Source of the DNA: an uncultured Christensenella sp.
Lineage (GTDB): Bacteria; Bacillota; Clostridia; Christensenellales; UBA1242
Direction of reading: 5' to 3'
DNA: 47,480 bases
Assembly (NCBI GenBank): GCA_964554475.1
Contig: CAZKOT010000005.1
Coordinates: 1 to 47,480, forward strand
Part shown: piece after piece, positions 1 to 47,480 of the stretch
How the letters are laid out: each line of letters begins with the position of its first letter
How positions within the stretch are numbered: position 1 is the stretch's first letter
The notes under the pieces: model-generated
What the model saw: only the letters and a program-made list of their open reading frames with translations
Told to the model about the DNA's origin: nothing
Databases searched by the model: none
Program-made: the position numbers and the translations under genes

Positions 1-1
1 A

Positions 2-523
2 TTAGTTGAAGTTTTTAAAAAAATCTCAGAAACTAAAAAACAAGCAGAAAAGAATGACAAACCTAAAATGGAAATTGCGAAAAAAATGACTTCGTTGTTT
101 TCAAATTTAAGTGGCAAAATTAATGAATTGGGAAAAAGATATAAAGGAATTGGAAGTTTTTTTGAAGTTTATCAAAAAAATGGTACAGTAGAAAAGAAAA
201 AATTGGATGAGTTGTGGTATAGTAACAAAGATTTTGTAGCAAGACTTGTTATTACAAGATTAGCATTGATTTCTGCTTATAATAACTTTTCATCTTTTAC
301 AAAATCAAAAATGAATTCTTTGGGTGAAAAAATAAAAGGATCATTTGAAAAATTAAGAAAAAATTCAATTTTTGATTTACTTGATAAGCATTTTGAGAAT
401 GTTAAACAAGTAAATGAAAGAGAATTAAATAAATTTCTTGATAGCATTGTTAAAGATGCTCCAAATGTTAACAAAGAATTAATTACAGGAGAATTTTTTC
501 AAGTGCGAGAACTTGAACAATAA
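2..523 (+). CDS. hypothetical lysine-rich protein; 5' end possibly truncated by the window edge (first in-window ATG at 68)
   Basis: ORF track 68..523. In-frame codons 2..67 contain no stop. Hairpin plus T-run follows at 633..668. No family recognised. Confidence 0.45.
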   Translation, partial: LVEVFKKISETKKQAEKNDKPKMEIAKKMTSLFSNLSGKINELGKRYKGIGSFFEVYQKNGTVEKKKLDELWYSNKDFVARLVITRLALISAYNNFSSFTKSKMNSLGEKIKGSFEKLRKNSIFDLLDKHFENVKQVNERELNKFLDSIVKDAPNVNKELITGEFFQVRELEQ

Positions 524-632
524 AATAAAAAATTGCAAAATATAAAATTAATATAAAGTTGAAATTATAAATAAAATAATGCGTGTAAAAAACAACAAAT
601 TTTCAAATTTTTGAGCAAAACTAACAAAAAAA

Positions 633-668
633 AGCAAGTTATGAAATTTTACTTGCTATTTTTTTTTG
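633..668 (+). terminator. Rho-independent terminator
   Basis: Stem agcaagt (633-639) / acttgct (651-657) followed by a T-run at 659-667. Confidence 0.7.
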
Positions 669-847
669 TTTTGGATAAAATTATTTTGTTTGAAGTGAAA
701 CGCTGAGAAAACAATAAGTGACAAGTAATAAGTAGTAGTGAACAATTAAGGATAAAAATTTTTTTTTAATTATAATTTTTAATTCTTTAATAACTACATT
801 AATTACTGAAGCTTTCAGCGTGGACAAATAAAAAGGAGAAATTAATA

Positions 848-3481
848 ATGGCTACAAACAAATATGTTTATCTCTTCAATGAGGGAAAAGGCTCAATGAG
901 AGAATTGTTGGGAGGTAAGGGTGCCAACCTGGCAGAAATGACAAATCTAGGATTGCCCGTTCCGCAAGGATTTACGGTTACAACCGAAGCATGCACAAAA
1001 TATTATGATGACGGCAAAATAATTTCGGATGAAATTGTAACACAAATAATGGATTATCTTGCAACACTTGAAAAAATGACTGGAAAAAAACTAGGAGATC
1101 CAGCAAATCCTTTACTTGTTTCGGTTCGTTCAGGAGCACGTGTTTCAATGCCCGGAATGATGGACACGGTTTTAAATTTGGGTCAAAATGACCAAGTTGT
1201 TGAAGGACTTGCAAAATTGACAAATAATCCCCGATTTGCTTATGACAGTTACAGAAGATTTATTCAAATGTTTTCCGATGTTGTCATGGGACTTGAAAAA
1301 TCAAAATATGAAAAATTGATTGATGAAGTTAAAGAGAAAAAAGGTGTTAAGCTTGACACTGAACTTGATGCTTCCGATCTTAAAGAATTAATTACAAAAT
1401 TTAAGGCTTTTTATAAAAAAGAATTAAAAACCGAATTTCCACAAGACCCGAAAATTCAACTTCTTGAAGCGGTTAAGGCGGTTTTTCGTTCATGGGATAA
1501 TTCTCGTGCAATTTACTATAGACGCATTAATGACATTCCTTCAAATTGGGGAACTGCGGTTACAGTTCAAAGCATGGTTTTTGGAAATATGGGAGATGAC
1601 AGTGGAACAGGTGTTGCGTTCACACGTAATCCTTCAACTGGTGAAAAAGTTCTTTATGGTGAGTACTTAATGAATGCACAAGGTGAAGATGTTGTTGCTG
1701 GAATTAGAACACCAAACCCAATTAGTGATTTACAAAAGCAAAACCCCATCTTATACAAGCAATTTATTGATATATGCAACAAACTTGAAAAGCATTATAA
1801 TGACATGCAAGACATGGAGTTTACAATTGAAAAAGGTAAGCTATTCATGCTCCAAACAAGAAACGGAAAAAGAACAGCAAAAGCGGCTTTAAGAATTGCA
1901 ACTGAACTTGTTAAAGAGGGTAAAATTGATGAAAAGAAAGCAGTCATGATGATTGATCCAAAGCAACTTGATTCTCTTCTTCACCCGCAATTTGACGATA
2001 AAGCATTAAAAGCAGCAAAAGTTATTGCAACAGGACTTCCTGCTTCACCGGGTGCTGCATGTGGAAAAATTGTTTTCACTGCTGAAAAAGCAAAAGAAAT
2101 GCATGATAAGAAAGAAAAAGTTGTTCTTGTTCGTTTGGAAACTTCACCTGAAGACATTGAAGGTATGGCAGTTTCAGAAGGTATTTTAACTGCAAGAGGA
2201 GGAATGACTTCTCATGCTGCAGTTGTTGCAAGAGGAATGGGAGAGTGCTGCGTTGCAGGATGTTCCGCTCTTGTTGTTAAAGAAGATGAAGGTTACTGCG
2301 TAATTGGAGGACAAAAATATAACGAGGGAGATTACATATCTCTTGATGGTTTAACTGGAAAGGTTTACGGAGAAAAGATTGCGACAGTTCCTGCTTCACT
2401 TTCGGGAGATTTTGCTACACTTATGAATTGGGCAGACAAATTCCGCAAAATGCAAGTGAGAACTAATGCAGACACCCCAGCGGATGCAAAAACAGCTTAT
2501 AATTTTGGCGCTGAAGGCATAGGTTTAACTCGAACAGAACATATGTTCTTCGGTAGTGATAGAATTATGGCTATGCGTGAAATGATTGTTTCTTCAACAG
2601 TTGAGGAAAGAAAACGTGCTTTAAATAAATTATTATCCATGCAAAGAAATGATTTTATAGGTCTTTATAAAGAAATGAAAGGATATCCTGTTACAATAAG
2701 ATTCCTTGATCCACCTCTTCATGAATTTTTACCTCATACTGATGATGAGATTGAGATTTTGGCGAAAGAAATGAAAATAACTTTTGCAAAACTAAAAAAT
2801 ACGGTTGCTTCTCTTCATGAATTCAATCCGATGATGGGACATAGGGGATTACGTTTAGCAGTAACATACCCTGAAATTGCTGAAATGCAAACACAGGCAG
2901 TTATTGAAGCAGCTATTACGGTTAATAAAGAATATGGTTACAATATTGTTCCTGAAATAATGATTCCGATTACTTGCGAAGCAAAAGAATTTAATTTTGT
3001 AAGAGATATTGTTGTTGCAGTTGCTGAAAAGGTTATTAAAGACAACAAAGCAAAACTTCATTACAAAATTGGAACTATGATAGAAATTCCTAGAGCAGCA
3101 ATTACTGCTGATGAAATTGCAAAAACTGCAGAATTTTTCTCATTTGGAACAAATGATTTAACACAAATGACTTTTGGATTCTCACGTGATGATGCAGGTA
3201 AATTTTTGAATGAATATTATGAAAAGAAAATTCTTGAATCAGATCCGTTTGCAAGACTTGATCAAATCGGTGTTGGTGAACTTGTTAAAATGGCATGTGA
3301 AAAAGGAAGAAAAACTCGTCCAGACATAAAACTTGGAATATGTGGAGAACATGGTGGCGACCCGTCGTCAGTTGAGTTTTGTCATCAAACTGGCTTAACT
3401 TATGTTTCTTGTTCACCTTTTAGAGTGCCTATTGCAAGACTTGCAGCAGCACAGGCGAATATTAAATTTCCAAGAAAATAA
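848..3481 (+). CDS. ppdK: pyruvate, phosphate dikinase
   Basis: 877 aa. N-terminal GGKGANLAEM ATP-grasp motif, phospho-His loop GGMTSHAAVVARGMG, C-terminal PEP-utilising barrel GICGEHGGDP. RBS AAAGGAGA upstream. Confidence 0.95.
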   Translation: MATNKYVYLFNEGKGSMRELLGGKGANLAEMTNLGLPVPQGFTVTTEACTKYYDDGKIISDEIVTQIMDYLATLEKMTGKKLGDPANPLLVSVRSGARVSMPGMMDTVLNLGQNDQVVEGLAKLTNNPRFAYDSYRRFIQMFSDVVMGLEKSKYEKLIDEVKEKKGVKLDTELDASDLKELITKFKAFYKKELKTEFPQDPKIQLLEAVKAVFRSWDNSRAIYYRRINDIPSNWGTAVTVQSMVFGNMGDDSGTGVAFTRNPSTGEKVLYGEYLMNAQGEDVVAGIRTPNPISDLQKQNPILYKQFIDICNKLEKHYNDMQDMEFTIEKGKLFMLQTRNGKRTAKAALRIATELVKEGKIDEKKAVMMIDPKQLDSLLHPQFDDKALKAAKVIATGLPASPGAACGKIVFTAEKAKEMHDKKEKVVLVRLETSPEDIEGMAVSEGILTARGGMTSHAAVVARGMGECCVAGCSALVVKEDEGYCVIGGQKYNEGDYISLDGLTGKVYGEKIATVPASLSGDFATLMNWADKFRKMQVRTNADTPADAKTAYNFGAEGIGLTRTEHMFFGSDRIMAMREMIVSSTVEERKRALNKLLSMQRNDFIGLYKEMKGYPVTIRFLDPPLHEFLPHTDDEIEILAKEMKITFAKLKNTVASLHEFNPMMGHRGLRLAVTYPEIAEMQTQAVIEAAITVNKEYGYNIVPEIMIPITCEAKEFNFVRDIVVAVAEKVIKDNKAKLHYKIGTMIEIPRAAITADEIAKTAEFFSFGTNDLTQMTFGFSRDDAGKFLNEYYEKKILESDPFARLDQIGVGELVKMACEKGRKTRPDIKLGICGEHGGDPSSVEFCHQTGLTYVSCSPFRVPIARLAAAQANIKFPRK

Positions 3482-3497
3482 ATAATAAAAATTAATT

Positions 3498-3650
3498 ATA
3501 CCATAGAGAACACACGAGGGACAGCCCCTTTGACTGTGTAGCAACTTATCATTAATGAATTTAAATTTTTTAATGATGGAGTGCTAAAGGCTGAATGATG
3601 GGAAGAATAGAAGTTAATTAAATTCCATCGTTTTTGATGGAATTTTTTTA
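3498..3650 (+). promoter_or_regulatory. SAM-I (S-box) riboswitch with expression-platform terminator, upstream of metK
   Basis: Core signatures in S-box order: AGAG...GAGGGAcaGCCCcttTGA...GCAAC...(P3 tcattaa/ttaatga)...GTGCTAAagg. Terminator aaattccatc/gatggaattt plus T-run at 3620-3650. Its 5' arm can compete with the P1 3' strand gatgg. Confidence 0.8.
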
Positions 3651-3737
3651 ATAAGTATTTTAGTTTTTTAAATTTTTAAAAGGAGAATATTATTTTCTAA
3701 TATATAAAATTTTTTTGTTAGAATAAAATATTATAAT

Positions 3738-4835
3738 ATGAAAAAAATTTTAACCAGTGAAAGCGTTAATATAGGTCACCCTGATAAAACTTGTGATATT
3801 ATTGCTGACAGTTTTTTGGATTTTGCATTAGAGCAAGATCCAAATTCGCAAATGGCAGTTGAGTGTGCAATAAAAAATGACACATTATATATTTACGGAG
3901 AAGCAACAACAAAGGCAAAAATTGATTATGCAAAAATTGCCCGCAATACACTTTTAGAAATAGGCTACAAAAACAAATTTAAAATTGTCCAAAACATTTC
4001 AAAACAATCTATTGACATTAATAATGCCGTTAACAAAGAAGAACTTGCCGCAAATGACCAGGGAATTATTTTTGGTTATGCAACCGATGAGACACCGGAA
4101 TTTTTGCCCTTGCCGATTGTTATTGCTCATAAAATTATGTCCGTTTATGAAAATTTTCGAAAAACAACTGATGTATTTTTTCCTGATGCAAAATCTCAGG
4201 TTTCTATCGAGTATGAGGATGACAAACCTAATAGAATTACAACAATTTTGATTTCTGTTTCACACAGTGAAAAAATTGCTTGTGAAGAAATCAAAAAAGT
4301 AATTCGTAAAAACGTTATTGATGTTGTTTTAGAAAAATATAAAAAATATGTCAAAGAAAAAATTGCTTTGTTAATTAATCCAAGCGGAAAATTTACAATC
4401 TGGGGAAGCTTTTCAGATAGTGGATGTGTGGGAAGAAAAATTTGTGTTGATTCTTATGGCGGTTTAGCAAGAGTTGGTGGTGGATGTTTTAGTTCAAAAA
4501 ATGCTACAAAAGTTGATAGAAGTGCCGCTTACTATGCTCGTTATGTTGCAAAAAATGTTGTTGCAAACAAACTAGCAAGTCGTTTTGAAATTCAACTCGC
4601 TTATGCAATTGGTCTTTTTGAACCTGTTGGTTTATTTTTTGAAACTTTTAACACAGAAAAGATTTCAATTTCCGAAATTGAGGATTTTATAATAAAAAAT
4701 TTTAGTTTTAGAGTTAAGGATATGATTAAGGAATTAGAACTTTTAAGACCAATTTACAAACAAACTGCTTGTTACGGACATTTTGGCCGAGATGAGTTCC
4801 CTTGGGAAATAATAAAAAAATTGACAACAAATTAA
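3738..4835 (+). CDS. metK: S-adenosylmethionine synthetase
   Basis: 365 aa. Motifs GHPDKTCD, NDQGIIFGYA and GGGCFSSKNATKVDRSAAY are MetK hallmarks. Preceded by a SAM riboswitch. Confidence 0.93.
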   Translation: MKKILTSESVNIGHPDKTCDIIADSFLDFALEQDPNSQMAVECAIKNDTLYIYGEATTKAKIDYAKIARNTLLEIGYKNKFKIVQNISKQSIDINNAVNKEELAANDQGIIFGYATDETPEFLPLPIVIAHKIMSVYENFRKTTDVFFPDAKSQVSIEYEDDKPNRITTILISVSHSEKIACEEIKKVIRKNVIDVVLEKYKKYVKEKIALLINPSGKFTIWGSFSDSGCVGRKICVDSYGGLARVGGGCFSSKNATKVDRSAAYYARYVAKNVVANKLASRFEIQLAYAIGLFEPVGLFFETFNTEKISISEIEDFIIKNFSFRVKDMIKELELLRPIYKQTACYGHFGRDEFPWEIIKKLTTN

Positions 4836-4906
4836 ATAAAAGTTATTGATTTTGCAATATATTTAAAAAATTTCAATATATTTTAATTTATTATTTTTTA
4901 AAAAAT

Positions 4907-4945
4907 AAAACCCATTCTTAACTTTTATCATGGGTTTTATTTATC
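4907..4945. terminator. bidirectional terminator between convergent metK and an XRE gene
   Basis: Stem aaaacccat (4907-4915) / atgggtttt (4930-4938), flanked by A-run and T-run. Confidence 0.7.
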
Positions 4946-4956
4946 AAAATTTGGAA

Positions 4957-5511
4957 TTAGAAAAATAATTCTTTATCATATTCTTTGTGCTTTTCACACA
5001 TTTCTGAGGGGGATATTTTAAAATATTTACAAAAGATGTAAAATAATTCAATTGATGGGATTAATTCATCTCTTTCAATTAAGCTAATAATTGTTTGGCT
5101 AATAATATTTTCACGTGCAGTTATTTGAGCAATTTCTTTTCCAAGTTTGGATTGACTCATGTTTTTCTTTGTTCTGTAATAACTAACATTTTCTGCTATT
5201 GTTTTTAAAATATCTTCTAAAGGCATTTCTAATTTGTGATTGTCTTCATTTTTTAAACTAAAAAAAATAGCGTTTAATGAAACATTTAATGCTTTGCAGA
5301 TTATAATTAAAGTTTTTAGTGATGGGGATTGAATTCCGTTTTCCCAAGTTTTTATTTTTTTTACTATTGTTTTTGATTTATAAAACAAATCTTTAGACAA
5401 AAATAATGAAAATTGATATTGAGTAAGATTTTTCTTCTCTCTAAAAAAACGAATATTCATTCCTATTATTTTTTTTAAATCCATTTCTGTCATGTTTTCA
5501 CCATATATCAA
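4957..5511 (-). CDS. XRE-family transcriptional regulator with two Cro/C1-type HTH domains
   Basis: 184 aa. Two segments each with the pattern ...R..KK.(T/S)Q..L...........I...E.G...PS...L..I...L. Confidence 0.7.
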   Translation of the reverse strand: MIYGENMTEMDLKKIIGMNIRFFREKKNLTQYQFSLFLSKDLFYKSKTIVKKIKTWENGIQSPSLKTLIIICKALNVSLNAIFFSLKNEDNHKLEMPLEDILKTIAENVSYYRTKKNMSQSKLGKEIAQITARENIISQTIISLIERDELIPSIELFYIFCKYFKISPSEMCEKHKEYDKELFF

Positions 5512-5525
5512 AAAATATATTTTGT

Positions 5526-6065
5526 TTAAATATTACTAAATTCTTCGTCTTTTTTGATTTGTTTTGTTTCACTACACATTATTACAGACACAGGAACATT
5601 TAAAACTTGGCATATTGCAATCAATCTTTCAATTGAAGGCCGATTTTTTCCTTTTTCAATTTGACATAGCGAAACTTTTGAAAAATCATATCCCATTTTG
5701 TTAATTTCATTTATTAATTGTTCTCGGGATATTTTGTTTTTTATTCTGTAGTAATAAATATTTTTGGGAATATTTTTTTTAATGCTTTCAAATGGAATGT
5801 TAAAGTCAATTACATCATTTTCTTTAAATCCGCACATTAAATTAATAGAAACTTTAAAAAATTTACAGATGAAAAATAGTATTTCAAGATTTGGGATTGT
5901 TAATCCATTTTCCCAATTTTCAATTACTGAATGATGGCATTTCTTTTTATAAGCATACAACTCTTTTGTTAATAAATTCGCCATTTGATATGTGGTTAAA
6001 TTATGATTCATTCTTAAATAAGAAAGATTGTTTTTTATTATATTCTTTATATCATTTTTTTCCAT
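5526..6065 (-). CDS. XRE-family transcriptional regulator with two HTH domains (tandem paralogue of 4957..5511)
   Basis: 179 aa with the same duplicated HTH layout (LRMNHNLTTYQMA... and RIKNKISREQLINE...IEKGKNRPSIERLIAICQVLNV). Confidence 0.7.
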   Translation of the reverse strand: MEKNDIKNIIKNNLSYLRMNHNLTTYQMANLLTKELYAYKKKCHHSVIENWENGLTIPNLEILFFICKFFKVSINLMCGFKENDVIDFNIPFESIKKNIPKNIYYYRIKNKISREQLINEINKMGYDFSKVSLCQIEKGKNRPSIERLIAICQVLNVPVSVIMCSETKQIKKDEEFSNI

Positions 6066-6232
6066 GTTTTTACTATATATTAAAAATTACACATTGTCAA
6101 TAATGAGTTTTTTGGAAAGAATTTATCATTGTTTTTTAAGTAATAATGTAAAGACTTAAGTTGCATATTAATTTTTATCTTGCACAATCTAGAAATTAAG
6201 TTTAAATCCATTAAAATTTGGAGATTATTATA

Positions 6233-6502
6233 ATGAAATTTATAAGTGATAAATACAAAGAAGAACTTTTAGCGAAAACTTTAGAATTTGAAACCATGTA
6301 TGGTGATTTGATCGAAAAAGTGCTTAACGAAAACACTAAAGAGATGCATACAATGCTAATGGAATCAGACTTTGAAAATTATCTGTTTTTAAACGAAATA
6401 GAAAAAACAGAACTTTCACAGGTGCAAAATGCTGATTTGGCTGATTTTAATTCTTATGAAAAGGAACTGGAAAAAATAGGAGATGGAACTGAAACGTGGT
6501 GA
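6233..6502 (+). CDS. acidic small protein, putative cognate antitoxin of the downstream MazF-like toxin (non-canonical)
   Basis: ORF track 6218..6502 starts at TTG. ATG at 6233 sits 9 nt after GGAG. Glu/Asp-rich. Its 3' end overlaps the toxin gene by 20 nt. No AbrB/RHH motif recognised. Confidence 0.45.
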
Positions 6503-6830
6503 GGTTTATTATGCAGATTTAAGCCCTGTTGTTGGAAGTGAACAGGGTGGAATTAGACCTGTTTTAATAATCCAAAATGACATAGGAAATAAGTTTTCGC
6601 CCACAATTATTATTGCAGCAATTACAAGTGTGTTAAGCAAGGCAAAAATTCCAACACATGTTGAACTTTCTTCAAATGAATATAATCTTCCTAAAGATTC
6701 CGTAATCCTACTCGAACAAATTAGAACAATTGACAAAAAACGTATCAAAGAAAAAATTACATCATTAAAAGATTTAAAAATGAAAGAAGTTAATCGAGCA
6801 ATACTTATTAGTCTTGGATTTGCACAGTAA
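6483..6830 (+). CDS. mazF: MazF/PemK-family mRNA interferase toxin
   Basis: 115 aa. [29 protein letters not shown]...[10 protein letters not shown] is the classic PemK/MazF N-terminal signature. Confidence 0.9.
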
Positions 6831-6835
6831 TTACA

Positions 6836-7118
6836 AAAAAATAACAAAATACAAAAAAATTTAGTGGTAGATTTGAATAATAAATAATATAAGAGTTAAG
6901 AGGTTTTTTATTCTTTAAATAATTCCCCTTTTGAGAGGGGTGCTCCGCCCGAGCGACAATTTGCGAATGCAAATTGCAGGAATTACGAAGTAATTCCGTC
7001 GTAGAGCGAGGGAGGAGCAGGGTGTGTAAAATTAAAAGATAAGTTTTTAATAATTCACATTAATAAATTTGCTATTTGGAATTTGTCATTATTTGTATTT
7101 TGTAATTTGATTTATAAC
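6836..7118 (-). repeat. composite repeat unit, copy A: AT-rich inverted arms around a ~108-nt GC-rich hairpin core (6921..7028, minus orientation)
   Basis: Perfect 12-nt inverted repeat acaaaatacaaa (6845-6856) / tttgtattttgt (7092-7103). The reverse complement of the core aligns along its whole length with 32191..32298. Confidence 0.7.
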
Positions 7119-7176
7119 TCTCAACACTCAATTCTCAACACTCAATTCTCAACTCTCAATTCTCAACTCTTAACTC
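7117..7176. repeat. short tandem CTCAA(C/T)(A)CTCAATTCTCAAC-type repeat array
   Basis: aactctcaacactcaattctcaacactcaattctcaactctcaattctcaactcttaactc. Related tracts at 12091..12123 and 46060..46110. Confidence 0.8.
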
Positions 7177-7182
7177 AAAAAC

Positions 7183-7986
7183 CTATTTAACTCTTAATTT
7201 TTTAAATATTGCTTTTACAATCATAACTACTGCTAAAATTATTATACTTACCAAAGCAATCGTTCCGCCAGGACGAAGATAGTAAGAAAAAATTAAACCT
7301 GCAGTCATTGAAATTAATGCAAATAAAATAGAATAAAGAATTGTGGAGCGGTAACTTTTTGCAATTTGTAATGAGGTTGCAGTTGGGATAACTATTAATG
7401 AAGAAACAATTAATGCTCCAACAACTTTTGATGCAATTGCAACAGTTAGAGCAGTTATTATTGTGAAAAAAATGTTTACAAGATTTACAGGAACACCTGA
7501 AAGTTTTGCATTGTTTTCGTTGTAAGAAATAAACATTAATTCTTTATAAAATATTATTGAAGTTATTACCACTACAGCAAAAACGCCAATTGTCAAAAAT
7601 AATTCGGTCATAGAGATTGAAACTATTGAGCCAAAAAGATAGCTGCTGAAATTTGCAATTGGCGTAAATGAAGAAAGAACGCCCGCTAATCCAATTCCTC
7701 CTGAAAGAACAATTGCAATTGCTATTTCGGAATATTTATAAAATTTTTTTCTTATTAATTCAATAATAAGCGCAGCAACAACACAAGTAAGCATGGCAAT
7801 GGGGAGAGGGTTTACACCCAAAATTAACCCGATTGCAATGCCTGCCAAGCTTGTATGACTTAAAGCATCCCCGGTCATTGACAGTCGTTTTAAAACAATG
7901 TTTGTGCCAATCAATGGAAGTGCTATTGCAAGCATTGTTCCAACCAAAAAGGCAATACGGACGAATTCATATTCAAACATTTTCAA
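7183..7986 (-). CDS. znuB: metal (zinc-type) ABC transporter permease
   Basis: 267 aa polytopic membrane protein of ZnuB/AdcB type. Its start overlaps the end of the upstream ATPase gene. Confidence 0.8.
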   Translation of the reverse strand: MKMFEYEFVRIAFLVGTMLAIALPLIGTNIVLKRLSMTGDALSHTSLAGIAIGLILGVNPLPIAMLTCVVAALIIELIRKKFYKYSEIAIAIVLSGGIGLAGVLSSFTPIANFSSYLFGSIVSISMTELFLTIGVFAVVVITSIIFYKELMFISYNENNAKLSGVPVNLVNIFFTIITALTVAIASKVVGALIVSSLIVIPTATSLQIAKSYRSTILYSILFALISMTAGLIFSYYLRPGGTIALVSIIILAVVMIVKAIFKKLRVK

Positions 7987-8623
7987 CTTCCTTTAAAAAG
8001 TTTTCTTCAATTCGGTAAATTTTACTTAGTCCTTCAATTTTTTCAAAATTGTGAGTTACAATAATGATTGTTTTCCCGTGCTCTTTGTTTATATGGTGAA
8101 GCAGTTCCAAAAACTCTTTTTCGCTTTCGCGGTCAATTCCTGTCATAGGCTCGTCAAGAATTAGTAAATCTGGATTTGCAACAAGCGCTTTCGCAATCAA
8201 AACTTTTTGTTGTTGCCCCCCACTTAATTGTGTTATGGGTTGTTTTTCAAAACTTTCAAGTCCGACAGTTTTTAGTGCAGATTGTGCACGTTTTTTATGT
8301 TTTGAATTAGCAAATCTAAAAAGTCCAATTTTTGAATAAAGTCCTAAAAGCACAATTTCTAATACATTAGCAGGAAAGGAATAATCATTTGAAAAAGTAA
8401 CCTGTTCAACATAGCCAATTTTATTATTCATATTTAATTCAATTTCTCCACTTAAGGGTTTCAATTCGCCAATTAAAAGTTTTAAAAAGGTGCTTTTTCC
8501 GCTTCCGTTTCTACCAATAATACCAATAAAATCACCCTCATTAACAGAAAAGTTTATGTCTTTTAAAATAGGGGCATTATTATAGGCAAAATTAAGGTTT
8601 TTGACATTTATTAATTTGTTCAT
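7973..8623 (-). CDS. znuC: metal (zinc-type) ABC transporter ATP-binding protein
   Basis: 216 aa. Walker A GRNGSGKST, signature LSGGQQQ, Walker B LLILDEP. Confidence 0.85.
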   Translation of the reverse strand: MNKLINVKNLNFAYNNAPILKDINFSVNEGDFIGIIGRNGSGKSTFLKLLIGELKPLSGEIELNMNNKIGYVEQVTFSNDYSFPANVLEIVLLGLYSKIGLFRFANSKHKKRAQSALKTVGLESFEKQPITQLSGGQQQKVLIAKALVANPDLLILDEPMTGIDRESEKEFLELLHHINKEHGKTIIIVTHNFEKIEGLSKIYRIEENFLKEVENV

Positions 8624-8645
8624 ATATACCTTTTAACTCAAAATT

Positions 8646-9608
8646 TTAACTCATTGCTTGCTCAAGTAGGACTAAATTTCTTGCCATTAAACTGAAATAG
8701 TCTTCTCCTGCAAGTTTTTCTTCTTCTGTTAAACTTTCAAATGTTGATAGAGGACGAAGCACAGAATTAGTGTTTTCGGCGATAGTTTGCATAATATCCA
8801 AGTTAGTTAAAGTTTGATAAAAAATTATTGAAATTTCTTCATTGTTTATGGTGTTAATAACTTCGTTAATTGTTGCTTGATCTGGGTCTTCTTCGGAATC
8901 AATCCCGTTAAGTGAAATTTGATTTAAATTATAGGTTTCAGCTATGTAGCCAAAAGCTCTGTGTGACACCACAAATGTTTGTTTTGCAAGTGCGAGCGGA
9001 TTTAGTTTTTGCGTGTATTGCTCTTTTAATCCATCAATTAAAATCTCATTTTTATTATAATTTAATTGGTAGTAATCTGTATTTGATGGGTCAATATTAA
9101 TTAAAGCATTTTTAATGTTTTCCATTTGCTTTTTCGCATTGTCAAGATTAAGCCAAATGTGAGGGTCATTTCCGTGGTGCGTATGAGATTCTTCCTCTTC
9201 TTCAGATAGTTCGTCTTCGTGAATTTCAATTGTTGTTGTTCCTGCTGAAGTTGTAATTATTTTTGAAAATATTTCAGAAGATACATCTTCAATCCAAGAT
9301 TCAAATCCCAAACCATTAATTAAAATTAAATCTGCATCATTAAGCTCCGACATTTGTTTTGTTGTTAGTTCAAAATGATGAGCATCTTCTCCAGATGAAA
9401 GAATATTAATTACTTCAACTTTATTGCCACCAATTTTTTTTGCAAAATCATAAAGAACATAAAAACTTGTGTAAACCTTTAAAGTCTCAGTTTTATTATT
9501 GTTATAACTGTCATAAATAAACCAACCTAAAAAACCCGCACCTCCAACACCTAGTGCAATTAATAATCCTATTACAACATATTTGATTATTAGATTTTTC
9601 GACATCAT
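8646..9608 (-). CDS. znuA: metal ABC transporter substrate-binding protein (ZnuA/AdcA/TroA family) with acidic/His-rich loop
   Basis: 320 aa. HEDELSEEEEESHTHHGNDPHIW loop is typical of zinc-specific cluster A-I binding proteins. N-terminal TM helix, with no cysteine before the mature domain. Confidence 0.8.
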   Translation of the reverse strand: MMSKNLIIKYVVIGLLIALGVGGAGFLGWFIYDSYNNNKTETLKVYTSFYVLYDFAKKIGGNKVEVINILSSGEDAHHFELTTKQMSELNDADLILINGLGFESWIEDVSSEIFSKIITTSAGTTTIEIHEDELSEEEEESHTHHGNDPHIWLNLDNAKKQMENIKNALINIDPSNTDYYQLNYNKNEILIDGLKEQYTQKLNPLALAKQTFVVSHRAFGYIAETYNLNQISLNGIDSEEDPDQATINEVINTINNEEISIIFYQTLTNLDIMQTIAENTNSVLRPLSTFESLTEEEKLAGEDYFSLMARNLVLLEQAMS

Positions 9609-9617
9609 TGTCTCCTA

Positions 9618-9676
9618 AATGCAAATGATTTGCAATTACAAACAAAATATTAACATAATAAATATTTTATGTCAAA
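9618..9676 (-). promoter_or_regulatory. znu operon promoter with a 7-1-7 palindromic operator (Zur-type architecture)
   Basis: On the minus strand: TTGACA (9670-9675), 16-nt spacer, TAATAT (9648-9653). Perfect palindrome TGCAAAT-n-ATTTGCA at 9621-9635 lies between the -10 and the RBS. Confidence 0.55.
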
Positions 9677-9941
9677 TATTATTAATTAATAAAAATAGGG
9701 AAAAAAATATTATTTGATAAATAATAAAAGCATTAATTATTAATTTTTTTAATTGAGTTTATCACAAAATAGCAATAAGCATAATTTCAATCTCATTTTT
9801 TCGAATTTAAAGTTTTTACTTGACTTACTTTTTTTACAATGGTAATTTTAAAATGAAAAAATTTAAAAAAAATTTTTAAGCAATATTTCTAAAAAAGAAA
9901 AAATAAAAAATTTTAATTTTTATAAAAGGAAAAAAATAATA

Positions 9942-10790
9942 ATGAGATTTTTCAGTGTGTTTTCACACAAAAAAGTAAAAATTGGATTAGCACTTGGAGG
10001 TGGTGGAGCAAGAGGTTTTGCTCATCTTGGTGTAATAAAGGCATTTGAAGAATATGGATTAAAATTTGACTTTATTGCTGGAACAAGTATTGGAAGTATA
10101 ATTGGAGCTTATTATGCTGCCGGTTATGATTATGAAAGAATGTATCAAATTGCAAAAGAAATTGATGTAAGAGATTTACGAACAAATAGAATTTTTTTTA
10201 TGCCCTCAAAAACTGATGGGCTTGAAAAATTAATTACAGAAACACTTGGAAACATTAACATAGAGGATTTAAAAATTCCTTATGCAGCGGTTGCGGTTGA
10301 TTTAAAAAGCACGGAAGAAATTTATTTTAGTAAGGGAAATTTGGCAAAAGCAGTTGCTGGGAGCTGTTGTGTTCCGGGCTTTTTTCATCCAGTTGAATAT
10401 GATGATTATTTGCTTGCTGACGGTGGACTTCGAAATACTCTTCCTTCTAATGTTTGTAAGTTAATGGGATGTGATTATGTTGTTGCTGTTGATATAAACA
10501 AATCTAGGGGATATGGAACTGAATCTTCGAAAGTTCTTGATGTTTTAGCATGCACAATAAGAATTTTGATGAAAAGTAACGTTGTTAAAGGTTATCTTTT
10601 CGCTGATGTTGTTTTAAGACCTGAAACAAAAAAATTTAAAGCAACAAAAAAAACAGGTTTTGAAGAAATGATTGAAGAAGGTTATAAAGAGGCAATTGAA
10701 AATATGGACAAAATTTTAAAGCTTTACAGTAATAAACCTATGAGCAAAAGAAAGAAAAGAAAATTTTTAGAAGATAATGAGAAGTTTTAA
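9942..10790 (+). CDS. patatin-like phospholipase
   Basis: 282 aa. GGGGARG oxyanion motif, GTSIGS nucleophile elbow, ADGG catalytic Asp motif. Confidence 0.85.
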   Translation: MRFFSVFSHKKVKIGLALGGGGARGFAHLGVIKAFEEYGLKFDFIAGTSIGSIIGAYYAAGYDYERMYQIAKEIDVRDLRTNRIFFMPSKTDGLEKLITETLGNINIEDLKIPYAAVAVDLKSTEEIYFSKGNLAKAVAGSCCVPGFFHPVEYDDYLLADGGLRNTLPSNVCKLMGCDYVVAVDINKSRGYGTESSKVLDVLACTIRILMKSNVVKGYLFADVVLRPETKKFKATKKTGFEEMIEEGYKEAIENMDKILKLYSNKPMSKRKKRKFLEDNEKF

Positions 10791-10914
10791 CAAAATTTTC
10801 ATATAAGTAATGATGTAAAAAAAAATAATAGTCATTTATTATTTTGATATAATTTTTTAAAAAAATGAGAGATTAGGCGGACAAAATTATAATACAAATG
10901 TTAAAGGTTGAGAG

Positions 10915-12033
10915 TTGAGTAGTAAAAGAACAAATCTAGTTTTTAGAATTATTATTTGCCTAATTTTTGTTGGGGCATTAAGTTTAAGTTTCATTTTTGA
11001 ATCATCTATTTATAGAGCACTTAATTACGAATATGTTCAAAATTCACAAGCACTGACAGAAGCAGAACTTGTTGTTCATTTTATTGATGTTGGTCAAGGT
11101 GATGCTATTGCAATTTCTTTTCCAGATAACAAAACAATGCTTATTGACAGTGGAACGAGAGAAAGTAGGGAAAGTTTAATCTCTTATTTAAATTCAAATG
11201 TCCTCTTTAATTCCTTGAAAATTGATTATTTTTTAGTTACTCATCCAGATGAAGATCATATCGGCGGGAGTGTGGCTGTTTTTGAAAATTTTGAGATAAG
11301 TAAATTTTATCGTCCATTAGTTTACACCGAGCAAGAAGTACAAGATGACCCCTCTCTTGTTAATGTTGCAATAAAAGATACAATAATTTTTAATGATATG
11401 ATTAGCATATCCAAAAATGAAATTGATTGCGAGATTGACTTTTTTGAACCAAGTGAACCTTCAATTGTTGGGGAGGATTGGACAATTGAATTCCTTTCAC
11501 CCATTTCTTTTCCTCTTCCAAATACGAATAGTAATAATTTTTCTCCCATGCTAATGCTTTTTTATCAAGGAGTAAAAATTCTTTTTACGGGAGATACTCA
11601 AAACGAAATTGAACAAGAGGTTTTGAATGCATATAGTTTTGATATGGAAAAATTAAATGCTGATATTTTAAAAGTTGGACATCATGGCAGTAATACATCT
11701 AGTACAGCGGAGTTTTTGTCCGCAGTAAGTCCCGAATTTGCAGTTATAAGTGTTGGAAGGAATAATAAATTTAATCATCCAAAAGATGAAGTTTTACAAA
11801 GACTTAATAGCGTTGAAAGTGAAATTTTTAGAACAGATGACAATGGTAGTGTTGTTTTTGGATTAACTGATGCCGGAAAAATTATTGTTAATTATGATTA
11901 TAAAGAAAGAATATCTCTTAAGGTTGAATTATGGCAAATTTATTTACCGACAACCGTAATAGGTAGTGCTTTAATTATGACAATTAAGAAAAAAAATTTA
12001 AAACAAAAAGTAAAAAAAGCTCTTTGGGAATAG
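10915..12033 (+). CDS. membrane-anchored metallo-beta-lactamase protein (ComEC/Rec2 C-terminal-domain-like)
   Basis: 372 aa with TTG start. VHFIDVGQGDAI, THPDEDHIGG and KVGHHGSNTSS motifs. N- and C-terminal TM helices. Confidence 0.7.
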   Translation: MSSKRTNLVFRIIICLIFVGALSLSFIFESSIYRALNYEYVQNSQALTEAELVVHFIDVGQGDAIAISFPDNKTMLIDSGTRESRESLISYLNSNVLFNSLKIDYFLVTHPDEDHIGGSVAVFENFEISKFYRPLVYTEQEVQDDPSLVNVAIKDTIIFNDMISISKNEIDCEIDFFEPSEPSIVGEDWTIEFLSPISFPLPNTNSNNFSPMLMLFYQGVKILFTGDTQNEIEQEVLNAYSFDMEKLNADILKVGHHGSNTSSTAEFLSAVSPEFAVISVGRNNKFNHPKDEVLQRLNSVESEIFRTDDNGSVVFGLTDAGKIIVNYDYKERISLKVELWQIYLPTTVIGSALIMTIKKKNLKQKVKKALWE

Positions 12034-12044
12034 TTTCAAATAAC

Positions 12045-12123
12045 AAATTACATAATACAAAATACAAATAAGGAAACACAAAAAATTTTTAACTCTCAAC
12101 TCTCAATTCTTCACTCTCAACTT
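12045..12123. repeat. solo ACAAAATACAAATAAGG arm followed by a CTCAA-type repeat tract
   Basis: aatacaaaatacaaataagga (12056-12076), then aactctcaactctcaattcttcactctcaactt (12091-12123). Same two motifs as at 7092..7176. Confidence 0.7.
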
Positions 12124-12298
12124 AAAATATTACTTTCGTCAACAAGTGAGTGCAAGGTATTTAAAATTAATTATAAATTACAAAAAAATATGTCATATTC
12201 CTTTTGTTTTTAAAGTTAAATGTTTTAGAATAAATTATCTAATTAAATGATTTTTTGGCAAAATAGATTAAAATTTAAAAATATGCAAAAAATTATTT

Positions 12299-12358
12299 AA
12301 AAACTATATGTTGTGGTGATAATTTTGTTTGACACTAGATATTGTGTTTTGATAGTAT
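12299..12358 (+). promoter_or_regulatory. two NrdR boxes overlapping the nrdDG promoter
   Basis: aaACTATATGTTGTGg (about 12300-12316) and ACACTAGATATTGTGT (12332-12347), with equivalent positions 31 bp apart. TTGACA (12329-12334) and TGaTAGTAT extended -10 (12350-12358). Confidence 0.7.
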
Positions 12359-12604
12359 GTAAATGTTAAAGAATTTTTTTAAAATTTATATATATGGAAG
12401 GGGAGTTGACTTTTGACAAATTGCGGAATTTTATACGAATATTAGCCCGACCCGTTTGATTAACGGGATGAAACAATAAGGAAAATTGTTAAAAAATTAA
12501 TCGCGGTTTTTCTTAATGTTTTTTGTTTAAAATCTCGGTTACATCTTTCACTGCAATAAAATAAATTCTTAAAAAAATCTTTTAAAAAACAATGAGGAGG
12601 AATA

Positions 12605-14698
12605 ATGGTTACAAAAGTACTAAAAAGAGACGGAACTTATGAGAATTATAACATTGACAAAATCACGGATGCAATTTTTAAAGCGGCAGTTGCTTGTGGC
12701 GGAAATGATAGAACAATCGCCGAAAAACTTGCAAAAGAGGTTGAGGAGATTATAAATAATTCCATAATCGGCACAGTTCCAACAGTTGAAGAAATCCAAA
12801 ATGTTGTCGAAAAGGTTTTGATTGAGAATAGGCATGCAAGAGTTGCGAAGGCATATATTCTTTATCGTGAAAAAAGAAAGCAGGCAAGAGAAAATAATGC
12901 CCTTGTTGGAGCAACCATTGAACTTTTTGAAGATTATTTGGATGATAGGGATTGGATGGTTAAGGAAAATGCTAATATGCAACGAAGTATTGCAGGTTTA
13001 AATAATTATGTTCGTGAGGCATTTACAAAAAAATATTGGCTTAATCAAATTTATCCTAGTGAAATCAGCGATGCTCATCAAAGCGGAGCAATTCATTTGC
13101 ATGATTTAGGCTTTTTGGGTGCGTATTGTGTAGGATGGGATTTAAGAGCAATTTTAACCGAAGGTTTTACAGGCGTTGTTGGAAAATTGAGCAGTAAGCC
13201 ACCGAAACATTTAAGAACATTTTTGGGTCAAATTGTCAATGCTACTTTTACAACTCAAGGTGAAACTGCTGGTGCTCAGGCATGGAGTTCTTTTGACACG
13301 TATTGTGCTCCTTTTATTCGCTATGATGGTCTTACACCAAAACAAGTTAAGCAATCAATTCAAGAGTTTGTTTTTAATATGAATGTTCCAACTAGAGTGG
13401 GTTTTCAATGCCCGTTTAGTAACGTAACTCTTGATTTAAAATGCCCAAATACTTTAAAAGACCAACCTGTTATTATTGGAGGTGAGGTTAAAACTGAAAC
13501 ATATGGAGATTTTCAAGCTGAAATGGACATGTTTAATCATGCTTTTTGCGAAGTCTTGTTAGAAGGTGATGCATCGGGTAGAGTTTTTACTTTTCCTATT
13601 CCCACAATCAATGTTACAAAAAATCTTAATTGGAACAGTCCAATTATTGATGATATTATGGAAATTACTTGCAAATATGGAATTCCTTATTTTGCAAATT
13701 ATTTAAATTCCGACCTATCACCCGATGATGCGGTTTCAATGTGTTGTCGATTAAGACTTGATGTTAAAGAACTTCGAAAGAAAGGAGGAGGACTTTTTGG
13801 TTCGAATCCACTTACAGGTTCAATTGGAGTTGTTACAATAAATTTACCCAGAATTGGATACTTGGCAGGAAACGAAGAAGAGTTTTTTATTCGTTTAAAA
13901 AGACTTGCTAACCTTGCTAAAACTTCTCTTGAAATTAAAAGAAAAGTTGTTGAAAAATGGACTAATGCAGGGATGTATCCTTATTGTAAATTTTATCTTA
14001 AAGATATTAAAGCTCGCACGGGGAGTTATTGGTCAAATCACTTTAACACAATCGGCATTGTTGGTATGAATGAAGCAATAATGAATCTTTTGGGAAAAGA
14101 AGAAAACATAACAACTCAAAATGGTCAAACCTTTGCAATTAAGGTTATGAAATACCTACGCGAACTTATGGTGCAATTTCAAAGCGAAACGGGCAATCAA
14201 TATAATTTGGAGGCAACACCAGCAGAAGGAACTAGTGCAAGACTTTCAGGAATTGACGTCAAACGTTTCCCTGACATAATCACTTCGGGAATAGAACGAG
14301 CATACTACACTAACAGTACCCAAATTCCAGTAGGTTACACGGATGATATTTTTGAAGTTGTTAAACTTCAAGACGAACTTCAAAGTCTTTACACAGGTGG
14401 AACTGTTCTTCATCTTTATTTGGGTGAGCGGATTGAGGACAAAGAAATTTGCAAGAATTTAATTAAGAAAATTTTCACAAATTCAAAAATGCCCTATATT
14501 TCCATTACTCCAACGTTTAGCGTTTGCAAAGAACATGGCTATTTAAAAGGCGAGGTGTTTTCTTGTCCTACTTGTGGTGAGAAAACCGAAGTTTGGTCGC
14601 GCGTTGTTGGCTACTTACGACCGATTCAAGATTTTAATGAGGCAAAACTTGAAGAATATAAGAATAGAAAAAATTTTGTTATTCAAAAAATAAGTTAG
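12605..14698 (+). CDS. nrdD: anaerobic ribonucleoside-triphosphate reductase (class III)
   Basis: 697 aa. N-terminal ATP-cone (VLKRDGTYENYNIDKI), C-terminal CPTCG zinc site and glycyl-radical motif RVVGYLRP. Confidence 0.93.
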   Translation: MVTKVLKRDGTYENYNIDKITDAIFKAAVACGGNDRTIAEKLAKEVEEIINNSIIGTVPTVEEIQNVVEKVLIENRHARVAKAYILYREKRKQARENNALVGATIELFEDYLDDRDWMVKENANMQRSIAGLNNYVREAFTKKYWLNQIYPSEISDAHQSGAIHLHDLGFLGAYCVGWDLRAILTEGFTGVVGKLSSKPPKHLRTFLGQIVNATFTTQGETAGAQAWSSFDTYCAPFIRYDGLTPKQVKQSIQEFVFNMNVPTRVGFQCPFSNVTLDLKCPNTLKDQPVIIGGEVKTETYGDFQAEMDMFNHAFCEVLLEGDASGRVFTFPIPTINVTKNLNWNSPIIDDIMEITCKYGIPYFANYLNSDLSPDDAVSMCCRLRLDVKELRKKGGGLFGSNPLTGSIGVVTINLPRIGYLAGNEEEFFIRLKRLANLAKTSLEIKRKVVEKWTNAGMYPYCKFYLKDIKARTGSYWSNHFNTIGIVGMNEAIMNLLGKEENITTQNGQTFAIKVMKYLRELMVQFQSETGNQYNLEATPAEGTSARLSGIDVKRFPDIITSGIERAYYTNSTQIPVGYTDDIFEVVKLQDELQSLYTGGTVLHLYLGERIEDKEICKNLIKKIFTNSKMPYISITPTFSVCKEHGYLKGEVFSCPTCGEKTEVWSRVVGYLRPIQDFNEAKLEEYKNRKNFVIQKIS

Positions 14699-14760
14699 GA
14701 GGAAATAGTAAGGTGGAATGTCAAGACTTCATTTAACATTTCACCTTATTATGTTTTTAG

Positions 14761-15435
14761 ATGAAAATCGCTGGTTTTGTTAAAAATTCATTTGTGGATT
14801 ATCCAGAAAACATTTCAGCCGTTGTTTTTACCAGCGGCTGTAATTTTAACTGTTGGTATTGTCATAACAAATGGTTAATTGAGGGTGAAATAGCGAAAAT
14901 TTCTCCAAAAGAGATATTTGATTTTTTAAAAAACAGGCTAGGATTTTTAGATGGGGTTGTTATTACAGGCGGTGAGCCCACACTACAGAAGGATTTAATT
15001 GATTTCATAAAAAAAATAAAAAAAATAAATTATAAAATAAAACTTGATACAAATGGAACAAATCCCGAAATTTTAAAAAAACTTTTAAATGAAAAACTTT
15101 TGGATTATGTTGCAATGGATTTAAAAACAACACTTTCAAAATATGATGTGTTGACGGGAAAAAAAGTTGATATTAAAAAAATTAAACAATCAATAGATTT
15201 AATTTTAAATAGTGGAATTGATTACGAATTTAGAACAACTTTTGTTCCTGGCGTTGAAATTTCTGATATTGAAGAAATGGTAAAATTAATTAAGGGTGCG
15301 AAAAATTATTATTTACAAAAATATAATCCACAAAAAGACCATGTTTTAACAATTCCACACACAAAATCTCAAATTTTAGAAGTTGCCGAAATAGCAAAAA
15401 AATATGTTGAAAATGTTTATATTCGAGGGTATTGA
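14761..15435 (+). CDS. nrdG: anaerobic ribonucleotide reductase activating protein (radical SAM)
   Basis: 224 aa. CNFNCWYCHN radical-SAM cluster motif and GGEPTLQ. Directly downstream of nrdD. Confidence 0.88.
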   Translation: MKIAGFVKNSFVDYPENISAVVFTSGCNFNCWYCHNKWLIEGEIAKISPKEIFDFLKNRLGFLDGVVITGGEPTLQKDLIDFIKKIKKINYKIKLDTNGTNPEILKKLLNEKLLDYVAMDLKTTLSKYDVLTGKKVDIKKIKQSIDLILNSGIDYEFRTTFVPGVEISDIEEMVKLIKGAKNYYLQKYNPQKDHVLTIPHTKSQILEVAEIAKKYVENVYIRGY

Positions 15436-15477
15436 CATAAATAGATTTGCTCACAATAAAAAATTGTTTTAAAAAAA

Positions 15478-15501
15478 AATACTTAAAATAAGTATTTTTT
15501 T
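15478..15501 (+). terminator. Rho-independent terminator after nrdG
   Basis: aatactta (15478-15485) / taagtatt (15489-15496) plus T-run. Confidence 0.6.
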
Positions 15502-15505
15502 ATGA

Positions 15506-15562
15506 ACTAAATTACAAAACTAAATTATAAAACTAAATTACAAAACAAATTACAAAACTATA
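15506..15562. repeat. tandem ~13-nt AT-rich repeat (AAACTAAATTACA)n
   Basis: aactaaattacaaaactaaattataaaactaaattacaaaacaaattacaaaacta. Confidence 0.7.
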
Positions 15563-15581
15563 AAAACGAATATAAAAAAAA

Positions 15582-15610
15582 TTGACAGTGGAATTTTTTT
15601 GTGATAAAAT
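15582..15610 (+). promoter_or_regulatory. sigma-A type promoter of the fatty-acid synthesis cluster
   Basis: TTGACA (15582-15587), 17-nt spacer, TGaTAAAAT extended -10 (15602-15610). Confidence 0.6.
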
Positions 15611-15690
15611 ACTTTGAACTTCAAAATGTTTTTTTTTATTTAATTAACATTTCGTTCACAGCTAATATTCTTATAATCAAGGAGAAAAAA

Positions 15691-15915
15691 ATGTTTGAAA
15701 AAATTAAAAAATTGATTGAAAATAAATTAAATATTTCAGCAGATAAAATTACTTTAAAATCCAAACTTAATGAGGACCTAGGCATTGACAGTTTGGATGC
15801 TGTTGAACTATTGATGGCACTAGAAGAAGAGTTTGGAATTACTGTTGATGATAAAGCAGCACAAAGTTTTAATTCAGTTGCAGACATTGTTTCATATGTA
15901 GAAAAGATTTCCTAA
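15691..15915 (+). CDS. acpP: acyl carrier protein
   Basis: The track ORF starts at GTG 15601. The internal ATG at 15691 follows AAGGAGA and gives a 74-aa ACP with the LGIDSLD phosphopantetheine site. Confidence 0.9.
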   Translation: MFEKIKKLIENKLNISADKITLKSKLNEDLGIDSLDAVELLMALEEEFGITVDDKAAQSFNSVADIVSYVEKIS

Positions 15916-16054
15916 AGTTTAAAGTAAGGCAAGTTTGCTATTACTTTTATTTTTTTTACATAAAACATATTAAATTTATATATTTCAAATGTTAGAATAA
16001 AAATCCGTTACATTTGAAAAAATTTTCAATTCTACAAACAAAATGAGGACTTTT

Positions 16055-16543
16055 ATGATTGATAAACAAATAACTCAAGTTCAAGAAATCATTGATAATT
16101 TCGAAAAATCTAAATTAACTTTTCTTGAACTTGAAATAAAAGACATTAAAATTAAATTAAGTAAGAATAAAAATTTTGAAAACTCTGTCAATTTTTCGAA
16201 AGAAATTATTGATACTTCAAAAAACGAACAATTTTTGCAAAAAAATGAAATAGAAAACGAGGCAAGAGTTCAGAGTGTTCAAGCTAAAAATGTTGAAGTT
16301 AAATCACTTTTGGTGGGAACGTTTTATGCTGGTAATTGTCCTGATGCAGAATCTTTTGTGAAAGTTAATCAAAAAGTGACAAAAGGACAAACACTTTGCA
16401 TTATTGAAGCAATGAAAATTATGAATGAAATCGTTTCACCAGTTGATGGAATTATTGCTTCTATAAAAATTAATAATGGGGAACCAGTGGGTTTTGAGCA
16501 AGTTCTCATGACCATTGAAAAGTGTGATGATTATGCAAAATAA
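16055..16543 (+). CDS. accB: acetyl-CoA carboxylase biotin carboxyl carrier protein
   Basis: EAMKIMNEI biotinyl-lysine motif. Start taken at ATG 16055 after GAGGA (track ORF starts 16043). Confidence 0.88.
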   Translation: MIDKQITQVQEIIDNFEKSKLTFLELEIKDIKIKLSKNKNFENSVNFSKEIIDTSKNEQFLQKNEIENEARVQSVQAKNVEVKSLLVGTFYAGNCPDAESFVKVNQKVTKGQTLCIIEAMKIMNEIVSPVDGIIASIKINNGEPVGFEQVLMTIEKCDDYAK

Positions 16544-17900
16544 AATTTTAATTGCAAATCGTGGAGAAATCGCTGTTAGAATAATTCGTGCCTGTAAAGA
16601 ATTAGGCATTGCTTGTGTTGCTGTTTATTCAAAAGCAGACAAAGATAGTTTGCATGCAAAATTTGCTGATGAAGCAATTTGTATTGGTGAAGCAAAAAGT
16701 GGGGATAGTTATTTAAATATTAATAATATGATAAGCGCGGCAGTTGCAACAGGATGCAATGCAATTCATCCCGGATATGGATTTTTGTCTGAAAATATGA
16801 AATTTGTTCAAATAATTGAAAGATGTCAAATTAAGTTCATTGGTCCTAGTAGTGCAACTATTGCAAAAATTGGAGATAAAATTTCAGCAAAAAAAATTGC
16901 AAAAGAAGCAAAAATACCTGTAATGGAGGGCTCTGATGGACCTTGTGAAAATGTTGAACAAGGATTGTGTGTTTGCAGTAAGATTGGTTATCCAATTTTA
17001 ATAAAAGCAGTTAATGGTGGTGGTGGCAGAGGTATTTTACTTGTAGAAAATGAATTTGAATTTCCAAAAGCTTTTGAAACCGCTTCGATGGAAGCTATGG
17101 CAAATTTTGGGGATAAATCTGTTTATATTGAAAAATTCATTGAGAATCCTCGTCATATTGAGGTGCAGATTTTGGCAGATAAAGAAGGAAATGTTATTTA
17201 TTTGGGTGAGAGAGACTGTTCTATTCAAAGACGCAATCAAAAGATGATTGAAGAATCTCCAAGTCCCTATGTTTCTGATGCATTAAGGAAAACTTTAGGC
17301 GAAGCATCTGTTAAACTTGCAAAACTTGTTGGATATGAAAGCGCGGGCACAATGGAATTTCTTGTTGACGAGAAAGGGAATTATTATTTTATGGAAATGA
17401 ATACGCGTATTCAAGTTGAGCATCCTGTTACAGAGTTTGTTACTGATGTTGATTTAGTAAAAGAACAAATAAAAATAGCTTATGGCGAACCATTAAGTTA
17501 TAAACAAAGAGATATTAAAGTTAAAGGACATGCTATTGAATGTCGTATAAATGCCGAAGACCCTTTGAACAAATTTTGCCCAAGTCCTGGTGTAATTAGT
17601 AATCTTGTTATACCCGGAGGAAATGGGGTGAGGATAGATAGCCATATTCACAATAATTTTGTTGTTTCACCATATTATGATTCTCTTCTTGCAAAACTTA
17701 TTACTTACGGACACACTAGAATGGAAGCAATTAAAAAAATGCGGTGGGCACTTGAAGAATTTATTATTGATGGAGTTAAAAACAACATTGAATTTTTGTA
17801 TATCATTATGTATAATCCCAACTTTGTTAAAGGAATGTATGATACTAGTCTTATAAAAAAAATTTTAGAAATAGCAAAGGAAAACAAAAAAGATGAATGA
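16533..17900 (+). CDS. accC: acetyl-CoA carboxylase biotin carboxylase subunit
   Basis: KILIANRGEIAVRIIRACKELGI N-terminus and ATP-grasp motifs (MEMNTRIQVEHPVTE). Start uncertain between 16515 and 16533. Confidence 0.93.
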   Translation: MQNKILIANRGEIAVRIIRACKELGIACVAVYSKADKDSLHAKFADEAICIGEAKSGDSYLNINNMISAAVATGCNAIHPGYGFLSENMKFVQIIERCQIKFIGPSSATIAKIGDKISAKKIAKEAKIPVMEGSDGPCENVEQGLCVCSKIGYPILIKAVNGGGGRGILLVENEFEFPKAFETASMEAMANFGDKSVYIEKFIENPRHIEVQILADKEGNVIYLGERDCSIQRRNQKMIEESPSPYVSDALRKTLGEASVKLAKLVGYESAGTMEFLVDEKGNYYFMEMNTRIQVEHPVTEFVTDVDLVKEQIKIAYGEPLSYKQRDIKVKGHAIECRINAEDPLNKFCPSPGVISNLVIPGGNGVRIDSHIHNNFVVSPYYDSLLAKLITYGHTRMEAIKKMRWALEEFIIDGVKNNIEFLYIIMYNPNFVKGMYDTSLIKKILEIAKENKKDE

Positions 17901-18765
17901 TTTTTTAGAGGATAGAAAATCGAAAATTTTGTTATTCAAAACAGATTTTCGCAAGAAAAAAATTGAAAATGAAAAAATTAATATTCCCGAAGGATTATTT
18001 ACAAAATGTGAAAAATGCGGTGAATTGATTTTTAATGATGATTTAGTTCAAAACAATAAAGTTTGTCCAAAATGTAATTTTCATTTTAATTTGACAGCTA
18101 GAGAAAGAATTGAAATCACTTGTGATAAAGATAGTTTTGTTGAATTGTTTCTAAATTCAACAATCGCTGATCCCTTAAATTTCCCCGATTATGAAGAAAA
18201 AATTAAAAAATATCAAAAATTGACTGGTGAAAATGATGCTTTCGTATGTGGAGAAGCAAGCATAAAAAAAAATAGATGTGCAATTGGAGTGCTTGATAGT
18301 AATTTTATGATGGGTAGTATGGGTTCTGTGGTTGGAGAAAAAGTTACAAGTCTTGTTGAACATGCAACAACACAAAAACTTCCTTTGGTGATTTTTTCAG
18401 CAAGTGGAGGTGCAAGAATGCAAGAAGGTATTTTTTCACTTATGCAAATGGCAAAAACTTCTGCTGCATTAAAGCGCCATAGTAATGCAAAACTTTTGTA
18501 TATTAGTGTTTTGACAAATCCTACAACTGGAGGAGTTGCCGCCAGTTTTGCATCTTTAGGAGATATTAATATCGCTGAACATGGTGCATTGATTGGTTTT
18601 GCAGGTCAAAGGGTAATTAAGCAAACAATCAATCAAAGTTTACCAGAAGGATTTCAATCTGCTCAATTTCAACTTGCAAAGGGTGGAGTTGATTTGGTAC
18701 TTAATAGAAATGAAATTAAATCAGTTATTGCAAAATTAATTTTACTGCACAAACTTGGAGATTAA
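17893..18765 (+). CDS. accD: acetyl-CoA carboxylase carboxyltransferase beta subunit
   Basis: 290 aa. N-terminal CxxC...CxxC zinc ribbon (CEKCGE...CPKCNFH) and carboxyltransferase core. Confidence 0.92.
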   Translation: MNDFLEDRKSKILLFKTDFRKKKIENEKINIPEGLFTKCEKCGELIFNDDLVQNNKVCPKCNFHFNLTARERIEITCDKDSFVELFLNSTIADPLNFPDYEEKIKKYQKLTGENDAFVCGEASIKKNRCAIGVLDSNFMMGSMGSVVGEKVTSLVEHATTQKLPLVIFSASGGARMQEGIFSLMQMAKTSAALKRHSNAKLLYISVLTNPTTGGVAASFASLGDINIAEHGALIGFAGQRVIKQTINQSLPEGFQSAQFQLAKGGVDLVLNRNEIKSVIAKLILLHKLGD

Positions 18766-18767
18766 AT

Positions 18768-19610
18768 ATGAGTGAAAAATCAATTAAAATAACTAATGAA
18801 AAAAAATCACACGAAGAATTAATTTGGAATCGTGTATTACTTGCACGTCATTCTAAAAGACCAACTGCAAAAACATTATTAAACTATGTTTTTGATGATT
18901 TTATTGAATTGCATGGGGACAGATTTTTTGGCGACGACCAAAGTATTATTGGTGGCGTTGGTTATTTGGAAAATATACCTGTGACAATAATAGCACAAGA
19001 AAAAGGTGAGACTACTGAGGAAAAAATTAAACGAAACTTTGGAATGACTCATCCCGAAGGTTATAAAAAAGCTCTTCGCTTAATGAAACAAGCTGAAAAA
19101 TTTCAACGACCAGTCATACTCATTATTGACACTCCTGGTGCATATCCCGGTATTAGCGCCGAAGAACGTGGGCAAGCAAGCGCTATTGCAGTAAATTTGG
19201 CAGAAATGTCCGATTTGAAAGTTCCGCTTGTTTCTATAATCCTTAGCGAAGGTGGAAGCGGAGGTGCCCTTGCACTTGGCGTTAGTGATGAAGTTTGGAT
19301 GTTTAAAAATGCTATTTATTCAATTTTATCCCCTGAAGGATTTGCTTCCATTCTTTACAAAGATTCATCAATGGCAAAAAAAGCATCAGCAATTATGAAA
19401 CTTACTAGTGATGATTTACTTAATTATAAAATAATTGACCGAATTGTACCCGAGGTAGATGAGGGTTTACACTCAAATAAAGAATACTCTTTTGACATTT
19501 TAAAGAAAGAATTATTTAAAAAAATTAAAAAATTAAAACAAATTGAGTTAGTTCAGTTGCTTGAAAAACGATATAATAAATTTCGCTCAATGGGAACGCT
19601 CAATGGGTGA
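18768..19610 (+). CDS. accA: acetyl-CoA carboxylase carboxyltransferase alpha subunit
   Basis: 280 aa. RPTAKTLLNYVFDDFIELHGDR, IDTPGAYPG and GEGGSGGALA motifs. Confidence 0.92.
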   Translation: MSEKSIKITNEKKSHEELIWNRVLLARHSKRPTAKTLLNYVFDDFIELHGDRFFGDDQSIIGGVGYLENIPVTIIAQEKGETTEEKIKRNFGMTHPEGYKKALRLMKQAEKFQRPVILIIDTPGAYPGISAEERGQASAIAVNLAEMSDLKVPLVSIILSEGGSGGALALGVSDEVWMFKNAIYSILSPEGFASILYKDSSMAKKASAIMKLTSDDLLNYKIIDRIVPEVDEGLHSNKEYSFDILKKELFKKIKKLKQIELVQLLEKRYNKFRSMGTLNG

Positions 19611-19681
19611 TTGTTAATTGTCTTGATTAAAACCAAAAAATATTATTGAAATAAAATAAATCGCATAATTTGTGAGGAAAA

Positions 19682-20632
19682 ATGAATAAAAACATTAACA
19701 ATGTTAAAATTGTTGCAACAGGCAGTTACGTTCCATCAAAATGTTTACCTAATGAATATTTTGAAAAAATTATTGATACAACAGATAATTGGATATACAC
19801 TCGTACTGGAATCAAAAATAGACATGTTGTTGAAAATATTGAAATTGAGGATACTTCAGATTTGGCTTACAAATCTGCTTTAGATGCAATAAATAAGGCA
19901 AATTATGATTTAAACAAAATTGATTTAATTATCACGGCAACAATGACACCGGATTACAAATCTCCTTCGGTTTCAAATCTAGTGCAAGCAAAACTTGGAA
20001 TCAGTAAAAAAAATATTACATGCTTTGATATTAATGCTGCATGTACAGGATTTATTTATGCTTTAAATGTTGCCTCGCAAATGCTTAATAGTGGAAATTA
20101 TAATCACGCATTAGTAATTGGGGCAGAGGTTCTTTCAAAGGTTATTGATTATACTGATAGAAACACTTGTATTCTTTTTGGTGATGGAGCGGGCTCTGTT
20201 ATACTTGAAAATACTGAAGAAAAAAAGCCATCTTACTTTTACACAGTTAGCGAAGGTGAACTTGAAAAAACGTTATACATAGACAAATATATACATATGA
20301 ATGGCAAAAAAGTTTATCAATTTGCTACTAATGCAATTGAAAAAGCAATTAAAAAATCTTTAGCAGATACAAAGTTAACTATAAATGATTTTAAAAAAAT
20401 TATTCCACATCAAGCAAATGTTAAAATTATTCAAAGTGTTGCAAAAAGTTTAAGAATTGACATTGAAAAATTTTTTCTCAATATTGAGAATTATGGCAAC
20501 ACCTCAGCTGCAAGTATTGCAATTGCTTTAGATGAATACTATTGCACAAATGATTTAAAAAAAGATGAAAAAATTTTACTGCTAGGTTTTGGAAGTGGTT
20601 TTACTTACGGCTCGGCAATATTGACAATATAA
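19682..20632 (+). CDS. fabH: 3-oxoacyl-ACP synthase III
   Basis: 316 aa. Active-site NAACTGFIYAL, HQAN and GNTSAAS motifs. Confidence 0.92.
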   Translation: MNKNINNVKIVATGSYVPSKCLPNEYFEKIIDTTDNWIYTRTGIKNRHVVENIEIEDTSDLAYKSALDAINKANYDLNKIDLIITATMTPDYKSPSVSNLVQAKLGISKKNITCFDINAACTGFIYALNVASQMLNSGNYNHALVIGAEVLSKVIDYTDRNTCILFGDGAGSVILENTEEKKPSYFYTVSEGELEKTLYIDKYIHMNGKKVYQFATNAIEKAIKKSLADTKLTINDFKKIIPHQANVKIIQSVAKSLRIDIEKFFLNIENYGNTSAASIAIALDEYYCTNDLKKDEKILLLGFGSGFTYGSAILTI

Positions 20633-20786
20633 CTTAAAGTTATTTCAAATGCTTTGTATTTTGAGATTTGGAGAAAAAATTTTTTATTATTCGCAATTTA
20701 ATTTTTGAGGCACCTTTGCTTCACGAAAATAAAAACATTAAATTATGTATTGCCAAAACAATTTGGTAAAAATAAAGGAGAAAAAA

Positions 20787-21719
20787 ATGAAAAATATCAA
20801 TGAGCTTCTAGGAACAAAATATCCAATTATTCAAGGGGGCATGGCAAACATTGCAACAGCAGTTTTAGCATCCGCTGTTTCAAATGCGGGCGGGCTGGGT
20901 CTAATTGGTGCAGGTGGGAATGATGCTGAATGGGTTCGAACAGAAATCCGCAAATGTAAAGAACTTACAAAAAAACATTTTGGAGTTAATATAATGCTTA
21001 TGTCACCTCATGCTGCAGAAGTTGCAAAAGTGGTAATAGAAGAAAAAGTTAAAGTTGTTACTACTGGTGCAGGTAATCCAGGTCCTTTCATTAAAGCATG
21101 GAAAGATGCAGGGATTATTGTAATTCCCGTAATTCCTAGTGTAGCATTTGCAAAAAAAATGGAAAAAGCGGGTGCAGATGCTGTCGTTGCAGAAGGAACT
21201 GAATCGGGTGGACATGTTGGAGAAACTACCACAATGGTTCTTGTTCCGCAAGTTGCTGATGCAGTTAGTATACCTGTTATTGCTGCCGGAGGAATTGCTG
21301 ACAAACGTCAAGTGCTTGCCGCTTTTGCTTTGGGAGCGAAAGGTATTCAAGTCGGGACAGTGCTTCTTGCAAGTGATGAATGTCCTGTCCATCAAAATTA
21401 TAAAACAAAAATAATTGAGGCTAATGATACTGCCACGGTTGTTACTGGAAGAGAAAGAAATTTGCCCGTTCGGGTTTTAAAAAATCAAATGTCACGTGAA
21501 TATCTAGAACTTGCGAAAAATATCGAAAATAAAGAAGAACTTGAAAAACTCACTTTAGGTTCGCTTCGTAGAGCAGTTTTTGATGGAGATATTGAAAGAG
21601 GTTCTTTTATGGCTGGACAGGTTGCGGGAATGGTTACGCAAATCAGACCTATTTCACAAATATTTAAAGATATGTTTGATGGAGTAATGGAATACAAAAA
21701 CAAATTGGAAGTGCTATAA
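20787..21719 (+). CDS. fabK: enoyl-ACP reductase II (FMN-dependent, FabK type)
   Basis: YPIIQGGMA... and EGTESGGHVG nitronate-monooxygenase-fold motifs, in fab cluster context. ATG 20787 follows AAAGGAGA (track ORF starts 20745). Confidence 0.85.
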   Translation: MKNINELLGTKYPIIQGGMANIATAVLASAVSNAGGLGLIGAGGNDAEWVRTEIRKCKELTKKHFGVNIMLMSPHAAEVAKVVIEEKVKVVTTGAGNPGPFIKAWKDAGIIVIPVIPSVAFAKKMEKAGADAVVAEGTESGGHVGETTTMVLVPQVADAVSIPVIAAGGIADKRQVLAAFALGAKGIQVGTVLLASDECPVHQNYKTKIIEANDTATVVTGRERNLPVRVLKNQMSREYLELAKNIENKEELEKLTLGSLRRAVFDGDIERGSFMAGQVAGMVTQIRPISQIFKDMFDGVMEYKNKLEVL

Positions 21720-21720
21720 T

Positions 21721-22641
21721 ATGAATAAAGTTGGTGTTCTTTTTGCTGGGCAAGGTTCACAATATATTGGAATGGGGCAAGATTTTTATAATGAATTTGA
21801 TTATGTTAGAGAAATTTACAAAAAAGCAAATTCAATTTTAGGTTATGAAATTGAAAGTATTTGCTTTAAAGAAAATGATATGTTAAATCAAACAATTTTT
21901 ACTCAACCCTCTATCCTTACTACTTCAATTGGTATTTACACGGCATTTTTAAAAGAATTAAACATAAAACCAAATATTGTTGAAGGATTTAGTTTGGGAG
22001 AGTATTCCGCCTTGTTTGCTGCAAGAGTGTTTGATTTTGAAACAATTATTAAGCTTGTAAAATATCGTGCGAAATTAATGAATGAAGCAGCAGAACAAAA
22101 TAAGGGTGCTATGGCAGCAATTATTGGATTAGAAAAAAATATCCTTGAAAAATTATGCCAAAATGAAAGTGAATTTGTTCACATTGCAAATTATAACTGT
22201 TCCACTCAATTTGTTGTTTCTGGAACAGAAAATGCAGTAAAAAATATTTGCGAAAAAGCAAAAGCAGTGAGTGCAAGACGAGCAATAATATTAAATGTAA
22301 GTGGTGCTTTTCATTCTCCATTAATGAGTGGCGCGGCAAAAAAAATGCTTGAAGTGCTTCAAAAAACAAAATTTTCAAAACCTTCAATTCCTATCGTAAT
22401 GAACTGTAATGCACAATATTTAAATGAAAAAGATTTGTTTATTGTTATGAAAAAACAAATTGAAAGTAGCGTTTACTTTGAGGACAGTGTTAAACTAATG
22501 ATTAAGGATGGTGTGGATACTTTTATTGAAATAGGTCCCGGAAATGTGTTAACGGCATTAGTTAAAAAAATTGACCCTAATATGAAAGTAATTACCATTA
22601 ATAAATTAAGTGATTTAAATAATTTAAAAGGAGAAATTTAG
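21721..22641 (+). CDS. fabD: malonyl CoA-ACP transacylase
   Basis: 306 aa. GQGSQYIGMG and GFSLGEYSAL active-site motifs. Confidence 0.92.
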   Translation: MNKVGVLFAGQGSQYIGMGQDFYNEFDYVREIYKKANSILGYEIESICFKENDMLNQTIFTQPSILTTSIGIYTAFLKELNIKPNIVEGFSLGEYSALFAARVFDFETIIKLVKYRAKLMNEAAEQNKGAMAAIIGLEKNILEKLCQNESEFVHIANYNCSTQFVVSGTENAVKNICEKAKAVSARRAIILNVSGAFHSPLMSGAAKKMLEVLQKTKFSKPSIPIVMNCNAQYLNEKDLFIVMKKQIESSVYFEDSVKLMIKDGVDTFIEIGPGNVLTALVKKIDPNMKVITINKLSDLNNLKGEI

Positions 22642-23388
22642 ATGAATTTAAAAGATAAAGTTGCGTTAGTTACAGGAGGGGCAACTGGAATTGGCAAGCA
22701 AATTAGTTTGCAACTTGCAAATGCAGGTGCTACGATTATAGTTAATTATAATTTAAGTGATGTTGATGCAAAAAGTTTAGTTAAAGAAATAAATAATAAC
22801 GGAGGACGTGCGGAATGTATTCAAAGTAATGTTTCTTCATTTCAAGATTGTGAAAAATTGATAAACAATATTGTTGAAAAATACGGTAAAATTGATATTC
22901 TAGTTAATAACGCAGGTATTACTGCTGACACTCTTATTTTACGTATGACTGAAGAAGAGTTTGACAGAGTTATTAAAGTCAATTTAAAAGGAACTTGGAG
23001 TTGTTGTAAACACGCAATAAAACATATGGTTAAGCAGCGTAGTGGTAAAATTATTAATATCTCAAGCATATCTGGAATTGTTGGAAATGCAGGACAAACA
23101 AATTACTCTGCATCTAAAGCAGGCATTATTGGATTGACAAAATCACTTGCACGTGAGGTTGCAAAACGAGGAATTTGTGTTAATGCCGTAGCACCTGGTT
23201 TTATTAAAACTAAAATGACAGATGTTTTAAGTAAGGATATTGTTGAAGAATATGTTAAGAGTATTCCTGTTAACAGAATGGGAGAACCAGAAGATGTTGC
23301 AAATCTTGTTGTTTTTTTGGCAAGTGATTTAGCAAATTATATTACAGGACAAGTTGTAAATGTTGACGGCGGTCTTGTAATGAATTAA
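22642..23388 (+). CDS. fabG: 3-oxoacyl-ACP reductase
   Basis: 248 aa SDR. TGGATGIG and YSASKAG motifs. Confidence 0.92.
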   Translation: MNLKDKVALVTGGATGIGKQISLQLANAGATIIVNYNLSDVDAKSLVKEINNNGGRAECIQSNVSSFQDCEKLINNIVEKYGKIDILVNNAGITADTLILRMTEEEFDRVIKVNLKGTWSCCKHAIKHMVKQRSGKIINISSISGIVGNAGQTNYSASKAGIIGLTKSLAREVAKRGICVNAVAPGFIKTKMTDVLSKDIVEEYVKSIPVNRMGEPEDVANLVVFLASDLANYITGQVVNVDGGLVMN

Positions 23389-23431
23389 AATAATTAAATT
23401 AAGATTAACATAAAAAGGAAGGATATTTTAT

Positions 23432-24670
23432 ATGAATAAACGTGTTGTTATTACAGGACTTGGAGCAGTTACCTCGGTCGGTAATAATGCCACAGAAATG
23501 TGGGAGGCAATCAAAAACGGTAAAAATGGAATTGATTTTATAACTCATTGTAATACCGAAAATTTAAAAGTAAAAGTTGCTGGCGAAATTAAAAATTTAG
23601 ATATTGAAAAATATGTCAATCCACGTGATGCACGAAGATTAGACCGAACAATTCTTTTGGGAATTGTGGCCGCAACACAAGCATATGAGGATTCTAAACT
23701 AAAAGATACCGATTATGATCCTTACCGTTTTGGTACATTTGTTACTAGTGGCATTGGCGGAATTGAAACAATAAGCTCCGAAACACGCAAACTATATGAA
23801 AAAGGTCCTAACAGAGTTAGTCCTTTCTTTATACCTAACACCATAATTAATCTCATTGGTGGAAATATTGCAATTAAATTTAAAGCAAAAGGCCCTGCAC
23901 TTCCTGTTGTTACTGCTTGTTCTGCTTCGACAAATTCTATTGGCGAGGCATTTAGATATATTCGTTATGGGCATTGTGATGTTGCTTTTGCAGGAGGTGC
24001 AGAAGCTGCTGTTTGTGAACTCGGTTTAGCGGGCTTTTCAAATATGCATGCATTAAGCGAAACAACTGATATTAACAATGCTTCAATTCCATTTGATAAA
24101 AATAGAAATGGTTTTGTCATTGCGGAAGGTGCAGGGGTTTTGATTTTGGAAGAATATGAACATGCAAAATCTCGTGGTGCTAATATTTATGCCGAAGTTG
24201 TAGGTTACGGAACAACTTGTGATGCATTTCATATTACAACACCTGATGAAAGTGGTGAATCAATTGCAAAGAGTATGGAATTTGCTATGCAAGAAGCAGG
24301 TGTTACTCCATCTCAAATTGATTACATAAATGCTCATGGGACTTCAACTTATTATAATGACAAAATTGAAACTTTGGGCATTAAAAAAGCATTTGGGGAT
24401 TTTGCTAAAAAAGTGAATATTAGTTCAACAAAATCAATGACTGGTCATGCCTTAGGTGCTATTGGTGCTATTGAAGCAATAATATGTGTTAAATCTATGT
24501 TAGATGACATTATTCCACCCACAATTAATTACAAAAATTTTGACGAAGATTGCGACCTTAACATCACACCTAACAAAGCAGTTAAACACAAAATCAATTA
24601 TGCAATGAGTAATAGTGCGGGATTTGGCGGGCAAAATGCAACTATTATTTTAAAAAAATATGTAGACTAA
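23432..24670 (+). CDS. fabF: 3-oxoacyl-ACP synthase II
   Basis: 412 aa. ACSASTNSIG active-site Cys, HGTST and GHALGA motifs. Confidence 0.93.
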   Translation: MNKRVVITGLGAVTSVGNNATEMWEAIKNGKNGIDFITHCNTENLKVKVAGEIKNLDIEKYVNPRDARRLDRTILLGIVAATQAYEDSKLKDTDYDPYRFGTFVTSGIGGIETISSETRKLYEKGPNRVSPFFIPNTIINLIGGNIAIKFKAKGPALPVVTACSASTNSIGEAFRYIRYGHCDVAFAGGAEAAVCELGLAGFSNMHALSETTDINNASIPFDKNRNGFVIAEGAGVLILEEYEHAKSRGANIYAEVVGYGTTCDAFHITTPDESGESIAKSMEFAMQEAGVTPSQIDYINAHGTSTYYNDKIETLGIKKAFGDFAKKVNISSTKSMTGHALGAIGAIEAIICVKSMLDDIIPPTINYKNFDEDCDLNITPNKAVKHKINYAMSNSAGFGGQNATIILKKYVD

Positions 24671-24730
24671 GAATAAATAAAAAAAACTAAACAAGCAATT
24701 AATTATTATAAAATTTAAAGGAGTTTTATT

Positions 24731-25159
24731 ATGATTTTAAACAGTAATCAAATTCAGGAAATTTTGCCCCATCGTTACCCGTTTTTGTTAGTGGATAGAA
24801 TAATTGAGCTTGAGCCTGGAATTAAAGCGACAGGAATTAAATGTGTTTCAGCAAATGAAATGCAATTTATGGGACATTTTCCACAGGCACATTTATTACC
24901 TGGAGTACTTATTATTGAAGCACTTGCTCAAGTAGGTGCAGTGATTATTTTGTCATTGGAAAAATATAAGGGTAAAATTGTTTATTTTGCGGGCATTAAA
25001 TCTGCTAAATTTAAAAGAAAAGTTTTTCCAGGTGATAAACTCACTTTAGAAACTAATTTAGTAAATTTCAGAGGTTCTATTGGTTTTGGAATGGGTAAAG
25101 CATTTGTTGAAGGTGAACTTGCGTGCGAAGTTGAGTTGATTTTTGCTATTGAAAAATAA
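24731..25159 (+). CDS. fabZ: 3-hydroxyacyl-ACP dehydratase
   Basis: 142 aa. LPHRYPFLLVDRI and FMGHFP hot-dog fold motifs. Confidence 0.92.
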   Translation: MILNSNQIQEILPHRYPFLLVDRIIELEPGIKATGIKCVSANEMQFMGHFPQAHLLPGVLIIEALAQVGAVIILSLEKYKGKIVYFAGIKSAKFKRKVFPGDKLTLETNLVNFRGSIGFGMGKAFVEGELACEVELIFAIEK

Positions 25160-25201
25160 AAATTATGATAAGTGTGTTATCACTTGAAGTTATAAGGATA
25201 A

Positions 25202-25741
25202 ATGATGAAAATAGATTTTATGCATAATTACATAGAATTCGAAGAAATTGATTCCACTAATGATTATTTGAAAGCAAATTATAAAAATCTGCCTAATTAC
25301 ACAGTTGTGCGGGCAGATTTTCAATCAAAAGGAAGGGGACAATTTGACAGAACTTGGGAATCTGCCAAAGCACAAAATTTACTCATTTCATTTCTTTTTA
25401 AAAATGAGTTGCCTTCAGCATTAGAAGAAGATATGCATTTGTTTTTTGTTAATGTTATTATTGAAACGTTAAAAAATTACGGAGTGGATGCAAAAATAAA
25501 ATATCCTAATGATGTTTATGTTAAAAATAAAAAATTATCTGGGATTTTAATTGAAAAACAATTTAACAATGATAAACTTGAATATATGGTTGTTGGAATA
25601 GGCGTTAATATAAATCAAGAAAAATTTGAAAATCCAAATGCAATTTCACTTAAAAATGTAATTAAAAAAAATATTGATTTAAAAGAATTTACAAAACAAT
25701 TATTGACAAATATTTCAAAAAAATTAAATATTAGTGGTTAA
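25202..25741 (+). CDS. birA: biotin--[acetyl-CoA-carboxylase] ligase, short form without an N-terminal HTH
   Basis: 179 aa. KGRGQFDRTWES and KYPNDVYVKNKKLSGILIE motifs. Adjacent to acc genes. Confidence 0.75.
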   Translation: MMKIDFMHNYIEFEEIDSTNDYLKANYKNLPNYTVVRADFQSKGRGQFDRTWESAKAQNLLISFLFKNELPSALEEDMHLFFVNVIIETLKNYGVDAKIKYPNDVYVKNKKLSGILIEKQFNNDKLEYMVVGIGVNINQEKFENPNAISLKNVIKKNIDLKEFTKQLLTNISKKLNISG

Positions 25742-25752
25742 TAAAAAAATTT

Positions 25753-26469
25753 TTATTTTTTAATAATTTCATTTTGTTGCTTGAGAAACAGTTTTCGCCA
25801 ATTTATTAATGCTAACATTGCAGTAATTAAATAACATAGTGTCATTGCAATAACACTTAAATTATTTATGTTTTGAAAGCTTAAAATACTATACATTATT
25901 ATTGCAAGAATATTATTTGCAATTAAAAAGTAAAATGCTTCGTAGTATAAATTGCTTATTAAAATAACACCAACAATTAATGCTGAAGAAACAAAAGCAT
26001 CAAGATAAAAAAGATTTGAACCTAATTTCCAAAGAATTATCATTATAACCGGTAATATTGCAACATAAATGGATGAAAAAATCATCCATTGCTTTTTTGA
26101 TAGGGATTTTACATTTTTTCTTACATCTGTTTTTTTGTTTCTTTCCCAATTGATGATTGTTACAGTTGTCATAACAAAATAAAATATTGCAACAGCAAAA
26201 GAAAAATACACTTGCTGAAGATATGTTGTTATTATTAAAATTGTAAATAAGAATAAATTAAAAATAAAACCAATTAAATAATGCTTTGCTCTAAAAATTG
26301 AACCTAAAACACCAAAAAAACTTCCTATATCTGCTATCCAAATAATATTTTCAAATCCATTAATTGAGCGGTTTATAATTATGACGCAAAGCACAAAAAG
26401 AAACAAAATTGTGTAAAGTAAATTATTTTTGGAAAAAGGAATTTTAATCATTTCTTTTAATTTTTTCAT
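25753..26469 (-). CDS. pnuC: PnuC-family nicotinamide riboside (vitamin) transporter
   Basis: 238 aa polytopic protein. Internal two-fold repeat, each half ending in ...INW(E/R)(R/K)... as in PnuC. Confidence 0.55.
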   Translation of the reverse strand: MKKLKEMIKIPFSKNNLLYTILFLFVLCVIIINRSINGFENIIWIADIGSFFGVLGSIFRAKHYLIGFIFNLFLFTILIITTYLQQVYFSFAVAIFYFVMTTVTIINWERNKKTDVRKNVKSLSKKQWMIFSSIYVAILPVIMIILWKLGSNLFYLDAFVSSALIVGVILISNLYYEAFYFLIANNILAIIMYSILSFQNINNLSVIAMTLCYLITAMLALINWRKLFLKQQNEIIKK

Positions 26470-26721
26470 ATATAAAAATTTACCATAAATTTAATTTTTT
26501 TGCAAACGAAATAAAATTGATGATTTAAAAAAAATGTGATAAAATTCCAATCGTTGGTATGTATACCTATTCTTTGTTGACCAAATCAATAGAATATTAT
26601 TTGAACCTTTTATTTTAAATTTGAAATTTTTTTTAAAAATTTTATAATTTTTTCTCATTTGAATTTATTTGTTTAATTTACTTACAATATGTTATATTTA
26701 AATTGATAAATAAGTTATAGG

Positions 26722-29139
26722 ATGCTAATGAAAAAAAGAAATTTTAAACTAATATTTATTTCGATTTTTACCTTGTTTTTAGGCATTACATCTTTGCCTT
26801 TTCTTTCTTTTAAAAAAAATCAAGTAGAAGCAAGAATTATTCCACCCGAAGCAATTGAAATTAACACAATTGAAAAACTTCAAAACATAGGAAATCTTTC
26901 CTATGTTGACCCAGATTATCCAGAAAATCAATATTCTTTAGATGCAAATTATGTTTTAACTTCAGACTTAGATTTTCGCACTGTTGATGAAATAGAAGGT
27001 GAAATTTTTGAAGAGTGGACACCGATTGGAATTAAATATGAAGGCGGGAGTGTTGTTTACGCTCCATTCACGGGAAAATTTTATGGTAATGGTTACAAAA
27101 TTAGTAATATGAGACTTGCGAACAAAATCTTTTCTTATTATGAATGTGGATTGTTTGGTTCGCTTTCGGGTGCTGAAATTTATGATTTGGCACTTGTGGA
27201 TTATGCGGTTTTTCTTACAAATATTTTAGCAGACATCATTAACAATAAAAATACTCTTTACATTGGTGGAATTGCCGGAAGAGTTTTAGATAGTGGTACA
27301 GAATTAAGCATTATTCAAAATTGTTTTGTTAGTTACAAAAAACCAACTACTTCCCCAGCAACAGTTTATAATAGTGTTTCGGGTAATCTTTCTTTAAATT
27401 TCGGTGGTATTGTGGGAGACTTTCAAAACGGAAGTATTATTTCTGATTCCTATAGTGATGTTTCAATGATTTTAAATATGCAAGGTGGGCAAGGAACCGG
27501 AATTACATTTGGTGGAATTTGTGGCTCGTTAATTTCATCAAGTATTTTCACCTCTCATTCAAAAGCTACAATTATTTCGTCTAGTTCGGGAGGAATCTCT
27601 GCAAGTGCAAAAACAAATGGTGGTGGCATTGCCGGTTATGTTAGTGGTGCTAACAGCAAAATTATAACCACTTATTTTAGTGGAAAACTTGAAGCTACAT
27701 CTGAAAACAGTTTAATTTCAATAGGAGGGATAATAGGTACAATAACACAATCCATGGGAATTACACCCGTAAATGGTAATCTCAATTATGCTCATTTTTA
27801 TGCAACAACAAATGATGATGTTCTTCTCACACAAGCAATTGGTGAAGCGTATTATTATTCAATTATTGATTTAGTTCTAAATAGTTTAACTCAAGATAAT
27901 TATGCGCTTTTTGATAGGAATACGGAGGATTATTTTTCTTTTTGGTCAGAAGATTATGACAAAATTTGGAATTTTGATAGTATTTGGTCATTCCATGCAG
28001 ATAGTTTACCCACGCTTCAAGTTTTTAAAGTTTATACAGTTAATTTAAATGAAAATACAACATTAATTGGTGAAAATTCAATTAAAATTTCTAGTCTACG
28101 TTTTGCTTTAGAAGAAACTATTGAACCTCCAATTTTATCAAAAAATTTTAGATATAACTCTCTTGTTGAAATTGTAATTACAATATTATCAGATAATCCT
28201 TTAACTGAAGATATTATTGAACCTGATTATAATAATTTTTATGAATTAGATTCTGTTAACATTGATTCACATTCAGTAATAGACAATCCTCTTTACACAA
28301 TAATAAATAACGAAACCGAGGAGGGTGAGAATAAAGGTGTTTGGACTTTTTCATATTACATTAATGACCAAACTTTGGGTAATGTTTCAATCAGTTTGCG
28401 AAAAATTCCTTTTGACATTACAGTTAAAACAGACAATCCTGAAATGGGAAAAGTTCAAAAGCAATATTCTTCAGTTGTTAATGAGTTTACCGAATCAGTA
28501 AAGGATTCAGTGGGATATCATTTTATCGCATCTCCAATTAATAATAATATTGCATTTTCTCATTGGGTTTTTGAATTTCCTCCTGAAGAAGAAGGGGGAG
28601 AATTTCAAATTGTTCCACTTGAGAGTGAGTTAAAAAATCTTGCTCAATTCGCTTTTACTTTTGGATTAAGTGGAAATGAGGAAATAACACAAGGCATATT
28701 AAATGGTGGTAAGTTAGTTGCAGTTTTTACAAGTAATATTTGTAAAATCGAATTTACTATGAGATTAACCGGTGGTGGTTCTACAAATGAGGCGGGAACA
28801 ATTAGTTACACAATCGGGGGTGAAAATGTTCCATTAGGAGAACAAATTGCTTTTGTTAAAGGAAAATCTATTACTCTTGTTGTATCACCGGAAGAAGGTT
28901 TTATTTTTGAGGGTTGGTTTGATGAGGAAAATAGATTTTTGTCAAGTCAAACTACTTATATTTTTACTCCGGAAAGTGATACTATGTCTGTTGTTGCAAG
29001 ATTTTCAGGCGGAGCAACTGAATCAAATTTACTATGGTTGTGGATTGTTTTAAGTGTTTTGGGTGCAGGCGGAATCGGAGTTGCAATTTTCTTTATTATT
29101 CGTTCAAAAAAGGATTCGGCATATAAAAATTTTTATTAA
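26722..29139 (+). CDS. large surface protein: signal peptide, GLUG-motif region, Listeria-Bacteroides (InlB B-repeat)-like module, C-terminal TM anchor
   Basis: 805 aa. Repeated GGI(A/V/C/I)G motifs (CGLFGS, IGGIAGR, FGGIVGD, FGGICGS, GGGIAGY, IGGIIGT). EGFIFEGWFDEE near the C-terminus. LWLWIVLSVLGAGGIGVAIFFIIRSKK anchor, no LPXTG. Confidence 0.7.
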   Translation: MLMKKRNFKLIFISIFTLFLGITSLPFLSFKKNQVEARIIPPEAIEINTIEKLQNIGNLSYVDPDYPENQYSLDANYVLTSDLDFRTVDEIEGEIFEEWTPIGIKYEGGSVVYAPFTGKFYGNGYKISNMRLANKIFSYYECGLFGSLSGAEIYDLALVDYAVFLTNILADIINNKNTLYIGGIAGRVLDSGTELSIIQNCFVSYKKPTTSPATVYNSVSGNLSLNFGGIVGDFQNGSIISDSYSDVSMILNMQGGQGTGITFGGICGSLISSSIFTSHSKATIISSSSGGISASAKTNGGGIAGYVSGANSKIITTYFSGKLEATSENSLISIGGIIGTITQSMGITPVNGNLNYAHFYATTNDDVLLTQAIGEAYYYSIIDLVLNSLTQDNYALFDRNTEDYFSFWSEDYDKIWNFDSIWSFHADSLPTLQVFKVYTVNLNENTTLIGENSIKISSLRFALEETIEPPILSKNFRYNSLVEIVITILSDNPLTEDIIEPDYNNFYELDSVNIDSHSVIDNPLYTIINNETEEGENKGVWTFSYYINDQTLGNVSISLRKIPFDITVKTDNPEMGKVQKQYSSVVNEFTESVKDSVGYHFIASPINNNIAFSHWVFEFPPEEEGGEFQIVPLESELKNLAQFAFTFGLSGNEEITQGILNGGKLVAVFTSNICKIEFTMRLTGGGSTNEAGTISYTIGGENVPLGEQIAFVKGKSITLVVSPEEGFIFEGWFDEENRFLSSQTTYIFTPESDTMSVVARFSGGATESNLLWLWIVLSVLGAGGIGVAIFFIIRSKKDSAYKNFY

Positions 29140-29210
29140 TTAATTTGGCATATCAATATTGCATATTAAAAAAAAGTGATTTAAAATGACATTGCTTTAA
29201 AATTAAATAA

Positions 29211-29250
29211 TTGCTGATAGAATTTAAGTTCTATTAGCAATTTTTATATT
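29211..29250 (+). terminator. Rho-independent terminator after the surface protein gene
   Basis: ttgctgatagaa (29211-29222) / ttctattagcaa (29229-29240) plus T-run. Confidence 0.7.
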
Positions 29251-29265
29251 TTTATTGAGGTTTAA

Positions 29266-29571
29266 ATGGAAGGAGAAATCACTGATAAAAAAAGAAAAAG
29301 TTTAGAAAAAGCTCTTTTAAAAAAAGCATTAGGTTACAGTTTTGATGAAATTATTGAAGAGTACACATTAAACAAAAACGGAGAATTAAAACTTGCAAAA
29401 AGAAAAGTAACTAAAACATTTGTTCCTCCCGATATTCCTGCTGCAAAAGTTTTGCTTGAAAGTGGTGTGACAGAAAATCAATTTTCGAATATGACAAAAG
29501 AAGAACTTTTGGCAGAAAAACAAAGACTTTTAAAAGAATTAGCAGAAAGTCAAAAAAAAAATAAAAAATAA
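29266..29571 (+). CDS. small basic protein, possibly a phage terminase small-subunit-like DNA-binding protein
   Basis: 101 aa. ALGYSFDE...KRKVTKTFVPPDIPAAKVLLE resembles the conserved stretch of Firmicute phage TerS proteins. Sits at the head of the capsid module. Weak, from memory only. Confidence 0.35.
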   Translation: MEGEITDKKRKSLEKALLKKALGYSFDEIIEEYTLNKNGELKLAKRKVTKTFVPPDIPAAKVLLESGVTENQFSNMTKEELLAEKQRLLKELAESQKKNKK

Positions 29572-29580
29572 AAGTTTTTA

Positions 29581-29735
29581 GTAAACACCCCGTCAAGTCT
29601 TCGCTCTGTGACCGATTTACTTCGTAAATTCTGCAATTTGCTCAAATGCTCGGGCGTTGCCACCAGTAATTCCTGCAATTTGCTTGACACAAATTGACGC
29701 ACGGGCGGGGAATTATGTAGCGCAAACGCAAAAAA
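29581..29735 (+). repeat. GC-rich hairpin element, copy C (internally part-duplicated)
   Basis: Collinear with 32191..32298: caccccg..., gatttacttcgtaaatt hairpin, ctgcaatttgc present twice, gc(a)cgggcgggg. The overlapping minus-strand track ORF 29550..29798 is judged spurious. Confidence 0.65.
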
Positions 29736-29772
29736 ATCGTAATTAAAAAAAAGAAATAAAAAGGAGAATGAA

Positions 29773-29979
29773 ATGGAAATTGAAAAAGCACTAATCAAAG
29801 TTAAGTGTGATTTTTATGGTTGTAAAAATATGGCTGATTTTTCATTTAAAACAAGAAAAGTTTTTCAAAAAGAATTACATTTTTGTCGAAGTTGTTTAAA
29901 CGACCTTTACAGTGCAATAGGAAAAAATATTGTTCCAAAAGCAGCTGAAACACCATTTAAGAAAAAATCAAAAAATTAA
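29773..29979 (+). CDS. small zinc-ribbon protein (CxxxxC...CxxC), unknown function
   Basis: 68 aa. AAAGGAGA RBS. Cys pairs at CDFYGC and CRSC. Confidence 0.5.
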   Translation: MEIEKALIKVKCDFYGCKNMADFSFKTRKVFQKELHFCRSCLNDLYSAIGKNIVPKAAETPFKKKSKN

Positions 29980-30172
29980 TTTGTAAATAATAATTAACGG
30001 TAGATGAAGGAAAAAAGTAATTTAATAAAATAAAAACATTTGCTTTGCGAGCAAGCAATGATGAAATAAGTACAAGTAACATAACTAAAGAAATTTTTTC
30101 TTTATTTTTTCTTTATTTGTACTTTGAACTAATGCCTAACATAAAGCAAATTTTATTTCTAAGGAGATTTTA

Positions 30173-32077
30173 ATGAAAGAAAAGAATATGCAAAAATCTA
30201 ATCAACACATATTTAATCAAATTGACGGTGGTAATTTTGAGCAAAAAATTGCAAAAGAAGTTACAGAAGATTTTAAAAAACGTCAAATGCAAAAAAAAAG
30301 CTTTGAAACACAATGGCAATTAAACATGAATTTTTTGATGGGTAATCAATACTGCTCTGTGGGTTATAACGGAGAAGTAGAAGAATTTGAAAAGCAATAT
30401 TTTTGGCAAGAGCGTGAAGTTTACAATCACATTGCTCCATTAATTGAAATTAGGCTTGCAAAACTTCAAAAAGTTAGGCCGAGTATGGCAGTTGTCCCTG
30501 CAACAGGTGATGAGAAGGATATCAAAACAGCAAAAATTTCAAAAAAAATTATTAATAGTATTTACAACAACAAAGACATCAGTGAAATGATTAATCAAGC
30601 GACTCGTTGGAGTGAAATTTGTGGAACTAGTTTTTACAAGGTAACATGGAATTCTCAAGGTGGAGATAAAATTAAAAATGTTAGCAGTGGAGAGGTTGAT
30701 ATTTCTGTTATTTCTCCATTTGAAATTTTTCCTGAAAACTCAAATTGTGAACGACTTGAAGATAATCGAAGCATAATCCATGCAAGAGGTTATCATGTTG
30801 ACTTAATAAAAAATATTTGGGGAGTTGATGTGGAAGGTGAGGAAATTGATGTTTTTTCACTTGACCAAATAAACAAAACTATAGGGGGACTAGAATACAA
30901 TGGTTTTACAACAAAATTAATTAAAACAACTAGAGAAAATTATGCAATTGTTATTGAAAAATACGAACTTCCGACAGAAGAATTTCCTAACGGTAGACTT
31001 TTAATTGTTTGTGGAGGAAAACTTTTACATGTAAATGAATTACCCTATATTAACAAGACAAATGGCGAACGCGGATATCCTTTTATTAGACAAACTTGTA
31101 TTCAAAATATTGGCTGTTTTTGGGGAAGTAGTGTAATTGAAAGAATTATTCCTATTCAACGTTCTTACAATACAATTAAAAACAGAAAACATGAATTTCT
31201 TAACAGACTTTCAATGGGAGTTTTAACTGTTGAAGATGGTTCGGTTGACATTGGAAATTTGGAAGAAGAAGGACTTAGTCCAGGAAAAATTTTAGTTTAT
31301 CGCCAGGGTTCTTCTCCGCCACGATATATGTCAAATACTTCAATTCCAATTGATTTTGCTGCCGAAGAGGAAAAACTTTTAAATGAAATTATGCTAGTCA
31401 GTGGAACTTCAGATTTGTTTAGAGACCGTTCAGCCTATACTTCAAATTTAAGTGGTGTAGCGCTTCAATTATTAATTGAACAAGATGATTCTAGATTGTC
31501 AACTTCAGCGGAGCGAATAAGGGAATGCATTAAATCGTTAGCACAACATATTTTAAGACTTTACAAACAATTTGCATTAATTCCACGTCTCACAAAAATT
31601 GTGGGAGATAATGGTGAAATTGAAGTATTTTACTTTTCAAAAGGTGATATTACAAGTGATGATATTATTTTTGAAACCCAAAATGATTTAGGTGAAACTC
31701 TTGCACAAAGACGAAGCATGGTTTTTGAACTATTAAATGCGGGATTACTTTATGATGAAAACGGTAAACTTTCAAATAGGATGAGAGTTAAAGCACTTGA
31801 CCTTTTAGGTTTTGGAATTTGGGAAAATGCTCAAGACATAAACGAACTTCATTTAAAAAAGGCATCGGGCGAAAATCTTGAACTTTTGGAAGAAAAAAAA
31901 ATTGAAGTTTTGGAAATTGACGATCATGATATTCACATTGGAGAACATATTACTTTTATGTTAGGAAGTGAATATAAAAAACGGGAAGAAACAAATTTGA
32001 AGGAAAAAATTTTGGAGCATATTAGAATGCATAAGAAATTGAAAAAGTTACAGGGGGAAATTGAAATCAAAACTTAA
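30173..32077 (+). CDS. phage portal protein
   Basis: 634 aa. WQLNMNFLMGNQY N-terminal portal motif. Its size and its position before the scaffold and capsid genes fit. AAGGAGA RBS. Confidence 0.75.
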   Translation: MKEKNMQKSNQHIFNQIDGGNFEQKIAKEVTEDFKKRQMQKKSFETQWQLNMNFLMGNQYCSVGYNGEVEEFEKQYFWQEREVYNHIAPLIEIRLAKLQKVRPSMAVVPATGDEKDIKTAKISKKIINSIYNNKDISEMINQATRWSEICGTSFYKVTWNSQGGDKIKNVSSGEVDISVISPFEIFPENSNCERLEDNRSIIHARGYHVDLIKNIWGVDVEGEEIDVFSLDQINKTIGGLEYNGFTTKLIKTTRENYAIVIEKYELPTEEFPNGRLLIVCGGKLLHVNELPYINKTNGERGYPFIRQTCIQNIGCFWGSSVIERIIPIQRSYNTIKNRKHEFLNRLSMGVLTVEDGSVDIGNLEEEGLSPGKILVYRQGSSPPRYMSNTSIPIDFAAEEEKLLNEIMLVSGTSDLFRDRSAYTSNLSGVALQLLIEQDDSRLSTSAERIRECIKSLAQHILRLYKQFALIPRLTKIVGDNGEIEVFYFSKGDITSDDIIFETQNDLGETLAQRRSMVFELLNAGLLYDENGKLSNRMRVKALDLLGFGIWENAQDINELHLKKASGENLELLEEKKIEVLEIDDHDIHIGEHITFMLGSEYKKREETNLKEKILEHIRMHKKLKKLQGEIEIKT

Positions 32078-32099
32078 CATAAAAAAAAACACAAAAAAT

Positions 32100-32365
32100 T
32101 ACAAATAACAAAATATAAAATACAAATAAGGAATAATTAATATTTAATTAATTTATAAATCCTTATTTGTATTTTGTAATTAAAAATGAATACACACCCC
32201 GCCACTCCCTCGCTTATTGACGGATTTACTAGTGTAAATCCTGCAATTTGCCAAAGGAAATTGACGCTCGGGCGGGCAAAACCCCTCTCAAGAGGGAATT
32301 ATTAAAGGACTTATAGTTTAAAAAACCTTATTTGTATTTTGTATTTTGTTTTGTAATTTGTATAG
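32100..32365 (+). repeat. composite repeat unit, copy B: AT-rich arms plus a 108-nt GC-rich hairpin core (32191..32298)
   Basis: aaaatacaaataagga (32117-32132) pairs with tccttatttgtatttt (32160-32175). ccttatttgtattttgt recurs at 32326-32342. The core contains three hairpins (ggattta/taaatcc, caattt/aaattg, ccctct/agaggg). Confidence 0.75.
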
Positions 32366-32379
32366 AAATTGGAGGATAA

Positions 32380-33039
32380 ATGGAAAAAAATATAACAAGT
32401 CCCAGGGAACAACCCATCAGTTTGCCTGCAACATCCACAGAGGTGGAAAATGTAAAAGAAAGCGTTGAAGAAAATGTGCAGCAGCAACAATGTGGCTCCC
32501 TTGGAAAATTTAAAGACGCCGAAAGTTTACTCAATGCCTATAACAATTTGCAGGCAGAGTTTACAAAAAAGTGTCAATCACTTAGTGAAATAAAATCAAA
32601 AATTGAGAACACGCAAGAAAAAAAAGAAAGCGTGCCAATTTATGAAAAAGAAAACTGGGTGGAAAAGGTAACTTCGTTTTTATGTGAAAACAAAGATGCC
32701 AAACCTTTTGCCAAAGAAATAGCACAAAACATTATTGCAGATGAAGAACTTGCTTCAAAAGAAAATGCTTTGGAACTTGCTTGGGCAAAAGTTGCATCGT
32801 CAAAATATGTTGCTCCCGAACGAGCGGTTGAAGACGATGCGTTTGTTAATAATTACATTTTAAAAAGTGAAAAAATTAAAAGTGCGGTTTTGGATATGAT
32901 GTTAAAAGAAATGGCAAAAAACAATCCGCCAAAAGTTATTGCTTCGGAGCAAAAAGGAAGTTCGGCACCGTTTTCTAAACAAAAACAAGCAACTTCACTT
33001 TCTGAGGCGAAAGAAATGGTTAAACAGATGTTTAATTAG
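32380..33039 (+). CDS. phage scaffolding protein
   Basis: 219 aa, acidic, helical. GKFKDAESLLNAYNNLQAEFTKK motif is typical of Firmicute phage scaffolds. Lies between the portal and capsid genes. Confidence 0.6.
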   Translation: MEKNITSPREQPISLPATSTEVENVKESVEENVQQQQCGSLGKFKDAESLLNAYNNLQAEFTKKCQSLSEIKSKIENTQEKKESVPIYEKENWVEKVTSFLCENKDAKPFAKEIAQNIIADEELASKENALELAWAKVASSKYVAPERAVEDDAFVNNYILKSEKIKSAVLDMMLKEMAKNNPPKVIASEQKGSSAPFSKQKQATSLSEAKEMVKQMFN

Positions 33040-33186
33040 AATGCAAAGTGAGTAAAAGTTCAAATTACATATACAAGATACAAAATACAAATAAGAAAAT
33101 TTATCCCATTTGAATTATGTAATTTATATTTTGTGATTTTGAAATTATTAATTAAAAAATTTATAAAAAATTTAAGGAGGAAGTAA

Positions 33187-34401
33187 ATGGTTACACTAAC
33201 AAGTGCCGACAACGCCTTAAAATCGGTTTATTTGGGCGTTGTTGCAAATCAATTAAATATTAATGCAAACCCTTTGCTTGCAAAAATAAAACAGTCAACT
33301 CAAGATGTTTGGGGCAAAGAAATAATAAAACTTGCACCTTACGGTATTAATGGGGGAATCGGGGCAGGAGATGAAACCGATCCACTCCCAACCGCTGCTG
33401 CAAATAATTATGTTCAATTCAAATCCACCTTAAAAAATCTTTACGGAAAAATAGAACTTTCAGATAAGGCAATCAGGGCATCAGCAAACAATGCTGGTGC
33501 TTTCGTAAATCTTTTAAATGATGAAATGGAAGGATTGATTAAAGCAAGTAGTTTCAATTTCGGAAGAATGCTTTACGGAGATGGAAGCGGACTTTTAGCA
33601 ACGGTTACAGCTTACACAGCGGCAACAAAAGCAATAACGGTTGACAGTGTTCGCAATTTGATTGAAGGTATGGTTGTTGATTTTTTTGATGGTTCAACAA
33701 AAGTAACAGATGCAAGTGGCTACAGAATTACCTATGTTGACAGAACAAACAAGCAATTATTTTTAAATCTTCCATCAAACTTTAGTGCCGAAACAATTGT
33801 TGCGACTCAAACAATTTTTATTCAAAACTCAAAAGGATATGAAATTACTGGTTTAGGAGCAATTTTTGACACTACAGCAACAACTCTTTATGGTCTTACA
33901 AAAACAGATTATCCTTGGTTAAAACCATATGTTAGTACTGAAGAAACGGAAATCTCTGACGGTTTAATCCAAGGGGCAATCGACTTTTTGGAAGAAGCAA
34001 GTGGAAGTCAAGTAAACTTTATTGCTTGTGCAAGTGGTGTTCGCAGAGTTTATCAAGAGTATTTAGGCGCATACAGAAGAAATATTGATGTTATGGAACT
34101 TGCCGGCGGCTATAAGGCAATAACCTATAACGGCATACCAGTTGTCGCCGACAGGTTTGTTCCCGAAGGAAGTATGTTTTTGTTAAATACAAATGATTTC
34201 ACCCTTCATCAACTTTGTGATTGGAAATGGCTTGAGGGTGAGGACGGCAGAGTAATAAAGCAAAATGTAGGATATCCGACCTATAGTGCAACGCTTGTTA
34301 AATATGCAGATTTAATTTGCGACAAACCTTGCGGACAAGCAGTAATAAAAAATATTTTGTCAACTGTTACAAATCCATTTCAGGTTATAGTTCAAAGTTA
34401 A
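33187..34401 (+). CDS. phage major capsid protein
   Basis: 404 aa. Strong AAGGAGGA RBS. Position after the scaffold gene. The size and glycine-rich motifs fit an HK97-fold coat protein with an insertion domain. Family not assignable by eye. Confidence 0.65.
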   Translation: MVTLTSADNALKSVYLGVVANQLNINANPLLAKIKQSTQDVWGKEIIKLAPYGINGGIGAGDETDPLPTAAANNYVQFKSTLKNLYGKIELSDKAIRASANNAGAFVNLLNDEMEGLIKASSFNFGRMLYGDGSGLLATVTAYTAATKAITVDSVRNLIEGMVVDFFDGSTKVTDASGYRITYVDRTNKQLFLNLPSNFSAETIVATQTIFIQNSKGYEITGLGAIFDTTATTLYGLTKTDYPWLKPYVSTEETEISDGLIQGAIDFLEEASGSQVNFIACASGVRRVYQEYLGAYRRNIDVMELAGGYKAITYNGIPVVADRFVPEGSMFLLNTNDFTLHQLCDWKWLEGEDGRVIKQNVGYPTYSATLVKYADLICDKPCGQAVIKNILSTVTNPFQVIVQS

Positions 34402-34450
34402 TACTTTTTCGCTTAACAGTTTAACAGTATAAAACAAAAATATTAAAACT

Positions 34451-34525
34451 TACTTCGTTTTTGACTAAATTCGCTACTTGTCCTTGCAAATTGCGAACGC
34501 AAAATTATGTTAGGGCAAGTTGAGA
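34451..34525 (+). repeat. degenerate copy D of the GC-rich hairpin element
   Basis: Retains ttacttcgt (hairpin-1 loop of copies A and C) and gcaaattgcgaacgcaaaatt (hairpin-2 equivalent), inside the outer pairing acttgtcc/gggcaagt. Confidence 0.4.
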
Positions 34526-34640
34526 AATGAGAATATTTTAAATCTTTTGTGAGTAGAGCTGAATTATTAGTGATTAAAAAAAATAATTATTTACTAATAT
34601 TCGGCTCTTTACTCATTTATTAAATTTTTAGGAAATTGAA

Positions 34641-34916
34641 ATGAAAATTAAAATTGATAGTGATGTTTTTGAAATAACGAAACGTTTAAAAGCAATTGAC
34701 AATTCGTATTTCGTTTTATTTAACACACTTAAAAATTGCTATGAACTTCACAGTGAAAATCAACCTCACACAAGTTTTTGCTTAACTTTAGCTTTTAATT
34801 GTCTAGATGAACGAACAATCAACTTAACATTAAAAACTAGAAGTGAAAATAGAAAAATATTGTTTGAAGAAATTGAAAAAAATAATCAAAAAATAATGAA
34901 AAATGAACATGTTTGA
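34641..34916 (+). CDS. hypothetical phage-module protein
   Basis: 91-aa ORF, weak RBS, no recognisable family. Confidence 0.4.
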   Translation: MKIKIDSDVFEITKRLKAIDNSYFVLFNTLKNCYELHSENQPHTSFCLTLAFNCLDERTINLTLKTRSENRKILFEEIEKNNQKIMKNEHV

Positions 34917-34956
34917 AAAATCAATTACTAAATGCTTAAATAAAGTTATTACATCA

Positions 34957-34991
34957 ATACAAAATGCCTTATACATTTTGTATGGTTTTTA
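34957..34991 (+). terminator. hairpin plus T-run inside the phage module
   Basis: atacaaaatg (34957-34966) / cattttgtat (34974-34983), followed by ggttttta. Confidence 0.6.
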
Positions 34992-35039
34992 TTCCTAAAA
35001 TAAATTTTGAAAGATTGACTTTCAATTAAAAGGAGCAAT

Positions 35040-35609
35040 ATGCAAGTCAAAGAAATTTTGGAACTGGCATGTGTTTTTTTGGGAATGGACGAAGTTTTGG
35101 AAGATGAATACTTCACCGGAAATCCTGAAGGTGGCGATGATTCAACCGAAAAAGAAATTTCAAAACTATTAAAATGCTTAAATTTAATTGTTAATGAAAT
35201 TTCATCCGATTATCTTCCTCTTTTAACCGAGGAAGATGTTGTTTTTAATGATGAAAAATTATATTACACTGAACTCGACAAAACAATTTTGGAAGTTTTT
35301 TCTTTAAAAGATTTCAATGGTCGTGCCATTTCATTTAAAACTTTTCCAGAATATATTTCTGCAAATGTTCAAAATGCTTTACTTACCTACAGTTTTCAAC
35401 CTCAGGAACTCGAACAAGATGATGTCATAATTTATTATGGTGGAAAAATTCCCCCAAGAGTTTATGCCTATGGGGTTGCTATGGAGTATCTTTTTATTAG
35501 TAGTCAAAGTGACGAAGCGCATATTTGGGAAAAACGATACAAAGATTGCCTGTGTGAGATTGTTAGAAAAAAAAGTGAAACAAAACTTCCTTCACGGAGG
35601 TGGATTTAA
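35040..35609 (+). CDS. putative head-to-tail adaptor protein
   Basis: 189 aa. AAAGGAG RBS. Its stop overlaps the next start (TAATG). The assignment rests on position and size only (comparable to P22 gp4 / T7 gp11). Confidence 0.4.
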   Translation: MQVKEILELACVFLGMDEVLEDEYFTGNPEGGDDSTEKEISKLLKCLNLIVNEISSDYLPLLTEEDVVFNDEKLYYTELDKTILEVFSLKDFNGRAISFKTFPEYISANVQNALLTYSFQPQELEQDDVIIYYGGKIPPRVYAYGVAMEYLFISSQSDEAHIWEKRYKDCLCEIVRKKSETKLPSRRWI

Positions 35610-37123
35610 TGTTTAAACGAAAAGATTTACTTTTAAAAAAAATTAAAAAGTTTAAACTCACTTATTCTTCATTTGCAAATGGAATGAACACTGAAATTGA
35701 TGAAAATCTACTGCCCATTAAATATGCAAAAAAATTTTTTAATTTTTCAGTTAAAAGTGGTGCGTTAAAATCAGGTATGGGGTTTTCAGCATTATCTTTA
35801 CCAAAATATTATACAAGCGATGAAGAAAGATTAATCCCCGTTGTTAATCCCGATGAGGCAATTCTTTCAATTTGGCATTTTCCCTACTATCATGAAGACT
35901 CAAAAATAATTAGAAATAGTATTCTTTTTTACACTTCAACCGAACAGCTATTTTTTTTCCGTACGGTTTGGCAGTTTTCATCTTACTATACTTTGTTTAA
36001 TCCAACTCAGTATTTTAGCGGAAAAATGAATGCAATATATTACAAACTTAACGGGGTTGACAGTATGCTTATTTTTGTTCCCGAAGAGCAAAAGATTATT
36101 ATATTTCCCAAAACCGAAATTCCTCAAGTCATTACAGACACGCCTAATTTGGTTGATATTTGTCTTCACTATGAACGTCTTTTTGCAATTTTGGATGGTG
36201 ACCGAAAAACACTAATGTTTAGTGCTAATCTTGATCCTACAAATTGGGATGTTGAACTTTCAGAAGGTGGATTTATTGAACTTGCTGATGAGCGTGGAAG
36301 CATTAATAAAATTGTTTCTTTTAATGACTTTGTTTATGTTTTTCGTGATTATGGAGTTACAAAAATTTCAGCATATGGCGAACAAGAACAGTTTAGTGTT
36401 ACTCAACTTTTTAAATCATCGTCTAAAATTTATGGTAATTCTGTTGCTTGTTGTGGTGATAGAATTTTATTTCTTGCACGGGACGGTCTTCATGTTTTTG
36501 ATGGCTATTCAACATCAAAAATAATTCTTAACATAGAAAGCATGTTTGAAAATATTAACAACGAGAATTGTTTTGGAGTTTATTTTAACAGTAAGTATTA
36601 TTTGGCATGTAAACTTAATTTTAATGATGATGATCAAATAGGTTGTGAAAATTATAGTGGTGGTTATGTAAATAATGCTCTTATTGAATTTGATATAAAA
36701 ACGGGTGATTTTAACATCTTACGAGGAGTTGACATTCTTAATATGATTGCAATTGAAGAATTAAATATTTCAAAACTTGTTGCTTGTTTTAATGGAGAAT
36801 TTAAAAATCGTTTTGGACAACTTGACAAGAGTGGAAAAATTTTTGGAAATGTTTTGAGTAAGCAATGGCTCTCACCCCTTTCTAATTTCGGTTATCCAAA
36901 TCAAAAAAAAATTGTGCAAGAGGTTTTAATTAAATCAAAGTCTAATTGCAAGATTATTATTAAATCAAATTTAGAAGAAAAAACTTACACGATAAAAGGT
37001 AGTGAGGTTACACAACGCGTTAAAACTAATGTTCGTGGAGAATTAATTCAAATTAAGTTTATTTGTGATGAAGAAGGAGATGTTGAAATTTCAGCACCTC
37101 AAATTATTTTTGGTGTTGTTTAA
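35609..37123 (+). CDS. putative neck/tail-hub protein (position and size comparable to P22 gp10)
   Basis: ATG 35609 lies 8 nt after GGAGG and is coupled to the previous stop. About 505 aa. Repetitive beta-rich pattern (…VYVFRDYGVTKIS…ILFLARDGLHVFDG…). Confidence 0.4.
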   Translation: MFKRKDLLLKKIKKFKLTYSSFANGMNTEIDENLLPIKYAKKFFNFSVKSGALKSGMGFSALSLPKYYTSDEERLIPVVNPDEAILSIWHFPYYHEDSKIIRNSILFYTSTEQLFFFRTVWQFSSYYTLFNPTQYFSGKMNAIYYKLNGVDSMLIFVPEEQKIIIFPKTEIPQVITDTPNLVDICLHYERLFAILDGDRKTLMFSANLDPTNWDVELSEGGFIELADERGSINKIVSFNDFVYVFRDYGVTKISAYGEQEQFSVTQLFKSSSKIYGNSVACCGDRILFLARDGLHVFDGYSTSKIILNIESMFENINNENCFGVYFNSKYYLACKLNFNDDDQIGCENYSGGYVNNALIEFDIKTGDFNILRGVDILNMIAIEELNISKLVACFNGEFKNRFGQLDKSGKIFGNVLSKQWLSPLSNFGYPNQKKIVQEVLIKSKSNCKIIIKSNLEEKTYTIKGSEVTQRVKTNVRGELIQIKFICDEEGDVEISAPQIIFGVV

Positions 37124-37173
37124 GTCATAAAGATTAAATGTTGCTTAAAAGCAAAAATATAAGGGAGGAAAAA

Positions 37174-38118
37174 ATGTATCAATTTAATTTTTCGGATGAA
37201 GATAGCGAAGAAATTGTAAAAAAGGCAACAAAACTTGATGAGTTGTTTAAATCATTTGCAGATATTGACAAAAAATTTGACCTTTCAAGTAAAATTTCAG
37301 AAGAGGACTATAACAAAAAACTTGACTTAAAACGTCAAGAGTTTGAAAAAGCAAATGACGAAGAAGTGAAAAAAGAAGCAGAAAATAGTTTGCATGATTA
37401 CAAAACAACTTCAAAAAATCAAATAGAAAATGAGTATTTAGAAAAAGGAGAAGCAATAGACAAAACATTAACATCTCTTTCTGGAAGCAAAGAGGGGGCA
37501 AAAAGCGAAATCGAAAAAGCATATAAAACGGCAAAAGATAATGCTTCAAATGATGCAATAAAACGAGGACTAGCTCGCAGTTCAATTATTGTCAATAAAC
37601 TTGCTCAATATGATGAATCATATTTAAACGAGTTTACAAAAATTGAAAAAAATTATGCTGACACGGTTTCAAAACTTGATGCAGAAAAAAATTTGTTAGA
37701 AGTTCAAAGACAAAGCGCACTTGATAATTTTGATATTTCTTATGCAGTTAAACTTTCCGAAAAAATTGAGGGAATTAACGAAAAATTAGATGCAAAAGAA
37801 AAAGAAGTGATTGAATATAACAATAAAATACAGCAATTGGAAAAAGAATTTGAATTAGAGCAACAAGAGTTAAAAAGTAAAGATGAAAAAGAAAGTAAAA
37901 AAAGCAATTTAGATTTATTAAAATATATTTCACAATACGGCTCAACCACTCTTGACCGTTTTAAAGAGCAAGAAAAATACAGCCTTGCTTACAATTATTT
38001 AATGTCATTACCAAAGGGTCAGGCAATTTTTGAACTTGAAGAAAATTCTAATTTTAAAAATAATTTAAAAACATTATTTACAAAGTTGCAGAGCGAAATT
38101 AAGAATAGAAAAAATTAG
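37174..38118 (+). CDS. coiled-coil phage structural protein (plug/needle or internal protein candidate)
   Basis: ATG 37174 follows AAGGGAGGA (track ORF starts 37138). Lys/Glu-rich heptad-like sequence throughout. Confidence 0.4.
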   Translation: MYQFNFSDEDSEEIVKKATKLDELFKSFADIDKKFDLSSKISEEDYNKKLDLKRQEFEKANDEEVKKEAENSLHDYKTTSKNQIENEYLEKGEAIDKTLTSLSGSKEGAKSEIEKAYKTAKDNASNDAIKRGLARSSIIVNKLAQYDESYLNEFTKIEKNYADTVSKLDAEKNLLEVQRQSALDNFDISYAVKLSEKIEGINEKLDAKEKEVIEYNNKIQQLEKEFELEQQELKSKDEKESKKSNLDLLKYISQYGSTTLDRFKEQEKYSLAYNYLMSLPKGQAIFELEENSNFKNNLKTLFTKLQSEIKNRKN

Positions 38119-38250
38119 TGCTTGATGGCAAGGTTAGTAAAATTGAGGATAAAAGATTTTGCTTCTTTTGCTATTTCTTAAATTTTATTATTCATTATCT
38201 AAATATTAATTATTTAAGAAAACAGATGATTTTAGACAGGAGGTTAGTGT

Positions 38251-38556
38251 ATGATTTTTGAAGATATTTTAACCATGGCAATTAGCAATGGTATTTTTGC
38301 CGTGTTATTTGTTTTTCTTCTATTCTATCTTTTAAGAGATAGTGCAAATCGAGAAAAAAAATATCAGGAGACTGTTGAAAAACTTGCAAAACATCTTGAT
38401 ATTGTAGAAGATATGAAAGATGATGTTTCAAATATTAAAGAAGATGTTTTGGAAATTAAAAATATTGTGATTTTTAAAGGAAAAAAAGAGAAAAGTCAAA
38501 ATACAGAGAACAAATATAAAAGCTTTAATTTTAATAAAGATACGGAGGAAAAATGA
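38251..38556 (+). CDS. BhlA/UviB-family holin-like protein
   Basis: 101 aa. N-terminal TM (GIFAVLFVFLLFYLL) followed by RDSANREKKYQETVEKL, as in the BhlA/UviB family. Confidence 0.5.
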   Translation: MIFEDILTMAISNGIFAVLFVFLLFYLLRDSANREKKYQETVEKLAKHLDIVEDMKDDVSNIKEDVLEIKNIVIFKGKKEKSQNTENKYKSFNFNKDTEEK

Positions 38557-38807
38557 AAATTAAAAGTTATTCGTTTTGGACTTCTCTTTCAGCGGCGACG
38601 GTAATTATTGTAAAAACAATTTGTGAAGCATTTGGGCTTGAATTTGAAGAAAAAATTGTCGGAGACATTATTATGGCAATTTGCGGACTTTTGGTTGTTT
38701 TCGGAGTTGTTACAATGCCGAGTAAAAAAGAGAGTACTGAAGTAAAAGAAAAAATTGAAAAGAAGGAAAGTGAAGAAAATATTATTGACGACAGAGAAAA
38801 TAAATAA
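38553..38807 (+). CDS. phage holin (two TM helices)
   Basis: 84 aa. FWTSLSAATVIIVKTICEAFGL...IIMAICGLLVVFGVVTMP with a charged tail. ATGA overlap with the previous gene. Confidence 0.6.
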   Translation: MKIKSYSFWTSLSAATVIIVKTICEAFGLEFEEKIVGDIIMAICGLLVVFGVVTMPSKKESTEVKEKIEKKESEENIIDDRENK

Positions 38808-38832
38808 AAACTGACAGCTATAAATTATAAAT

Positions 38833-38863
38833 AATACTGCTTGTTAAGAGCAGTATTTTTTTT
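38833..38863. terminator. bidirectional terminator between the holin gene and the convergent peptidase gene
   Basis: aatactgct (38833-38841) / agcagtatt (38849-38857) plus T-run. Confidence 0.75.
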
Positions 38864-38933
38864 AAATAATTTTTTCAAAATAAGAAAAAAGTCTTTTTAC
38901 TAAGTTGAATATTATCTCAATTTTTAATTTATA

Positions 38934-40094
38934 TTAATTAAGCTTTGAGTAATCGTTTGTTGTTATTAGTTTTAGTGCCAATTTGGGAATATTTTTGTTT
39001 TGTTTGAAAAGTATGGGTAATAATTCTTCAGTAAGTGGATGAGTTAAATCATCACTCCCAAGTTCAATCGTGAAAGCGGGAACGTGAAATGTTTGACTAA
39101 CCCAATCAGAATATCCGCCAACAGATTGCTTTGTTTTTTCAATTTTGTACCCCGTTATTATTGCAATTTTTTTTGCAATTTTTTTGTCTCTTTCAATTTC
39201 ATTTTTTGACAATTTTTCAAAACCATAAAATATTACTTCACCTTTAGTGTGATAAGAAATTGTCATCATTGGTTTGACTTGCAAAGTAAAATCAATTAAT
39301 GCTTTTACTTCGGGTTCGCTGTTTGGCTCTTTTCCCACATAATTTAACGGAGCAGGAAAGAATACATTTGATTTTCCATTTCCCCAAAGGGCATCAAAAT
39401 TGACGTTGAGGTCCACTGCATTTGCATTCGCTTTCCATAGACTGCGAATAAAAGACGAAATGCTACGTTCCTCACAACTTGCTTCGGGCTCCAGGTCTTC
39501 GCCCTCAAAAAACTCTTGCGTGTTTTTGTTGTTCGGAGTACTGGGATGCGAGGCCAGACAGTCATTAACGCTCGCCTTTTTAATGTTTCCGCTCGCAAGC
39601 GTGCTCAACCTACAAAAACGTAAAATGTTTTTGGCGGCTCGCGGAAATAAACTCCTGCCTGTCCTCATATCCCGAGCTTTGCCTATTGCATTGTCTTCGA
39701 GGTCCATATTATGAGGATTGTAAATATTTTTTTTGTTTAATCTATAATTTTTTATAATCTGTTTTAAAAACTCTTTTTTTTCATCAAAAATTTTATTTTC
39801 TATTCCATTCATTGCAAGAAGTGCACCGTCGGGATTGCAAAGGGGAATAAAATAAATTCCTCCATAGTGCGTTAGTTTTGAAAAATCTTGTTTCAAATAA
39901 AATTTTAAAAGTTCCAAAACCAAAAGGGAAGAGACCCATTCACGAGCATGAATTCCGCCCTCAATAATAATTTGATTTTTTGAGTTGTCGCCTACATGAA
40001 AAGCATAAATATTTTGTCCAAGCACGCTTTTTCCAATAATTTGCTTTGGGCAAGTAATTTGCATTATTTCTTTTTCTAATTCTTTAAAGTTCAC
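38934..40094 (-). CDS. M14-family zinc peptidase (gamma-D-glutamyl-diamino-acid endopeptidase type) carrying a GC-rich in-frame insertion
   Basis: GGIHAREW (HxxE), LCNPDG, LWKANANAVDLNVNF, NSEPE and SYHTKGEVI motifs. GTG start at 40094 (alternative ATG at 40064). About 85-97 extra codons lie between NPDG and WKAN. Confidence 0.8.
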   Translation of the reverse strand: MNFKELEKEIMQITCPKQIIGKSVLGQNIYAFHVGDNSKNQIIIEGGIHAREWVSSLLVLELLKFYLKQDFSKLTHYGGIYFIPLCNPDGALLAMNGIENKIFDEKKEFLKQIIKNYRLNKKNIYNPHNMDLEDNAIGKARDMRTGRSLFPRAAKNILRFCRLSTLASGNIKKASVNDCLASHPSTPNNKNTQEFFEGEDLEPEASCEERSISSFIRSLWKANANAVDLNVNFDALWGNGKSNVFFPAPLNYVGKEPNSEPEVKALIDFTLQVKPMMTISYHTKGEVIFYGFEKLSKNEIERDKKIAKKIAIITGYKIEKTKQSVGGYSDWVSQTFHVPAFTIELGSDDLTHPLTEELLPILFKQNKNIPKLALKLITTNDYSKLN

Positions 40095-40258
40095 ATAAGT
40101 TAATATGAAAAAAATATTTTTTATGATAAAAAAACATTAATAAATAGATAAGTTTTTCACTAAAAAGAAAAAATTATGGTAAAGCTTTTTTGTAAAAAAT
40201 ACATTGCTTAATGTTATTTAGTAATGTTATAATAAAAAAAACAAAAGAGGAAATTATT

Positions 40259-41011
40259 ATGGTTTGGTGGCAAAATATTTTAATTGTTGTTGTTTTCTCC
40301 ATTGTGCTTTTTTATTTATATTTAAGATTATTATCAAAAGGAAGTGCTGGTGAATTTGTTGTCAAGCTTGTTTTAATTTTTCTTAACAAGAATGAGTATA
40401 AAAAATTTCATGATATAACAATTCAAGATAATGATAAAACAGTTCAAATTGACCACTTAATTATTTCAAAATATGGTGTTTTTGTTGTGGAAACAAAAAA
40501 TTATTCGGGAACAATTTATGGCAACGAAAACGCAAGTCATTTTTACAAATATAATCATCAAAAGAAGTATGAATTTTACAATCCAATCAAACAAAATTAT
40601 GGACATATATTTGCTTTAAAAAATGTTTTGGGAGACTACAAATATATTTCTGCTGTTGTATTTTCGGGGTATGCAACAAAACTGAAAATTGAAAGTACGT
40701 CTTTTGTGGGATACATTGGAGATTTACCACGATATATAAAATCTTTTAAAGAAGAACTTTACAGTGAAGAACAAGTCACTGAAATTGCAAACAAGATAAA
40801 ATCACTTTCCTTAAAAAATGTATTGTTAAAAAGCAAACATGTTAAAGATATAAAAGAACGCATGGAAGTTTATGATGAAAAAGTGGCACAGATGATTTGT
40901 CCAAAATGTGGAAACGTGCTTGTTGTGCGAAATGGACAATACGGTAAATTTATAGGCTGTTCATTATATCCAAATTGCAAATTTAAAAAGAAAATAGTAG
41001 ATAAATTATGA
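40259..41011 (+). CDS. NERD-domain protein with a C-terminal topoisomerase-type zinc ribbon
   Basis: N-terminal TM, IDHLIISKYGVFVVETKNYSG NERD core, CPKCG...CSLYPNC zinc finger. ATG 40259 follows AGAGGA (track ORF starts 40211). Confidence 0.75.
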   Translation: MVWWQNILIVVVFSIVLFYLYLRLLSKGSAGEFVVKLVLIFLNKNEYKKFHDITIQDNDKTVQIDHLIISKYGVFVVETKNYSGTIYGNENASHFYKYNHQKKYEFYNPIKQNYGHIFALKNVLGDYKYISAVVFSGYATKLKIESTSFVGYIGDLPRYIKSFKEELYSEEQVTEIANKIKSLSLKNVLLKSKHVKDIKERMEVYDEKVAQMICPKCGNVLVVRNGQYGKFIGCSLYPNCKFKKKIVDKL

Positions 41012-41122
41012 AATATTTTAAATTAACTAAATATCTAAATTCGATTATGTATACTCAAGTTTCATAAGTTTGCTAAAGAATACTTTTAATGATATAATTT
41101 GAATATAATAGTGTGGGGATAA

Positions 41123-41485
41123 ATGTTTTTTATGCCACAAAAAAAGGAAAATATGAAAATTTTTAGAACAATTTTAAATATAATATTTTTAGCAATACAA
41201 GGCGTGCTGTTATTTTTTGTTTTTCAATCTTACTTTGTAGCAAATGCTTTGATTCCGTCTGAAGGAATCGGTTTATTTGATTTTTTTGTTTTATTTACTT
41301 TTTTATTTACAACAGTTCCAGTTTTCGGTATTTTGTTAATAATAAGTTTTATCATCAATATTTCAATTTTAATTAAATCATTATTTCGAATTAGGAAACA
41401 ATGGTGGTTACTTTTAATCGAATTAGCGATTTTGGGTGCGCATTTGTATTTAGGAATAAGTTTTTATTTGGCTTTAAAAGGTTAA
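41123..41485 (+). CDS. small polytopic membrane protein, unknown function
   Basis: 120 aa with 3-4 hydrophobic helices. No family recognised. Confidence 0.45.
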   Translation: MFFMPQKKENMKIFRTILNIIFLAIQGVLLFFVFQSYFVANALIPSEGIGLFDFFVLFTFLFTTVPVFGILLIISFIINISILIKSLFRIRKQWWLLLIELAILGAHLYLGISFYLALKG

Positions 41486-41822
41486 ATTTAATTAGGTAAT
41501 TATTTTTAAAAAAAATGGCAATTAATGAAGAAAAGCTTTTTTTTGCAAGACATTTCGCTCTTGTTCTTCGTTAAGATTTTTTTTGCATTGATATTATATT
41601 TTAAGTACAAGCATTATTTTTATTTGAGTGAAAAAAAACTGATTTCCATCATGCAAAACACTTAATTTTTTTTCTAAAGATATATTAAAAATATTGTTGA
41701 GTTTTAATACCCCTTCGCATTTATCCTAATGGATTTGGCGTTGGTTCAAACACTGCTACATTTGGCGGCGAGTGGCAAGACTATCCAAACATTTTCACTA
41801 CGAGTTTTTATAAGAAAAACTA

Positions 41823-41850
41823 TTGACACTAAATTGTTTTATGATATAAT
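41823..41850 (+). promoter_or_regulatory. near-consensus sigma-A promoter
   Basis: TTGACA (41823-41828), 16-nt spacer, TGaTATAAT extended -10 (41842-41850). Confidence 0.65.
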
Positions 41851-41856
41851 GTAACT

Positions 41857-41985
41857 AATGAATTTAGGAAACATTTTAAATTTAATAATCATTCAAAAAG
41901 TTCCTAGTGGATTAGGGGACTTAGAAATTTATAAACCAAAAAATAATGCCATGTTTTAGAGTATTCTCGACGTGGCATTTTTGTT
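41857..41985 (+). ncRNA. candidate ~125-nt small RNA or terminator-containing leader upstream of the giant ORF
   Basis: Bounded by the consensus promoter and the terminator aatgccatg (41945-41953) / cgtggcatt (41971-41979) plus T-run. No ORF inside. Class not recognised. Confidence 0.45.
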
Positions 41986-42082
41986 TATAAATGTAAGAAA
42001 TCATTTTAAATAAGGCGAAAAAATTTTTCAATTAAAACACAAGTATGAAAAAAAGCAAATTATAAAAAAATTTGAGGTACGG

Positions 42083-45000
42083 ATGAAAAAATATAATGTC
42101 AAATTAAATATTGTTTTTCAAACACTAATGATTTTATTAAGTGTGTTTAGTGTTGTAATTGGTTCATTATTTGTTTCTTATTCGTCAAATAAAGTATTCG
42201 CAAATTTTAATCCTTTAATGGTACAATATAACCAAACTCAAGAACAGGAAAGCTCAAGTGACAAAAAAAATATTGAAATTACCACCTACAAACTAAATGA
42301 TAACACTGGATACAATATTAATAGCAGTGATCAAATTTCAAATGATAATCATTTATTAAAAGATGCAAATGAAATTGGAAAAACATTTTTAAATCTTTCA
42401 GTGATTGCAGAGAGTGATTTTCCTCAAGGTGAAACAAGTGACGGCAGAGTTGGGGCATTTATTGAAACAACAAATGAGCAAAATTTGTTATTGAAACAAA
42501 ATGGAATCAATGCTTATGGTGTTTCAGGTTCACGTGTTTATATTGGTCTTAATTACAATTTTGACAAAATTTTAGGCTTTGTAAATTATGAAAATGTTCC
42601 AAAAGGAACAAAATCAAATATTGAATTTTCATCTGATACAGCGACTTCAATTGGCGGAAAAACTGTTGGTGAAATTAAGTATGGCGGAATTTTAATTCAA
42701 AAAAAGACTTCAATTAATGACATTTATCAAATGCAAACAAAGCAAGGAGAAACTTTTGATAATATTCACACAACAGACTTAACAACTTGGTTTAGTCCAG
42801 AAATCTATGTTAATGGTTATGAAACTGCTAAACTTTTTCAGTTAAGCGGACAAGACATTAATAATGGAGTTTTCATTCAAATTCAATTTGCATATGAGTT
42901 GAAATATACATATAGTTGGCATGAGCAAGCAGATTTTTGGCATTGGTGGGGTGAAGACAAAAGCGAAACGGTTTATGTCAATATGTTGGAAGTTGCCGAG
43001 TTTTATGTTGTACAAAATTCAGGAGTTGTTTCCTTTCACAATGCATCAACAACTAGCACAGTTGAAAACGAAGGAACAAGTGAGGCAGTTAGGCAGGCAG
43101 GGACAATTTTGAGCGGACACACAAGTTTTAATGGATTTAGACTTAACACTTTGGGAGCGAGTTACCAAGTTGAATATAGTAAAAATTTTTCTTCATTTGC
43201 TTTGGCAGAAGACGGGCAATTTTTCAGTGAGCAAGGCAGATATGATTTTAAAATCACAACCAAACTTGGAAAAGTTCGAGAGCATGTTATTTTTATTGAT
43301 AAGCGAGAAATTAATGATGCGGTTTGGGCATATTTTGGAGAAAGTTTGCTAACAAGCAAGGGAGATAGTGAAGAGAGTCTTGACAGTTATCGTCTTTTCA
43401 CAACTGGAGAGTTACCGACCTATTTAGCCGAGCAGACATATTATCACTTGAATAGTTTAAACAATTTATTTGCAAAAGCATATGGCAGAATTTACAAAGA
43501 ATCTGATGTTGAAGGTGACGAACGAGTTTTTATTGCAGAAATAACACAGGAAAATCCTGATGGCACAATTTTGGAGGAAGGAATTTACACAGCCGATTTT
43601 TATACTGATTATGGGGCATATGGCGAAGCTTTTGGAATTTCGAATTGTGGCAGTTCAAGCGGTGACAGTTATCATTTTATCTTCAAATTTGAAGTTGTGG
43701 ATAAGGAAACCCCGAGTAATCCATTTGTTAATGAGGAGTACTTAAACTCTTTCATTTCTGTTTCAGATTTAATGGCAAAGTATTATGCAATAACTCTTCA
43801 AAGTTCTGGAACTGGAAAAGTGGCATTTGCCTTTGCTGATTATTTTGGAGCATATAATTTTGCATACAATTACGAACGAAGTTTTATTGAAATTTTGGGA
43901 GATAATCAATTTCAATACAAATCTCTTGATGACCCTCAAATCTTAAATATTTACAACTCTCAATTTTCAGTTTTAGAGGCAGTTGATAAATATGCAGAGG
44001 AATTAATTGAAATTAAATATTTTGATGCAAGTGAGCCACAAACTTATCAAACAGCAAATATTGCCGATGAAGCGGTTTTAAATTTTGAATTTGAAGAAGA
44101 TATTGTTATATTTCTAAATGACATTGAACAAGAACTTGCAACTGATAGTAATAATTTTTTAAATGGACGAAAATATCGAAGTGTTAATTCTGACGGAACT
44201 ATTTCTGATGGAATTATTTATCCAACATTTTTGGCAGTTGGTGAATTTGAAACAAAAACCATTACTTTAATTAACAAGACTGACCCAACAATAGAGTTTA
44301 ATATTGTGTATGGTGTTTCCATTGAACAACAACTTTTAGAAGTAAATGCCCCAAGTGGAAAATATATTGTTAAAGAAGAAAACAAATACGGAACAATAAG
44401 TGAATATGAGGTTACATATATTTGTAATGGAGAAATGAGTGGAGTTGTTACTTTTGAAGTTTTCCATAACGGAGAAACGGAAACAAAAATAATAACCAAC
44501 CTTAACAATGAGCAAACAATTTTTGCAAATGGTTTTGTTTTAAAGAGTATAACAAATGAATTAGACAAGCATTCAATTATTAAAATTTCAAAGGACGGAG
44601 CGCAACAAAATATTTTTGAATTTAACGAAGTTCAAGATTTGATTTTTTATGAGGCAGGAGAATATCTTTTTACTTTTGTTGACAGACTAGGTAATTTGTT
44701 TAATTATAATGTTATAATTACTGACCAAGTTGGCTATCAAAACATTTCTTTTGTTAGTGAAGATGAAACAGTTCAAAACACATTTGCTTTTATTGGACAA
44801 ACAATAACCTTTCCAATTCCAGATGTAGCAGAGGGTTTTGAATTTATGGGCTGGCAATGTGGCGAAATTTTTGCGCCTGTAGGAGAAAATTTTACATTAA
44901 TTTCAAATGAAGACTTAGATTTTGTTGAAGTTTTACATTTTATTGAAACCACAATTACTTTATATGACGGAGAAATTTATACAACACTCACAGCAAAGCC

Positions 45001-47480
45001 CGATGACAGAGTTCTTTTACCATTTCCAGAAATGGCAGGTTTTTCATTCATTGGTTGGGGACGAGAATTAGACAGTGAATTGCATATTTATTACGGGCAA
45101 ATAACCAGTCTTGACAATGTTAGTGAAATAAGACTTGATGCACTTTGGATTGCAAATAAAAATTATGACGATAATGATATTTTAAGTGGCTTTGGTGATG
45201 AAATTGTTATCACCTATGTTGACGGAACAATATTAAACAGTTTTACTGTGACAGTTGGAACAGAAATAACACTGTCAGCACCTTCACCAAGAGCGGGTTT
45301 TGAATTTGTTGGCTGGTTTGAACGAGTTAGTGGAATTAACGGTTATATTTGGAGCGGAACCGAAGTTGTTGAGGCTGATGCAGATAACAAAATTGTTTTT
45401 GAAGCAATTTGGAAAGGTATTTCACAGCAAGAACAACAAAATGCTCCCACCTTTGCAGAAACAATAAATCCTGTTGAACGATTTTTTAATAATCTTGCAA
45501 ATGGATTAACAACCGCTTGGAATAATGGATTTGATGTTGCGTTATTTGTTTTATTAGGGATTACCGTTTTTGCTGTTGTAAGTTATTATCTTTCAAAAAA
45601 ATTGAAAATGGAAAACAGACAATGGAAAATTAATGGTGACTTTGCTCCAATTAATTTCAATACACAATACATAATGCACAATACTCAATTAAAGCACAAT
45701 GGTTTCATAAAAGAAAATAAACAAAATCAAAATAATAAAGATATTAATCAATTACTAACAAATGAAAACTTATTGCATAACGAACAATTTAATAAAGTAA
45801 AAAAAGAAAAAAATTCATATAAATTTAAAAAACCTGTAAAGTTTAAATTAAAACACTTAATGATTTGTGTTTCTTTTGTTATGTCAATACTTTTCATGGG
45901 AATTGTATGTTTAGAAAAATTGCCAAGCGGTGTTTTTGAAAATAATTCACAATCCATAGTTCAAAGTTCACAGCTGATTGATGAAGATGAAAATAAAGAA
46001 AAACATTTAACAAAAAAAGAGGTTTTAAATAAATTTAATGATTTATCAAATCAAGTAATCTCTCAATTCTCCACTCTCAATTCTCGAATTAACAATAGTT
46101 CTCAATTCTCAGGTGAAATTGGTGAAGAAGAGCAAGAAGAGCAAGTCTTAACCGATGATGAGGCTTTCTTGTTTGCTTTGGCTGCAATTGATCTTTTGGG
46201 CTTGGGTTATACTGTCTTCCCGGCAATTGCAGTAAAAAATGATGAAACAGAAATTAAAGGACTTGCTTACACAGATTTTATTGATGGATTTACACAAGAA
46301 GAGGATGAGCGAGTTTATTTCGGCAGTGGATTTGTTGCATTACCTTATCAACAAATTATAACAAATGAAGAAGTTGAAGAAGGAATTAAAATTTATTCAC
46401 TTGATGAAAATGGTGAAAAGATTATTGATGATGAGTATGGCTACATTCTTTCATTTAGCGAAAGTTATGAAAATTCTTTACACTATATATCAAATGAAAA
46501 ATATGTAACTTACAAATTAAATGGTTACAATGTTGAATATGAAATACTGCCAAACTTGGAAGAAAATTATAATTTAAGTTTGGGTGCTCTTTATTCTTAT
46601 GATCTTGAGAGAAATATTTTTGACCCAGATTTAGGGCAAGAGTTTAATATTACAGGAACAAGCATAAATAGTTTACTTGACCCAGTTATGGCACAAGCTC
46701 AATTTAATGCTTATGTTGCCGAGCAAACAAAGAATGGCTTTACTGTTGACACTCTCAATTTCTCATATATTTCACTTGAAGCATTGGATGCGGTGATTTT
46801 AGGCGAACAAGAGGAATCCTTTTTAGGGCTTTCTCCTGATGAGATTTATGAGTATGAAAAAAATCTTGCAATAAATGAATATTACGCTGTTGTCACAGAT
46901 GAAGAGGGCAACAGTCAATTAACAAAATTTGAACTTCCGCAAAACGAGCCAGAACTTTCATTTTGGGAAAAAATCAAAGCAGGTTTTTCCTCTATTGTTG
47001 TCGGCGTTGGAATGATTGTTGTTGGAGTTGTTATTGCGAGCGTTGTGAGTTGTTTTGCTTCACCTGCACTTGGGCAAATTGTTATGGGTGCATTTATGGG
47101 AGCAGGGATTGAACTTGTTATGCAAGGTATTGACGGAAAATCTCTTAGCGAAGTTAATTGGCTTAAAGTTGGAGTTGCAGCTGTTAGCGGAGCAATTTGT
47201 GCAATTCCAGGAATGGCTTGGTGGGGTGCAGCATTAGTTGGCGGACTTTCTCAAGCAGCAACAACAGCAATTGATGGAGGAAGTCTTGAAGAGTGTCTGC
47301 TATCCTTTGCAACAGGTGTGGCAATTGGTGTTGCAATTCATTTTGCAGGAAAATTACTTAATAAAGCTGTTAGTAAAATAAAAGGAAAGCTTGATTGCTT
47401 TGTTGCTGGAACATTAATACTTCTTGCCGATGGAACAGTAAAAACAATTGAAGATATTAAAGTTGGCGACAAGGTAAAAA
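42083..47480 (+). CDS. giant multi-domain surface / polymorphic-toxin-like protein, 3' end beyond the window
   Basis: I translated this frame by eye and met no stop from ATG 42083 (GAGG RBS) to base 47480. It has an N-terminal signal anchor and three G(F)xF(I/V/M)GW B-repeat modules (about 44750-45420). Two internal TM helices follow, then a Gly/Ala-rich hydrophobic region and a Hint block-A motif, CFVAGTLILLADGTVKTIEDIKVGDKV, from 47396. Confidence 0.85.
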   Translation, partial: MKKYNVKLNIVFQTLMILLSVFSVVIGSLFVSYSSNKVFANFNPLMVQYNQTQEQESSSDKKNIEITTYKLNDNTGYNINSSDQISNDNHLLKDANEIGKTFLNLSVIAESDFPQGETSDGRVGAFIETTNEQNLLLKQNGINAYGVSGSRVYIGLNYNFDKILGFVNYENVPKGTKSNIEFSSDTATSIGGKTVGEIKYGGILIQKKTSINDIYQMQTKQGETFDNIHTTDLTTWFSPEIYVNGYETAKLFQLSGQDINNGVFIQIQFAYELKYTYSWHEQADFWHWWGEDKSETVYVNMLEVAEFYVVQNSGVVSFHNASTTSTVENEGTSEAVRQAGTILSGHTSFNGFRLNTLGASYQVEYSKNFSSFALAEDGQFFSEQGRYDFKITTKLGKVREHVIFIDKREINDAVWAYFGESLLTSKGDSEESLDSYRLFTTGELPTYLAEQTYYHLNSLNNLFAKAYGRIYKESDVEGDERVFIAEITQENPDGTILEEGIYTADFYTDYGAYGEAFGISNCGSSSGDSYHFIFKFEVVDKETPSNPFVNEEYLNSFISVSDLMAKYYAITLQSSGTGKVAFAFADYFGAYNFAYNYERSFIEILGDNQFQYKSLDDPQILNIYNSQFSVLEAVDKYAEELIEIKYFDASEPQTYQTANIADEAVLNFEFEEDIVIFLNDIEQELATDSNNFLNGRKYRSVNSDGTISDGIIYPTFLAVGEFETKTITLINKTDPTIEFNIVYGVSIEQQLLEVNAPSGKYIVKEENKYGTISEYEVTYICNGEMSGVVTFEVFHNGETETKIITNLNNEQTIFANGFVLKSITNELDKHSIIKISKDGAQQNIFEFNEVQDLIFYEAGEYLFTFVDRLGNLFNYNVIITDQVGYQNISFVSEDETVQNTFAFIGQTITFPIPDVAEGFEFMGWQCGEIFAPVGENFTLISNEDLDFVEVLHFIETTITLYDGEIYTTLTAKPDDRVLLPFPEMAGFSFIGWGRELDSELHIYYGQITSLDNVSEIRLDALWIANKNYDDNDILSGFGDEIVITYVDGTILNSFTVTVGTEITLSAPSPRAGFEFVGWFERVSGINGYIWSGTEVVEADADNKIVFEAIWKGISQQEQQNAPTFAETINPVERFFNNLANGLTTAWNNGFDVALFVLLGITVFAVVSYYLSKKLKMENRQWKINGDFAPINFNTQYIMHNTQLKHNGFIKENKQNQNNKDINQLLTNENLLHNEQFNKVKKEKNSYKFKKPVKFKLKHLMICVSFVMSILFMGIVCLEKLPSGVFENNSQSIVQSSQLIDEDENKEKHLTKKEVLNKFNDLSNQVISQFSTLNSRINNSSQFSGEIGEEEQEEQVLTDDEAFLFALAAIDLLGLGYTVFPAIAVKNDETEIKGLAYTDFIDGFTQEEDERVYFGSGFVALPYQQIITNEEVEEGIKIYSLDENGEKIIDDEYGYILSFSESYENSLHYISNEKYVTYKLNGYNVEYEILPNLEENYNLSLGALYSYDLERNIFDPDLGQEFNITGTSINSLLDPVMAQAQFNAYVAEQTKNGFTVDTLNFSYISLEALDAVILGEQEESFLGLSPDEIYEYEKNLAINEYYAVVTDEEGNSQLTKFELPQNEPELSFWEKIKAGFSSIVVGVGMIVVGVVIASVVSCFASPALGQIVMGAFMGAGIELVMQGIDGKSLSEVNWLKVGVAAVSGAICAIPGMAWWGAALVGGLSQAATTAIDGGSLEECLLSFATGVAIGVAIHFAGKLLNKAVSKIKGKLDCFVAGTLILLADGTVKTIEDIKVGDKVK

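Follow-up and report, generated by a model that had tools for sequence, protein, structure and literature searches.

FpGTA, a podovirus-like, GTA-like element of Faecalibacterium prausnitzii with experimental support, is the closest known system to the locus described here (Nat Commun 2026, PMC12946183). It resides in Clostridia as roughly 10-kb operons at more than one locus, is near-ubiquitous in its host clade, and has no integrase or replication genes (PMC12946183). Its genes encode TerS (lacking a DNA-binding domain), TerL, portal, and capsid (annotated as N4-gp56 family), with a Prp-annotated protein encoded between the last two, along with short-tail proteins and an abundant coiled-coil protein annotated "TolA" (PMC12946183). 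TerL is found in operon I, and holin, endolysin, and fibres are found in operon II (PMC12946183). The same study reports GTA-like packaging of about 4- to 7-kb fragments in two genera of Christensenellaceae, HGM11616 and QANA01, and assigns no gene cluster to it (PMC12946183).

Other systems offer useful comparisons. The RcGTA-type GTAs of Alphaproteobacteria are phage derived, vertically inherited, under purifying selection, multi-locus, and host regulated, and their TerS also lacks the DNA-binding domain (PMC12946183). RcGTA particles are long tailed and siphovirus-like; the gene set is an unrelated one, and the regulators are CtrA/GafA. PBSX of Bacillus subtilis is a defective, phage-like element of a Firmicute that is SOS induced, packages host DNA, and is released by holin-mediated lysis. 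It is a myovirus-like, contractile killer particle encoded in one contiguous cluster of ~28 kb, and its late regulator, Xpf, is small and sigma-like. The cf-PICI satellites have capsid and packaging genes of their own and none for tail fibres. They are mobile and dependent on helper phages, and they carry integrase, regulation, and replication modules. Finally, Arthrobacter phage Jasmine and Microbacterium phage Shocker are free-living podoviruses with capsid_maj_Podo capsids and complete 45-kb genomes that include tailspikes, endolysins, and replication genes.

The window, meaning the whole stretch of DNA that was analysed, is one contig in full (47,480 nt). It contains a 9.5-kb block at 29266-38807 of eleven intact genes, all on the + strand, and every open reading frame (ORF) given in a preliminary description of this DNA was found in its place. 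The features of the block and its surroundings are as follows.

26722..29139, + strand: surface protein, 805 aa, with signal peptide and C-terminal TM (GLUG / InlB B-repeat type; Pfam Flg_new_2)
29145..29187, + strand: promoter-like element TTGGCA-N8-TTGCAT-N17-TAAAAT, read from the sequence upstream of the operon
29209..29242, + strand: hairpin with 15-bp stem and T-run, past the promoter-like element and ahead of the first gene (terminator scan)
29266..29571, + strand: TerS-like protein, 101 aa (phrog_309; phrog_23444 "terminase small subunit")
29582..29735, + strand: copy of a GC-rich dispersed repeat, occupying the TerS/Zn-ribbon spacer
29773..29979, + strand: four-Cys Zn-ribbon-like protein, 68 aa (conserved slot, dN/dS)
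30173..32077, + strand: portal, 634 aa (PF16510 P22_portal, 5.2e-20; phrog_156, 1.9e-39)
32191..32279, + strand: GC-rich repeat, second copy, within the spacer separating portal and scaffold genes
32380..33039, + strand: scaffolding-position protein, 219 aa, helical and acidic (placed by position)
33187..34401, + strand: major capsid protein, 404 aa, podovirus type (NF033394 capsid_maj_Podo, 3.6e-84)
34641..34916, + strand: conserved 91-aa protein (gene syntenic in most loci)
35040..35609, + strand: head-to-tail adaptor, 189 aa (AlphaFold model and Foldseek)
35609..37123, + strand: tail nozzle/hub, 504 aa, beta-propeller (AlphaFold model and Foldseek)
37174..38118, + strand: DUF7934 coiled-coil protein, 314 aa (PF25588, 1.9e-43)
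38251..38556, + strand: BhlA-family holin, 101 aa (PF10960, 8.7e-19)
38553..38807, + strand: Phage_holin_1 family holin, 84 aa (PF04531, 2.8e-5), its gene overlapping the BhlA holin gene by 4 nt
38833..38857, no strand assigned: bidirectional intrinsic terminator at the operon end (terminator scan)

The fine structure of the block is much as it was first read. Shine-Dalgarno motifs precede nearly all starts, the TAATG overlap that couples adaptor and nozzle lies at 35607-35611, and the long spacers measure exactly 302, 147, 239, and 123 bp. Good ribosome-binding sites serve the starts first read at 35609 and 37174, and homologues align from these positions, which makes them preferable to the longest-ORF starts at 35600 and 37138. 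The gap noted between TerS and portal holds the conserved 68-aa ORF. As the preliminary description had it, a packaging ATPase, an integrase, and replication genes are missing: none of the sizeable ORFs in the 47.5-kb window has a terminase, integrase, or replication domain, and tblastn of the window with TerL from 24 relatives gave no match. Both borders of the block are covered by independent Logan contigs, which means that the lack of TerL beside it is no artefact of a chimeric assembly.

All of the products fit a podovirus head-neck-lysis set. The TerS-like protein matches phrog_309 (3e-5), as do 38 of 40 homologues (best, 7.6e-9). It covers only positions 196 to 243 of the 319 in the profile, the N-terminal DNA-binding domain is absent, and in relatives the gene comes after TerL rather than before it; the product may tentatively be called a TerS. 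The Zn-ribbon-like protein occupies the same slot in most loci (32-64% identity) and has no family match in profile searches. The 219-aa protein has neither a family match nor a Prp domain; its place between portal and capsid is kept in all loci, and this position makes it a candidate scaffold. The capsid scores 282 bits against NF033394 (cutoff, 80), matches phrog_14242 at 5.8e-62, and is 26-29% identical to the capsids of Jasmine and Shocker.

What of the tail? The adaptor model (pLDDT 89.7) finds the tail adaptor chains of SU10, N4, Pa223, Shigella phage B2, and T7 (gp11) in Foldseek (E 1.6e-5 to 5e-3, TM up to 0.70), with only marginal fold matches to the RcGTA neck (E 0.03 or worse). P22 gp4 is not among the matches. 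The earlier likening of this protein to gp4 holds for the functional slot, that of a portal-binding adaptor, and the modelled fold matches the SU10/N4/T7-gp11 class. The next protein, likened to P22 gp10, is a gp10-type nozzle: its model (pLDDT 89.2, pTM 0.90) matches the Pa223 tail (3.5e-22, TM 0.72), VP1 (6.6e-17), and P22 gp10 (1.5e-13), as well as Sf6 gp8, SU10, and T7 gp12, and a profile match to the SU10 tail protein 7z47_G was also found (0.0035). No relative with a solved structure was found for the DUF7934 protein, which is lost or unrecognisable in one TerL-less clade; it may serve as a tail plug/needle or lie inside the particle. In no locus was a gene for a receptor-binding protein, tail fibre, or endolysin found within or beside the module.

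How widespread is the module? A capsid relative is present in 319 species-representative genomes, and the best 80 of these were fetched and compared. Gene order is identical in all 80 (capsid identity, 64-81%), with one copy per genome across the 80 species, and the module is also syntenic in 11 IMG/VR fragments. In public data, the capsid falls into over 6,000 clusters at 90% identity. In all 80 genomes the module is flanked by housekeeping genes (dnaK/dnaJ, comEC/holA, RNase J, dnaX/recR, SecY, S2, and SpoIVA), which are conserved within clades and contradict the idea that the relatives are recent horizontal copies of an active phage. No integrase occurs in the annotated neighbourhoods of the loci read.

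Relatives do encode an intact TerL (478 aa; Terminase_6N at 1e-16 plus Terminase_6C), which scores 33.7 bits against the PBSX terminase model, below its cutoff of 105. It lies upstream of the module in 43 capsid-seeded loci, preceded by the genes for the regulator and a membrane protein and followed by the TerS-like gene. TerL and the TerS-like gene are less than 400 bp apart in 13 of these 43 and in 54 of 59 TerL-seeded loci. The TerL-adjacent state is basal in the capsid tree. Throughout three clades (11, 19, and 12 rows) TerL is absent within 6 to 16 kb, one such species having no TerL within 16.5 kb upstream. In the window's own clade TerL is 2.5 to 5.8 kb from the TerS-like gene, with a homologue of the 805-aa surface protein in between, and the window is the only TerL-less member. 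The surface protein is 35% identical over its full length to the 773-aa protein between TerL and TerS in one of these loci (L099), has homologues in 24 loci (cluster c0), and probably represents an insertion of host cargo rather than part of the virion. A terminase just outside the module, which would make this an ordinary prophage split by rearrangement, is thus found in relatives, but without integrase or replication genes and amid housekeeping flanks, which argues for a host-resident element whose TerL is unlinked here.

The reverse arrangement also occurs. A TerL-seeded scan recovered 5 to 7 loci with regulator, membrane protein, and intact TerL and with the head module absent within 4 to >8 kb. 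Four of these orphans form one clade; its sister group contains one more orphan and four loci on contigs too short to judge, making a TerL clade of nine, none of which was seen with a head module. At one locus TerL occupies the ancestral site beside RNase J and the module is gone. These orphan regulator-TerL loci are under selection (TerL dN 0.10-0.19, dS saturated). As for this genome, run X1 contains 97% of the window's words, and all of its capsid-like pieces belong to the window. Its only TerL-like contig (1,689 nt), whose loose ends translate to TerL motifs, has a depth of 6.37, compared to 5.6-7.7 for the window pieces; the corresponding values are 3.71 and 2.9-5.2 in X2 and 3.23 and 3.1-4.2 in X3. 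This match in metagenome depth makes it probable that the genome carries TerL at another site.

Selection on the module is strong, as the dN/dS comparison across related genomes proposed in the preliminary description makes clear. Frames are intact in about 90-98% of loci, the homologues showing none of the frameshifts that neutral decay would leave, and dN/dS over the module genes ranges from 0.04 to 0.27: 0.05-0.09 for the TerS-like gene, 0.08-0.15 for the Zn-ribbon-like gene, 0.04-0.05 for portal and for capsid, 0.18-0.27 for the scaffolding-position gene, and 0.07-0.09 for the 91-aa gene. On close species pairs, values for TerL-less versus TerL-linked loci are 0.051 and 0.042 (portal), 0.049 and 0.041 (capsid), and 0.070 and 0.040 (nozzle); TerL itself is at 0.042. 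Purifying selection and intactness are equal in the two kinds of loci.

Control of the system is suggested by the relatives, in which a sigma-like regulator (sigma-70 region-4 / ECF-like) precedes TerL. A LexA (Cheo) box, GAAC-N4-GTTC, is present upstream of the regulator in 21 loci, and these represent 21 of the 58 such boxes in 2.5 Mb of sequence. The 150 nt ahead of the TerS-like gene contain the motif TTG[GT]CA in 23 of 34 TerL-less and 13 of 22 separated loci, compared to 4-15% for the regions upstream of internal genes, and the element at 29145..29187 may act as a promoter. A handful of short contigs from one oligo-dT RNA library match the portal and capsid genes perfectly, though they could be DNA carry-over.

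We consider it likely that the locus is the structural and lysis operon of a host-resident, GTA-like particle system derived from a short-tailed phage and inherited vertically in hundreds of uncultured Clostridia species of the Christensenellales type, with TerL unlinked here. Of the three readings first offered, synteny, housekeeping flanks, and purifying selection favour the domesticated capsid-forming locus. Portal, scaffold, and podovirus-type capsid protein would build a small capsid; adaptor, nozzle, and possibly the DUF7934 protein would form a stubby tail; and the two holins would let the particles out. TerL and the sigma-like regulator would belong to the same system as separate genes, ancestrally immediately upstream, the regulator presumably controlling the head operon. 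In the window's clade insertions of host genes would have parted TerL from the head operon, and in this genome the parts would be fully separated, TerL most probably acting in trans from another contig. A TerS-like protein without a DNA-binding domain would fit non-specific headful packaging of host DNA, and particles carrying random host DNA might then be produced and transferred to recipients.

The system shares with FpGTA its residence in Clostridia, an operon size of roughly 10 kb, the split over more than one locus, near-ubiquity in the host clade, the lack of integrase and replication genes, and a set of TerS without DNA-binding domain, TerL, portal, a product encoded between portal and capsid, capsid, short-tail genes, and a coiled-coil protein. 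It differs in capsid family (no N4-gp56 match), in the lack of a Prp-annotated protein, in having holins in the head operon with TerL as the unlinked part, and in host order. The different capsid family and layout make it a new variant beside FpGTA, and by annotation the two look like independent or very distant domestications. With RcGTA-type GTAs it would share a phage origin, vertical inheritance, purifying selection, several loci, host regulation, and a TerS without the DNA-binding domain, and with PBSX a Firmicute host, SOS induction, a sigma-like regulator, packaging of host DNA, and lysis through holins. With Jasmine and Shocker it shares portal and capsid families and the order of TerL, portal, scaffold-position gene, and capsid, at 24-29% identity.

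Might the particle do something other than transfer genes? Its benefit could lie, as with PBSX, in killing, in defence, or in freeing DNA or public goods on lysis, any packaged DNA being left undelivered. That no receptor-binding or fibre gene was found in any locus, the holins within the operon, and the PBSX-like SOS wiring of relatives suit this unlikely but reasonable alternative, which the FpGTA authors keep for FpGTA too (PMC12946183). However, the conserved, strongly selected portal/TerL/TerS-like set suggests that DNA packaging itself is selected, and in Christensenellaceae chromosomal fragments are reported to be packaged in a GTA-like manner (PMC12946183). It is improbable that this copy is a recently orphaned, non-functional remnant that lost TerL and regulator when the block moved. 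Its eleven ORFs are intact with ribosome-binding sites, a TerL-like contig occurs at the organism's depth in three runs, and the RNA library holds perfect matches, even if the window is the sole TerL-less member of its clade, both flanks are unlike those of its nearest relative, and the GC-rich repeat has invaded spacers. The second early reading, a capsid-forming, PICI-type satellite taking TerL, tails, and lysins (or spikes) from a helper phage, is very improbable. Own TerS-like, portal, and capsid genes in a window without TerL, fibres, or endolysin do resemble one, yet (i) the annotated neighbourhoods of the loci read show no att repeats and no genes for integrase, replication, or primase, nor are the regulation modules, mobility, or helper dependence of cf-PICIs seen here; (ii) position between core genes is fixed within clades, at a single copy per genome in 80 species; and (iii) TerL is ancestrally part of the element, and the module has its own adaptor and nozzle. 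Neutral decay of a prophage, the first early reading, is scarcely credible: many phage functions are missing, but frames are intact, dN/dS is low for each of the genes, even where a clade has passed through many speciations without a linked TerL, and 80 or more species keep the same gene order.

The long spacers are peculiar to this genome, those of the nearest relative being 11-66 bp, and the TerS/Zn-ribbon spacer is only 12 bp there. The GC-rich repeat does not belong to the element in relatives, and a third copy is found at 6931-7020. The hairpin at 29209..29242 could be the terminator of the surface-protein gene, a leader attenuator, or both.

Window 29266-38807 (forward strand) holds one half, the head, neck, and lysis genes, of a split particle system that derives from a podovirus and is inherited vertically. 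The locus lies in a window of low GC content (~30%) whose first 29 kb encode ordinary metabolism, including PPDK, MetK, a Zn ABC transporter, NrdD/NrdG, the acc and fab operons, lipoate ligase, and PnuC. An ORF check returned eleven same-strand genes exactly where the preliminary description of a head-neck-holin module had placed them, and that module is confirmed. Also as described are the TAATG overlap, the ribosome-binding sites, and the spacer lengths (302, 147, 239, and 123 bp); the "gap" left between TerS and portal holds a four-Cys protein.

Genes of the block in order (window 29266-38807, forward strand), with dN/dS from pooled NG86 over close species pairs; all-against-all NG86 is misleading, as dS is saturated
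First gene: TerS-like protein, 101 aa; dN/dS 0.05-0.09
Four-Cys (Zn-ribbon) protein, 68 aa; dN/dS 0.08-0.15
Portal, 634 aa; P22_portal (PF16510) 5.2e-20, phrog_156 2e-39; dN/dS 0.04-0.05
Scaffold-position protein, between portal and capsid, 219 aa; dN/dS 0.18-0.27
Capsid, 404 aa; phrog_14242 6e-62, NCBIfam capsid_maj_Podo (NF033394) 3.6e-84; dN/dS 0.04-0.05
First protein after the capsid, 91 aa; dN/dS 0.07-0.09
Adaptor (from 35040), 189 aa; dN/dS 0.08-0.16
Nozzle (from 35609), 504 aa; dN/dS 0.04-0.07
37174-38118: coiled-coil DUF7934 protein, 314 aa; dN/dS 0.06-0.12
BhlA holin; dN/dS 0.06-0.07
Last gene: Phage_holin_1 holin; dN/dS 0.06-0.25
Upstream in relatives: large terminase (TerL); dN/dS 0.04

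A terminator scan placed a terminator-like hairpin ahead of the block and a bidirectional terminator at its end. Domain searches across the whole 47,480-nt contig detected no terminase, integrase, or replication domains, which bears out the absence first noted by eye. Nor did tblastn of the window with 24 TerLs and the relatives' regulator, membrane-protein, and c8 genes give a match, and an Rfam search of the window was likewise negative. Could the block be an artifact of assembly? Its genomic context is real, since independent Logan contigs span both borders, one from run X3 (26535-26959) and one from run X1 (35780-39230).

What do the proteins after the capsid do? For the 504-aa and 189-aa products, alignments of 43 relatives each were used for structure prediction, followed by Foldseek. 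The 504-aa model is a beta-propeller (pLDDT 89, pTM 0.90) that matches the tail nozzle or hub proteins of podoviruses, namely, Pa223 (3.5e-22, TM 0.72), VP1, GP4, Sf6 gp8, SU10, and T7 gp12. Its proposed kinship to P22 gp10 holds (1.5e-13, TM 0.60-0.63), making it a gp10-type nozzle, and two marks of a P22-like morphogenesis module, the P22-family portal and this nozzle, are present. The 189-aa product had been likened to P22 gp4. Its model (pLDDT 90) does match portal-binding adaptor chains of the SU10/N4/T7-gp11 class (SU10, N4, Pa223, the Shigella phages B2 and Moo19, and T7 gp11), but gp4 itself is absent among the matches. The locus thus covers head, neck, and the central part of a short tail. 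Support for the 101-aa protein as a TerS is modest, though its homologues agree: 38 of 40 match phrog_309, only over a C-terminal stretch of the profile, and the DNA-binding domain is absent. PDB sequence searches with the capsid, portal, TerS-like, and DUF7934 proteins gave no useful match, and no receptor-binding protein was identified for the element.

When one genome per GTDB species was scanned with the capsid as seed, 319 genomes proved to have a relative. The best 80 of these, at 64 to 81% identity, are all from uncultured Clostridia, many labelled Christensenellales or Christensenella, and in every one of these fetched loci that is long enough the order from TerS-like gene to holins is identical over ~8 to 9.5 kb. 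The loci are flanked by host genes that are constant within clades and different between them. One type of flank has grpE-dnaK-dnaJ and an ABC transporter upstream and comEC-holA downstream; another has RNase J-dnaX-ybaB-recR. Matches of the representatives for 128 clusters of flank ORFs include HSP70, SecY, ribosomal protein S2, tRNA synthetase, SpoIVA, and FtsW. Chromosome-resident phage head and packaging genes without integrase, excision, or replication functions, one of the marks of a GTA, are therefore found both in the window and in the housekeeping neighbourhoods of its relatives. Vertical inheritance across many species under purifying selection, another such mark, is seen in the 319 genomes, in the synteny of 80 of 80 fetched loci, and in dN/dS values of 0.04 to 0.27.

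The same values dispose of the idea that the block is a decaying prophage: reading frames are intact in about 90 to 98% of loci, and dN/dS is low and alike in loci with and without a nearby TerL, so neutral decay is excluded. For the same species pairs, pooled dS is 0.4 to 0.8 in capsid and scaffold (genes within window 32380-34401) against 1.3 to 2.0 in portal, nozzle, and TerL; values lower by about half suggest selection on codon usage, i.e., high expression.

A satellite that borrows its missing parts from a helper, also proposed at first, shares with the block the possession of capsid genes. The integrase, att sites, and replication module that mark capsid-forming PICIs and satellites are, however, absent from the window and from the annotated neighbourhoods of its relatives, and the satellite reading is very unlikely. 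As for ordinary phages, the closest free ones, Arthrobacter phage Jasmine and Microbacterium phage Shocker, have complete 45-kb genomes, and their portals and capsids are only 24 to 29% identical. In P22, TerL sits between TerS and portal, whereas in the relatives of the window it lies upstream of the TerS-like gene. Five IMG/VR loci (L094-L098) have capsids 39% and portals 36 to 37% identical to those of the window. They encode a TerS of 167 aa, a TerL of 758 aa, and a scaffold of 381 aa, their gene series extends further downstream, and they probably represent true phages from the ancestral lineage.

Where, then, is the packaging motor? In 24 loci, clustering of flank ORFs brought out a 478-aa TerL, encoded upstream of the module in the same orientation. 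Its domains are Terminase_6N and Terminase_6C, with invariant Walker A (GGNRSGKTE) and Walker B (VWFDEEPP) motifs, and it is itself preceded by two conserved genes, encoding a divergent membrane protein of 265 to 300 aa and a regulator of 165 to 204 aa similar to sigma-70 region 4/ECF proteins. Among capsid-seeded loci, TerL adjoins the TerS-like gene in 13, lies 2 to 4 kb upstream in 24, with a homologue of the 805-aa surface protein of window 26722-29139 in between, and is more than 4 kb upstream in 6; in 23, at least 6 kb of sequence is free of TerL. The capsid tree places the abutting state at its base and the insertion in derived clades, including that of the window; a nearby TerL is missing from three whole clades (11, 19, and 12 rows). 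The window is the sole TerL-less member of its own clade, beside L099, L101-L104, L004, and L005. In the nearest relative, L099, whose capsid is 82% identical, the order is regulator, membrane protein, TerL, surface protein, eleven tightly spaced genes, membrane protein, and RNase J. L099 shares with the window the block from surface protein to second holin and nothing on either side.

The reverse situation was found by a TerL-seeded scan of metagenome contigs, which yielded 80 loci out of at least 470 confirmed relatives. The head module follows TerL in 51 of the 80, and the TerL-TerS gap is below 400 bp in 54 of the 59 in which both genes or their ends are visible. Orphan loci have the regulator, the membrane protein, and an intact TerL of 478 to 498 aa without the head module; there are five such loci whose contigs continue for 8 kb or more beyond TerL and two whose contigs continue for 4 to 8 kb. 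Four orphans form one TerL clade, whose sister group comprises another orphan and four loci on contigs too short to judge; in all nine members, those four short contigs included, no head module was seen. One orphan, present on 15 contigs across many samples, lies in the core chromosome in the order uvrD ... dnaB, regulator, membrane protein, TerL, and three small genes, followed by the post-holin membrane protein and RNase J of L099 and then hrcA-grpE-dnaK-dnaJ. This is the ancestral site, from which the head operon has been lost. Among orphan TerLs, dN is 0.10 to 0.19 with dS saturated, and one measurable pair gives a dN/dS of 0.105. The motor gene is thus kept without adjacent head genes, and the head genes without an adjacent motor. 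With the motor gene unlinked at least three or four times independently, the family amounts to a natural experiment, in which a domesticated virus has become a dispersed, organelle-like cellular system.

Comparison of sample names and coverage found no sample shared by an orphan TerL and a TerL-less module, and the two were not found on one contig. In one TerL-less species, a walk upstream from dnaK met no TerL within 16.5 kb. In that species the site upstream of hrcA holds an element of ~6 kb (L208 and L210 1024-6404) that encodes HTH proteins, a serine recombinase, and a replication protein of the REP_ORF2-G2P type, and in another sample an rve-family IS (L209 2167-3168). Locus L112 has a TerL 99% identical to those of L109 and L111 and the same downstream surface protein, with the head module missing; this is either a presence/absence or relocation polymorphism within the species or a misassembly.

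Does the organism of the window carry a TerL elsewhere? The contig comes from a bioreactor metagenome at a depth of ~6-7x. Sequences from the three runs that hold the window (X1 to X3) were matched at 80% likeness to the TerL DNA of L005, a relative from the same clade. X1 holds exactly one TerL-like contig, of 1,689 nt with two colinear matching segments, at a depth of 6.37 (window pieces, 5.6 to 7.7); the corresponding depths are 3.71 against 2.9 to 5.2 in X2 and 3.23 against 3.1 to 4.2 in X3. The unmatched ends of the contig translate to the TerL motifs NIFGTLSKIG and LFSGISKVKS. In a control with the portal-to-capsid region of L005, all capsid-like pieces in X1 proved to be the window's own sequence. 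With a single capsid type and a single TerL type at equal depth, it is quite probable that this organism carries an unlinked TerL. Dispersal of the genes among two or more loci with control by the host, a further mark of GTAs, is seen for the family in TerL-less operons, orphan regulator-TerL loci, and LexA boxes; for the window's own genome, the basis for dispersal is the depth-matched TerL-like contig.

How might unlinked parts be coordinated? The LexA (Cheo) box GAAC-N4-GTTC occurs 58 times in 2.5 Mb of fetched loci, and 21 copies sit 130 to 190 nt upstream of the regulator gene (box loci: L006, L009, L011, L012, L014, L018, L044-L058, L108-L112, L132, L153, and L158-L161). There is none near the module in the window. 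A second motif, TTG[GT]CA, is enriched upstream of TerS-like genes that start a transcription unit (68% and 59%, versus 4 to 15% in controls), and in TerL-less loci it keeps tightly to the interval from -48 to -68. The window's copy (29145-29150) precedes TTGCAT-N17-TAAAAT, after which comes the hairpin (to 29242). Either the sigma-like regulator or an activator may act on this element; a sigma-54 site was rejected, as the GG-to-GC spacing of TTGGCA is 11 to 12 nt, not 10. Judging from these motifs, DNA damage would release LexA repression of the sigma-like regulator, which in turn would switch on the TerL and head operons, with lysis by the holins as the final step. Such a cascade would explain the coordination of unlinked parts. 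In the window and in the upstream regions of L004 to L084, TTG[GT]CA stands ~50 to 65 nt ahead of the TerS-like start with -35/-10-like hexamers after it, and in several clades a hairpin overlaps or follows the -10. The most enriched 6-mer upstream of the TerS-like gene is TGTCAT (17.6x).

GTAs are known from very few lineages, and the host order of the present family is a heritable, health-associated gut order. The first podovirus-like GTA, from a gut Firmicute, was reported in 2026 (PMC12946183, Nat Commun). This element of Faecalibacterium, FpGTA, has a 10.5-kb operon encoding a TerS without DNA-binding domain, TerL, portal, scaffold, capsid, and podovirus-like proteins, and a second operon 125 kb away for fibre, RBP, holin, and endolysin; its 40-nm particles carry ~8.5 kb of random host DNA (PMC12946183). 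The likeness is clear in basal relatives of the window, where TerL, a TerS-like gene without HTH, and portal through nozzle form a compact operon, TerL being unlinked in the window. The differences are at the family level. The FpGTA capsid belongs to the N4-gp56 family (RCH50849.1) and its post-portal protein is Prp annotated (Supplementary Data 2, PMC12946183), whereas the window's capsid is capsid_maj_Podo (3.6e-84) with no N4-gp56 model match at E <=0.1, and its 219-aa protein has no Prp match. The lysis genes of FpGTA are in its second operon, while the two holins of the window end the head operon. By analogy, the window's family would work like FpGTA but without its family-level marks, and is set apart by these annotations. 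Within the literature covered, no other description was found.

The best name for the locus is a GTA-like element, a variant next to FpGTA, and we infer that it forms particles, packages host DNA, and transfers it. The locus is a member of a second and far more widespread GTA-like family with a capsid lineage other than that of FpGTA, present in hundreds of species of this gut order, as well as in digesters and fermentations. It provides a concrete gene set to compare with unexplained GTA-like packaging in Christensenellaceae, for which peaks of 4.1 and 7.1 kb (HGM11616) and 6.3 kb (QANA01) were reported without the genes being named (PMC12946183). The element itself needs at least 12.5 kb, the sum of a 9.5-kb head operon and ~3 kb for regulator and TerL. 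The fullest reading is an order-wide podovirus-type GTA, domesticated independently of FpGTA from capsid_maj_Podo phages and SOS-switched through a dedicated sigma-like regulator, whose motor and head operon repeatedly drifted apart while still working in trans, and which is the source of the 4- to 7-kb Christensenellaceae GTA-like DNA in human stool; taken jointly, these propositions fall a little short of an even chance. For annotation, such blocks should not be labelled defective prophages or satellites.

Several features of the region deserve mention. The operon owes its unusually long spacers to a dispersed GC-rich repeat of ~100 to 150 nt (window 29582-29735, 32191-32279, 6931-7020 on the minus strand, and possibly 34451-34525) that fills them; spacers in the nearest relative measure 11 to 66 bp and lack such an element. 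Logan unitigs end at the repeat sites. Two TM-anchored surface proteins with InlB B-repeat modules (26722-29139 and 42083-47479) flank the region, the downstream one leaving the contig end at a Hint domain in the manner of polymorphic toxins. An M14 peptidase on the minus strand (38934-40094) was considered as the endolysin and rejected, as it is linked to the module in no relative; between conserved peptidase motifs, especially at 39400-39710, its ORF contains a GC-rich insert of ~90 codons that keeps the frame. Finally, the species of the window lives in a food fermentation (X11), whose oligo-dT RNA-seq library contains short contigs that match the genes for surface protein, portal, and capsid (window 28326-28474, 30135-30659, 31122-31295, and 33672-34109), at least 99% alike in six of nine. 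These may reflect transcription or DNA carry-over.

Follow-up and report, generated by a model that had tools for sequence, protein, structure and literature searches.

The 47,480-nt stretch of DNA analyzed here, called the window below, carries in several of its intergenic spacers a GC-rich segment that can fold into hairpins. This raises the question of whether the segment is a structured RNA kept for a function at the 3′ ends of genes or a repeat that spreads as DNA. The contig is chromosomal, with ppdK, metK, znuACB, mazEF, a patatin-like gene, a gene for a metallo-beta-lactamase-fold protein, nrdDG, and acc and fab genes, and its NrdD is at most 80% identical to those of MAGs labelled uncultured Clostridia or Catabacter, which places the source in an uncultured, low-GC lineage of gut Clostridia without a close genome in the collections searched. 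Four copies had been proposed in a preliminary description, and we delimited them as follows.

6921-7028, minus strand: copy A, the best-preserved core (covariance model, 110 bits)
29580-29715, plus strand: copy C, a full-length core with a 55-nt insert (57.8 bits, model positions 1-94)
32191-32298, plus strand: copy B, the reference copy of the GC-rich core (covariance model, 115 bits)
~34455-34517, plus strand: copy D, a probable decayed remnant (local alignment score and orientation only)

BLAST analyses revealed 78% identity over 120 nt between copies A and B (E 4.8e-20), and copy C matched both of them in two blocks (E 5e-5 to 4e-7). A covariance model of 94 positions and 19 pairs, built from A and B and run over the whole window with its filters off, returned B, A, and C only; the remaining matches had E values of at least 0.15 and corresponded to palindromes read in reverse. 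Judged by these similarities, the dispersed repeat family that had been claimed is genuine. The sequence and coordinates of copy B were as first quoted, as were hairpins 1 and 2 of copy A on its minus strand and of copy C. The core is approximately 95 to 110 nt long, except in copy C, where it reaches 136 nt.

The boundaries of copy C had to be redrawn. It had been placed at 29581-29735, and the model instead gave a full copy at 29580-29715. Glocal alignment of this copy covered the entire model and located a 55-nt insertion inside the loop of hairpin 2, this insertion being itself a partial second copy of the core. Copy C is therefore full-length, and a reading of it as truncated was rejected. 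The fourth copy stood only in part. In a collinear, plus-orientation local alignment copy D scored 16 to 17, compared with 9.5 to 9.9 for shuffled sequences (standard deviation, 1.4), a level reached by 0 to 2 of 500 shuffles, and six other spacers scored at most 13. However, neither the covariance model nor BLAST matched copy D within the window, and both hairpins 1 and 2 are destroyed in it. Copy D is thus probably a decayed remnant, as far as its sequence tells, which brings the family to three significant copies, plus this remnant, within 47 kb.

The cores stand out by composition, with a GC content of 0.55 to 0.62 in 40-nt windows against approximately 30% for the window as a whole. With the exception of a SAM riboswitch and an island near 41.7 kb, no intergenic spacer is as GC-rich. 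Open frames cross the core, including a 39-codon ORF with an ATG start in copy B. We rejected a coding micro-ORF, as these frames are broken by indels and are not conserved between copies, and none of the ORFs overlapping the core is a called gene in a collection of 15 billion proteins. Two further candidates were discarded. A template and variable repeat pair of a diversity-generating retroelement (DGR) does not fit, the reverse transcriptase being absent and the differences not being specific to adenine. An sRNA gene with its own promoter does not fit either, no promoter-like match being found beside copies B or C.

We then asked where the copies lie. Copy A is found between the convergent genes znuB-like (7183-7986, minus strand) and mazF (6483-6830, plus strand). 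The other copies are between co-directional genes of a phage-like cluster: C separates a gene for a 101-aa TerS-like protein from one for a 68-aa protein, B occupies the 302-nt spacer from the portal to the scaffold gene, and D is 3′ of the major head gene. The identities first given to the upstream genes were confirmed, namely, an ABC-3/ZnuB-type permease, a P22-like portal, a weakly TerS-like protein of 101 aa, and a major head protein.

The phage-like head and lysis cluster extends over 26722-38807 on the plus strand. It codes for a Glug-like protein of 805 aa, the TerS-like 101-aa and the 68-aa proteins, a P22-type portal, a scaffold protein, the major head protein, three more structural proteins, a DUF7934-like protein, and two holins. 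Housekeeping genes surround it, and in one related lineage, L198, ppdK is located between the large terminase and the portal genes. The window copy of the cluster has no large terminase gene. The portal belongs to a family with 5667 matches at E<=1e-20, and the cluster may be a conserved, domesticated phage-derived system.

At least five related lineages of gut Clostridia (L189, L190, L192, L195, and L198) carry a collinear version of this cluster, with amino-acid identities of 52 to 82%. We compared the gene junctions, whose lengths are listed here in nucleotides.

101-aa gene to 68-aa gene: window 201; L189 -1; L190 11; L192 -11
68-aa gene to portal: window 193; L189 50; L190 17; L192 -1
Portal to scaffold: window 302; L189 13; L190 10; L192 2
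Scaffold to major head: window 147; L189 -26; L190 44; L192 12
Major head to next gene: window 239; L189 76; L190 65; L192 153

For L195 and L198, the portal-scaffold gap is 11 and 23 nt, respectively, so that it ranges from 2 to 23 nt in the five lineages compared with 302 nt in the window, and in the relatives the ribosome-binding site comes straight after the stop codon. Because the orthologous junctions are so short, the spacers of the window are, on this comparison, lineage-specific gains, inserted past the stop codon and ahead of the ribosome-binding site. The inserted look of the element, noted from the outset, is therefore confirmed by nearly empty junctions in all five lineages. As these lineages are other species, with portals 73 to 75% identical, their empty sites indicate gain rather than current or recent mobility. 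The znuACB-mazEF arrangement that harbors copy A was not syntenic in the relatives fetched.

The preliminary description had also pointed out two direct copies of a 17-mer, ccttatttgtattttgt, on either side of copy B and an inverted copy further upstream, and had likened the arrangement to a MITE insertion. All three copies are real, with one mismatch in the inverted one (32115-32131). The 17-nt direct repeat is nevertheless not a target-site duplication but an arm of a separate, dispersed AT-rich repeat. Allowing up to 3 mismatches, the corresponding motif, ACAAAATACAAATAAGG, is matched 9 times in the window, where 1.3 matches would be expected. Its sense copies come right after stop codons, at 12057, 32115, and 33080 on the plus strand and at 7087-7103 on the minus strand, that is, after the metallo-beta-lactamase-fold, portal, scaffold, and znuB-like genes, respectively. 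Inverted copies are present at 32161, 32326, and 6844. The sense copies can pair with T-rich copies downstream to form long AU hairpins, which may be the terminators of this organism or a second, SPRITE-like repeat family. The arms and hairpins are as follows.

6839-6858: AT-rich arm beside copy A, partner of 7089-7108
7089-7108: AT-rich arm on the znuB side of copy A, partner of 6839-6858
12049-12076, plus strand: AT-rich arm motif after the metallo-beta-lactamase-fold gene, exact 17-mer, no GC core (repeat families D4/D6)
32096-32181, plus strand: AT-rich hairpin directly after the portal stop codon, with an A-rich arm ending in ACAAAATATAAAATACAAATAAGG and a T-rich arm CCTTATTTGTATTTTGTAATT
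32326-32362, plus strand: second T-rich arm, 3′ of core B, exact 17-mer, pairing with 32096-32131 and enclosing the insert
33080-33134, plus strand: stand-alone AT-rich hairpin after the scaffold gene, motif with 1 mismatch, no GC core

In the portal-scaffold spacer, core B follows a complete AT-rich hairpin, whose inverted repeat (32111-32141/32151-32181) is 31 nt long and 84% complementary, and precedes the second T-rich arm. A further inverted repeat, 32100-32125/32337-32362, surrounds the copy, and the entire 302-nt spacer is predicted to fold with an outer stem of approximately 34 bp (-82 kcal/mol, z -7.9). Core A is likewise enclosed, by arms of 20 nt that are 90% complementary and 230 nt apart. 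The stand-alone hairpin after the scaffold gene has arms of 22 nt (33080-33101/33113-33134) with 82% complementarity. Since the core of copy C comes without AT-rich arms and a core is missing at two arm sites, the GC core and the AT-rich arms are separable, nested modules. The core itself lacks terminal inverted repeats, its ends ACACACCC and GGGAATTAT not being inverted repeats of each other, and no flanking target duplication was seen at copies A and C.

The GC core is associated not only with the AT-rich module but also with 14-nt tandem repeats. The unit TTGAGAATTGAGAG and its variants occur at 7116-7180, 12091-12127, and 46058-46094, in three intergenic spacers and in either orientation relative to the neighbor gene. 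A diverged trace of it, GTTGAGAAATGAGAAT, is present 3′ of remnant D.

We next examined the predicted structure of the core, whose elements are given below.

32198-32203/32271-32276, plus strand: closing helix of copy B, in a register common to A, B, and C
32222-32229/32234-32241, plus strand: hairpin 1 of copy B, 8 bp, GGAWTTAC/GTAAWTCC
32244-32249/32258-32263, plus strand: hairpin 2 of copy B, 6 bp, CAATTT/AAATTG core
32283-32287/32292-32296, plus strand: 3′ hairpin of copy B, CCCTC-UCAA-GAGGG
6940-6925, minus strand: 3′ hairpin of copy A, CCCCT/AGGGG with a 6-nt loop

Hairpins 1 and 2 are shared by A, B, and C, while the 3′ hairpin is found only in A and B. The closing helix (alignment columns 9-15 with 130-136) and the two hairpins fit one register for the three copies, in which 95 to 98% of the cells are paired, compared with 25 to 56% when the partners are slid. 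Copy A forms the closing helix in the register of B and C by using two U.G pairs, which makes the alternative helix ascribed to it unnecessary. Its 3′ hairpin, reported as cccctc/gagggg, also had to be corrected. Comparisons with shuffled sequences gave z scores of -5.5 for copy A (-42.7 kcal/mol) and -3.2 for copy B (-36.9 kcal/mol) in the sense orientation, and of only -0.8 for copy C. With z scores of -3.8 and -3.6, the antisense strands of A and B fold about as well as the sense strands. A scan for terminator-like features was passed by the 3′ hairpin of copy A only; that of B failed and C has no such hairpin, so that an intrinsic terminator, i.e., a GC-rich hairpin followed by a U-tract, is not a property of every copy.

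Variation in the stems of A, B, and C amounts to one compensatory pair in hairpin 1 (A-U to U-A), three broken cells, and four one-sided changes, all of which give G.U or U.G pairs on the sense strand. The latter hint that the sense strand is the one that folds, or that some strand-specific constraint operates. Covariation scores as high as the observed ones were obtained in 166 to 178 of 500 column shuffles, the counts being made on the same three sequences from which the structure was derived. With only three sequences and minimal variation, a selected structure thus receives no statistical support. Selection acting on the RNA, as argued for in the preliminary description, is not borne out, given a single compensatory pair, shuffles that do equally well, and copies C and D that are rearranged or eroded.

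The orientation of the copies had been offered as evidence for such selection. All of them, A, B, C, and D, are indeed sense to the gene upstream, as originally stated. Copy A points the opposite way from B and C, while the cumulative GC skew rises throughout the window, which argues that orientation follows transcription rather than replication. The sense bias stands as an observation, but as an argument for RNA selection it rests on three or four copies, three of which are in one operon.

To determine how far the family extends, databases and related genomes were searched. Rfam 15 at gathering thresholds gave 0 matches over the whole window, and permissive scans of A, B, and C yielded unrelated noise of at most 16.5 bits, with a different family at each copy, in agreement with the initial view that the element corresponds to no Rfam family. 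As a positive control, the permissive scan recovered the SAM-I aptamer at 41.8 bits. This S-box riboswitch aptamer (3498-3604, plus strand), upstream of metK, is an observation in its own right: its P4 stem is missing, so that it remains below the gathering score of 44.4 bits and goes unreported in a default Rfam scan.

A blastn search of phage and plasmid records returned nothing relevant. Scans with exact patterns, which would miss diverged relatives of the core, were similarly negative. The pattern CTGCAATTTG-N6-30-GCTCGGGCG matched 8 loci in IMG/VR, all by chance in coding DNA; a hairpin-agnostic pattern gave only chance matches among the IMG/VR matches listed; a 27-base pattern satisfied by A, B, and C had 0 matches in the GTDB species genomes; and the pattern scan of JGI metagenomes found 98 loci, all attributable to chance and mostly in GC-rich genomes. 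The covariance model was also run on 56 related loci taken from around nrdD or the portal gene (838 kb in all) and on nine more portal loci (142 kb, of which ~83 kb were new), without a match. BLAST of ~0.9 Mb from related genomes, anchored on NrdD or the portal, detected no copy of the core, and 11-mers of the GC core and of hairpin 2, as well as the AT-arm motif, had only single, chance-level matches in the loci of the relatives. Within the collections searched, copies were thus confined to this window and lacked covariation support, an outcome that the preliminary description had itself set down as speaking against its proposal.

The only trace of the same organism, obtained by exact-protein look-up, consists of 1- to 2-kb Logan contigs of SRR8925737 (L009 and L010). 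These contigs end 53 nt past the portal stop codon, near the first AT-rich arm, and ~309 nt past the mazF stop codon, in the 14-nt repeat tract. The positions of these ends suggest that the repeat modules are multicopy in the genome.

Taken together, these data are best explained by a lineage-specific, non-autonomous small interspersed repeat, selfish or neutral, a reading to which we assign a probability of about 0.6. It is ranked first because the element is species-restricted, approximately 100 nt long, foldable, modular, and nested, is located downstream of genes or where genes of an operon adjoin, and has copies at various stages of decay. The indels among copies, the internal duplication in C, and the erosion of D are expected of neutral repeats. 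Against this reading count the lack of terminal inverted repeats and of target-site duplications at the core, the fact that the three or four visible copies are all sense, and the restriction of the four one-sided stem changes to G.U or U.G pairs on the sense strand.

The main competitor, which we regard as unlikely, is a cis-acting RNA module under selection, transcribed with the 3′ end of the gene upstream and acting as an mRNA stabilizer, a processing site, or a modulator of termination or read-through. It would account for the sense orientation of every copy, even of A, the one inverted copy on a stretch whose skew is uniform, for the common closing helix and two hairpins with their high proportion of paired cells, for the compensatory change and the four G.U changes on the sense strand, and for the terminator-like 3′ hairpin of copy A. 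However, column shuffles reach the observed covariation, the structure was derived from the sequences on which it was judged, and folding is about as good on the antisense strands. In B the 3′ hairpin does not pass as terminator-like; C lacks it, carries a 55-nt insertion, and folds no better than shuffled sequences (z -0.8); and D has lost both hairpins. Moreover, the orthologous operon functions without the module in five related lineages, with junctions of 2 to 23 nt. A variant that combines mobility with function appears more doubtful still: the GC core would be a strand-specific RNA module that has reached the operons of this lineage by traveling with the AT-rich terminator-like hairpins or by targeting them, serving in 3′-end stabilization, RNase processing, or (anti-)termination, i.e., a mobile cis-regulatory RNA cassette without a counterpart in Rfam.

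The mobile unit might also be larger than the core. A MITE of ~255 to 270 nt with the AT-rich arms (ATTACAAAATACAAATAAGG...) as its terminal inverted repeats would carry the GC core as an internal passenger, with C and D as fragments and the lone AT hairpins as core-less relatives. The arms that enclose copies A and B, the stability of the folded B spacer, and the excess of the arm motif speak for such a unit. We nevertheless consider it rather improbable, as copy C has a core without arms, arms without a core are found at 33080-33134 and 12049-12076, and an extra arm copy intervenes in B between the left arm and the core. In addition, a target-site duplication outside the arms cannot be defined, an IS with such ends is not available, and the position of the sense arms, always right after stop codons, fits AU-rich, terminator-like hairpins of the SPRITE type equally well. 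Least probable is a double- or single-stranded DNA site for a protein, such as a recombinase (attC-like), an IS200/IS605-type transposase, or an operator-binding factor. Two adjacent short palindromes with invariant arms, the presence of TGCAATTTGC in every copy, and the lack of terminal inverted repeats and target-site duplications, as in systems that recognize hairpins, would be in keeping with it. The palindromes, however, are internal and dissimilar, unlike the matching subterminal hairpins at both ends that mark IS200/IS605-derived elements, no cognate gene is present in the window, the 5′ flanks of the core differ between copies (TTTT, GAAT, and TAGT), and orientation, with A inverted, is independent of the replication strand. 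An attC site was rejected, as no R′/R″ core sites (GTTRRRY) were seen by eye.

An interspersed repeat of the preferred kind has several precedents. BOX, RUP, and SPRITE are small, non-coding interspersed repeats of ~100 to 200 nt in the pneumococcus, a low-GC Firmicute (Croucher et al. 2011, PMC3049150). Like the element, they form strong predicted stem-loops once transcribed, are confined to one species or close lineage, and are overrepresented 3′ of genes and in the spacers of convergent gene pairs (PMC3049150). They are also modular, clustered, or nested, and decayed or rearranged copies are common (PMC3049150, PMC10969869). SPRITE resembles the AT-rich arm module in forming a long AU-rich duplex near the 3′ ends of coding sequences. 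In contrast, there is no sequence similarity between these repeats and the element, and BOX and RUP have terminal inverted repeats, target duplications, and a candidate IS partner, none of which the core shows. In this comparison the element is represented by the three or four copies seen in the window.

ERIC and BIME-REP sequences share with the element that they are intergenic, transcribed, imperfect palindromes within or at the end of operons. REP sequences are single palindromes of 20 to 40 nt with a conserved GTAG-type head, mobilized by RAYT transposases. ERIC is one long imperfect palindrome of ~127 nt, unlike the element, which consists of a closing helix and two independent hairpins. 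No conserved tetranucleotide accompanies hairpin 1 or 2 in copies A, B, and C, and no Y1 transposase gene is present in the window. Both ERIC and BIME-REP have orientation-dependent effects on mRNA stability or attenuation (summarized in PMC3049150). Classical MITEs such as Correia and bcr1 (reviewed in PMC10969869) are likewise small, non-coding, multicopy, foldable, and intergenic, as is the element with its three copies of 95 to 136 nt and one remnant, and in A and B inverted repeats bracket the core as well. These bracketing repeats, however, belong to a separable AT-rich module, and the core has neither terminal inverted repeats nor a demonstrable target duplication nor a known parent IS. 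By analogy, the element most likely belongs to the same class as BOX/RUP/SPRITE, ERIC/BIME, and the Bacillus cereus bcr repeats.

The interspersed repeat that we favor would thus be a GC-rich module of ~95 to 110 nt, combining a closing helix with two short palindromes side by side and, as a rule, a 3′ hairpin, and copied at the DNA level, by an enzyme or by recombination, into the intergenic spacers of a gut Clostridia genome of ~30% GC. No transposase, RAYT, or IS is found in the window. The module would land after a stop codon and ahead of the ribosome-binding site that follows, often nested with the AT-rich hairpin module, whose long inverted repeats surround the core in A and B. Given their location within operons or at operon ends, the copies are probably co-transcribed with the upstream gene, in sense orientation, and would be able to fold in its mRNA. 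Any effect at the RNA level would be a by-product or an occasional co-option, for instance, in 3′-end protection or partial termination, with copy A at the 3′ end of znu as the best candidate. The copies would subsequently decay one by one, as C and D appear to have done.

If this reading is correct, the element adds one more species-restricted small interspersed repeat, and its modules point to a reason why short-read assemblies of this organism fragment. It would also represent a recent expansion of spacers within an otherwise compact and conserved phage-derived gene cluster, and might serve as a marker for strain typing. Should the sense bias and the association with AT-rich hairpins hold genome-wide, the element would exemplify how transposition can carry a structured RNA module to the operon junctions and 3′ UTRs of this lineage.

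Other features of the window were recorded. An ORF of at least 1822 codons (42014-47479, plus strand) runs off the window end, and a tblastn comparison gave no match at E<=1e-5 between it and the C-terminal part of a 4393-aa giant protein that L190 encodes beside its phage-like cluster. The 594-nt spacer upstream of this giant ORF contains the GC-rich island mentioned above (41700-41790, 0.57 GC in 40 nt), which is unrelated to the element. Upstream of nrdD, at ~12303-12348 on the plus strand, two palindromes, AAACTATATGTTGTGG and ACACTAGATATTGTGT, are ~30 nt apart; judged by eye, they resemble NrdR boxes.

Follow-up and report, generated by a model that had tools for sequence, protein, structure and literature searches.

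A probable membrane-embedded polymorphic toxin, fused from two genes, at the end of a Clostridia contig

What kind of protein is encoded by a reading frame that runs into the end of its contig without a stop and breaks off just inside a HINT-like motif? The window (the whole stretch of DNA analysed here, 47,480 nt) is an entire NCBI contig, and the gene has therefore been cut by the assembly. The initial annotation took it for a composite surface protein with the hallmarks of a polymorphic toxin, and we have followed up this proposal through the relatives of the protein.

The open frame and its surroundings

Translation of the + strand from the ATG at 42083 to the last base (42083..47480) gives 1,799 codons and no stop, as the initial annotation had claimed. 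The other five frames over the same interval contain 88-236 stops, with longest open runs of 59-137 codons, and with the base composition of the window as the model a run of 1,799 codons would stay open with a probability of ∼1e-71. The frame is absent from the ORF list, a point also raised in the annotation, because that list leaves out ORFs cut off at an end. The part at hand is the 5′ ∼90% of the gene: full-length relatives have 1,890-2,030 amino acids and, by sequence comparison, the complete protein is ∼1,900-2,050 residues long with the last ∼100-250 missing here. In the search for the 3′ end, GTDB genomes, JGI metagenomes and IMG/VR were scanned with profiles and patterns, which found relatives and not the continuation of the contig, and an exact 55-nt search of the JGI metagenomes gave no match. 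The neighbouring genes were used in the same way; exact look-up of the upstream NERD protein led to a 2-kb Logan contig alone and the 120-aa gene had no record in the exact-protein look-up.

A sigma-70-type consensus promoter (TTGACA-16 nt-TGnTATAAT; 41823..41850, + strand) was found by pattern matching 233 nt 5′ of the ATG. It matches the hexamers at 12 of 12 positions and has the extended −10 TG, and promoter-like sites are as frequent in the region as expected from shuffled sequence. The 232-nt 5′ leader contains a hairpin (ATGCCATG ... CGTGGCAT) and, after it, a T-run (41946..41986, +), and its predicted fold has an energy of −45.1 kcal/mol, compared with −30.6 ± 3.7 for shuffles (z = −3.9); a search of the leader against Rfam gave no match. 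A ribosome-binding site, GAGGT, can be read at 42074..42078 (+). Further upstream, at 29.2-40.1 kb, lie phage-like genes (portal, major head protein, virion structural protein, two holins and a peptidase), separated from the giant ORF by a NERD gene and membrane-protein genes. The GC content of the giant ORF is that of the surrounding chromosome. The window also encodes an 805-aa Flg_new_2 protein at 26722-29139, which was considered as kin of the N-domain described below or of the companion proteins X/Y and is unrelated to them.

Two genes in one frame

Comparison with other lineages shows, at the level of sequence, that two genes, elsewhere adjacent and sometimes overlapping, are joined in the giant ORF by a natural fusion. 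Module A comprises a putative Sec signal peptide, a β-rich ectodomain of ∼800 residues, three InlB-type repeats and a transmembrane (TM) anchor, with a basic tail at its end; module B comprises a TM helix, an ectodomain of ∼270 residues, a predicted five-helix Gly/Ala membrane bundle and a putative PT-HINT autoprotease domain. When it is a separate gene, B encodes a lipoprotein; its end in the relatives is a variable tip of the nuclease type, behind which lie one or more cytoplasmic immunity genes. A search with the C-terminal half of the window protein retrieves stand-alone lipoproteins, 784-799 amino acids long, that have the middle domain and the hydrophobic block. At locus L014 the upstream neighbour (4088-8008) of the B gene (8001-10355), which it overlaps by 8 nt, encodes a 1,306-aa protein with a terminal TM anchor, and this protein is homologous to residues 141-925 of the window protein (BLASTP 3e-43). 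The order A, B, small gene recurs at L017/L018 and L019.

Module A starts with a putative signal peptide or signal anchor (residues 1-40; 42083..42202, +) with a hydropathy peak of 2.33, as judged by hydropathy and inspection only. Lys2, Lys3 and Lys7 supply the basic residues, the hydrophobic core spans residues 10-31 (22 residues) and cleavage would be possible between VFA and N; the relatives have AxA-type sites, for example AYA before E and ALA before D. The N-terminal signal or anchor of the initial annotation is thus seen again in the hydropathy profile, at residues 6-35. The N-domain that follows (residues 62-885; 42266..44737, +) is a β-rich ectodomain conserved in nine relatives (alignment A2). 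It matches nothing in Pfam, NCBIfam or the PDB, in keeping with the ∼850 residues in which no family had been recognised. An exhaustive HMMER search with the N-domain profile reached at least 330 protein clusters (at 50% identity) with a threshold of E ≤ 1e-3, of which 208 remain at E ≤ 1e-30. The N-domain alignment had no hits in a word-indexed search, even though the relatives P0001, P0002 and P0003 exist, and this was treated as a limit of the tool. The AlphaFold2 (AF2) model of the N-domain, built from four sequences, is poor (pLDDT 49), and Foldseek matched it only to strings of Ig/FnIII-like modules (GhpA, CEA, cadherins and FnIII) with query-normalised TM-scores of 0.05-0.13 and r.m.s.d. 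values of 30-76 Å for the top-ranked matches; for such a model this shows richness in β-sandwich and nothing more.

Three modules resembling the InlB B-repeat (Flg_new) follow at residues 886-952, 953-1026 and 1037-1113 (44738..45421, +), as seen from Pfam and internal alignment. They share the motif G[FY]xFxGW. The three B-repeats of the initial annotation hold in that all three align to one another with a common pattern, but only the third (residues 1047-1086) reaches the Flg_new (PF09479) cut-off, and marginally (27.1 bits against 27); the first is below threshold (E = 0.037) and the second has no match. The signal is stronger in relatives, with 47 bits in P0002 and 32 bits in P0003. From the N-domain model and the InlB-type repeats we infer that module A may serve as an adhesin.

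The junction of the modules is formed by two TM helices and the basic linker between them, all three of which had been noted beforehand and are borne out by hydropathy and charge counts. TM1 (about residues 1150-1170; 45530..45592, +; hydropathy 2.39) is predicted to run from outside to inside and corresponds to the anchor at the C-terminus of A where A is a gene of its own, the split A proteins having a final TM helix and a charged tail. The K/N/Q-rich linker (45593..45856, +) is predicted to be cytoplasmic; it is poorly conserved in the alignment and residues 1171-1268 contain 19 K+R and 7 D+E. TM2 (about residues 1259-1278; 45857..45916, +; hydropathy 2.73), predicted to run from inside to outside, stands where B, as a separate gene, has its lipoprotein signal peptide: P0007, P0008 and P0010 start at the corresponding place, with a signal peptide that contains a lipobox (LLGC, LYGC).

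The middle domain, common to the giant ORF and the stand-alone lipoproteins, is a predicted α/β ectodomain (residues 1356-1626; 46148..46960, +; alignment A4). The initial annotation had a domain of ∼350 residues here; a conserved domain is present, but it has ∼270 residues and the other ∼75 form a low-complexity spacer ahead of it. AF2 models the first ∼150 residues well (pLDDT 80-91) and residues ∼160-270 poorly (35-63). The domain has no match in Pfam, among PDB sequences or with Foldseek, and Foldseek with the model of the middle domain and bundle together returned nothing below E = 0.05. The Gly/Ala-rich multi-helix block, as it had been described, is evident from hydropathy at residues 1627-1771 (46961..47395, +), where hydropathy, AF2 helices and loop charges indicate five predicted membrane helices and a K-rich juxtamembrane helix after them. 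Its sole PDB match is the TM hairpin of the type III secretion translocator AopB (3wxx_B; E = 3.4e-4), which we regard as compositional, with a bias term of 10.3 on a domain score of 22 bits and a single Gly/Ala hairpin aligned. An identity with SseC (PF04888) was not supported (E = 0.21 in one relative and no match in the window), and no PrsW or CPBP match was found by Pfam in the block of the window protein and eight relatives.

HINT domain, tips and immunity genes

The last 28 residues (47396..47480, +) are the putative start of a PT-HINT or bacterial intein-like (BIL) domain, recognised from sub-threshold matches and alignment. The domain begins with the nucleophile Cys1772 (CFVAGT), an invariant column in alignment A1. 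In this fragment of 27-28 residues, residues 1772-1798 match Hom_end_hint at 22.1 bits (cut-off 32.1) and Hint_2 at 13.6, and PT-HINT is not reported; however, the fragment aligns column for column with the starts of the full PT-HINT domains (PF07591) of P0001-3, which score 75-105 bits against a cut-off of 27.7. A terminal Hint N-terminal motif, as first described, is therefore present from Cys1772. The family HINT profile finds the BIL domain 2lwy at 3e-29 and UmbC (8w20) at 9e-19, and the block B T/S-x-x-H motif and the C-terminal HN are present in P0001-3, P0005, L009 and L011. P0004 matched just the 28-residue Hint start, is otherwise unrelated and was discarded.

The relatives show what follows such a start. 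P0001, P0002 and P0003 align across all 1,799 residues and continue into the full PT-HINT and unrelated tips; the full-length homologues and metagenome-assembled loci have 27-47% identity, with their parts in the same order. The tips have 70-125 residues and are unrelated to one another, with at least eight unrelated types among 12 HINT-bearing members. The tip of L009 matches the AHH nuclease (E = 8e-16) and the adjoining gene matches Imm11 (E = 4.5e-16), a pairing tabulated by Zhang et al. (2012; PMC3482391). The relative nearest to the C-terminal part of the window protein (65% identity) continues into Tox-GHH; the L016 tip is Tox-GHH (1e-11). Downstream of L009 lies a poly-immunity array of three Imm11 paralogues and two LRR proteins, the latter with the repeat type of the toxin-adjacent LRR gene of L001 (homology judged by eye), where the tip is a different, GIY-YIG-like one. 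At L001, L005, L006, L011, L014, L017 and L019 a small gene overlaps or adjoins the stop codon, and the immunity candidates have no signal peptides. The scaffold with pre-toxin HINT, variable tip and immunity gene foreseen in the initial annotation is thus supported through relatives (P0001-3, L009 and Tox-GHH), and the missing end of the window gene should hold the rest of the HINT domain and a toxin tip, with an immunity gene adjoining.

Fused giants with the TM-linker-TM layout number ∼27 among the best 150 of the 330 clusters, and HINT is present in only ∼8 of these ∼27 representatives. At least ten of the ∼19 without HINT share one common C-terminal domain with a weak nuclease signal (WHH, E = 0.017), and polymorphism is therefore a trait of the HINT-bearing branch. 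The relatives are named only 'InlB B-repeat-containing protein' or 'hypothetical' at NCBI, and the family, which is large and unnamed, appears to be confined to uncultured gut Clostridia. Searches for LXG/WXG, RHS/YD, TPS-FHA, MuF and TANFOR domains gave no Pfam or NCBIfam match at E ≤ 1 in the 1,799 residues and P0001-3. Three modules are without Pfam families and we found no paper on this arrangement, which agrees with the earlier view that the architecture had not been described.

Topology, rival readings and known systems

Loop charges alternate along the bundle in 23 relatives, and beyond the last helix the count is 2.6 K+R to 0.4 D+E. AF2 of the middle domain and bundle gives five helices with medium confidence (pLDDT 71). 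Hydropathy, the positive-inside rule and this model together predict that HINT and the toxin lie on the cytoplasmic face of the producer and that the window protein is a seven-pass membrane protein. With HINT and toxin placed in the cytoplasm by loop charge, it is therefore no simple exoprotein; the description as a surface exoprotein was too simple for the product of a fused gene with seven predicted passes and a toxin end predicted to be cytoplasmic.

We consider it probable, judging from the sequence comparisons above, that the ORF encodes a membrane-embedded polymorphic antibacterial toxin of a large unnamed family of gut Clostridia, lacking its C-terminal end. Module A would be an adhesin-like arm, displayed through the wall, that picks the target; HINT would cut off the tip through an N-S acyl shift (Cys1772), cyclisation of the Asn in the terminal HN, or both; and the immunity protein would shield the producer and its kin. 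The loop charges place HINT and toxin in the cytoplasm, so that a further export step would be needed, and the best candidate for a conduit or a device of membrane insertion is the five-helix bundle.

The same topology can be read as that of a self-acting toxin: a membrane sensor of phage attachment or envelope damage, with HINT releasing the nuclease into the cell's own cytoplasm and the 'immunity' protein acting as an antitoxin, that is, abortive infection or programmed death. This is unlikely, although it would suit a HINT and nuclease predicted to be cytoplasmic, immunity candidates that lack signal peptides, an export route that is not evident and a gene that adjoins a prophage remnant. 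The linkage to phage is absent in relatives, however, and the swapping of tips on a conserved body is a signature of intercellular conflict. The array of Imm11 paralogues and L001-type LRR genes at L009 (the LRR homology again by eye) also argues against self-action, as poly-immunity arrays are usually explained by protection from the toxins of other cells (PMC3482391). The upstream phage-like genes raise, in addition, the highly improbable case of a prophage-borne protein (for example a tail fibre, receptor-binding protein or packaged toxin of the MuF type). MuF-class polymorphic toxins encoded by phages are known (PMC3482391) and provide a precedent, but the protein has no MuF or tail domain, the NERD and membrane-protein genes and its own putative promoter stand between, there are no phage genes at the loci of the relatives, IMG/VR yielded no relative and the GC content is as in the surrounding chromosome.

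To a true splicing intein within a housekeeping-type protein we attach scarcely any probability. Hom_end_hint is the best Pfam match of the last 27 residues and NCBIfam gives a weak match to an intein-containing radical SAM model, but the relatives' HINT is assigned by Pfam, above cut-off, to PT-HINT and is a mini-domain of ∼140 residues without a homing endonuclease. It is not a splicing intein because it lies near the C-terminus (70-125 residues from it), because the +1 residue after HN is not kept as C/S/T (S, G, K, R, F and V are found, and the downstream sequences are unrelated between members) and because there is no housekeeping extein. Both points on which the initial annotation had staked its reading thus came out in its favour: no in-frame stop in the window, and no housekeeping extein around the relatives' HINT. 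A non-toxic surface adhesin or wall protein, with a BIL domain for self-processing alone, is less far-fetched than an intein and decidedly improbable. BIL domains are also found in surface proteins that are not toxins, and the InlB-type repeats, the β-rich ectodomain, the NCBI name of the relatives and the position of the window's own tip past the contig end would all fit; the AHH and Tox-GHH nucleases among the relatives' tips, the Imm11 gene that adjoins the AHH tip and the hypervariability of the tips on a conserved body speak against it.

Within the preferred reading, that of a membrane-embedded antibacterial toxin, a more specific proposal can be made tentatively, and we hold it to be possible but doubtful: A and B may constitute a Sec-inserted system, not recognised so far, by which Gram-positive Clostridia of the gut deliver toxins from cell to cell. 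A neighbouring cell would be recognised by the A arm, which spans the wall, and the B bundle would export the nuclease, which lies on the cytoplasmic side, and bring it into the target; or the whole patch of membrane might be shed as vesicles with the toxin in the lumen. HINT cleavage would be the release step. If true, this would be a new trafficking class beside T5, T6, T7, Umb and ABP. Umbrella particles and ABP toxins are recent answers to the question of how Gram-positive bacteria deliver polymorphic toxins beyond the type VII pathway, each mechanistically new. The present family poses a puzzle: its membrane bundle appears to hold the nuclease tip on the wrong side of the membrane. Its fused and split forms give a handle on which parts act together, and the AHH/Imm11 genes of L009 are a candidate toxin/immunity pair that is directly testable.

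The closest kind among known systems is that of the PT-HINT polymorphic toxins (Zhang, Aravind et al., 2012; PMC3482391), for example Streptomyces UmbC (PDB entry 8W20; PMC11062931), whose HINT is the one matched by the family profile, and Neisseria MafB. The family shares with them the succession of conserved scaffold, PT-HINT/BIL and short hypervariable tip (AHH, GHH, GIY-YIG-like) and, in relatives, a cytoplasmic immunity gene directly downstream and poly-immunity arrays. It differs in a scaffold without RHS, ALF, LXG, TPS/FHA, MafB-N or TANFOR, in a predicted topology of several membrane passes and two ectodomains, in having both fused and two-gene forms, and in a toxin placed directly after a five-helix bundle and predicted to face the cytoplasm. 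The BIL domain of PDB entry 2LWY is similar in its Cys nucleophile, T/S-x-x-H block, terminal HN (in the relatives) and lack of an endonuclease insert; the window has its first 28 residues only, and autoproteolysis in the family is putative. In PrsW-fused toxins the membrane domain has been proposed as a conduit for extrusion and release (PMC3482391), and a multi-helix membrane domain likewise stands directly N-terminal of the toxin. The family, however, has no PrsW/CPBP match or motif and five helices rather than the eight of PrsW, and its putative release is by HINT rather than by an intramembrane protease.

CdiA/CdiB and the Gram-positive WapA also combine a potential target-binding arm, a swappable C-terminal nuclease and a cognate immunity gene, whereas the family has no TPS, FHA, YD repeats or outer-membrane partner and is a predicted Sec-inserted integral membrane protein with putative contact dependence. 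MafA/MafB and Myxococcus TraAB/SitA resemble it in that a lipoprotein or surface partner and a toxin protein are encoded side by side; they have no sequence relation to the family and are Gram-negative and outer-membrane-using, and in the family the two partners are either separate genes or fused. The InlB B-repeat/Flg_new surface proteins of Firmicutes, finally, have two to four repeats between an ectodomain and a membrane anchor, as here, but in the window protein the repeats make up ∼12% and the remainder is without a family assignment.

The open frame and its genomic setting

Translation of the plus strand from the ATG at 42083 gives 1799 codons without a stop up to the last base of the window (47480), as the initial annotation had it. 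The other five frames of this stretch contain 88–236 stops each, with longest open runs of 59–137 codons, and the probability that a random frame stays open over 1799 codons is ∼1e-71 at the composition of the window (A 0.37, T 0.33). The frame is missing from the ORF list, as had been proposed, because it runs off the end of the window; since the window is the whole NCBI contig, the gene has been cut by the assembly. A ribosome-binding-type site (GAGGT) can be read 5–9 nt before the ATG, and pattern matching places a perfect sigma-70 promoter match (TTGACA-16-TGnTATAAT) at 41823–41850, both on the plus strand. The 232-nt leader downstream of this match (41858–42082) folds far better than shuffled sequences (z = −3.9), includes an 8-bp hairpin with a T-run after it (41946–41986) and has no match in Rfam; judging from its sequence, it could exert attenuator or riboswitch-like control.

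The window is chromosomal and of low GC content (∼30% throughout, the giant gene being no different). It carries genes for PPDK, MetK, MazF, a Zn ABC transporter, NrdDG and PnuC and a full fab/acc operon. In a collection of ∼15 billion proteins, MetK, NrdD, FabF and PPDK each form a singleton at 90% identity, and no close sequenced relative of the organism is present there. The MazF/PemK toxin gene (6483–6830) has no antitoxin ORF of at least 100 residues upstream, and two adjacent paralogous HTH_3 regulators lie on the minus strand (4957–5511 and 5526–6065). The housekeeping genes are followed, in order, by an 805-residue Flg_new_2 surface protein, a prophage remnant, a NERD/Zn-ribbon gene, a small three-TM gene and the giant frame. 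The 805-residue protein (26722–29139), the second InlB-repeat surface protein in the window, combines a signal peptide and a Flg_new_2 repeat with a TM anchor at the C-terminus; it is related neither to the N-domain of the giant protein (residues 62–885) nor to X and Y, two companion families found near fused toxin genes. The prophage remnant (29266–40094) comprises a small-terminase-like fragment (29266–29571), a P22-type portal (30173–32077), a major head protein (33187–34401), a virion structural protein (35600–37123), DUF7934 (37138–38118), two holins (38251–38807) and, on the strand opposite to the others, an M14 zinc carboxypeptidase (38934–40094). We saw no genes for a large terminase, an integrase, tails or replication in this stretch, which could be either a prophage in decay or an element of the satellite type. 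The giant gene is immediately preceded by genes for a NERD nuclease-related protein with a fused topoisomerase-type Zn ribbon (40211–41011) and for a 120-residue three-TM protein (41123–41485). The NERD protein recurs unchanged on a 2-kb Logan contig (run SRR8925737); we found no other trace of the organism.

Anatomy of the giant protein and its two modules

Hydropathy analysis gives a signal or anchor (residues 6–35), two TM helices, TM1 (about 1150–1170) and TM2 (about 1259–1278), and clustered hydrophobic segments (1630–1757); the linker between TM1 and TM2 (1171–1268) is K/N-rich, with 19 K+R versus 7 D+E. Pfam and NCBIfam recognize only one Flg_new repeat (27.1 bits against a cut-off of 27) and, below cut-off, the first 27 residues of Hint-type domains. 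The three repeats read in the initial annotation can all be aligned with one another on the Flg_new pattern, but only this one is recognized. Scanned separately, the halves of the N-domain, the middle domain (1356–1626) and the hydrophobic block (1627–1771) have no Pfam match even at E ≤ 10, and an N-domain profile found no match among PDB sequences. The AF2 model of the N-domain (four sequences) is poor (pLDDT 49, pTM 0.26), and Foldseek aligned it only to chains of Ig/FnIII-like modules with very low TM-scores; this outcome is compatible with an adhesin-like arm and is no proof of one. The model of the middle domain and helical bundle (eight sequences, pLDDT 71) has a confident alpha/beta N-terminal half (pLDDT 80–91) and five long helices, and Foldseek returned nothing from the PDB better than E = 0.06. 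A resemblance of the hydrophobic block to the TM hairpin of the T3SS translocator AopB (E = 3.4e-4) was rejected as compositional (bias term 10.3 on a 22-bit domain score), and Pfam SseC is unsupported there.

A word-indexed search returned three full-length homologues, P0001 (1890 residues, 47% identity, 99% coverage), P0002 (2030 residues, 35% identity) and P0003 (1932 residues, 27% identity), and a scan of GTDB representative genomes located further loci in MAGs of Christensenellaceae, Clostridiaceae, Eubacteriales and 'Clostridia'; the order of parts is identical throughout. An 80-residue N-domain fragment (40% identity to residues 494–580) located between genes of a Christensenellaceae MAG (locus L012, 10001–10240) looks like the decayed remnant of a family member. 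P0004 (JGI, 2185 residues) matched the Hint start only and is unrelated; its rhodanese, thioredoxin-like and subtilase S8 domains precede an unusual tandem array of roughly a dozen Hint/AXH-like modules that all begin with CFLPGT.

A search with the C-terminal 510 residues revealed stand-alone proteins of 784–799 residues (P0007, P0008 and P0010), which begin with a lipoprotein signal (LLGC or LYGC), lack a HINT domain and align with the middle domain and hydrophobic block over ∼400 columns, the motifs VNWxKVGVAAVSGA and IDGGSxxE among them. At locus L014 the upstream neighbour of such a gene, overlapping it by 8 nt, encodes a 1306-residue protein in which a signal peptide, a region homologous to residues 141–925 of the window protein (BLASTP 3e-43) and Flg_new-like repeats are followed by a TM anchor and its charged tail at the C-terminus. 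The order of this module A (∼1300 residues), module B (∼790 residues) and a small gene (124–142 residues) recurs in L017/L018 and L019. As A and B occur as adjacent separate genes at these loci, sequence comparison identifies the window protein as A fused to B: TM1 corresponds to the anchor of A and the basic linker to its cytoplasmic tail, whereas B's lipoprotein signal is replaced by TM2. At the sequence level, this gene-fusion relation is direct evidence that A and B work together.

When 1.84 billion representatives were searched exhaustively with HMMER, the N-domain profile matched 330 clusters at E ≤ 1e-3 (208 at E ≤ 1e-30). The best 150 of the 330 include ∼27 fused giants of 1860–2340 residues and ∼56 proteins of 1200–1599 residues, mostly ∼1220–1360, the size class of split A, for which the B neighbour was checked only at L014, L017/L018 and L019; the remainder are shorter or fragments. 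Within these 150, local HMMs place the middle domain in every fused giant and HINT in only ∼8. In at least ten HINT-less giants, as in P0007 and P0010 (both split B), the C-terminal domain is of one P0007-like type, which carries a weak WHH/LHH-type HNH signature (E = 0.017). Source names are limited to 'InlB B-repeat-containing protein' and 'hypothetical protein', and full-text literature searches found no paper on this architecture, in keeping with the earlier view that it is undescribed.

HINT domain, toxin tips and immunity genes

P0001, P0002 and P0003 each have a complete PT-HINT domain (75–105 bits against a cut-off of 27.7) that starts exactly at the column aligned with the CFVAGT motif of the window (Cys1772). 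The family HINT profile matches the solved BIL domain 2lwy (3e-29) and, at 9e-19, the HINT of UmbC, an umbrella toxin from Streptomyces (8w20). Because the residue after the terminal HN varies (S, G, K, R, F or V) and no extein is conserved beyond it, we classify the domain by sequence as a cleaving BIL/PT-HINT, not a splicing intein; this disposes of the alternative of a complete intein within a housekeeping extein. A Cys is kept 1–3 residues past the HN in P0001–P0003, P0005, P0006, L009 and L011 (HNSC, HNGC, HNKC, HNSAC, HNRNC, HNFC, NNVC), in tips otherwise unrelated; it could mark a recombination junction or have a role in release.

The tips after the HN are 70–125 residues long and mutually unrelated, with at least eight types among 12 HINT-bearing members. 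The tip at L009 is an AHH nuclease (PF14412, 8e-16) and the adjacent gene encodes Imm11 (PF07791, 4.5e-16), listed as an immunity family for Tox-AHH by Zhang et al. (2012; PMC3482391). The downstream array holds two further Imm11 paralogues, two other paralogue sets and two LRR proteins that resemble, by eye and without alignment, the LRR gene abutting the GIY-YIG-like tip at L001. P0006, the closest relative of the C-terminal part of the window protein (65% identity), is encoded at the start of a contig; Tox-GHH (1e-11) comes next, in a frame that overlaps it, and then a 172-residue gene. With PT-HINT, swappable tips and an AHH/Imm11 pair in the relatives, the core of the initial reading holds, and we assign the giant frame, on sequence grounds, to a polymorphic toxin system on an undescribed scaffold. 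The refinements are that it is a two-gene fusion and a predicted multi-pass membrane protein whose toxin end probably faces the cytoplasm.

Several other genes accompany the family. X (∼750–960 residues, with internal repeats) and Y (∼1065 residues) are large, signal-anchored proteins without a Pfam match that adjoin fused toxin genes in L001 (17179–23297), L005 (6687–12532) and L006 (1799–4045 and 11370–14558), X also occurring in L011 (121–1926), so that synteny extends over four loci. L001 and L007 have in common, just upstream, an ECF sigma factor and two further genes of no assigned family; these and X and Y may be accessory parts of the toxin system. The P0002 contigs also encode, a few genes downstream of the toxin, a 1139-residue MACPF and Flg_new protein (L001, 24811–26093), perhaps a pore-forming partner or another weapon. 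Upstream of the split genes in L014, positions 1–3786 hold a second toxin cassette of the same island: a DUF87 (HerA/VirB4-type) ATPase, a 272-residue Colicin-DNase/WHH toxin and a DUF6985 gene.

Predicted membrane topology and possible routes of delivery

With its putative signal peptide, module A would be extracellular, and the basic charge of the linker suits a loop in the cytoplasm; this would leave the middle domain outside, in agreement with its lipoprotein form. In 23 family members the bundle loops alternate in charge: the a–b loop (three uncharged residues) is predicted inside, the acidic b–c loop outside, the c–d loop (K-rich insertions in many members) inside, the acidic d–e loop (0.5 K+R versus 2.5 D+E) outside and the basic stretch after helix e (2.6 K+R versus 0.4 D+E) inside. 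Because of this alternation, the positive-inside rule suggests five crossings, with HINT and toxin probably on the cytoplasmic face. Inspection of the divergent P0003 subfamily by eye likewise shows five hydrophobic helices with loops that alternate in this way, the signal past the last helix being weaker.

The main rival explanation is that the toxin acts on the producer itself, as in abortive infection. A toxin end facing the cytoplasm is what this would predict, but tip swapping does not fit it and neither do the poly-immunity arrays, which are typical of loci defending against toxins from other cells. For a toxin aimed at other cells, with the scaffold, the HINT domain, the tips and immunity genes of the relatives and the A–B partnership established, A would be the target-binding arm, HINT autoproteolysis would free the tip and the immunity protein would neutralize it in the producer and its kin. 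Candidate exits for a cytoplasm-tethered nuclease are help from X and Y, release in shed membrane vesicles or passage through the five-helix bundle, which would be analogous to the conduit role proposed for PrsW-fused toxins (PMC3482391).

Follow-up and report, generated by a model that had tools for sequence, protein, structure and literature searches.

Organisation of the giant ORF at the window edge

The window, i.e. the whole 47,480-nt stretch of DNA that was analysed, ends within a giant ORF on the + strand (42083..47480). The ORF starts with an ATG at 42083 and comprises 1799 codons with no stop by position 47480. It is open at its 3' end and is predicted to encode a polymorphic toxin precursor of ~1,900-2,000 aa. 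The frame is free of stops from 42014 to the window end, and GAGG precedes the ATG at 42083. A promoter-like site (TTGACA-16-TATAAT with TG extension; 41823..41850, + strand) is located ~230 nt 5' of the ORF and agrees with the consensus in 12 of 12 positions. This is no more than agreement with a consensus; sites of this kind were in total not more numerous in the region than expected after shuffling. The residues that an earlier note on this DNA had quoted from the 3' end of the window were exactly reproduced by the frame with the Cys codon 47396-47398. This frame lies inside the uninterrupted ORF and encodes ...FSSIVVGVGMIVVGVVIASVVSCFASPALGQIVMGAFMGAGIELVMQGIDGKSLSEVNWLKVGVAAVSGAICAIPGMAWWGAALVGGLSQAATTAIDGGSLEECLLSFATGVAIGVAIHFAGKLLNKAVSKIKGKLD-CFVAGTLILLADGTVKTIEDIKVGDKVK, the last 174 codons of the giant ORF. 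Compared with the complete 1890-aa relative P0016, the protein showed 46.5% identity across aa 22-1799, and its overall architecture was matched in the full-length proteins P0008, P0010, P0013 and P0016 (1890-2009 aa).

The features upstream of the toxin-proximal part are all encoded on the + strand. The protein begins with a predicted signal-anchor or transmembrane helix at aa 6-35 (42098..42187; Kyte-Doolittle 2.33, Hessa-scale sum -0.8), followed by a large N-terminal ectodomain region at aa 141-925 (42503..44857) with a BLASTP E-value of 2e-43 to L047:2088-6005. This region is the homologue of a separate 1306-aa gene that is found directly 5' of a lipoprotein-toxin gene in L047 and likewise in L067. 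The trafficking part of the window protein had no Pfam match except for one Listeria-Bacteroides repeat (Flg_new, PF09479) at aa 1047-1086 (45221..45340), which scored 27.1 bits at a cut-off of 27. RHS_repeat was not found by Pfam in the 1799-aa ORF. A transmembrane helix at aa 1147-1172 (45521..45598; Hessa sum -1.3) is followed by KKLK and is the counterpart of the C-terminal anchor that the two-gene relatives encode in their upstream gene. Behind a very basic linker, a signal-peptide-like transmembrane helix follows at aa 1256-1281 (45848..45925; Hessa sum -3.2), which corresponds to the lipoprotein signal peptide of the two-gene relatives. Of 89 stand-alone relatives, at least 61 carry a lipobox at the equivalent position. 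The alignment finally placed a conserved ectodomain, common to all lipoprotein-type relatives, at aa ~1285-1625 (45935..46957). Its AlphaFold2 model reached a pLDDT of 79 overall and >90 at residues ~80-220. Foldseek against the PDB returned nothing at E<=0.001 for this model, whose fold is without a solved counterpart.

The continuation of the locus past 47480 was searched for in a genome collection, which gave only distant Hint matches, in viral contigs, which gave no match, and in metagenome contigs, which gave 19 relatives with <=48% identity, the locus itself being absent. An exact-protein look-up of the neighbouring ORFs returned nothing or a 2-kb Logan contig stopping before the toxin gene. 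Holins and a portal adjoin the locus. A phage origin, considered because of these neighbours, was rejected as neither a protein nor a DNA match was found among 50,697 phage records.

The Gly/Ala-rich five-helix block

A Gly/Ala-rich pre-toxin block of five helices follows the conserved ectodomain at aa 1626-1771 (46958..47395, + strand), as delimited by alignments, profile search and AlphaFold2 (five helices, pLDDT 87). The helices H1 to H5 are encoded at 46961-47056, 47063-47131, 47159-47200, 47216-47272 and 47285-47392 of the same strand, and G, A and S together account for 37% of the residues. H1 is the sole segment of the block that scores as an autonomous transmembrane helix (Kyte-Doolittle 2.75, Hessa sum -0.7). 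With Hessa sums of +2.4 to +5.8, H2-H5 are on this scale a marginally hydrophobic core. The earlier description of the block as glycine-zipper-like could be kept in a loose sense, as two GxxxG and three [GAS]xxxGxxx[GAS] were found, but these are relaxed motifs in marginally hydrophobic helices and the strict GxxxGxxxG is absent. Its designation as a membrane block holds for H1, but not in the same way for H2-H5, which are marginal and pass through Sec in Rhs proteins.

An exhaustive profile search of 1.84 billion proteins yielded 179 cluster representatives at E<=1e-3, 103 of them at <=1e-10 (clusters at 50% identity). In a word-indexed search with the same profile, low-complexity words dominated and two proteins were returned. 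Given the fact that the profile finds 179 cluster representatives, the block is, by sequence criteria, a conserved family rather than a compositional accident. Among 36 aligned members, at least 90% share each of the positions G50, G54, G84, G102, D112, G113 and G126, while E58 is mostly conserved; the core of helices 2-5 contains the invariant motifs VNWxKVxVxAVSGA and TxIDGGS. The block had no match in Pfam, NCBIfam or the PDB. No PDB entry scored below E 0.8 with the block profile, and Foldseek with the model gave a best E of 0.035 at a TM of 0.29. The top hits were four-helix membrane proteins of the Tim17/22 family, a similarity that is too weak to be used. No description of the block or its family was found in the literature.

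The block occurs in Hint-less lipoprotein toxins, at the C-terminus of Rhs toxins and in the giant fusion protein. In the Rhs copies only profile positions 36-137 match and H1 is absent; here, the H2-H5 core of Sec-signal RHS_repeat proteins directly follows the C-terminal cleavage motif of Rhs and is itself followed by a ~60-aa toxin. The Hint-less members mostly have one large tail in common, while the Hint-bearing ones carry many unrelated small toxins. With the same core ahead of toxins in three settings, the block is best described as a portable pre-toxin module that has been undescribed so far. Most likely, it serves to tether the toxin-proximal part of the protein and mediates its contact with the membrane.

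A delivered domain would explain some of these observations as well. The block might be an insertion or translocation domain for the membrane of the target cell, handed over along with the toxin much as in colicins or the diphtheria T-domain, and not an anchor in the producer. After cleavage at the Rhs motif the H2-H5 core would stay on the released ~60-aa toxin, H2-H5 are too weakly hydrophobic for a stop-transfer function, and in 129 of 153 members the toxin is fused straight to the block without a Hint. However, the subfamily of the window protein has the Hint between block and toxin, so that cleavage at either junction would part them, and the strongly hydrophobic H1 would arrest the protein in the producer membrane during Sec export. 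The block also lacks structural similarity to known translocation domains. We therefore regard delivery with the toxin as unlikely, yet as an explanation that retains some weight.

The resemblance to the pre-toxin domain PT-TG (PF14449) that had been suggested for the block was not recovered. At E<=1, PF14449 had no match in the fragment taken from the window, in the full ORF, in P0001, P0002, P0003, P0006, P0007, in four metagenome members or in the 36 diverse aligned members (0/36). In its LXG/WXG and PT-HINT architectures, PT-TG is likewise a conserved module just 5' of variable toxins and can co-occur with PT-HINT (PMC13483458). A divergent PT-TG would thus fit the place of the block between trafficking domains and toxin, and a TG dipeptide is present in helix 5 of the Hint-bearing subfamily. 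This dipeptide is confined to that subfamily and not conserved family-wide, though, and the block differs by its other motifs and by a bona fide transmembrane helix. The retrieved Streptomyces PT-HINT proteins have the Hint in common with the window family, but not the block. Streptomyces matches that reached upstream of the Hint had been considered as PT-TG+PT-HINT relatives and proved to be Rhs-PT-HINT proteins without the block. Hence, a divergent PT-TG is an improbable identity for the block.

The Hint domain and the toxin tails of the relatives

A short basic helix joins the block to Cys1 of a Hint domain (A-type BIL / PT-HINT), whose start was assigned with Pfam and a family HMM. It is cut by the window end after 28 codons (47396..47479, + strand), which encode the putative nucleophile Cys1772 (codon 47396-47398) and 27 further residues. 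On a 165-aa fragment, Pfam returned Hom_end_hint with E 6e-6, Hint with 0.0025 and Hint_2 with 0.008. The first profile position aligned is 1-2 for Hom_end_hint and Hint_2 and 10 for Hint, and the alignments start at the Cys or shortly ahead of it. The scores on the Hint models stayed below the gathering cut-off because only 28 residues are present. PF07591 was unmatched on the window; the model begins ~7 residues after Cys1, leaving only ~21 model positions within the window. A Hint HMM built from family members matched the window with E 2.8e-6, and P0002, which bears a full PT-HINT, has the same residue at 22 of the 28 positions. The assignment of C-x-x-x-x-T, DG and IE-x-I-x-x-GD to a Hint N-terminus is supported by three Pfam Hint models, the family HMM and the relatives. 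As the window stops too early to read further, the Hint interpretation was based on the relatives.

A complete mini-Hint directly after the block was found in 24 of 153 family representatives and always abutted the block. Cys1 is present in all 24, [ST]xxH in 21 of 21 complete relatives at about position 66-71 and the terminal HN in 19 of these 21. With a length of 134-149 aa, the Hint of the relatives contains no endonuclease insert. The homologues scored 58-95 bits on PF07591 (cut-off 27.7), e.g. P0001 with E 1.4e-19 and, as the best, P0002 with 4.8e-27 (~5e-27). The tail after the Hint measures 74-110 aa in 18 of 19 relatives, and the 19 tails fall into ~15 unrelated clusters. Pfam assigned AHH (three), LHH (two), Col-Pyo DNase and GIY-YIG. 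The tails are mostly HNH-type, GIY-YIG or other nucleases; Tox-GHH was found in L046 and Ntox24 in L049. The remaining Hint blocks that the earlier note had asked for are thus present in the relatives, their tails are non-homologous nucleases and the host protein is not resumed. These findings support the reading of the window stretch as the N-terminus of a pre-toxin Hint and not of a canonical intein. By comparison with the 24 relatives, the window gene would be expected to continue with the remaining ~110 Hint residues including [ST]xxH and HN, a hypervariable nuclease tail and a small overlapping immunity ORF.

Small ORFs were observed 3' of the toxin gene in L046, L049 and L069 and probably encode immunity proteins; these candidates matched neither a Pfam Imm family nor any other Pfam entry. 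L049 additionally contains an orphan fragment with part of the block and a truncated Hint. The orphans of Rhs-CT type start before the block, and arrays of orphan CT cassettes are present. Zhang et al. 2012 define polymorphic toxin systems by a conserved trafficking part at the N-terminus, a hypervariable toxin at the C-terminus, an immunity gene to match and orphan cassettes. This definition applies at the family level, and the window gene shows only the conserved part.

Such fragments raise the question of whether the Hint start in the window is itself a decayed remnant, i.e. a cassette that is truncated or orphaned, lacks a working toxin and does not cleave itself. Truncated block and Hint fragments do occur in the relatives P0007 (L049), P0079 and P0139, and the window stops before any diagnostic downstream residue. 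The known remnants, however, are short stand-alone fragments without N-terminal parts, whereas the motif of the window lies in frame in the last codons of an intact ORF (1799 codons) that has all of the modules upstream of it. Its Hint residues agree with an intact Hint in 22 of 28 positions, and in P0016, the 46.5% identical relative, both Hint and tail are complete. Decay is accordingly a poor explanation. A self-splicing mini-intein, with the host protein resuming after HN and C/S/T, can practically be dismissed: the block A motif is common to inteins, the best Pfam match is Hom_end_hint and S or T occupies position +1 in 5 of 21 relatives, but +1 is a non-nucleophile (A, F, R, D, N, Y, G or K) in the other 16 and never C, the Hint is followed by toxin domains unrelated to one another and not by a conserved extein, the flanks are not joined in the Hint-less relatives and Intein_splicing scores below PF07591 in every complete homologue.

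Proposed processing and comparison with known toxin systems

With a probability of about 80%, the 3' end of the window, which comes from a low-GC gut Firmicute, can be read as the pre-toxin region, made up of block and Hint, of a polymorphic toxin that has ~1,900-2,000 aa, is exported through Sec and is tethered to the membrane, with toxin and immunity as deduced from the relatives and a BIL-type release. HINT domains are located just before the toxin as releasing peptidases (Zhang et al. 2012, PMC3482391), and a BIL domain is present in class 1 MafB toxins of Neisseria (PMC4287609). In A-type BIL cleavage, Cys1 cuts the upstream junction and cyclisation of the terminal Asn frees the downstream part (PMC7765530). 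For the window protein, an N-to-S acyl shift at Cys1 would form a thioester at the block-Hint junction, and its hydrolysis would occur just where the last hydrophobic helix ends. Cyclisation of the terminal Asn would then detach the toxin from the Hint. The notion that the conserved Cys releases the toxin has to be modified in this respect: a self-cleaving Hint agrees with the data, but by BIL chemistry Cys1 would cut between block and Hint, and the terminal Asn would free the toxin. The Hint may thus act as a toxin-independent release device, and the conserved coding sequence of Hint and block may serve as homology handle for swaps of toxin/immunity cassettes.

Cleavage at the membrane surface, as proposed earlier, is consistent with the position of the scissile bond 0-15 residues from the last hydrophobic helix, but only H1 is clearly transmembrane, so that cleavage may take place on either side of the membrane. 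The H4-H5 loop is acidic and the tail after H5 is basic. Together with an odd number of spans, this charge distribution would bring the Hint and the toxin to the cytoplasmic face of the producer membrane, although the signals are ambiguous. Such a placement fits poorly with a simple release of an exported toxin. One could speculate that the block is a new membrane module that holds a Hint-caged nuclease at the cytoplasmic face of the producer with the ~1,600-aa ectodomain pointing outward, and that release or export is triggered from outside. Odd spans (1, 3 or 5), the two charged segments and the N-terminal lipoprotein signals of most relatives would fit; still, we consider this arrangement rather doubtful. 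If true, it would parallel, in a monoderm, the arrested-export state of CdiA, or it would form a self-contained conduit for export as has been put forward for PrsW toxins.

Concerning known systems, the tethered, Hint-processed precursor favoured here would be a polymorphic toxin of a known general kind, with the five-helix block as its one new building block. PT-HINT toxins (PF07591; class 1 MafB, Streptomyces Rhs-PT-HINT and FhaB/CdiA-type; PMC3482391, PMC4287609) have the same mini-Hint (Cys1, TxxH, HN) at the boundary between conserved and hypervariable parts, likewise followed by nuclease toxins and a small ORF, and they also have orphan cassettes. Those retrieved from Streptomyces, Paenibacillus and Christensenella lack the five-helix block, whereas here the Hint is fused directly to it; the trafficking part of the window family differs as well, with no Pfam family beyond the one Flg_new repeat. 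The PrsW-type polymorphic toxins, found mainly in Gram-positives, combine a multi-pass membrane peptidase domain with a C-terminal toxin (PMC3482391). As in the window family, a hydrophobic multi-helix module is coupled to processing and a C-terminal toxin in monoderms, and processing at the membrane was proposed. However, the PrsW domain with its 8 transmembrane helices acts as the protease itself and is located N-terminally, while the block has no protease motifs and follows a huge ectodomain. There is no sequence similarity between the two, and the cleavage chemistry would here come from the separate Hint domain. The Rhs/YD-repeat CT cassettes (WapA type, Gram-positives) have the core itself in common with the window family: in RHS_repeat proteins from the human gut, H2-H5 separates the Rhs end motif from the toxin. 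The window protein differs by its lack of RHS repeats, the additional H1 and the Hint between block and toxin.

The reuse of the block in three delivery contexts points to a functional toxin-adjacent module, on which the passage of toxins through a monoderm membrane, or their retention there, could be studied. The contrast between Hint-bearing and Hint-less tails can be used to test Hint domains as universal release-and-recombination adaptors. Beyond T7SS/LXG and WapA-type Rhs systems, little has been charted of the polymorphic toxins in Gram-positive gut anaerobes, and the unannotated family of 179 clusters described here has trafficking domains, an ectodomain fold and a pre-toxin block unmatched in Pfam, NCBIfam and the PDB. 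The loci retrieved from metagenomes came mostly from human-gut assemblies.

A Hint start at the end of a giant reading frame

Nucleotides 46985-47480 do not form a separate feature and are the 3' end of one plus-strand ORF, which starts with an ATG at 42083, preceded by GAGG, and stays open for 1799 codons until the window ends. The opposite strand has no competing ORF of note. The window has a G+C content of 30%, and the 600-nt gap in front of the ORF (41486-42082) is non-coding apart from a promoter-like TTGACA-16-TATAAT site (41823-41850, plus strand). This site matches the sigma-70 consensus at 12 of 12 positions, carries a TG extension and is located ~230 nt upstream of the ORF start. Hydropathy revealed four strong hydrophobic segments, namely, an N-terminal anchor (aa 6-35), a segment followed by KKLK (aa 1147-1172), one after a very basic linker (aa 1256-1281) and the first helix of the Gly/Ala-rich block (aa about 1631-1668). 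Against Pfam, the ORF yielded nothing beyond one Listeria-Bacteroides repeat (aa 1047-1086, with a score right at the threshold) and Hint N-termini that scored too low, and no useful match was obtained with NCBIfam.

The translation agrees exactly with the residues quoted in the earlier note, with the Cys codon at 47396-47398. The Hint block A proposed there is borne out by homology. The 165-aa fragment was aligned at this Cys by three Pfam families, namely, Hom_end_hint (E 6e-6) and Hint_2 (0.008) from profile position 1-2 and Hint (0.0025) from position 10. All of them stayed below the gathering score because only 28 Hint residues are available. PF07591 (PT-HINT) gave no score on the window; its model begins ~7 residues past Cys1. 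A first homologue search with the last 520 aa of the ORF led to P0001 (46% identity, PF07591 with E 1.4e-19) and P0002 (65% identity, PF07591 with E 4.8e-27), and 22 of the 28 window Hint residues are identical to P0002. An exhaustive search with the block profile retrieved full-length proteins of the same architecture. The closest one, P0016 (1890 aa), shares 46.5% identity over window residues 22-1799 and extends 214 residues past the window-equivalent end. Homology therefore supports the Hint identity of the window residues, with the complete domain seen in these relatives.

Hint is present in 24 of 153 family representatives and abuts the block directly each time. Cys1 was found in all 24, [ST]xxH at position 66-71 in all 21 Hints long enough to show the region, and the terminal HN in 19 of 21 complete domains. 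The length of 134-149 aa points to mini-Hints without endonuclease. A canonical intein was rejected: in the relatives, HN is followed by A, S, F, R, T, D, N, Y, G or K and never by Cys, the tails are unrelated toxins and no host protein resumes. Almost every complete family Hint has a Cys 2-4 residues past the terminal HN (HN-FC, HN-YC, HN-SAC, HN-AAC, HN-RNC and similar), among them those of P0001, P0008, P0010, P0012, P0013, P0015, P0016 and others. This Cys may act as an offset nucleophile, serve for disulfide formation or lipidation, or belong to a recombination joint.

The helical block and its membrane topology

The block itself (46958-47395, plus strand) is a conserved family by profile search. 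At E<=1e-3, a profile built from six members picked up 179 cluster representatives among 1.84 billion proteins, and 103 of them also passed E<=1e-10. Seven positions (G50, G54, G84, G102, D112, G113 and G126) are each kept by 90% or more of the 36 members, E58 is mostly conserved, and the motifs VNWxKVxVxAVSGA and TxIDGGS were recognised. AlphaFold2 modelled the 36-sequence alignment with a pLDDT of 87 as five helices (residues 8-39, 42-64, 74-87, 93-111 and 116-151) and, after them, the first strands of the Hint. The block has no sequence resemblance to PDB entries, and Foldseek found no fold relative of the model there (best E 0.035, TM 0.29). Matches of block members in Pfam were scattered, insignificant and to miscellaneous membrane families. 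The likeness to the pre-toxin domain PT-TG suggested earlier was not recovered, as PF14449 was absent at E<=1 from the window, nine relatives and the 36 aligned members. The glycine-zipper label fits only loosely: the block contains two GxxxG and three [GAS]xxxGxxx[GAS] motifs, but no GxxxGxxxG.

The description as a membrane block holds for helix 1 and less so for the remainder. In simple 19-residue sums on a Hessa-type scale, helix 1 scored -0.7 kcal/mol (family median -0.1) and the other three transmembrane helices of the ORF -0.8 to -3.2, whereas helices 2-5 scored +2.4 to +5.8 (family medians 3.6-6.4). Kyte-Doolittle values agree, with 2.75 for helix 1 vs 1.6-1.8 for helices 2-5. Moreover, the H2-H5 core of Rhs proteins must presumably cross Sec, since signal peptides are present in them. 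By these predictions, only helix 1 is secure as a transmembrane span.

The domain preceding the block is predicted to be extracytoplasmic because relatives carry a lipobox and the window a signal-like helix with a basic N-flank. The family-wide net charge is -0.5 before H1, about 0 in the H1-H2 turn, -0.8 in the H2-H3 loop, +0.4 in the H3-H4 loop, -2.4 in the H4-H5 loop and +2.25 after H5. These charges are compatible with five spans that leave the N-terminus outside and the C-terminus inside, and the C-terminus would likewise lie inside with one or three spans. With an H1-H2 hairpin and peripheral helices H3-H5, on the other hand, the Hint would lie outside. Cys1 follows the end of helix 5 by 0-15 residues, and the cleavage at the membrane surface envisaged in the earlier note appears reasonable for the inner and the outer face alike.

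Toxin tails and proposed release

Post-Hint tails were collected from 19 relatives; 18 are 74-110 aa long, and the set splits into about 15 clusters that show no relation to one another. Pfam assigned AHH (three), LHH (two), colicin/pyocin DNase and GIY-YIG to them, together with Tox-GHH after the Hint in locus L046 and Ntox24 in locus L049. A small ORF lies directly downstream in each examined locus (172 aa in L046, 166 aa in L049 and 234 aa in L069), and that of L069 overlaps the stop of the toxin gene. As these ORFs belong to no Pfam family, they are termed putative immunity genes on the basis of their position. Polymorphic toxin systems with a pre-toxin HINT or A-type BIL domain were defined by Zhang et al. 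(PMC3482391), and this domain is present in class 1 MafB (PMC4287609). The pattern of Hint, tail and downstream ORF in the relatives matches the signature of such systems.

In L046, the Tox-GHH of P0002, the closest partial homologue, continues at 912-949 in another frame overlapping the end of the PT-HINT ORF, which indicates a frameshift inside the toxin, caused by an error in sequencing or by genuine decay. L049 contains an orphan arrangement (1-1654) of a PT-HINT end with Ntox24, the 166-aa ORF and a stand-alone remnant comprising part of the block (helices 3-5) and Hint positions 1-102. The next gene downstream of this arrangement encodes another surface protein, of 1310 aa.

BIL and intein chemistry comprises an N-to-S acyl shift with thioester hydrolysis and the cyclisation of a terminal Asn (PMC7765530). 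Cys1 and block A are present in the window and full catalytic sets in relatives. The acyl shift at Cys1 and thioester hydrolysis would cut the block-Hint junction, while cyclisation of the terminal Asn would cut the Hint-toxin junction and free the nuclease. The release of the toxin, previously ascribed to the Cys, would by this chemistry fall to the Asn, as Cys1 alone cuts only in front of the Hint. The product of the downstream ORF may neutralise the toxin in the producer, and a role in interbacterial competition appears plausible. The block may act as an anchor, a conduit or a translocation aid.

The block lacks a Hint in 129 of the 153 representatives. Most common among these is a protein of 650-850 aa that carries a lipoprotein signal at its N-terminus (lipobox in at least 61 of 89), followed by a ~330-aa conserved ectodomain, the block and a tail of about 170-300 aa. 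Of the Hint-less tails, 72 are homologous to one another and make up a single family. Its WHH/HNH signature (…LHEGTDG…GHYGG…) is weak, and it is probably an undescribed nuclease toxin domain. Hint-less members include P0003, P0004, P0006, P0009 and others. In a metagenome scan, the H2-H5 core, covering profile positions 36-137 and lacking helix 1, also turned up in RHS_repeat proteins with Sec signal peptides, most of which came from assemblies of the human gut. In these proteins, the core directly follows the end motif of Rhs (…YCDNNPVxRxDxxGxFW…) and precedes a ~60-aa tail. Many short orphan CT cassettes contain this core as well. Its occurrence in giant-type, lipoprotein and Rhs toxins argues for a portable toxin-adjacent module that serves three or more modes of delivery. 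The toxins of Hint-bearing members are small and extremely diverse, whereas Hint-less members mostly share one large tail; this contrast fits the idea of the Hint as a toxin-independent release mechanism and conserved recombination handle.

The conserved ectodomain precedes the block in the window, too (45935-46957, plus strand, aa about 1285-1625). AlphaFold2 gave a confident alpha/beta model with a pLDDT above 90 across ~150 residues, and Y190, G217 and D223 (numbering of the ectodomain alignment) are invariant. Foldseek detected nothing significant for it in the PDB, and Pfam has no family that covers it. By homology, the Hint part is a member of the well-known PT-HINT polymorphic toxins. 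Nothing described in Pfam, NCBIfam, PDB or the literature searched matched the block, the ectodomain or the giant N-terminal protein. As a concept for a membrane module of several helices linked to toxin processing in monoderms, the PrsW-type toxin comes nearest, and it differs in every particular.

Two-gene origin and chromosomal setting

Residues 141-925 of the window ORF are homologous to a separate 1306-aa gene (E 2e-43). In loci L047/L048 and L067, a gene of this type is located immediately upstream of, and overlaps, a ~790-aa lipoprotein-toxin gene, the counterpart of the window ORF from residue about 1290 onward. The window ORF thus joins, in frame, two genes that stand apart in these loci. 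An assembly artefact was ruled out since the fused form recurs in six relatives (P0008, P0010, P0013, P0016, P0033 and P0152; 1883-2144 aa). Elsewhere, the upstream partner is a surface protein of roughly 1300 aa with a C-terminal transmembrane anchor. At the junction (about 45520-45930), the fused protein still contains what were once the stop-transfer helix and the signal peptide, together with a basic linker of low complexity.

The window is chromosomal and encodes PPDK, MetK, ZnuA, NrdD, acetyl-CoA carboxylase subunits and FabK-like and FabF proteins. A phage-like block (26722-38807), whose end lies some 3 kb ahead of the toxin gene, contains a P22-like portal (30173-32077), DUF7934 (37138-38118), a BhlA holin (38251-38556), Phage_holin_1 (38553-38807) and several large ORFs without Pfam match. 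Neither this block nor the toxin had a match in the phage collection, with no DNA match to the block in 50,697 phage records, and its position beside the toxin gene is treated as incidental. Between the holins and the toxin gene lie an M14 carboxypeptidase (38934-40094, minus strand) and, in opposite orientation, a nuclease-related NERD protein that carries a zinc ribbon of the Top1 type (40211-41011). An identical NERD protein is encoded on a 2-kb Logan contig from run SRR8925737.
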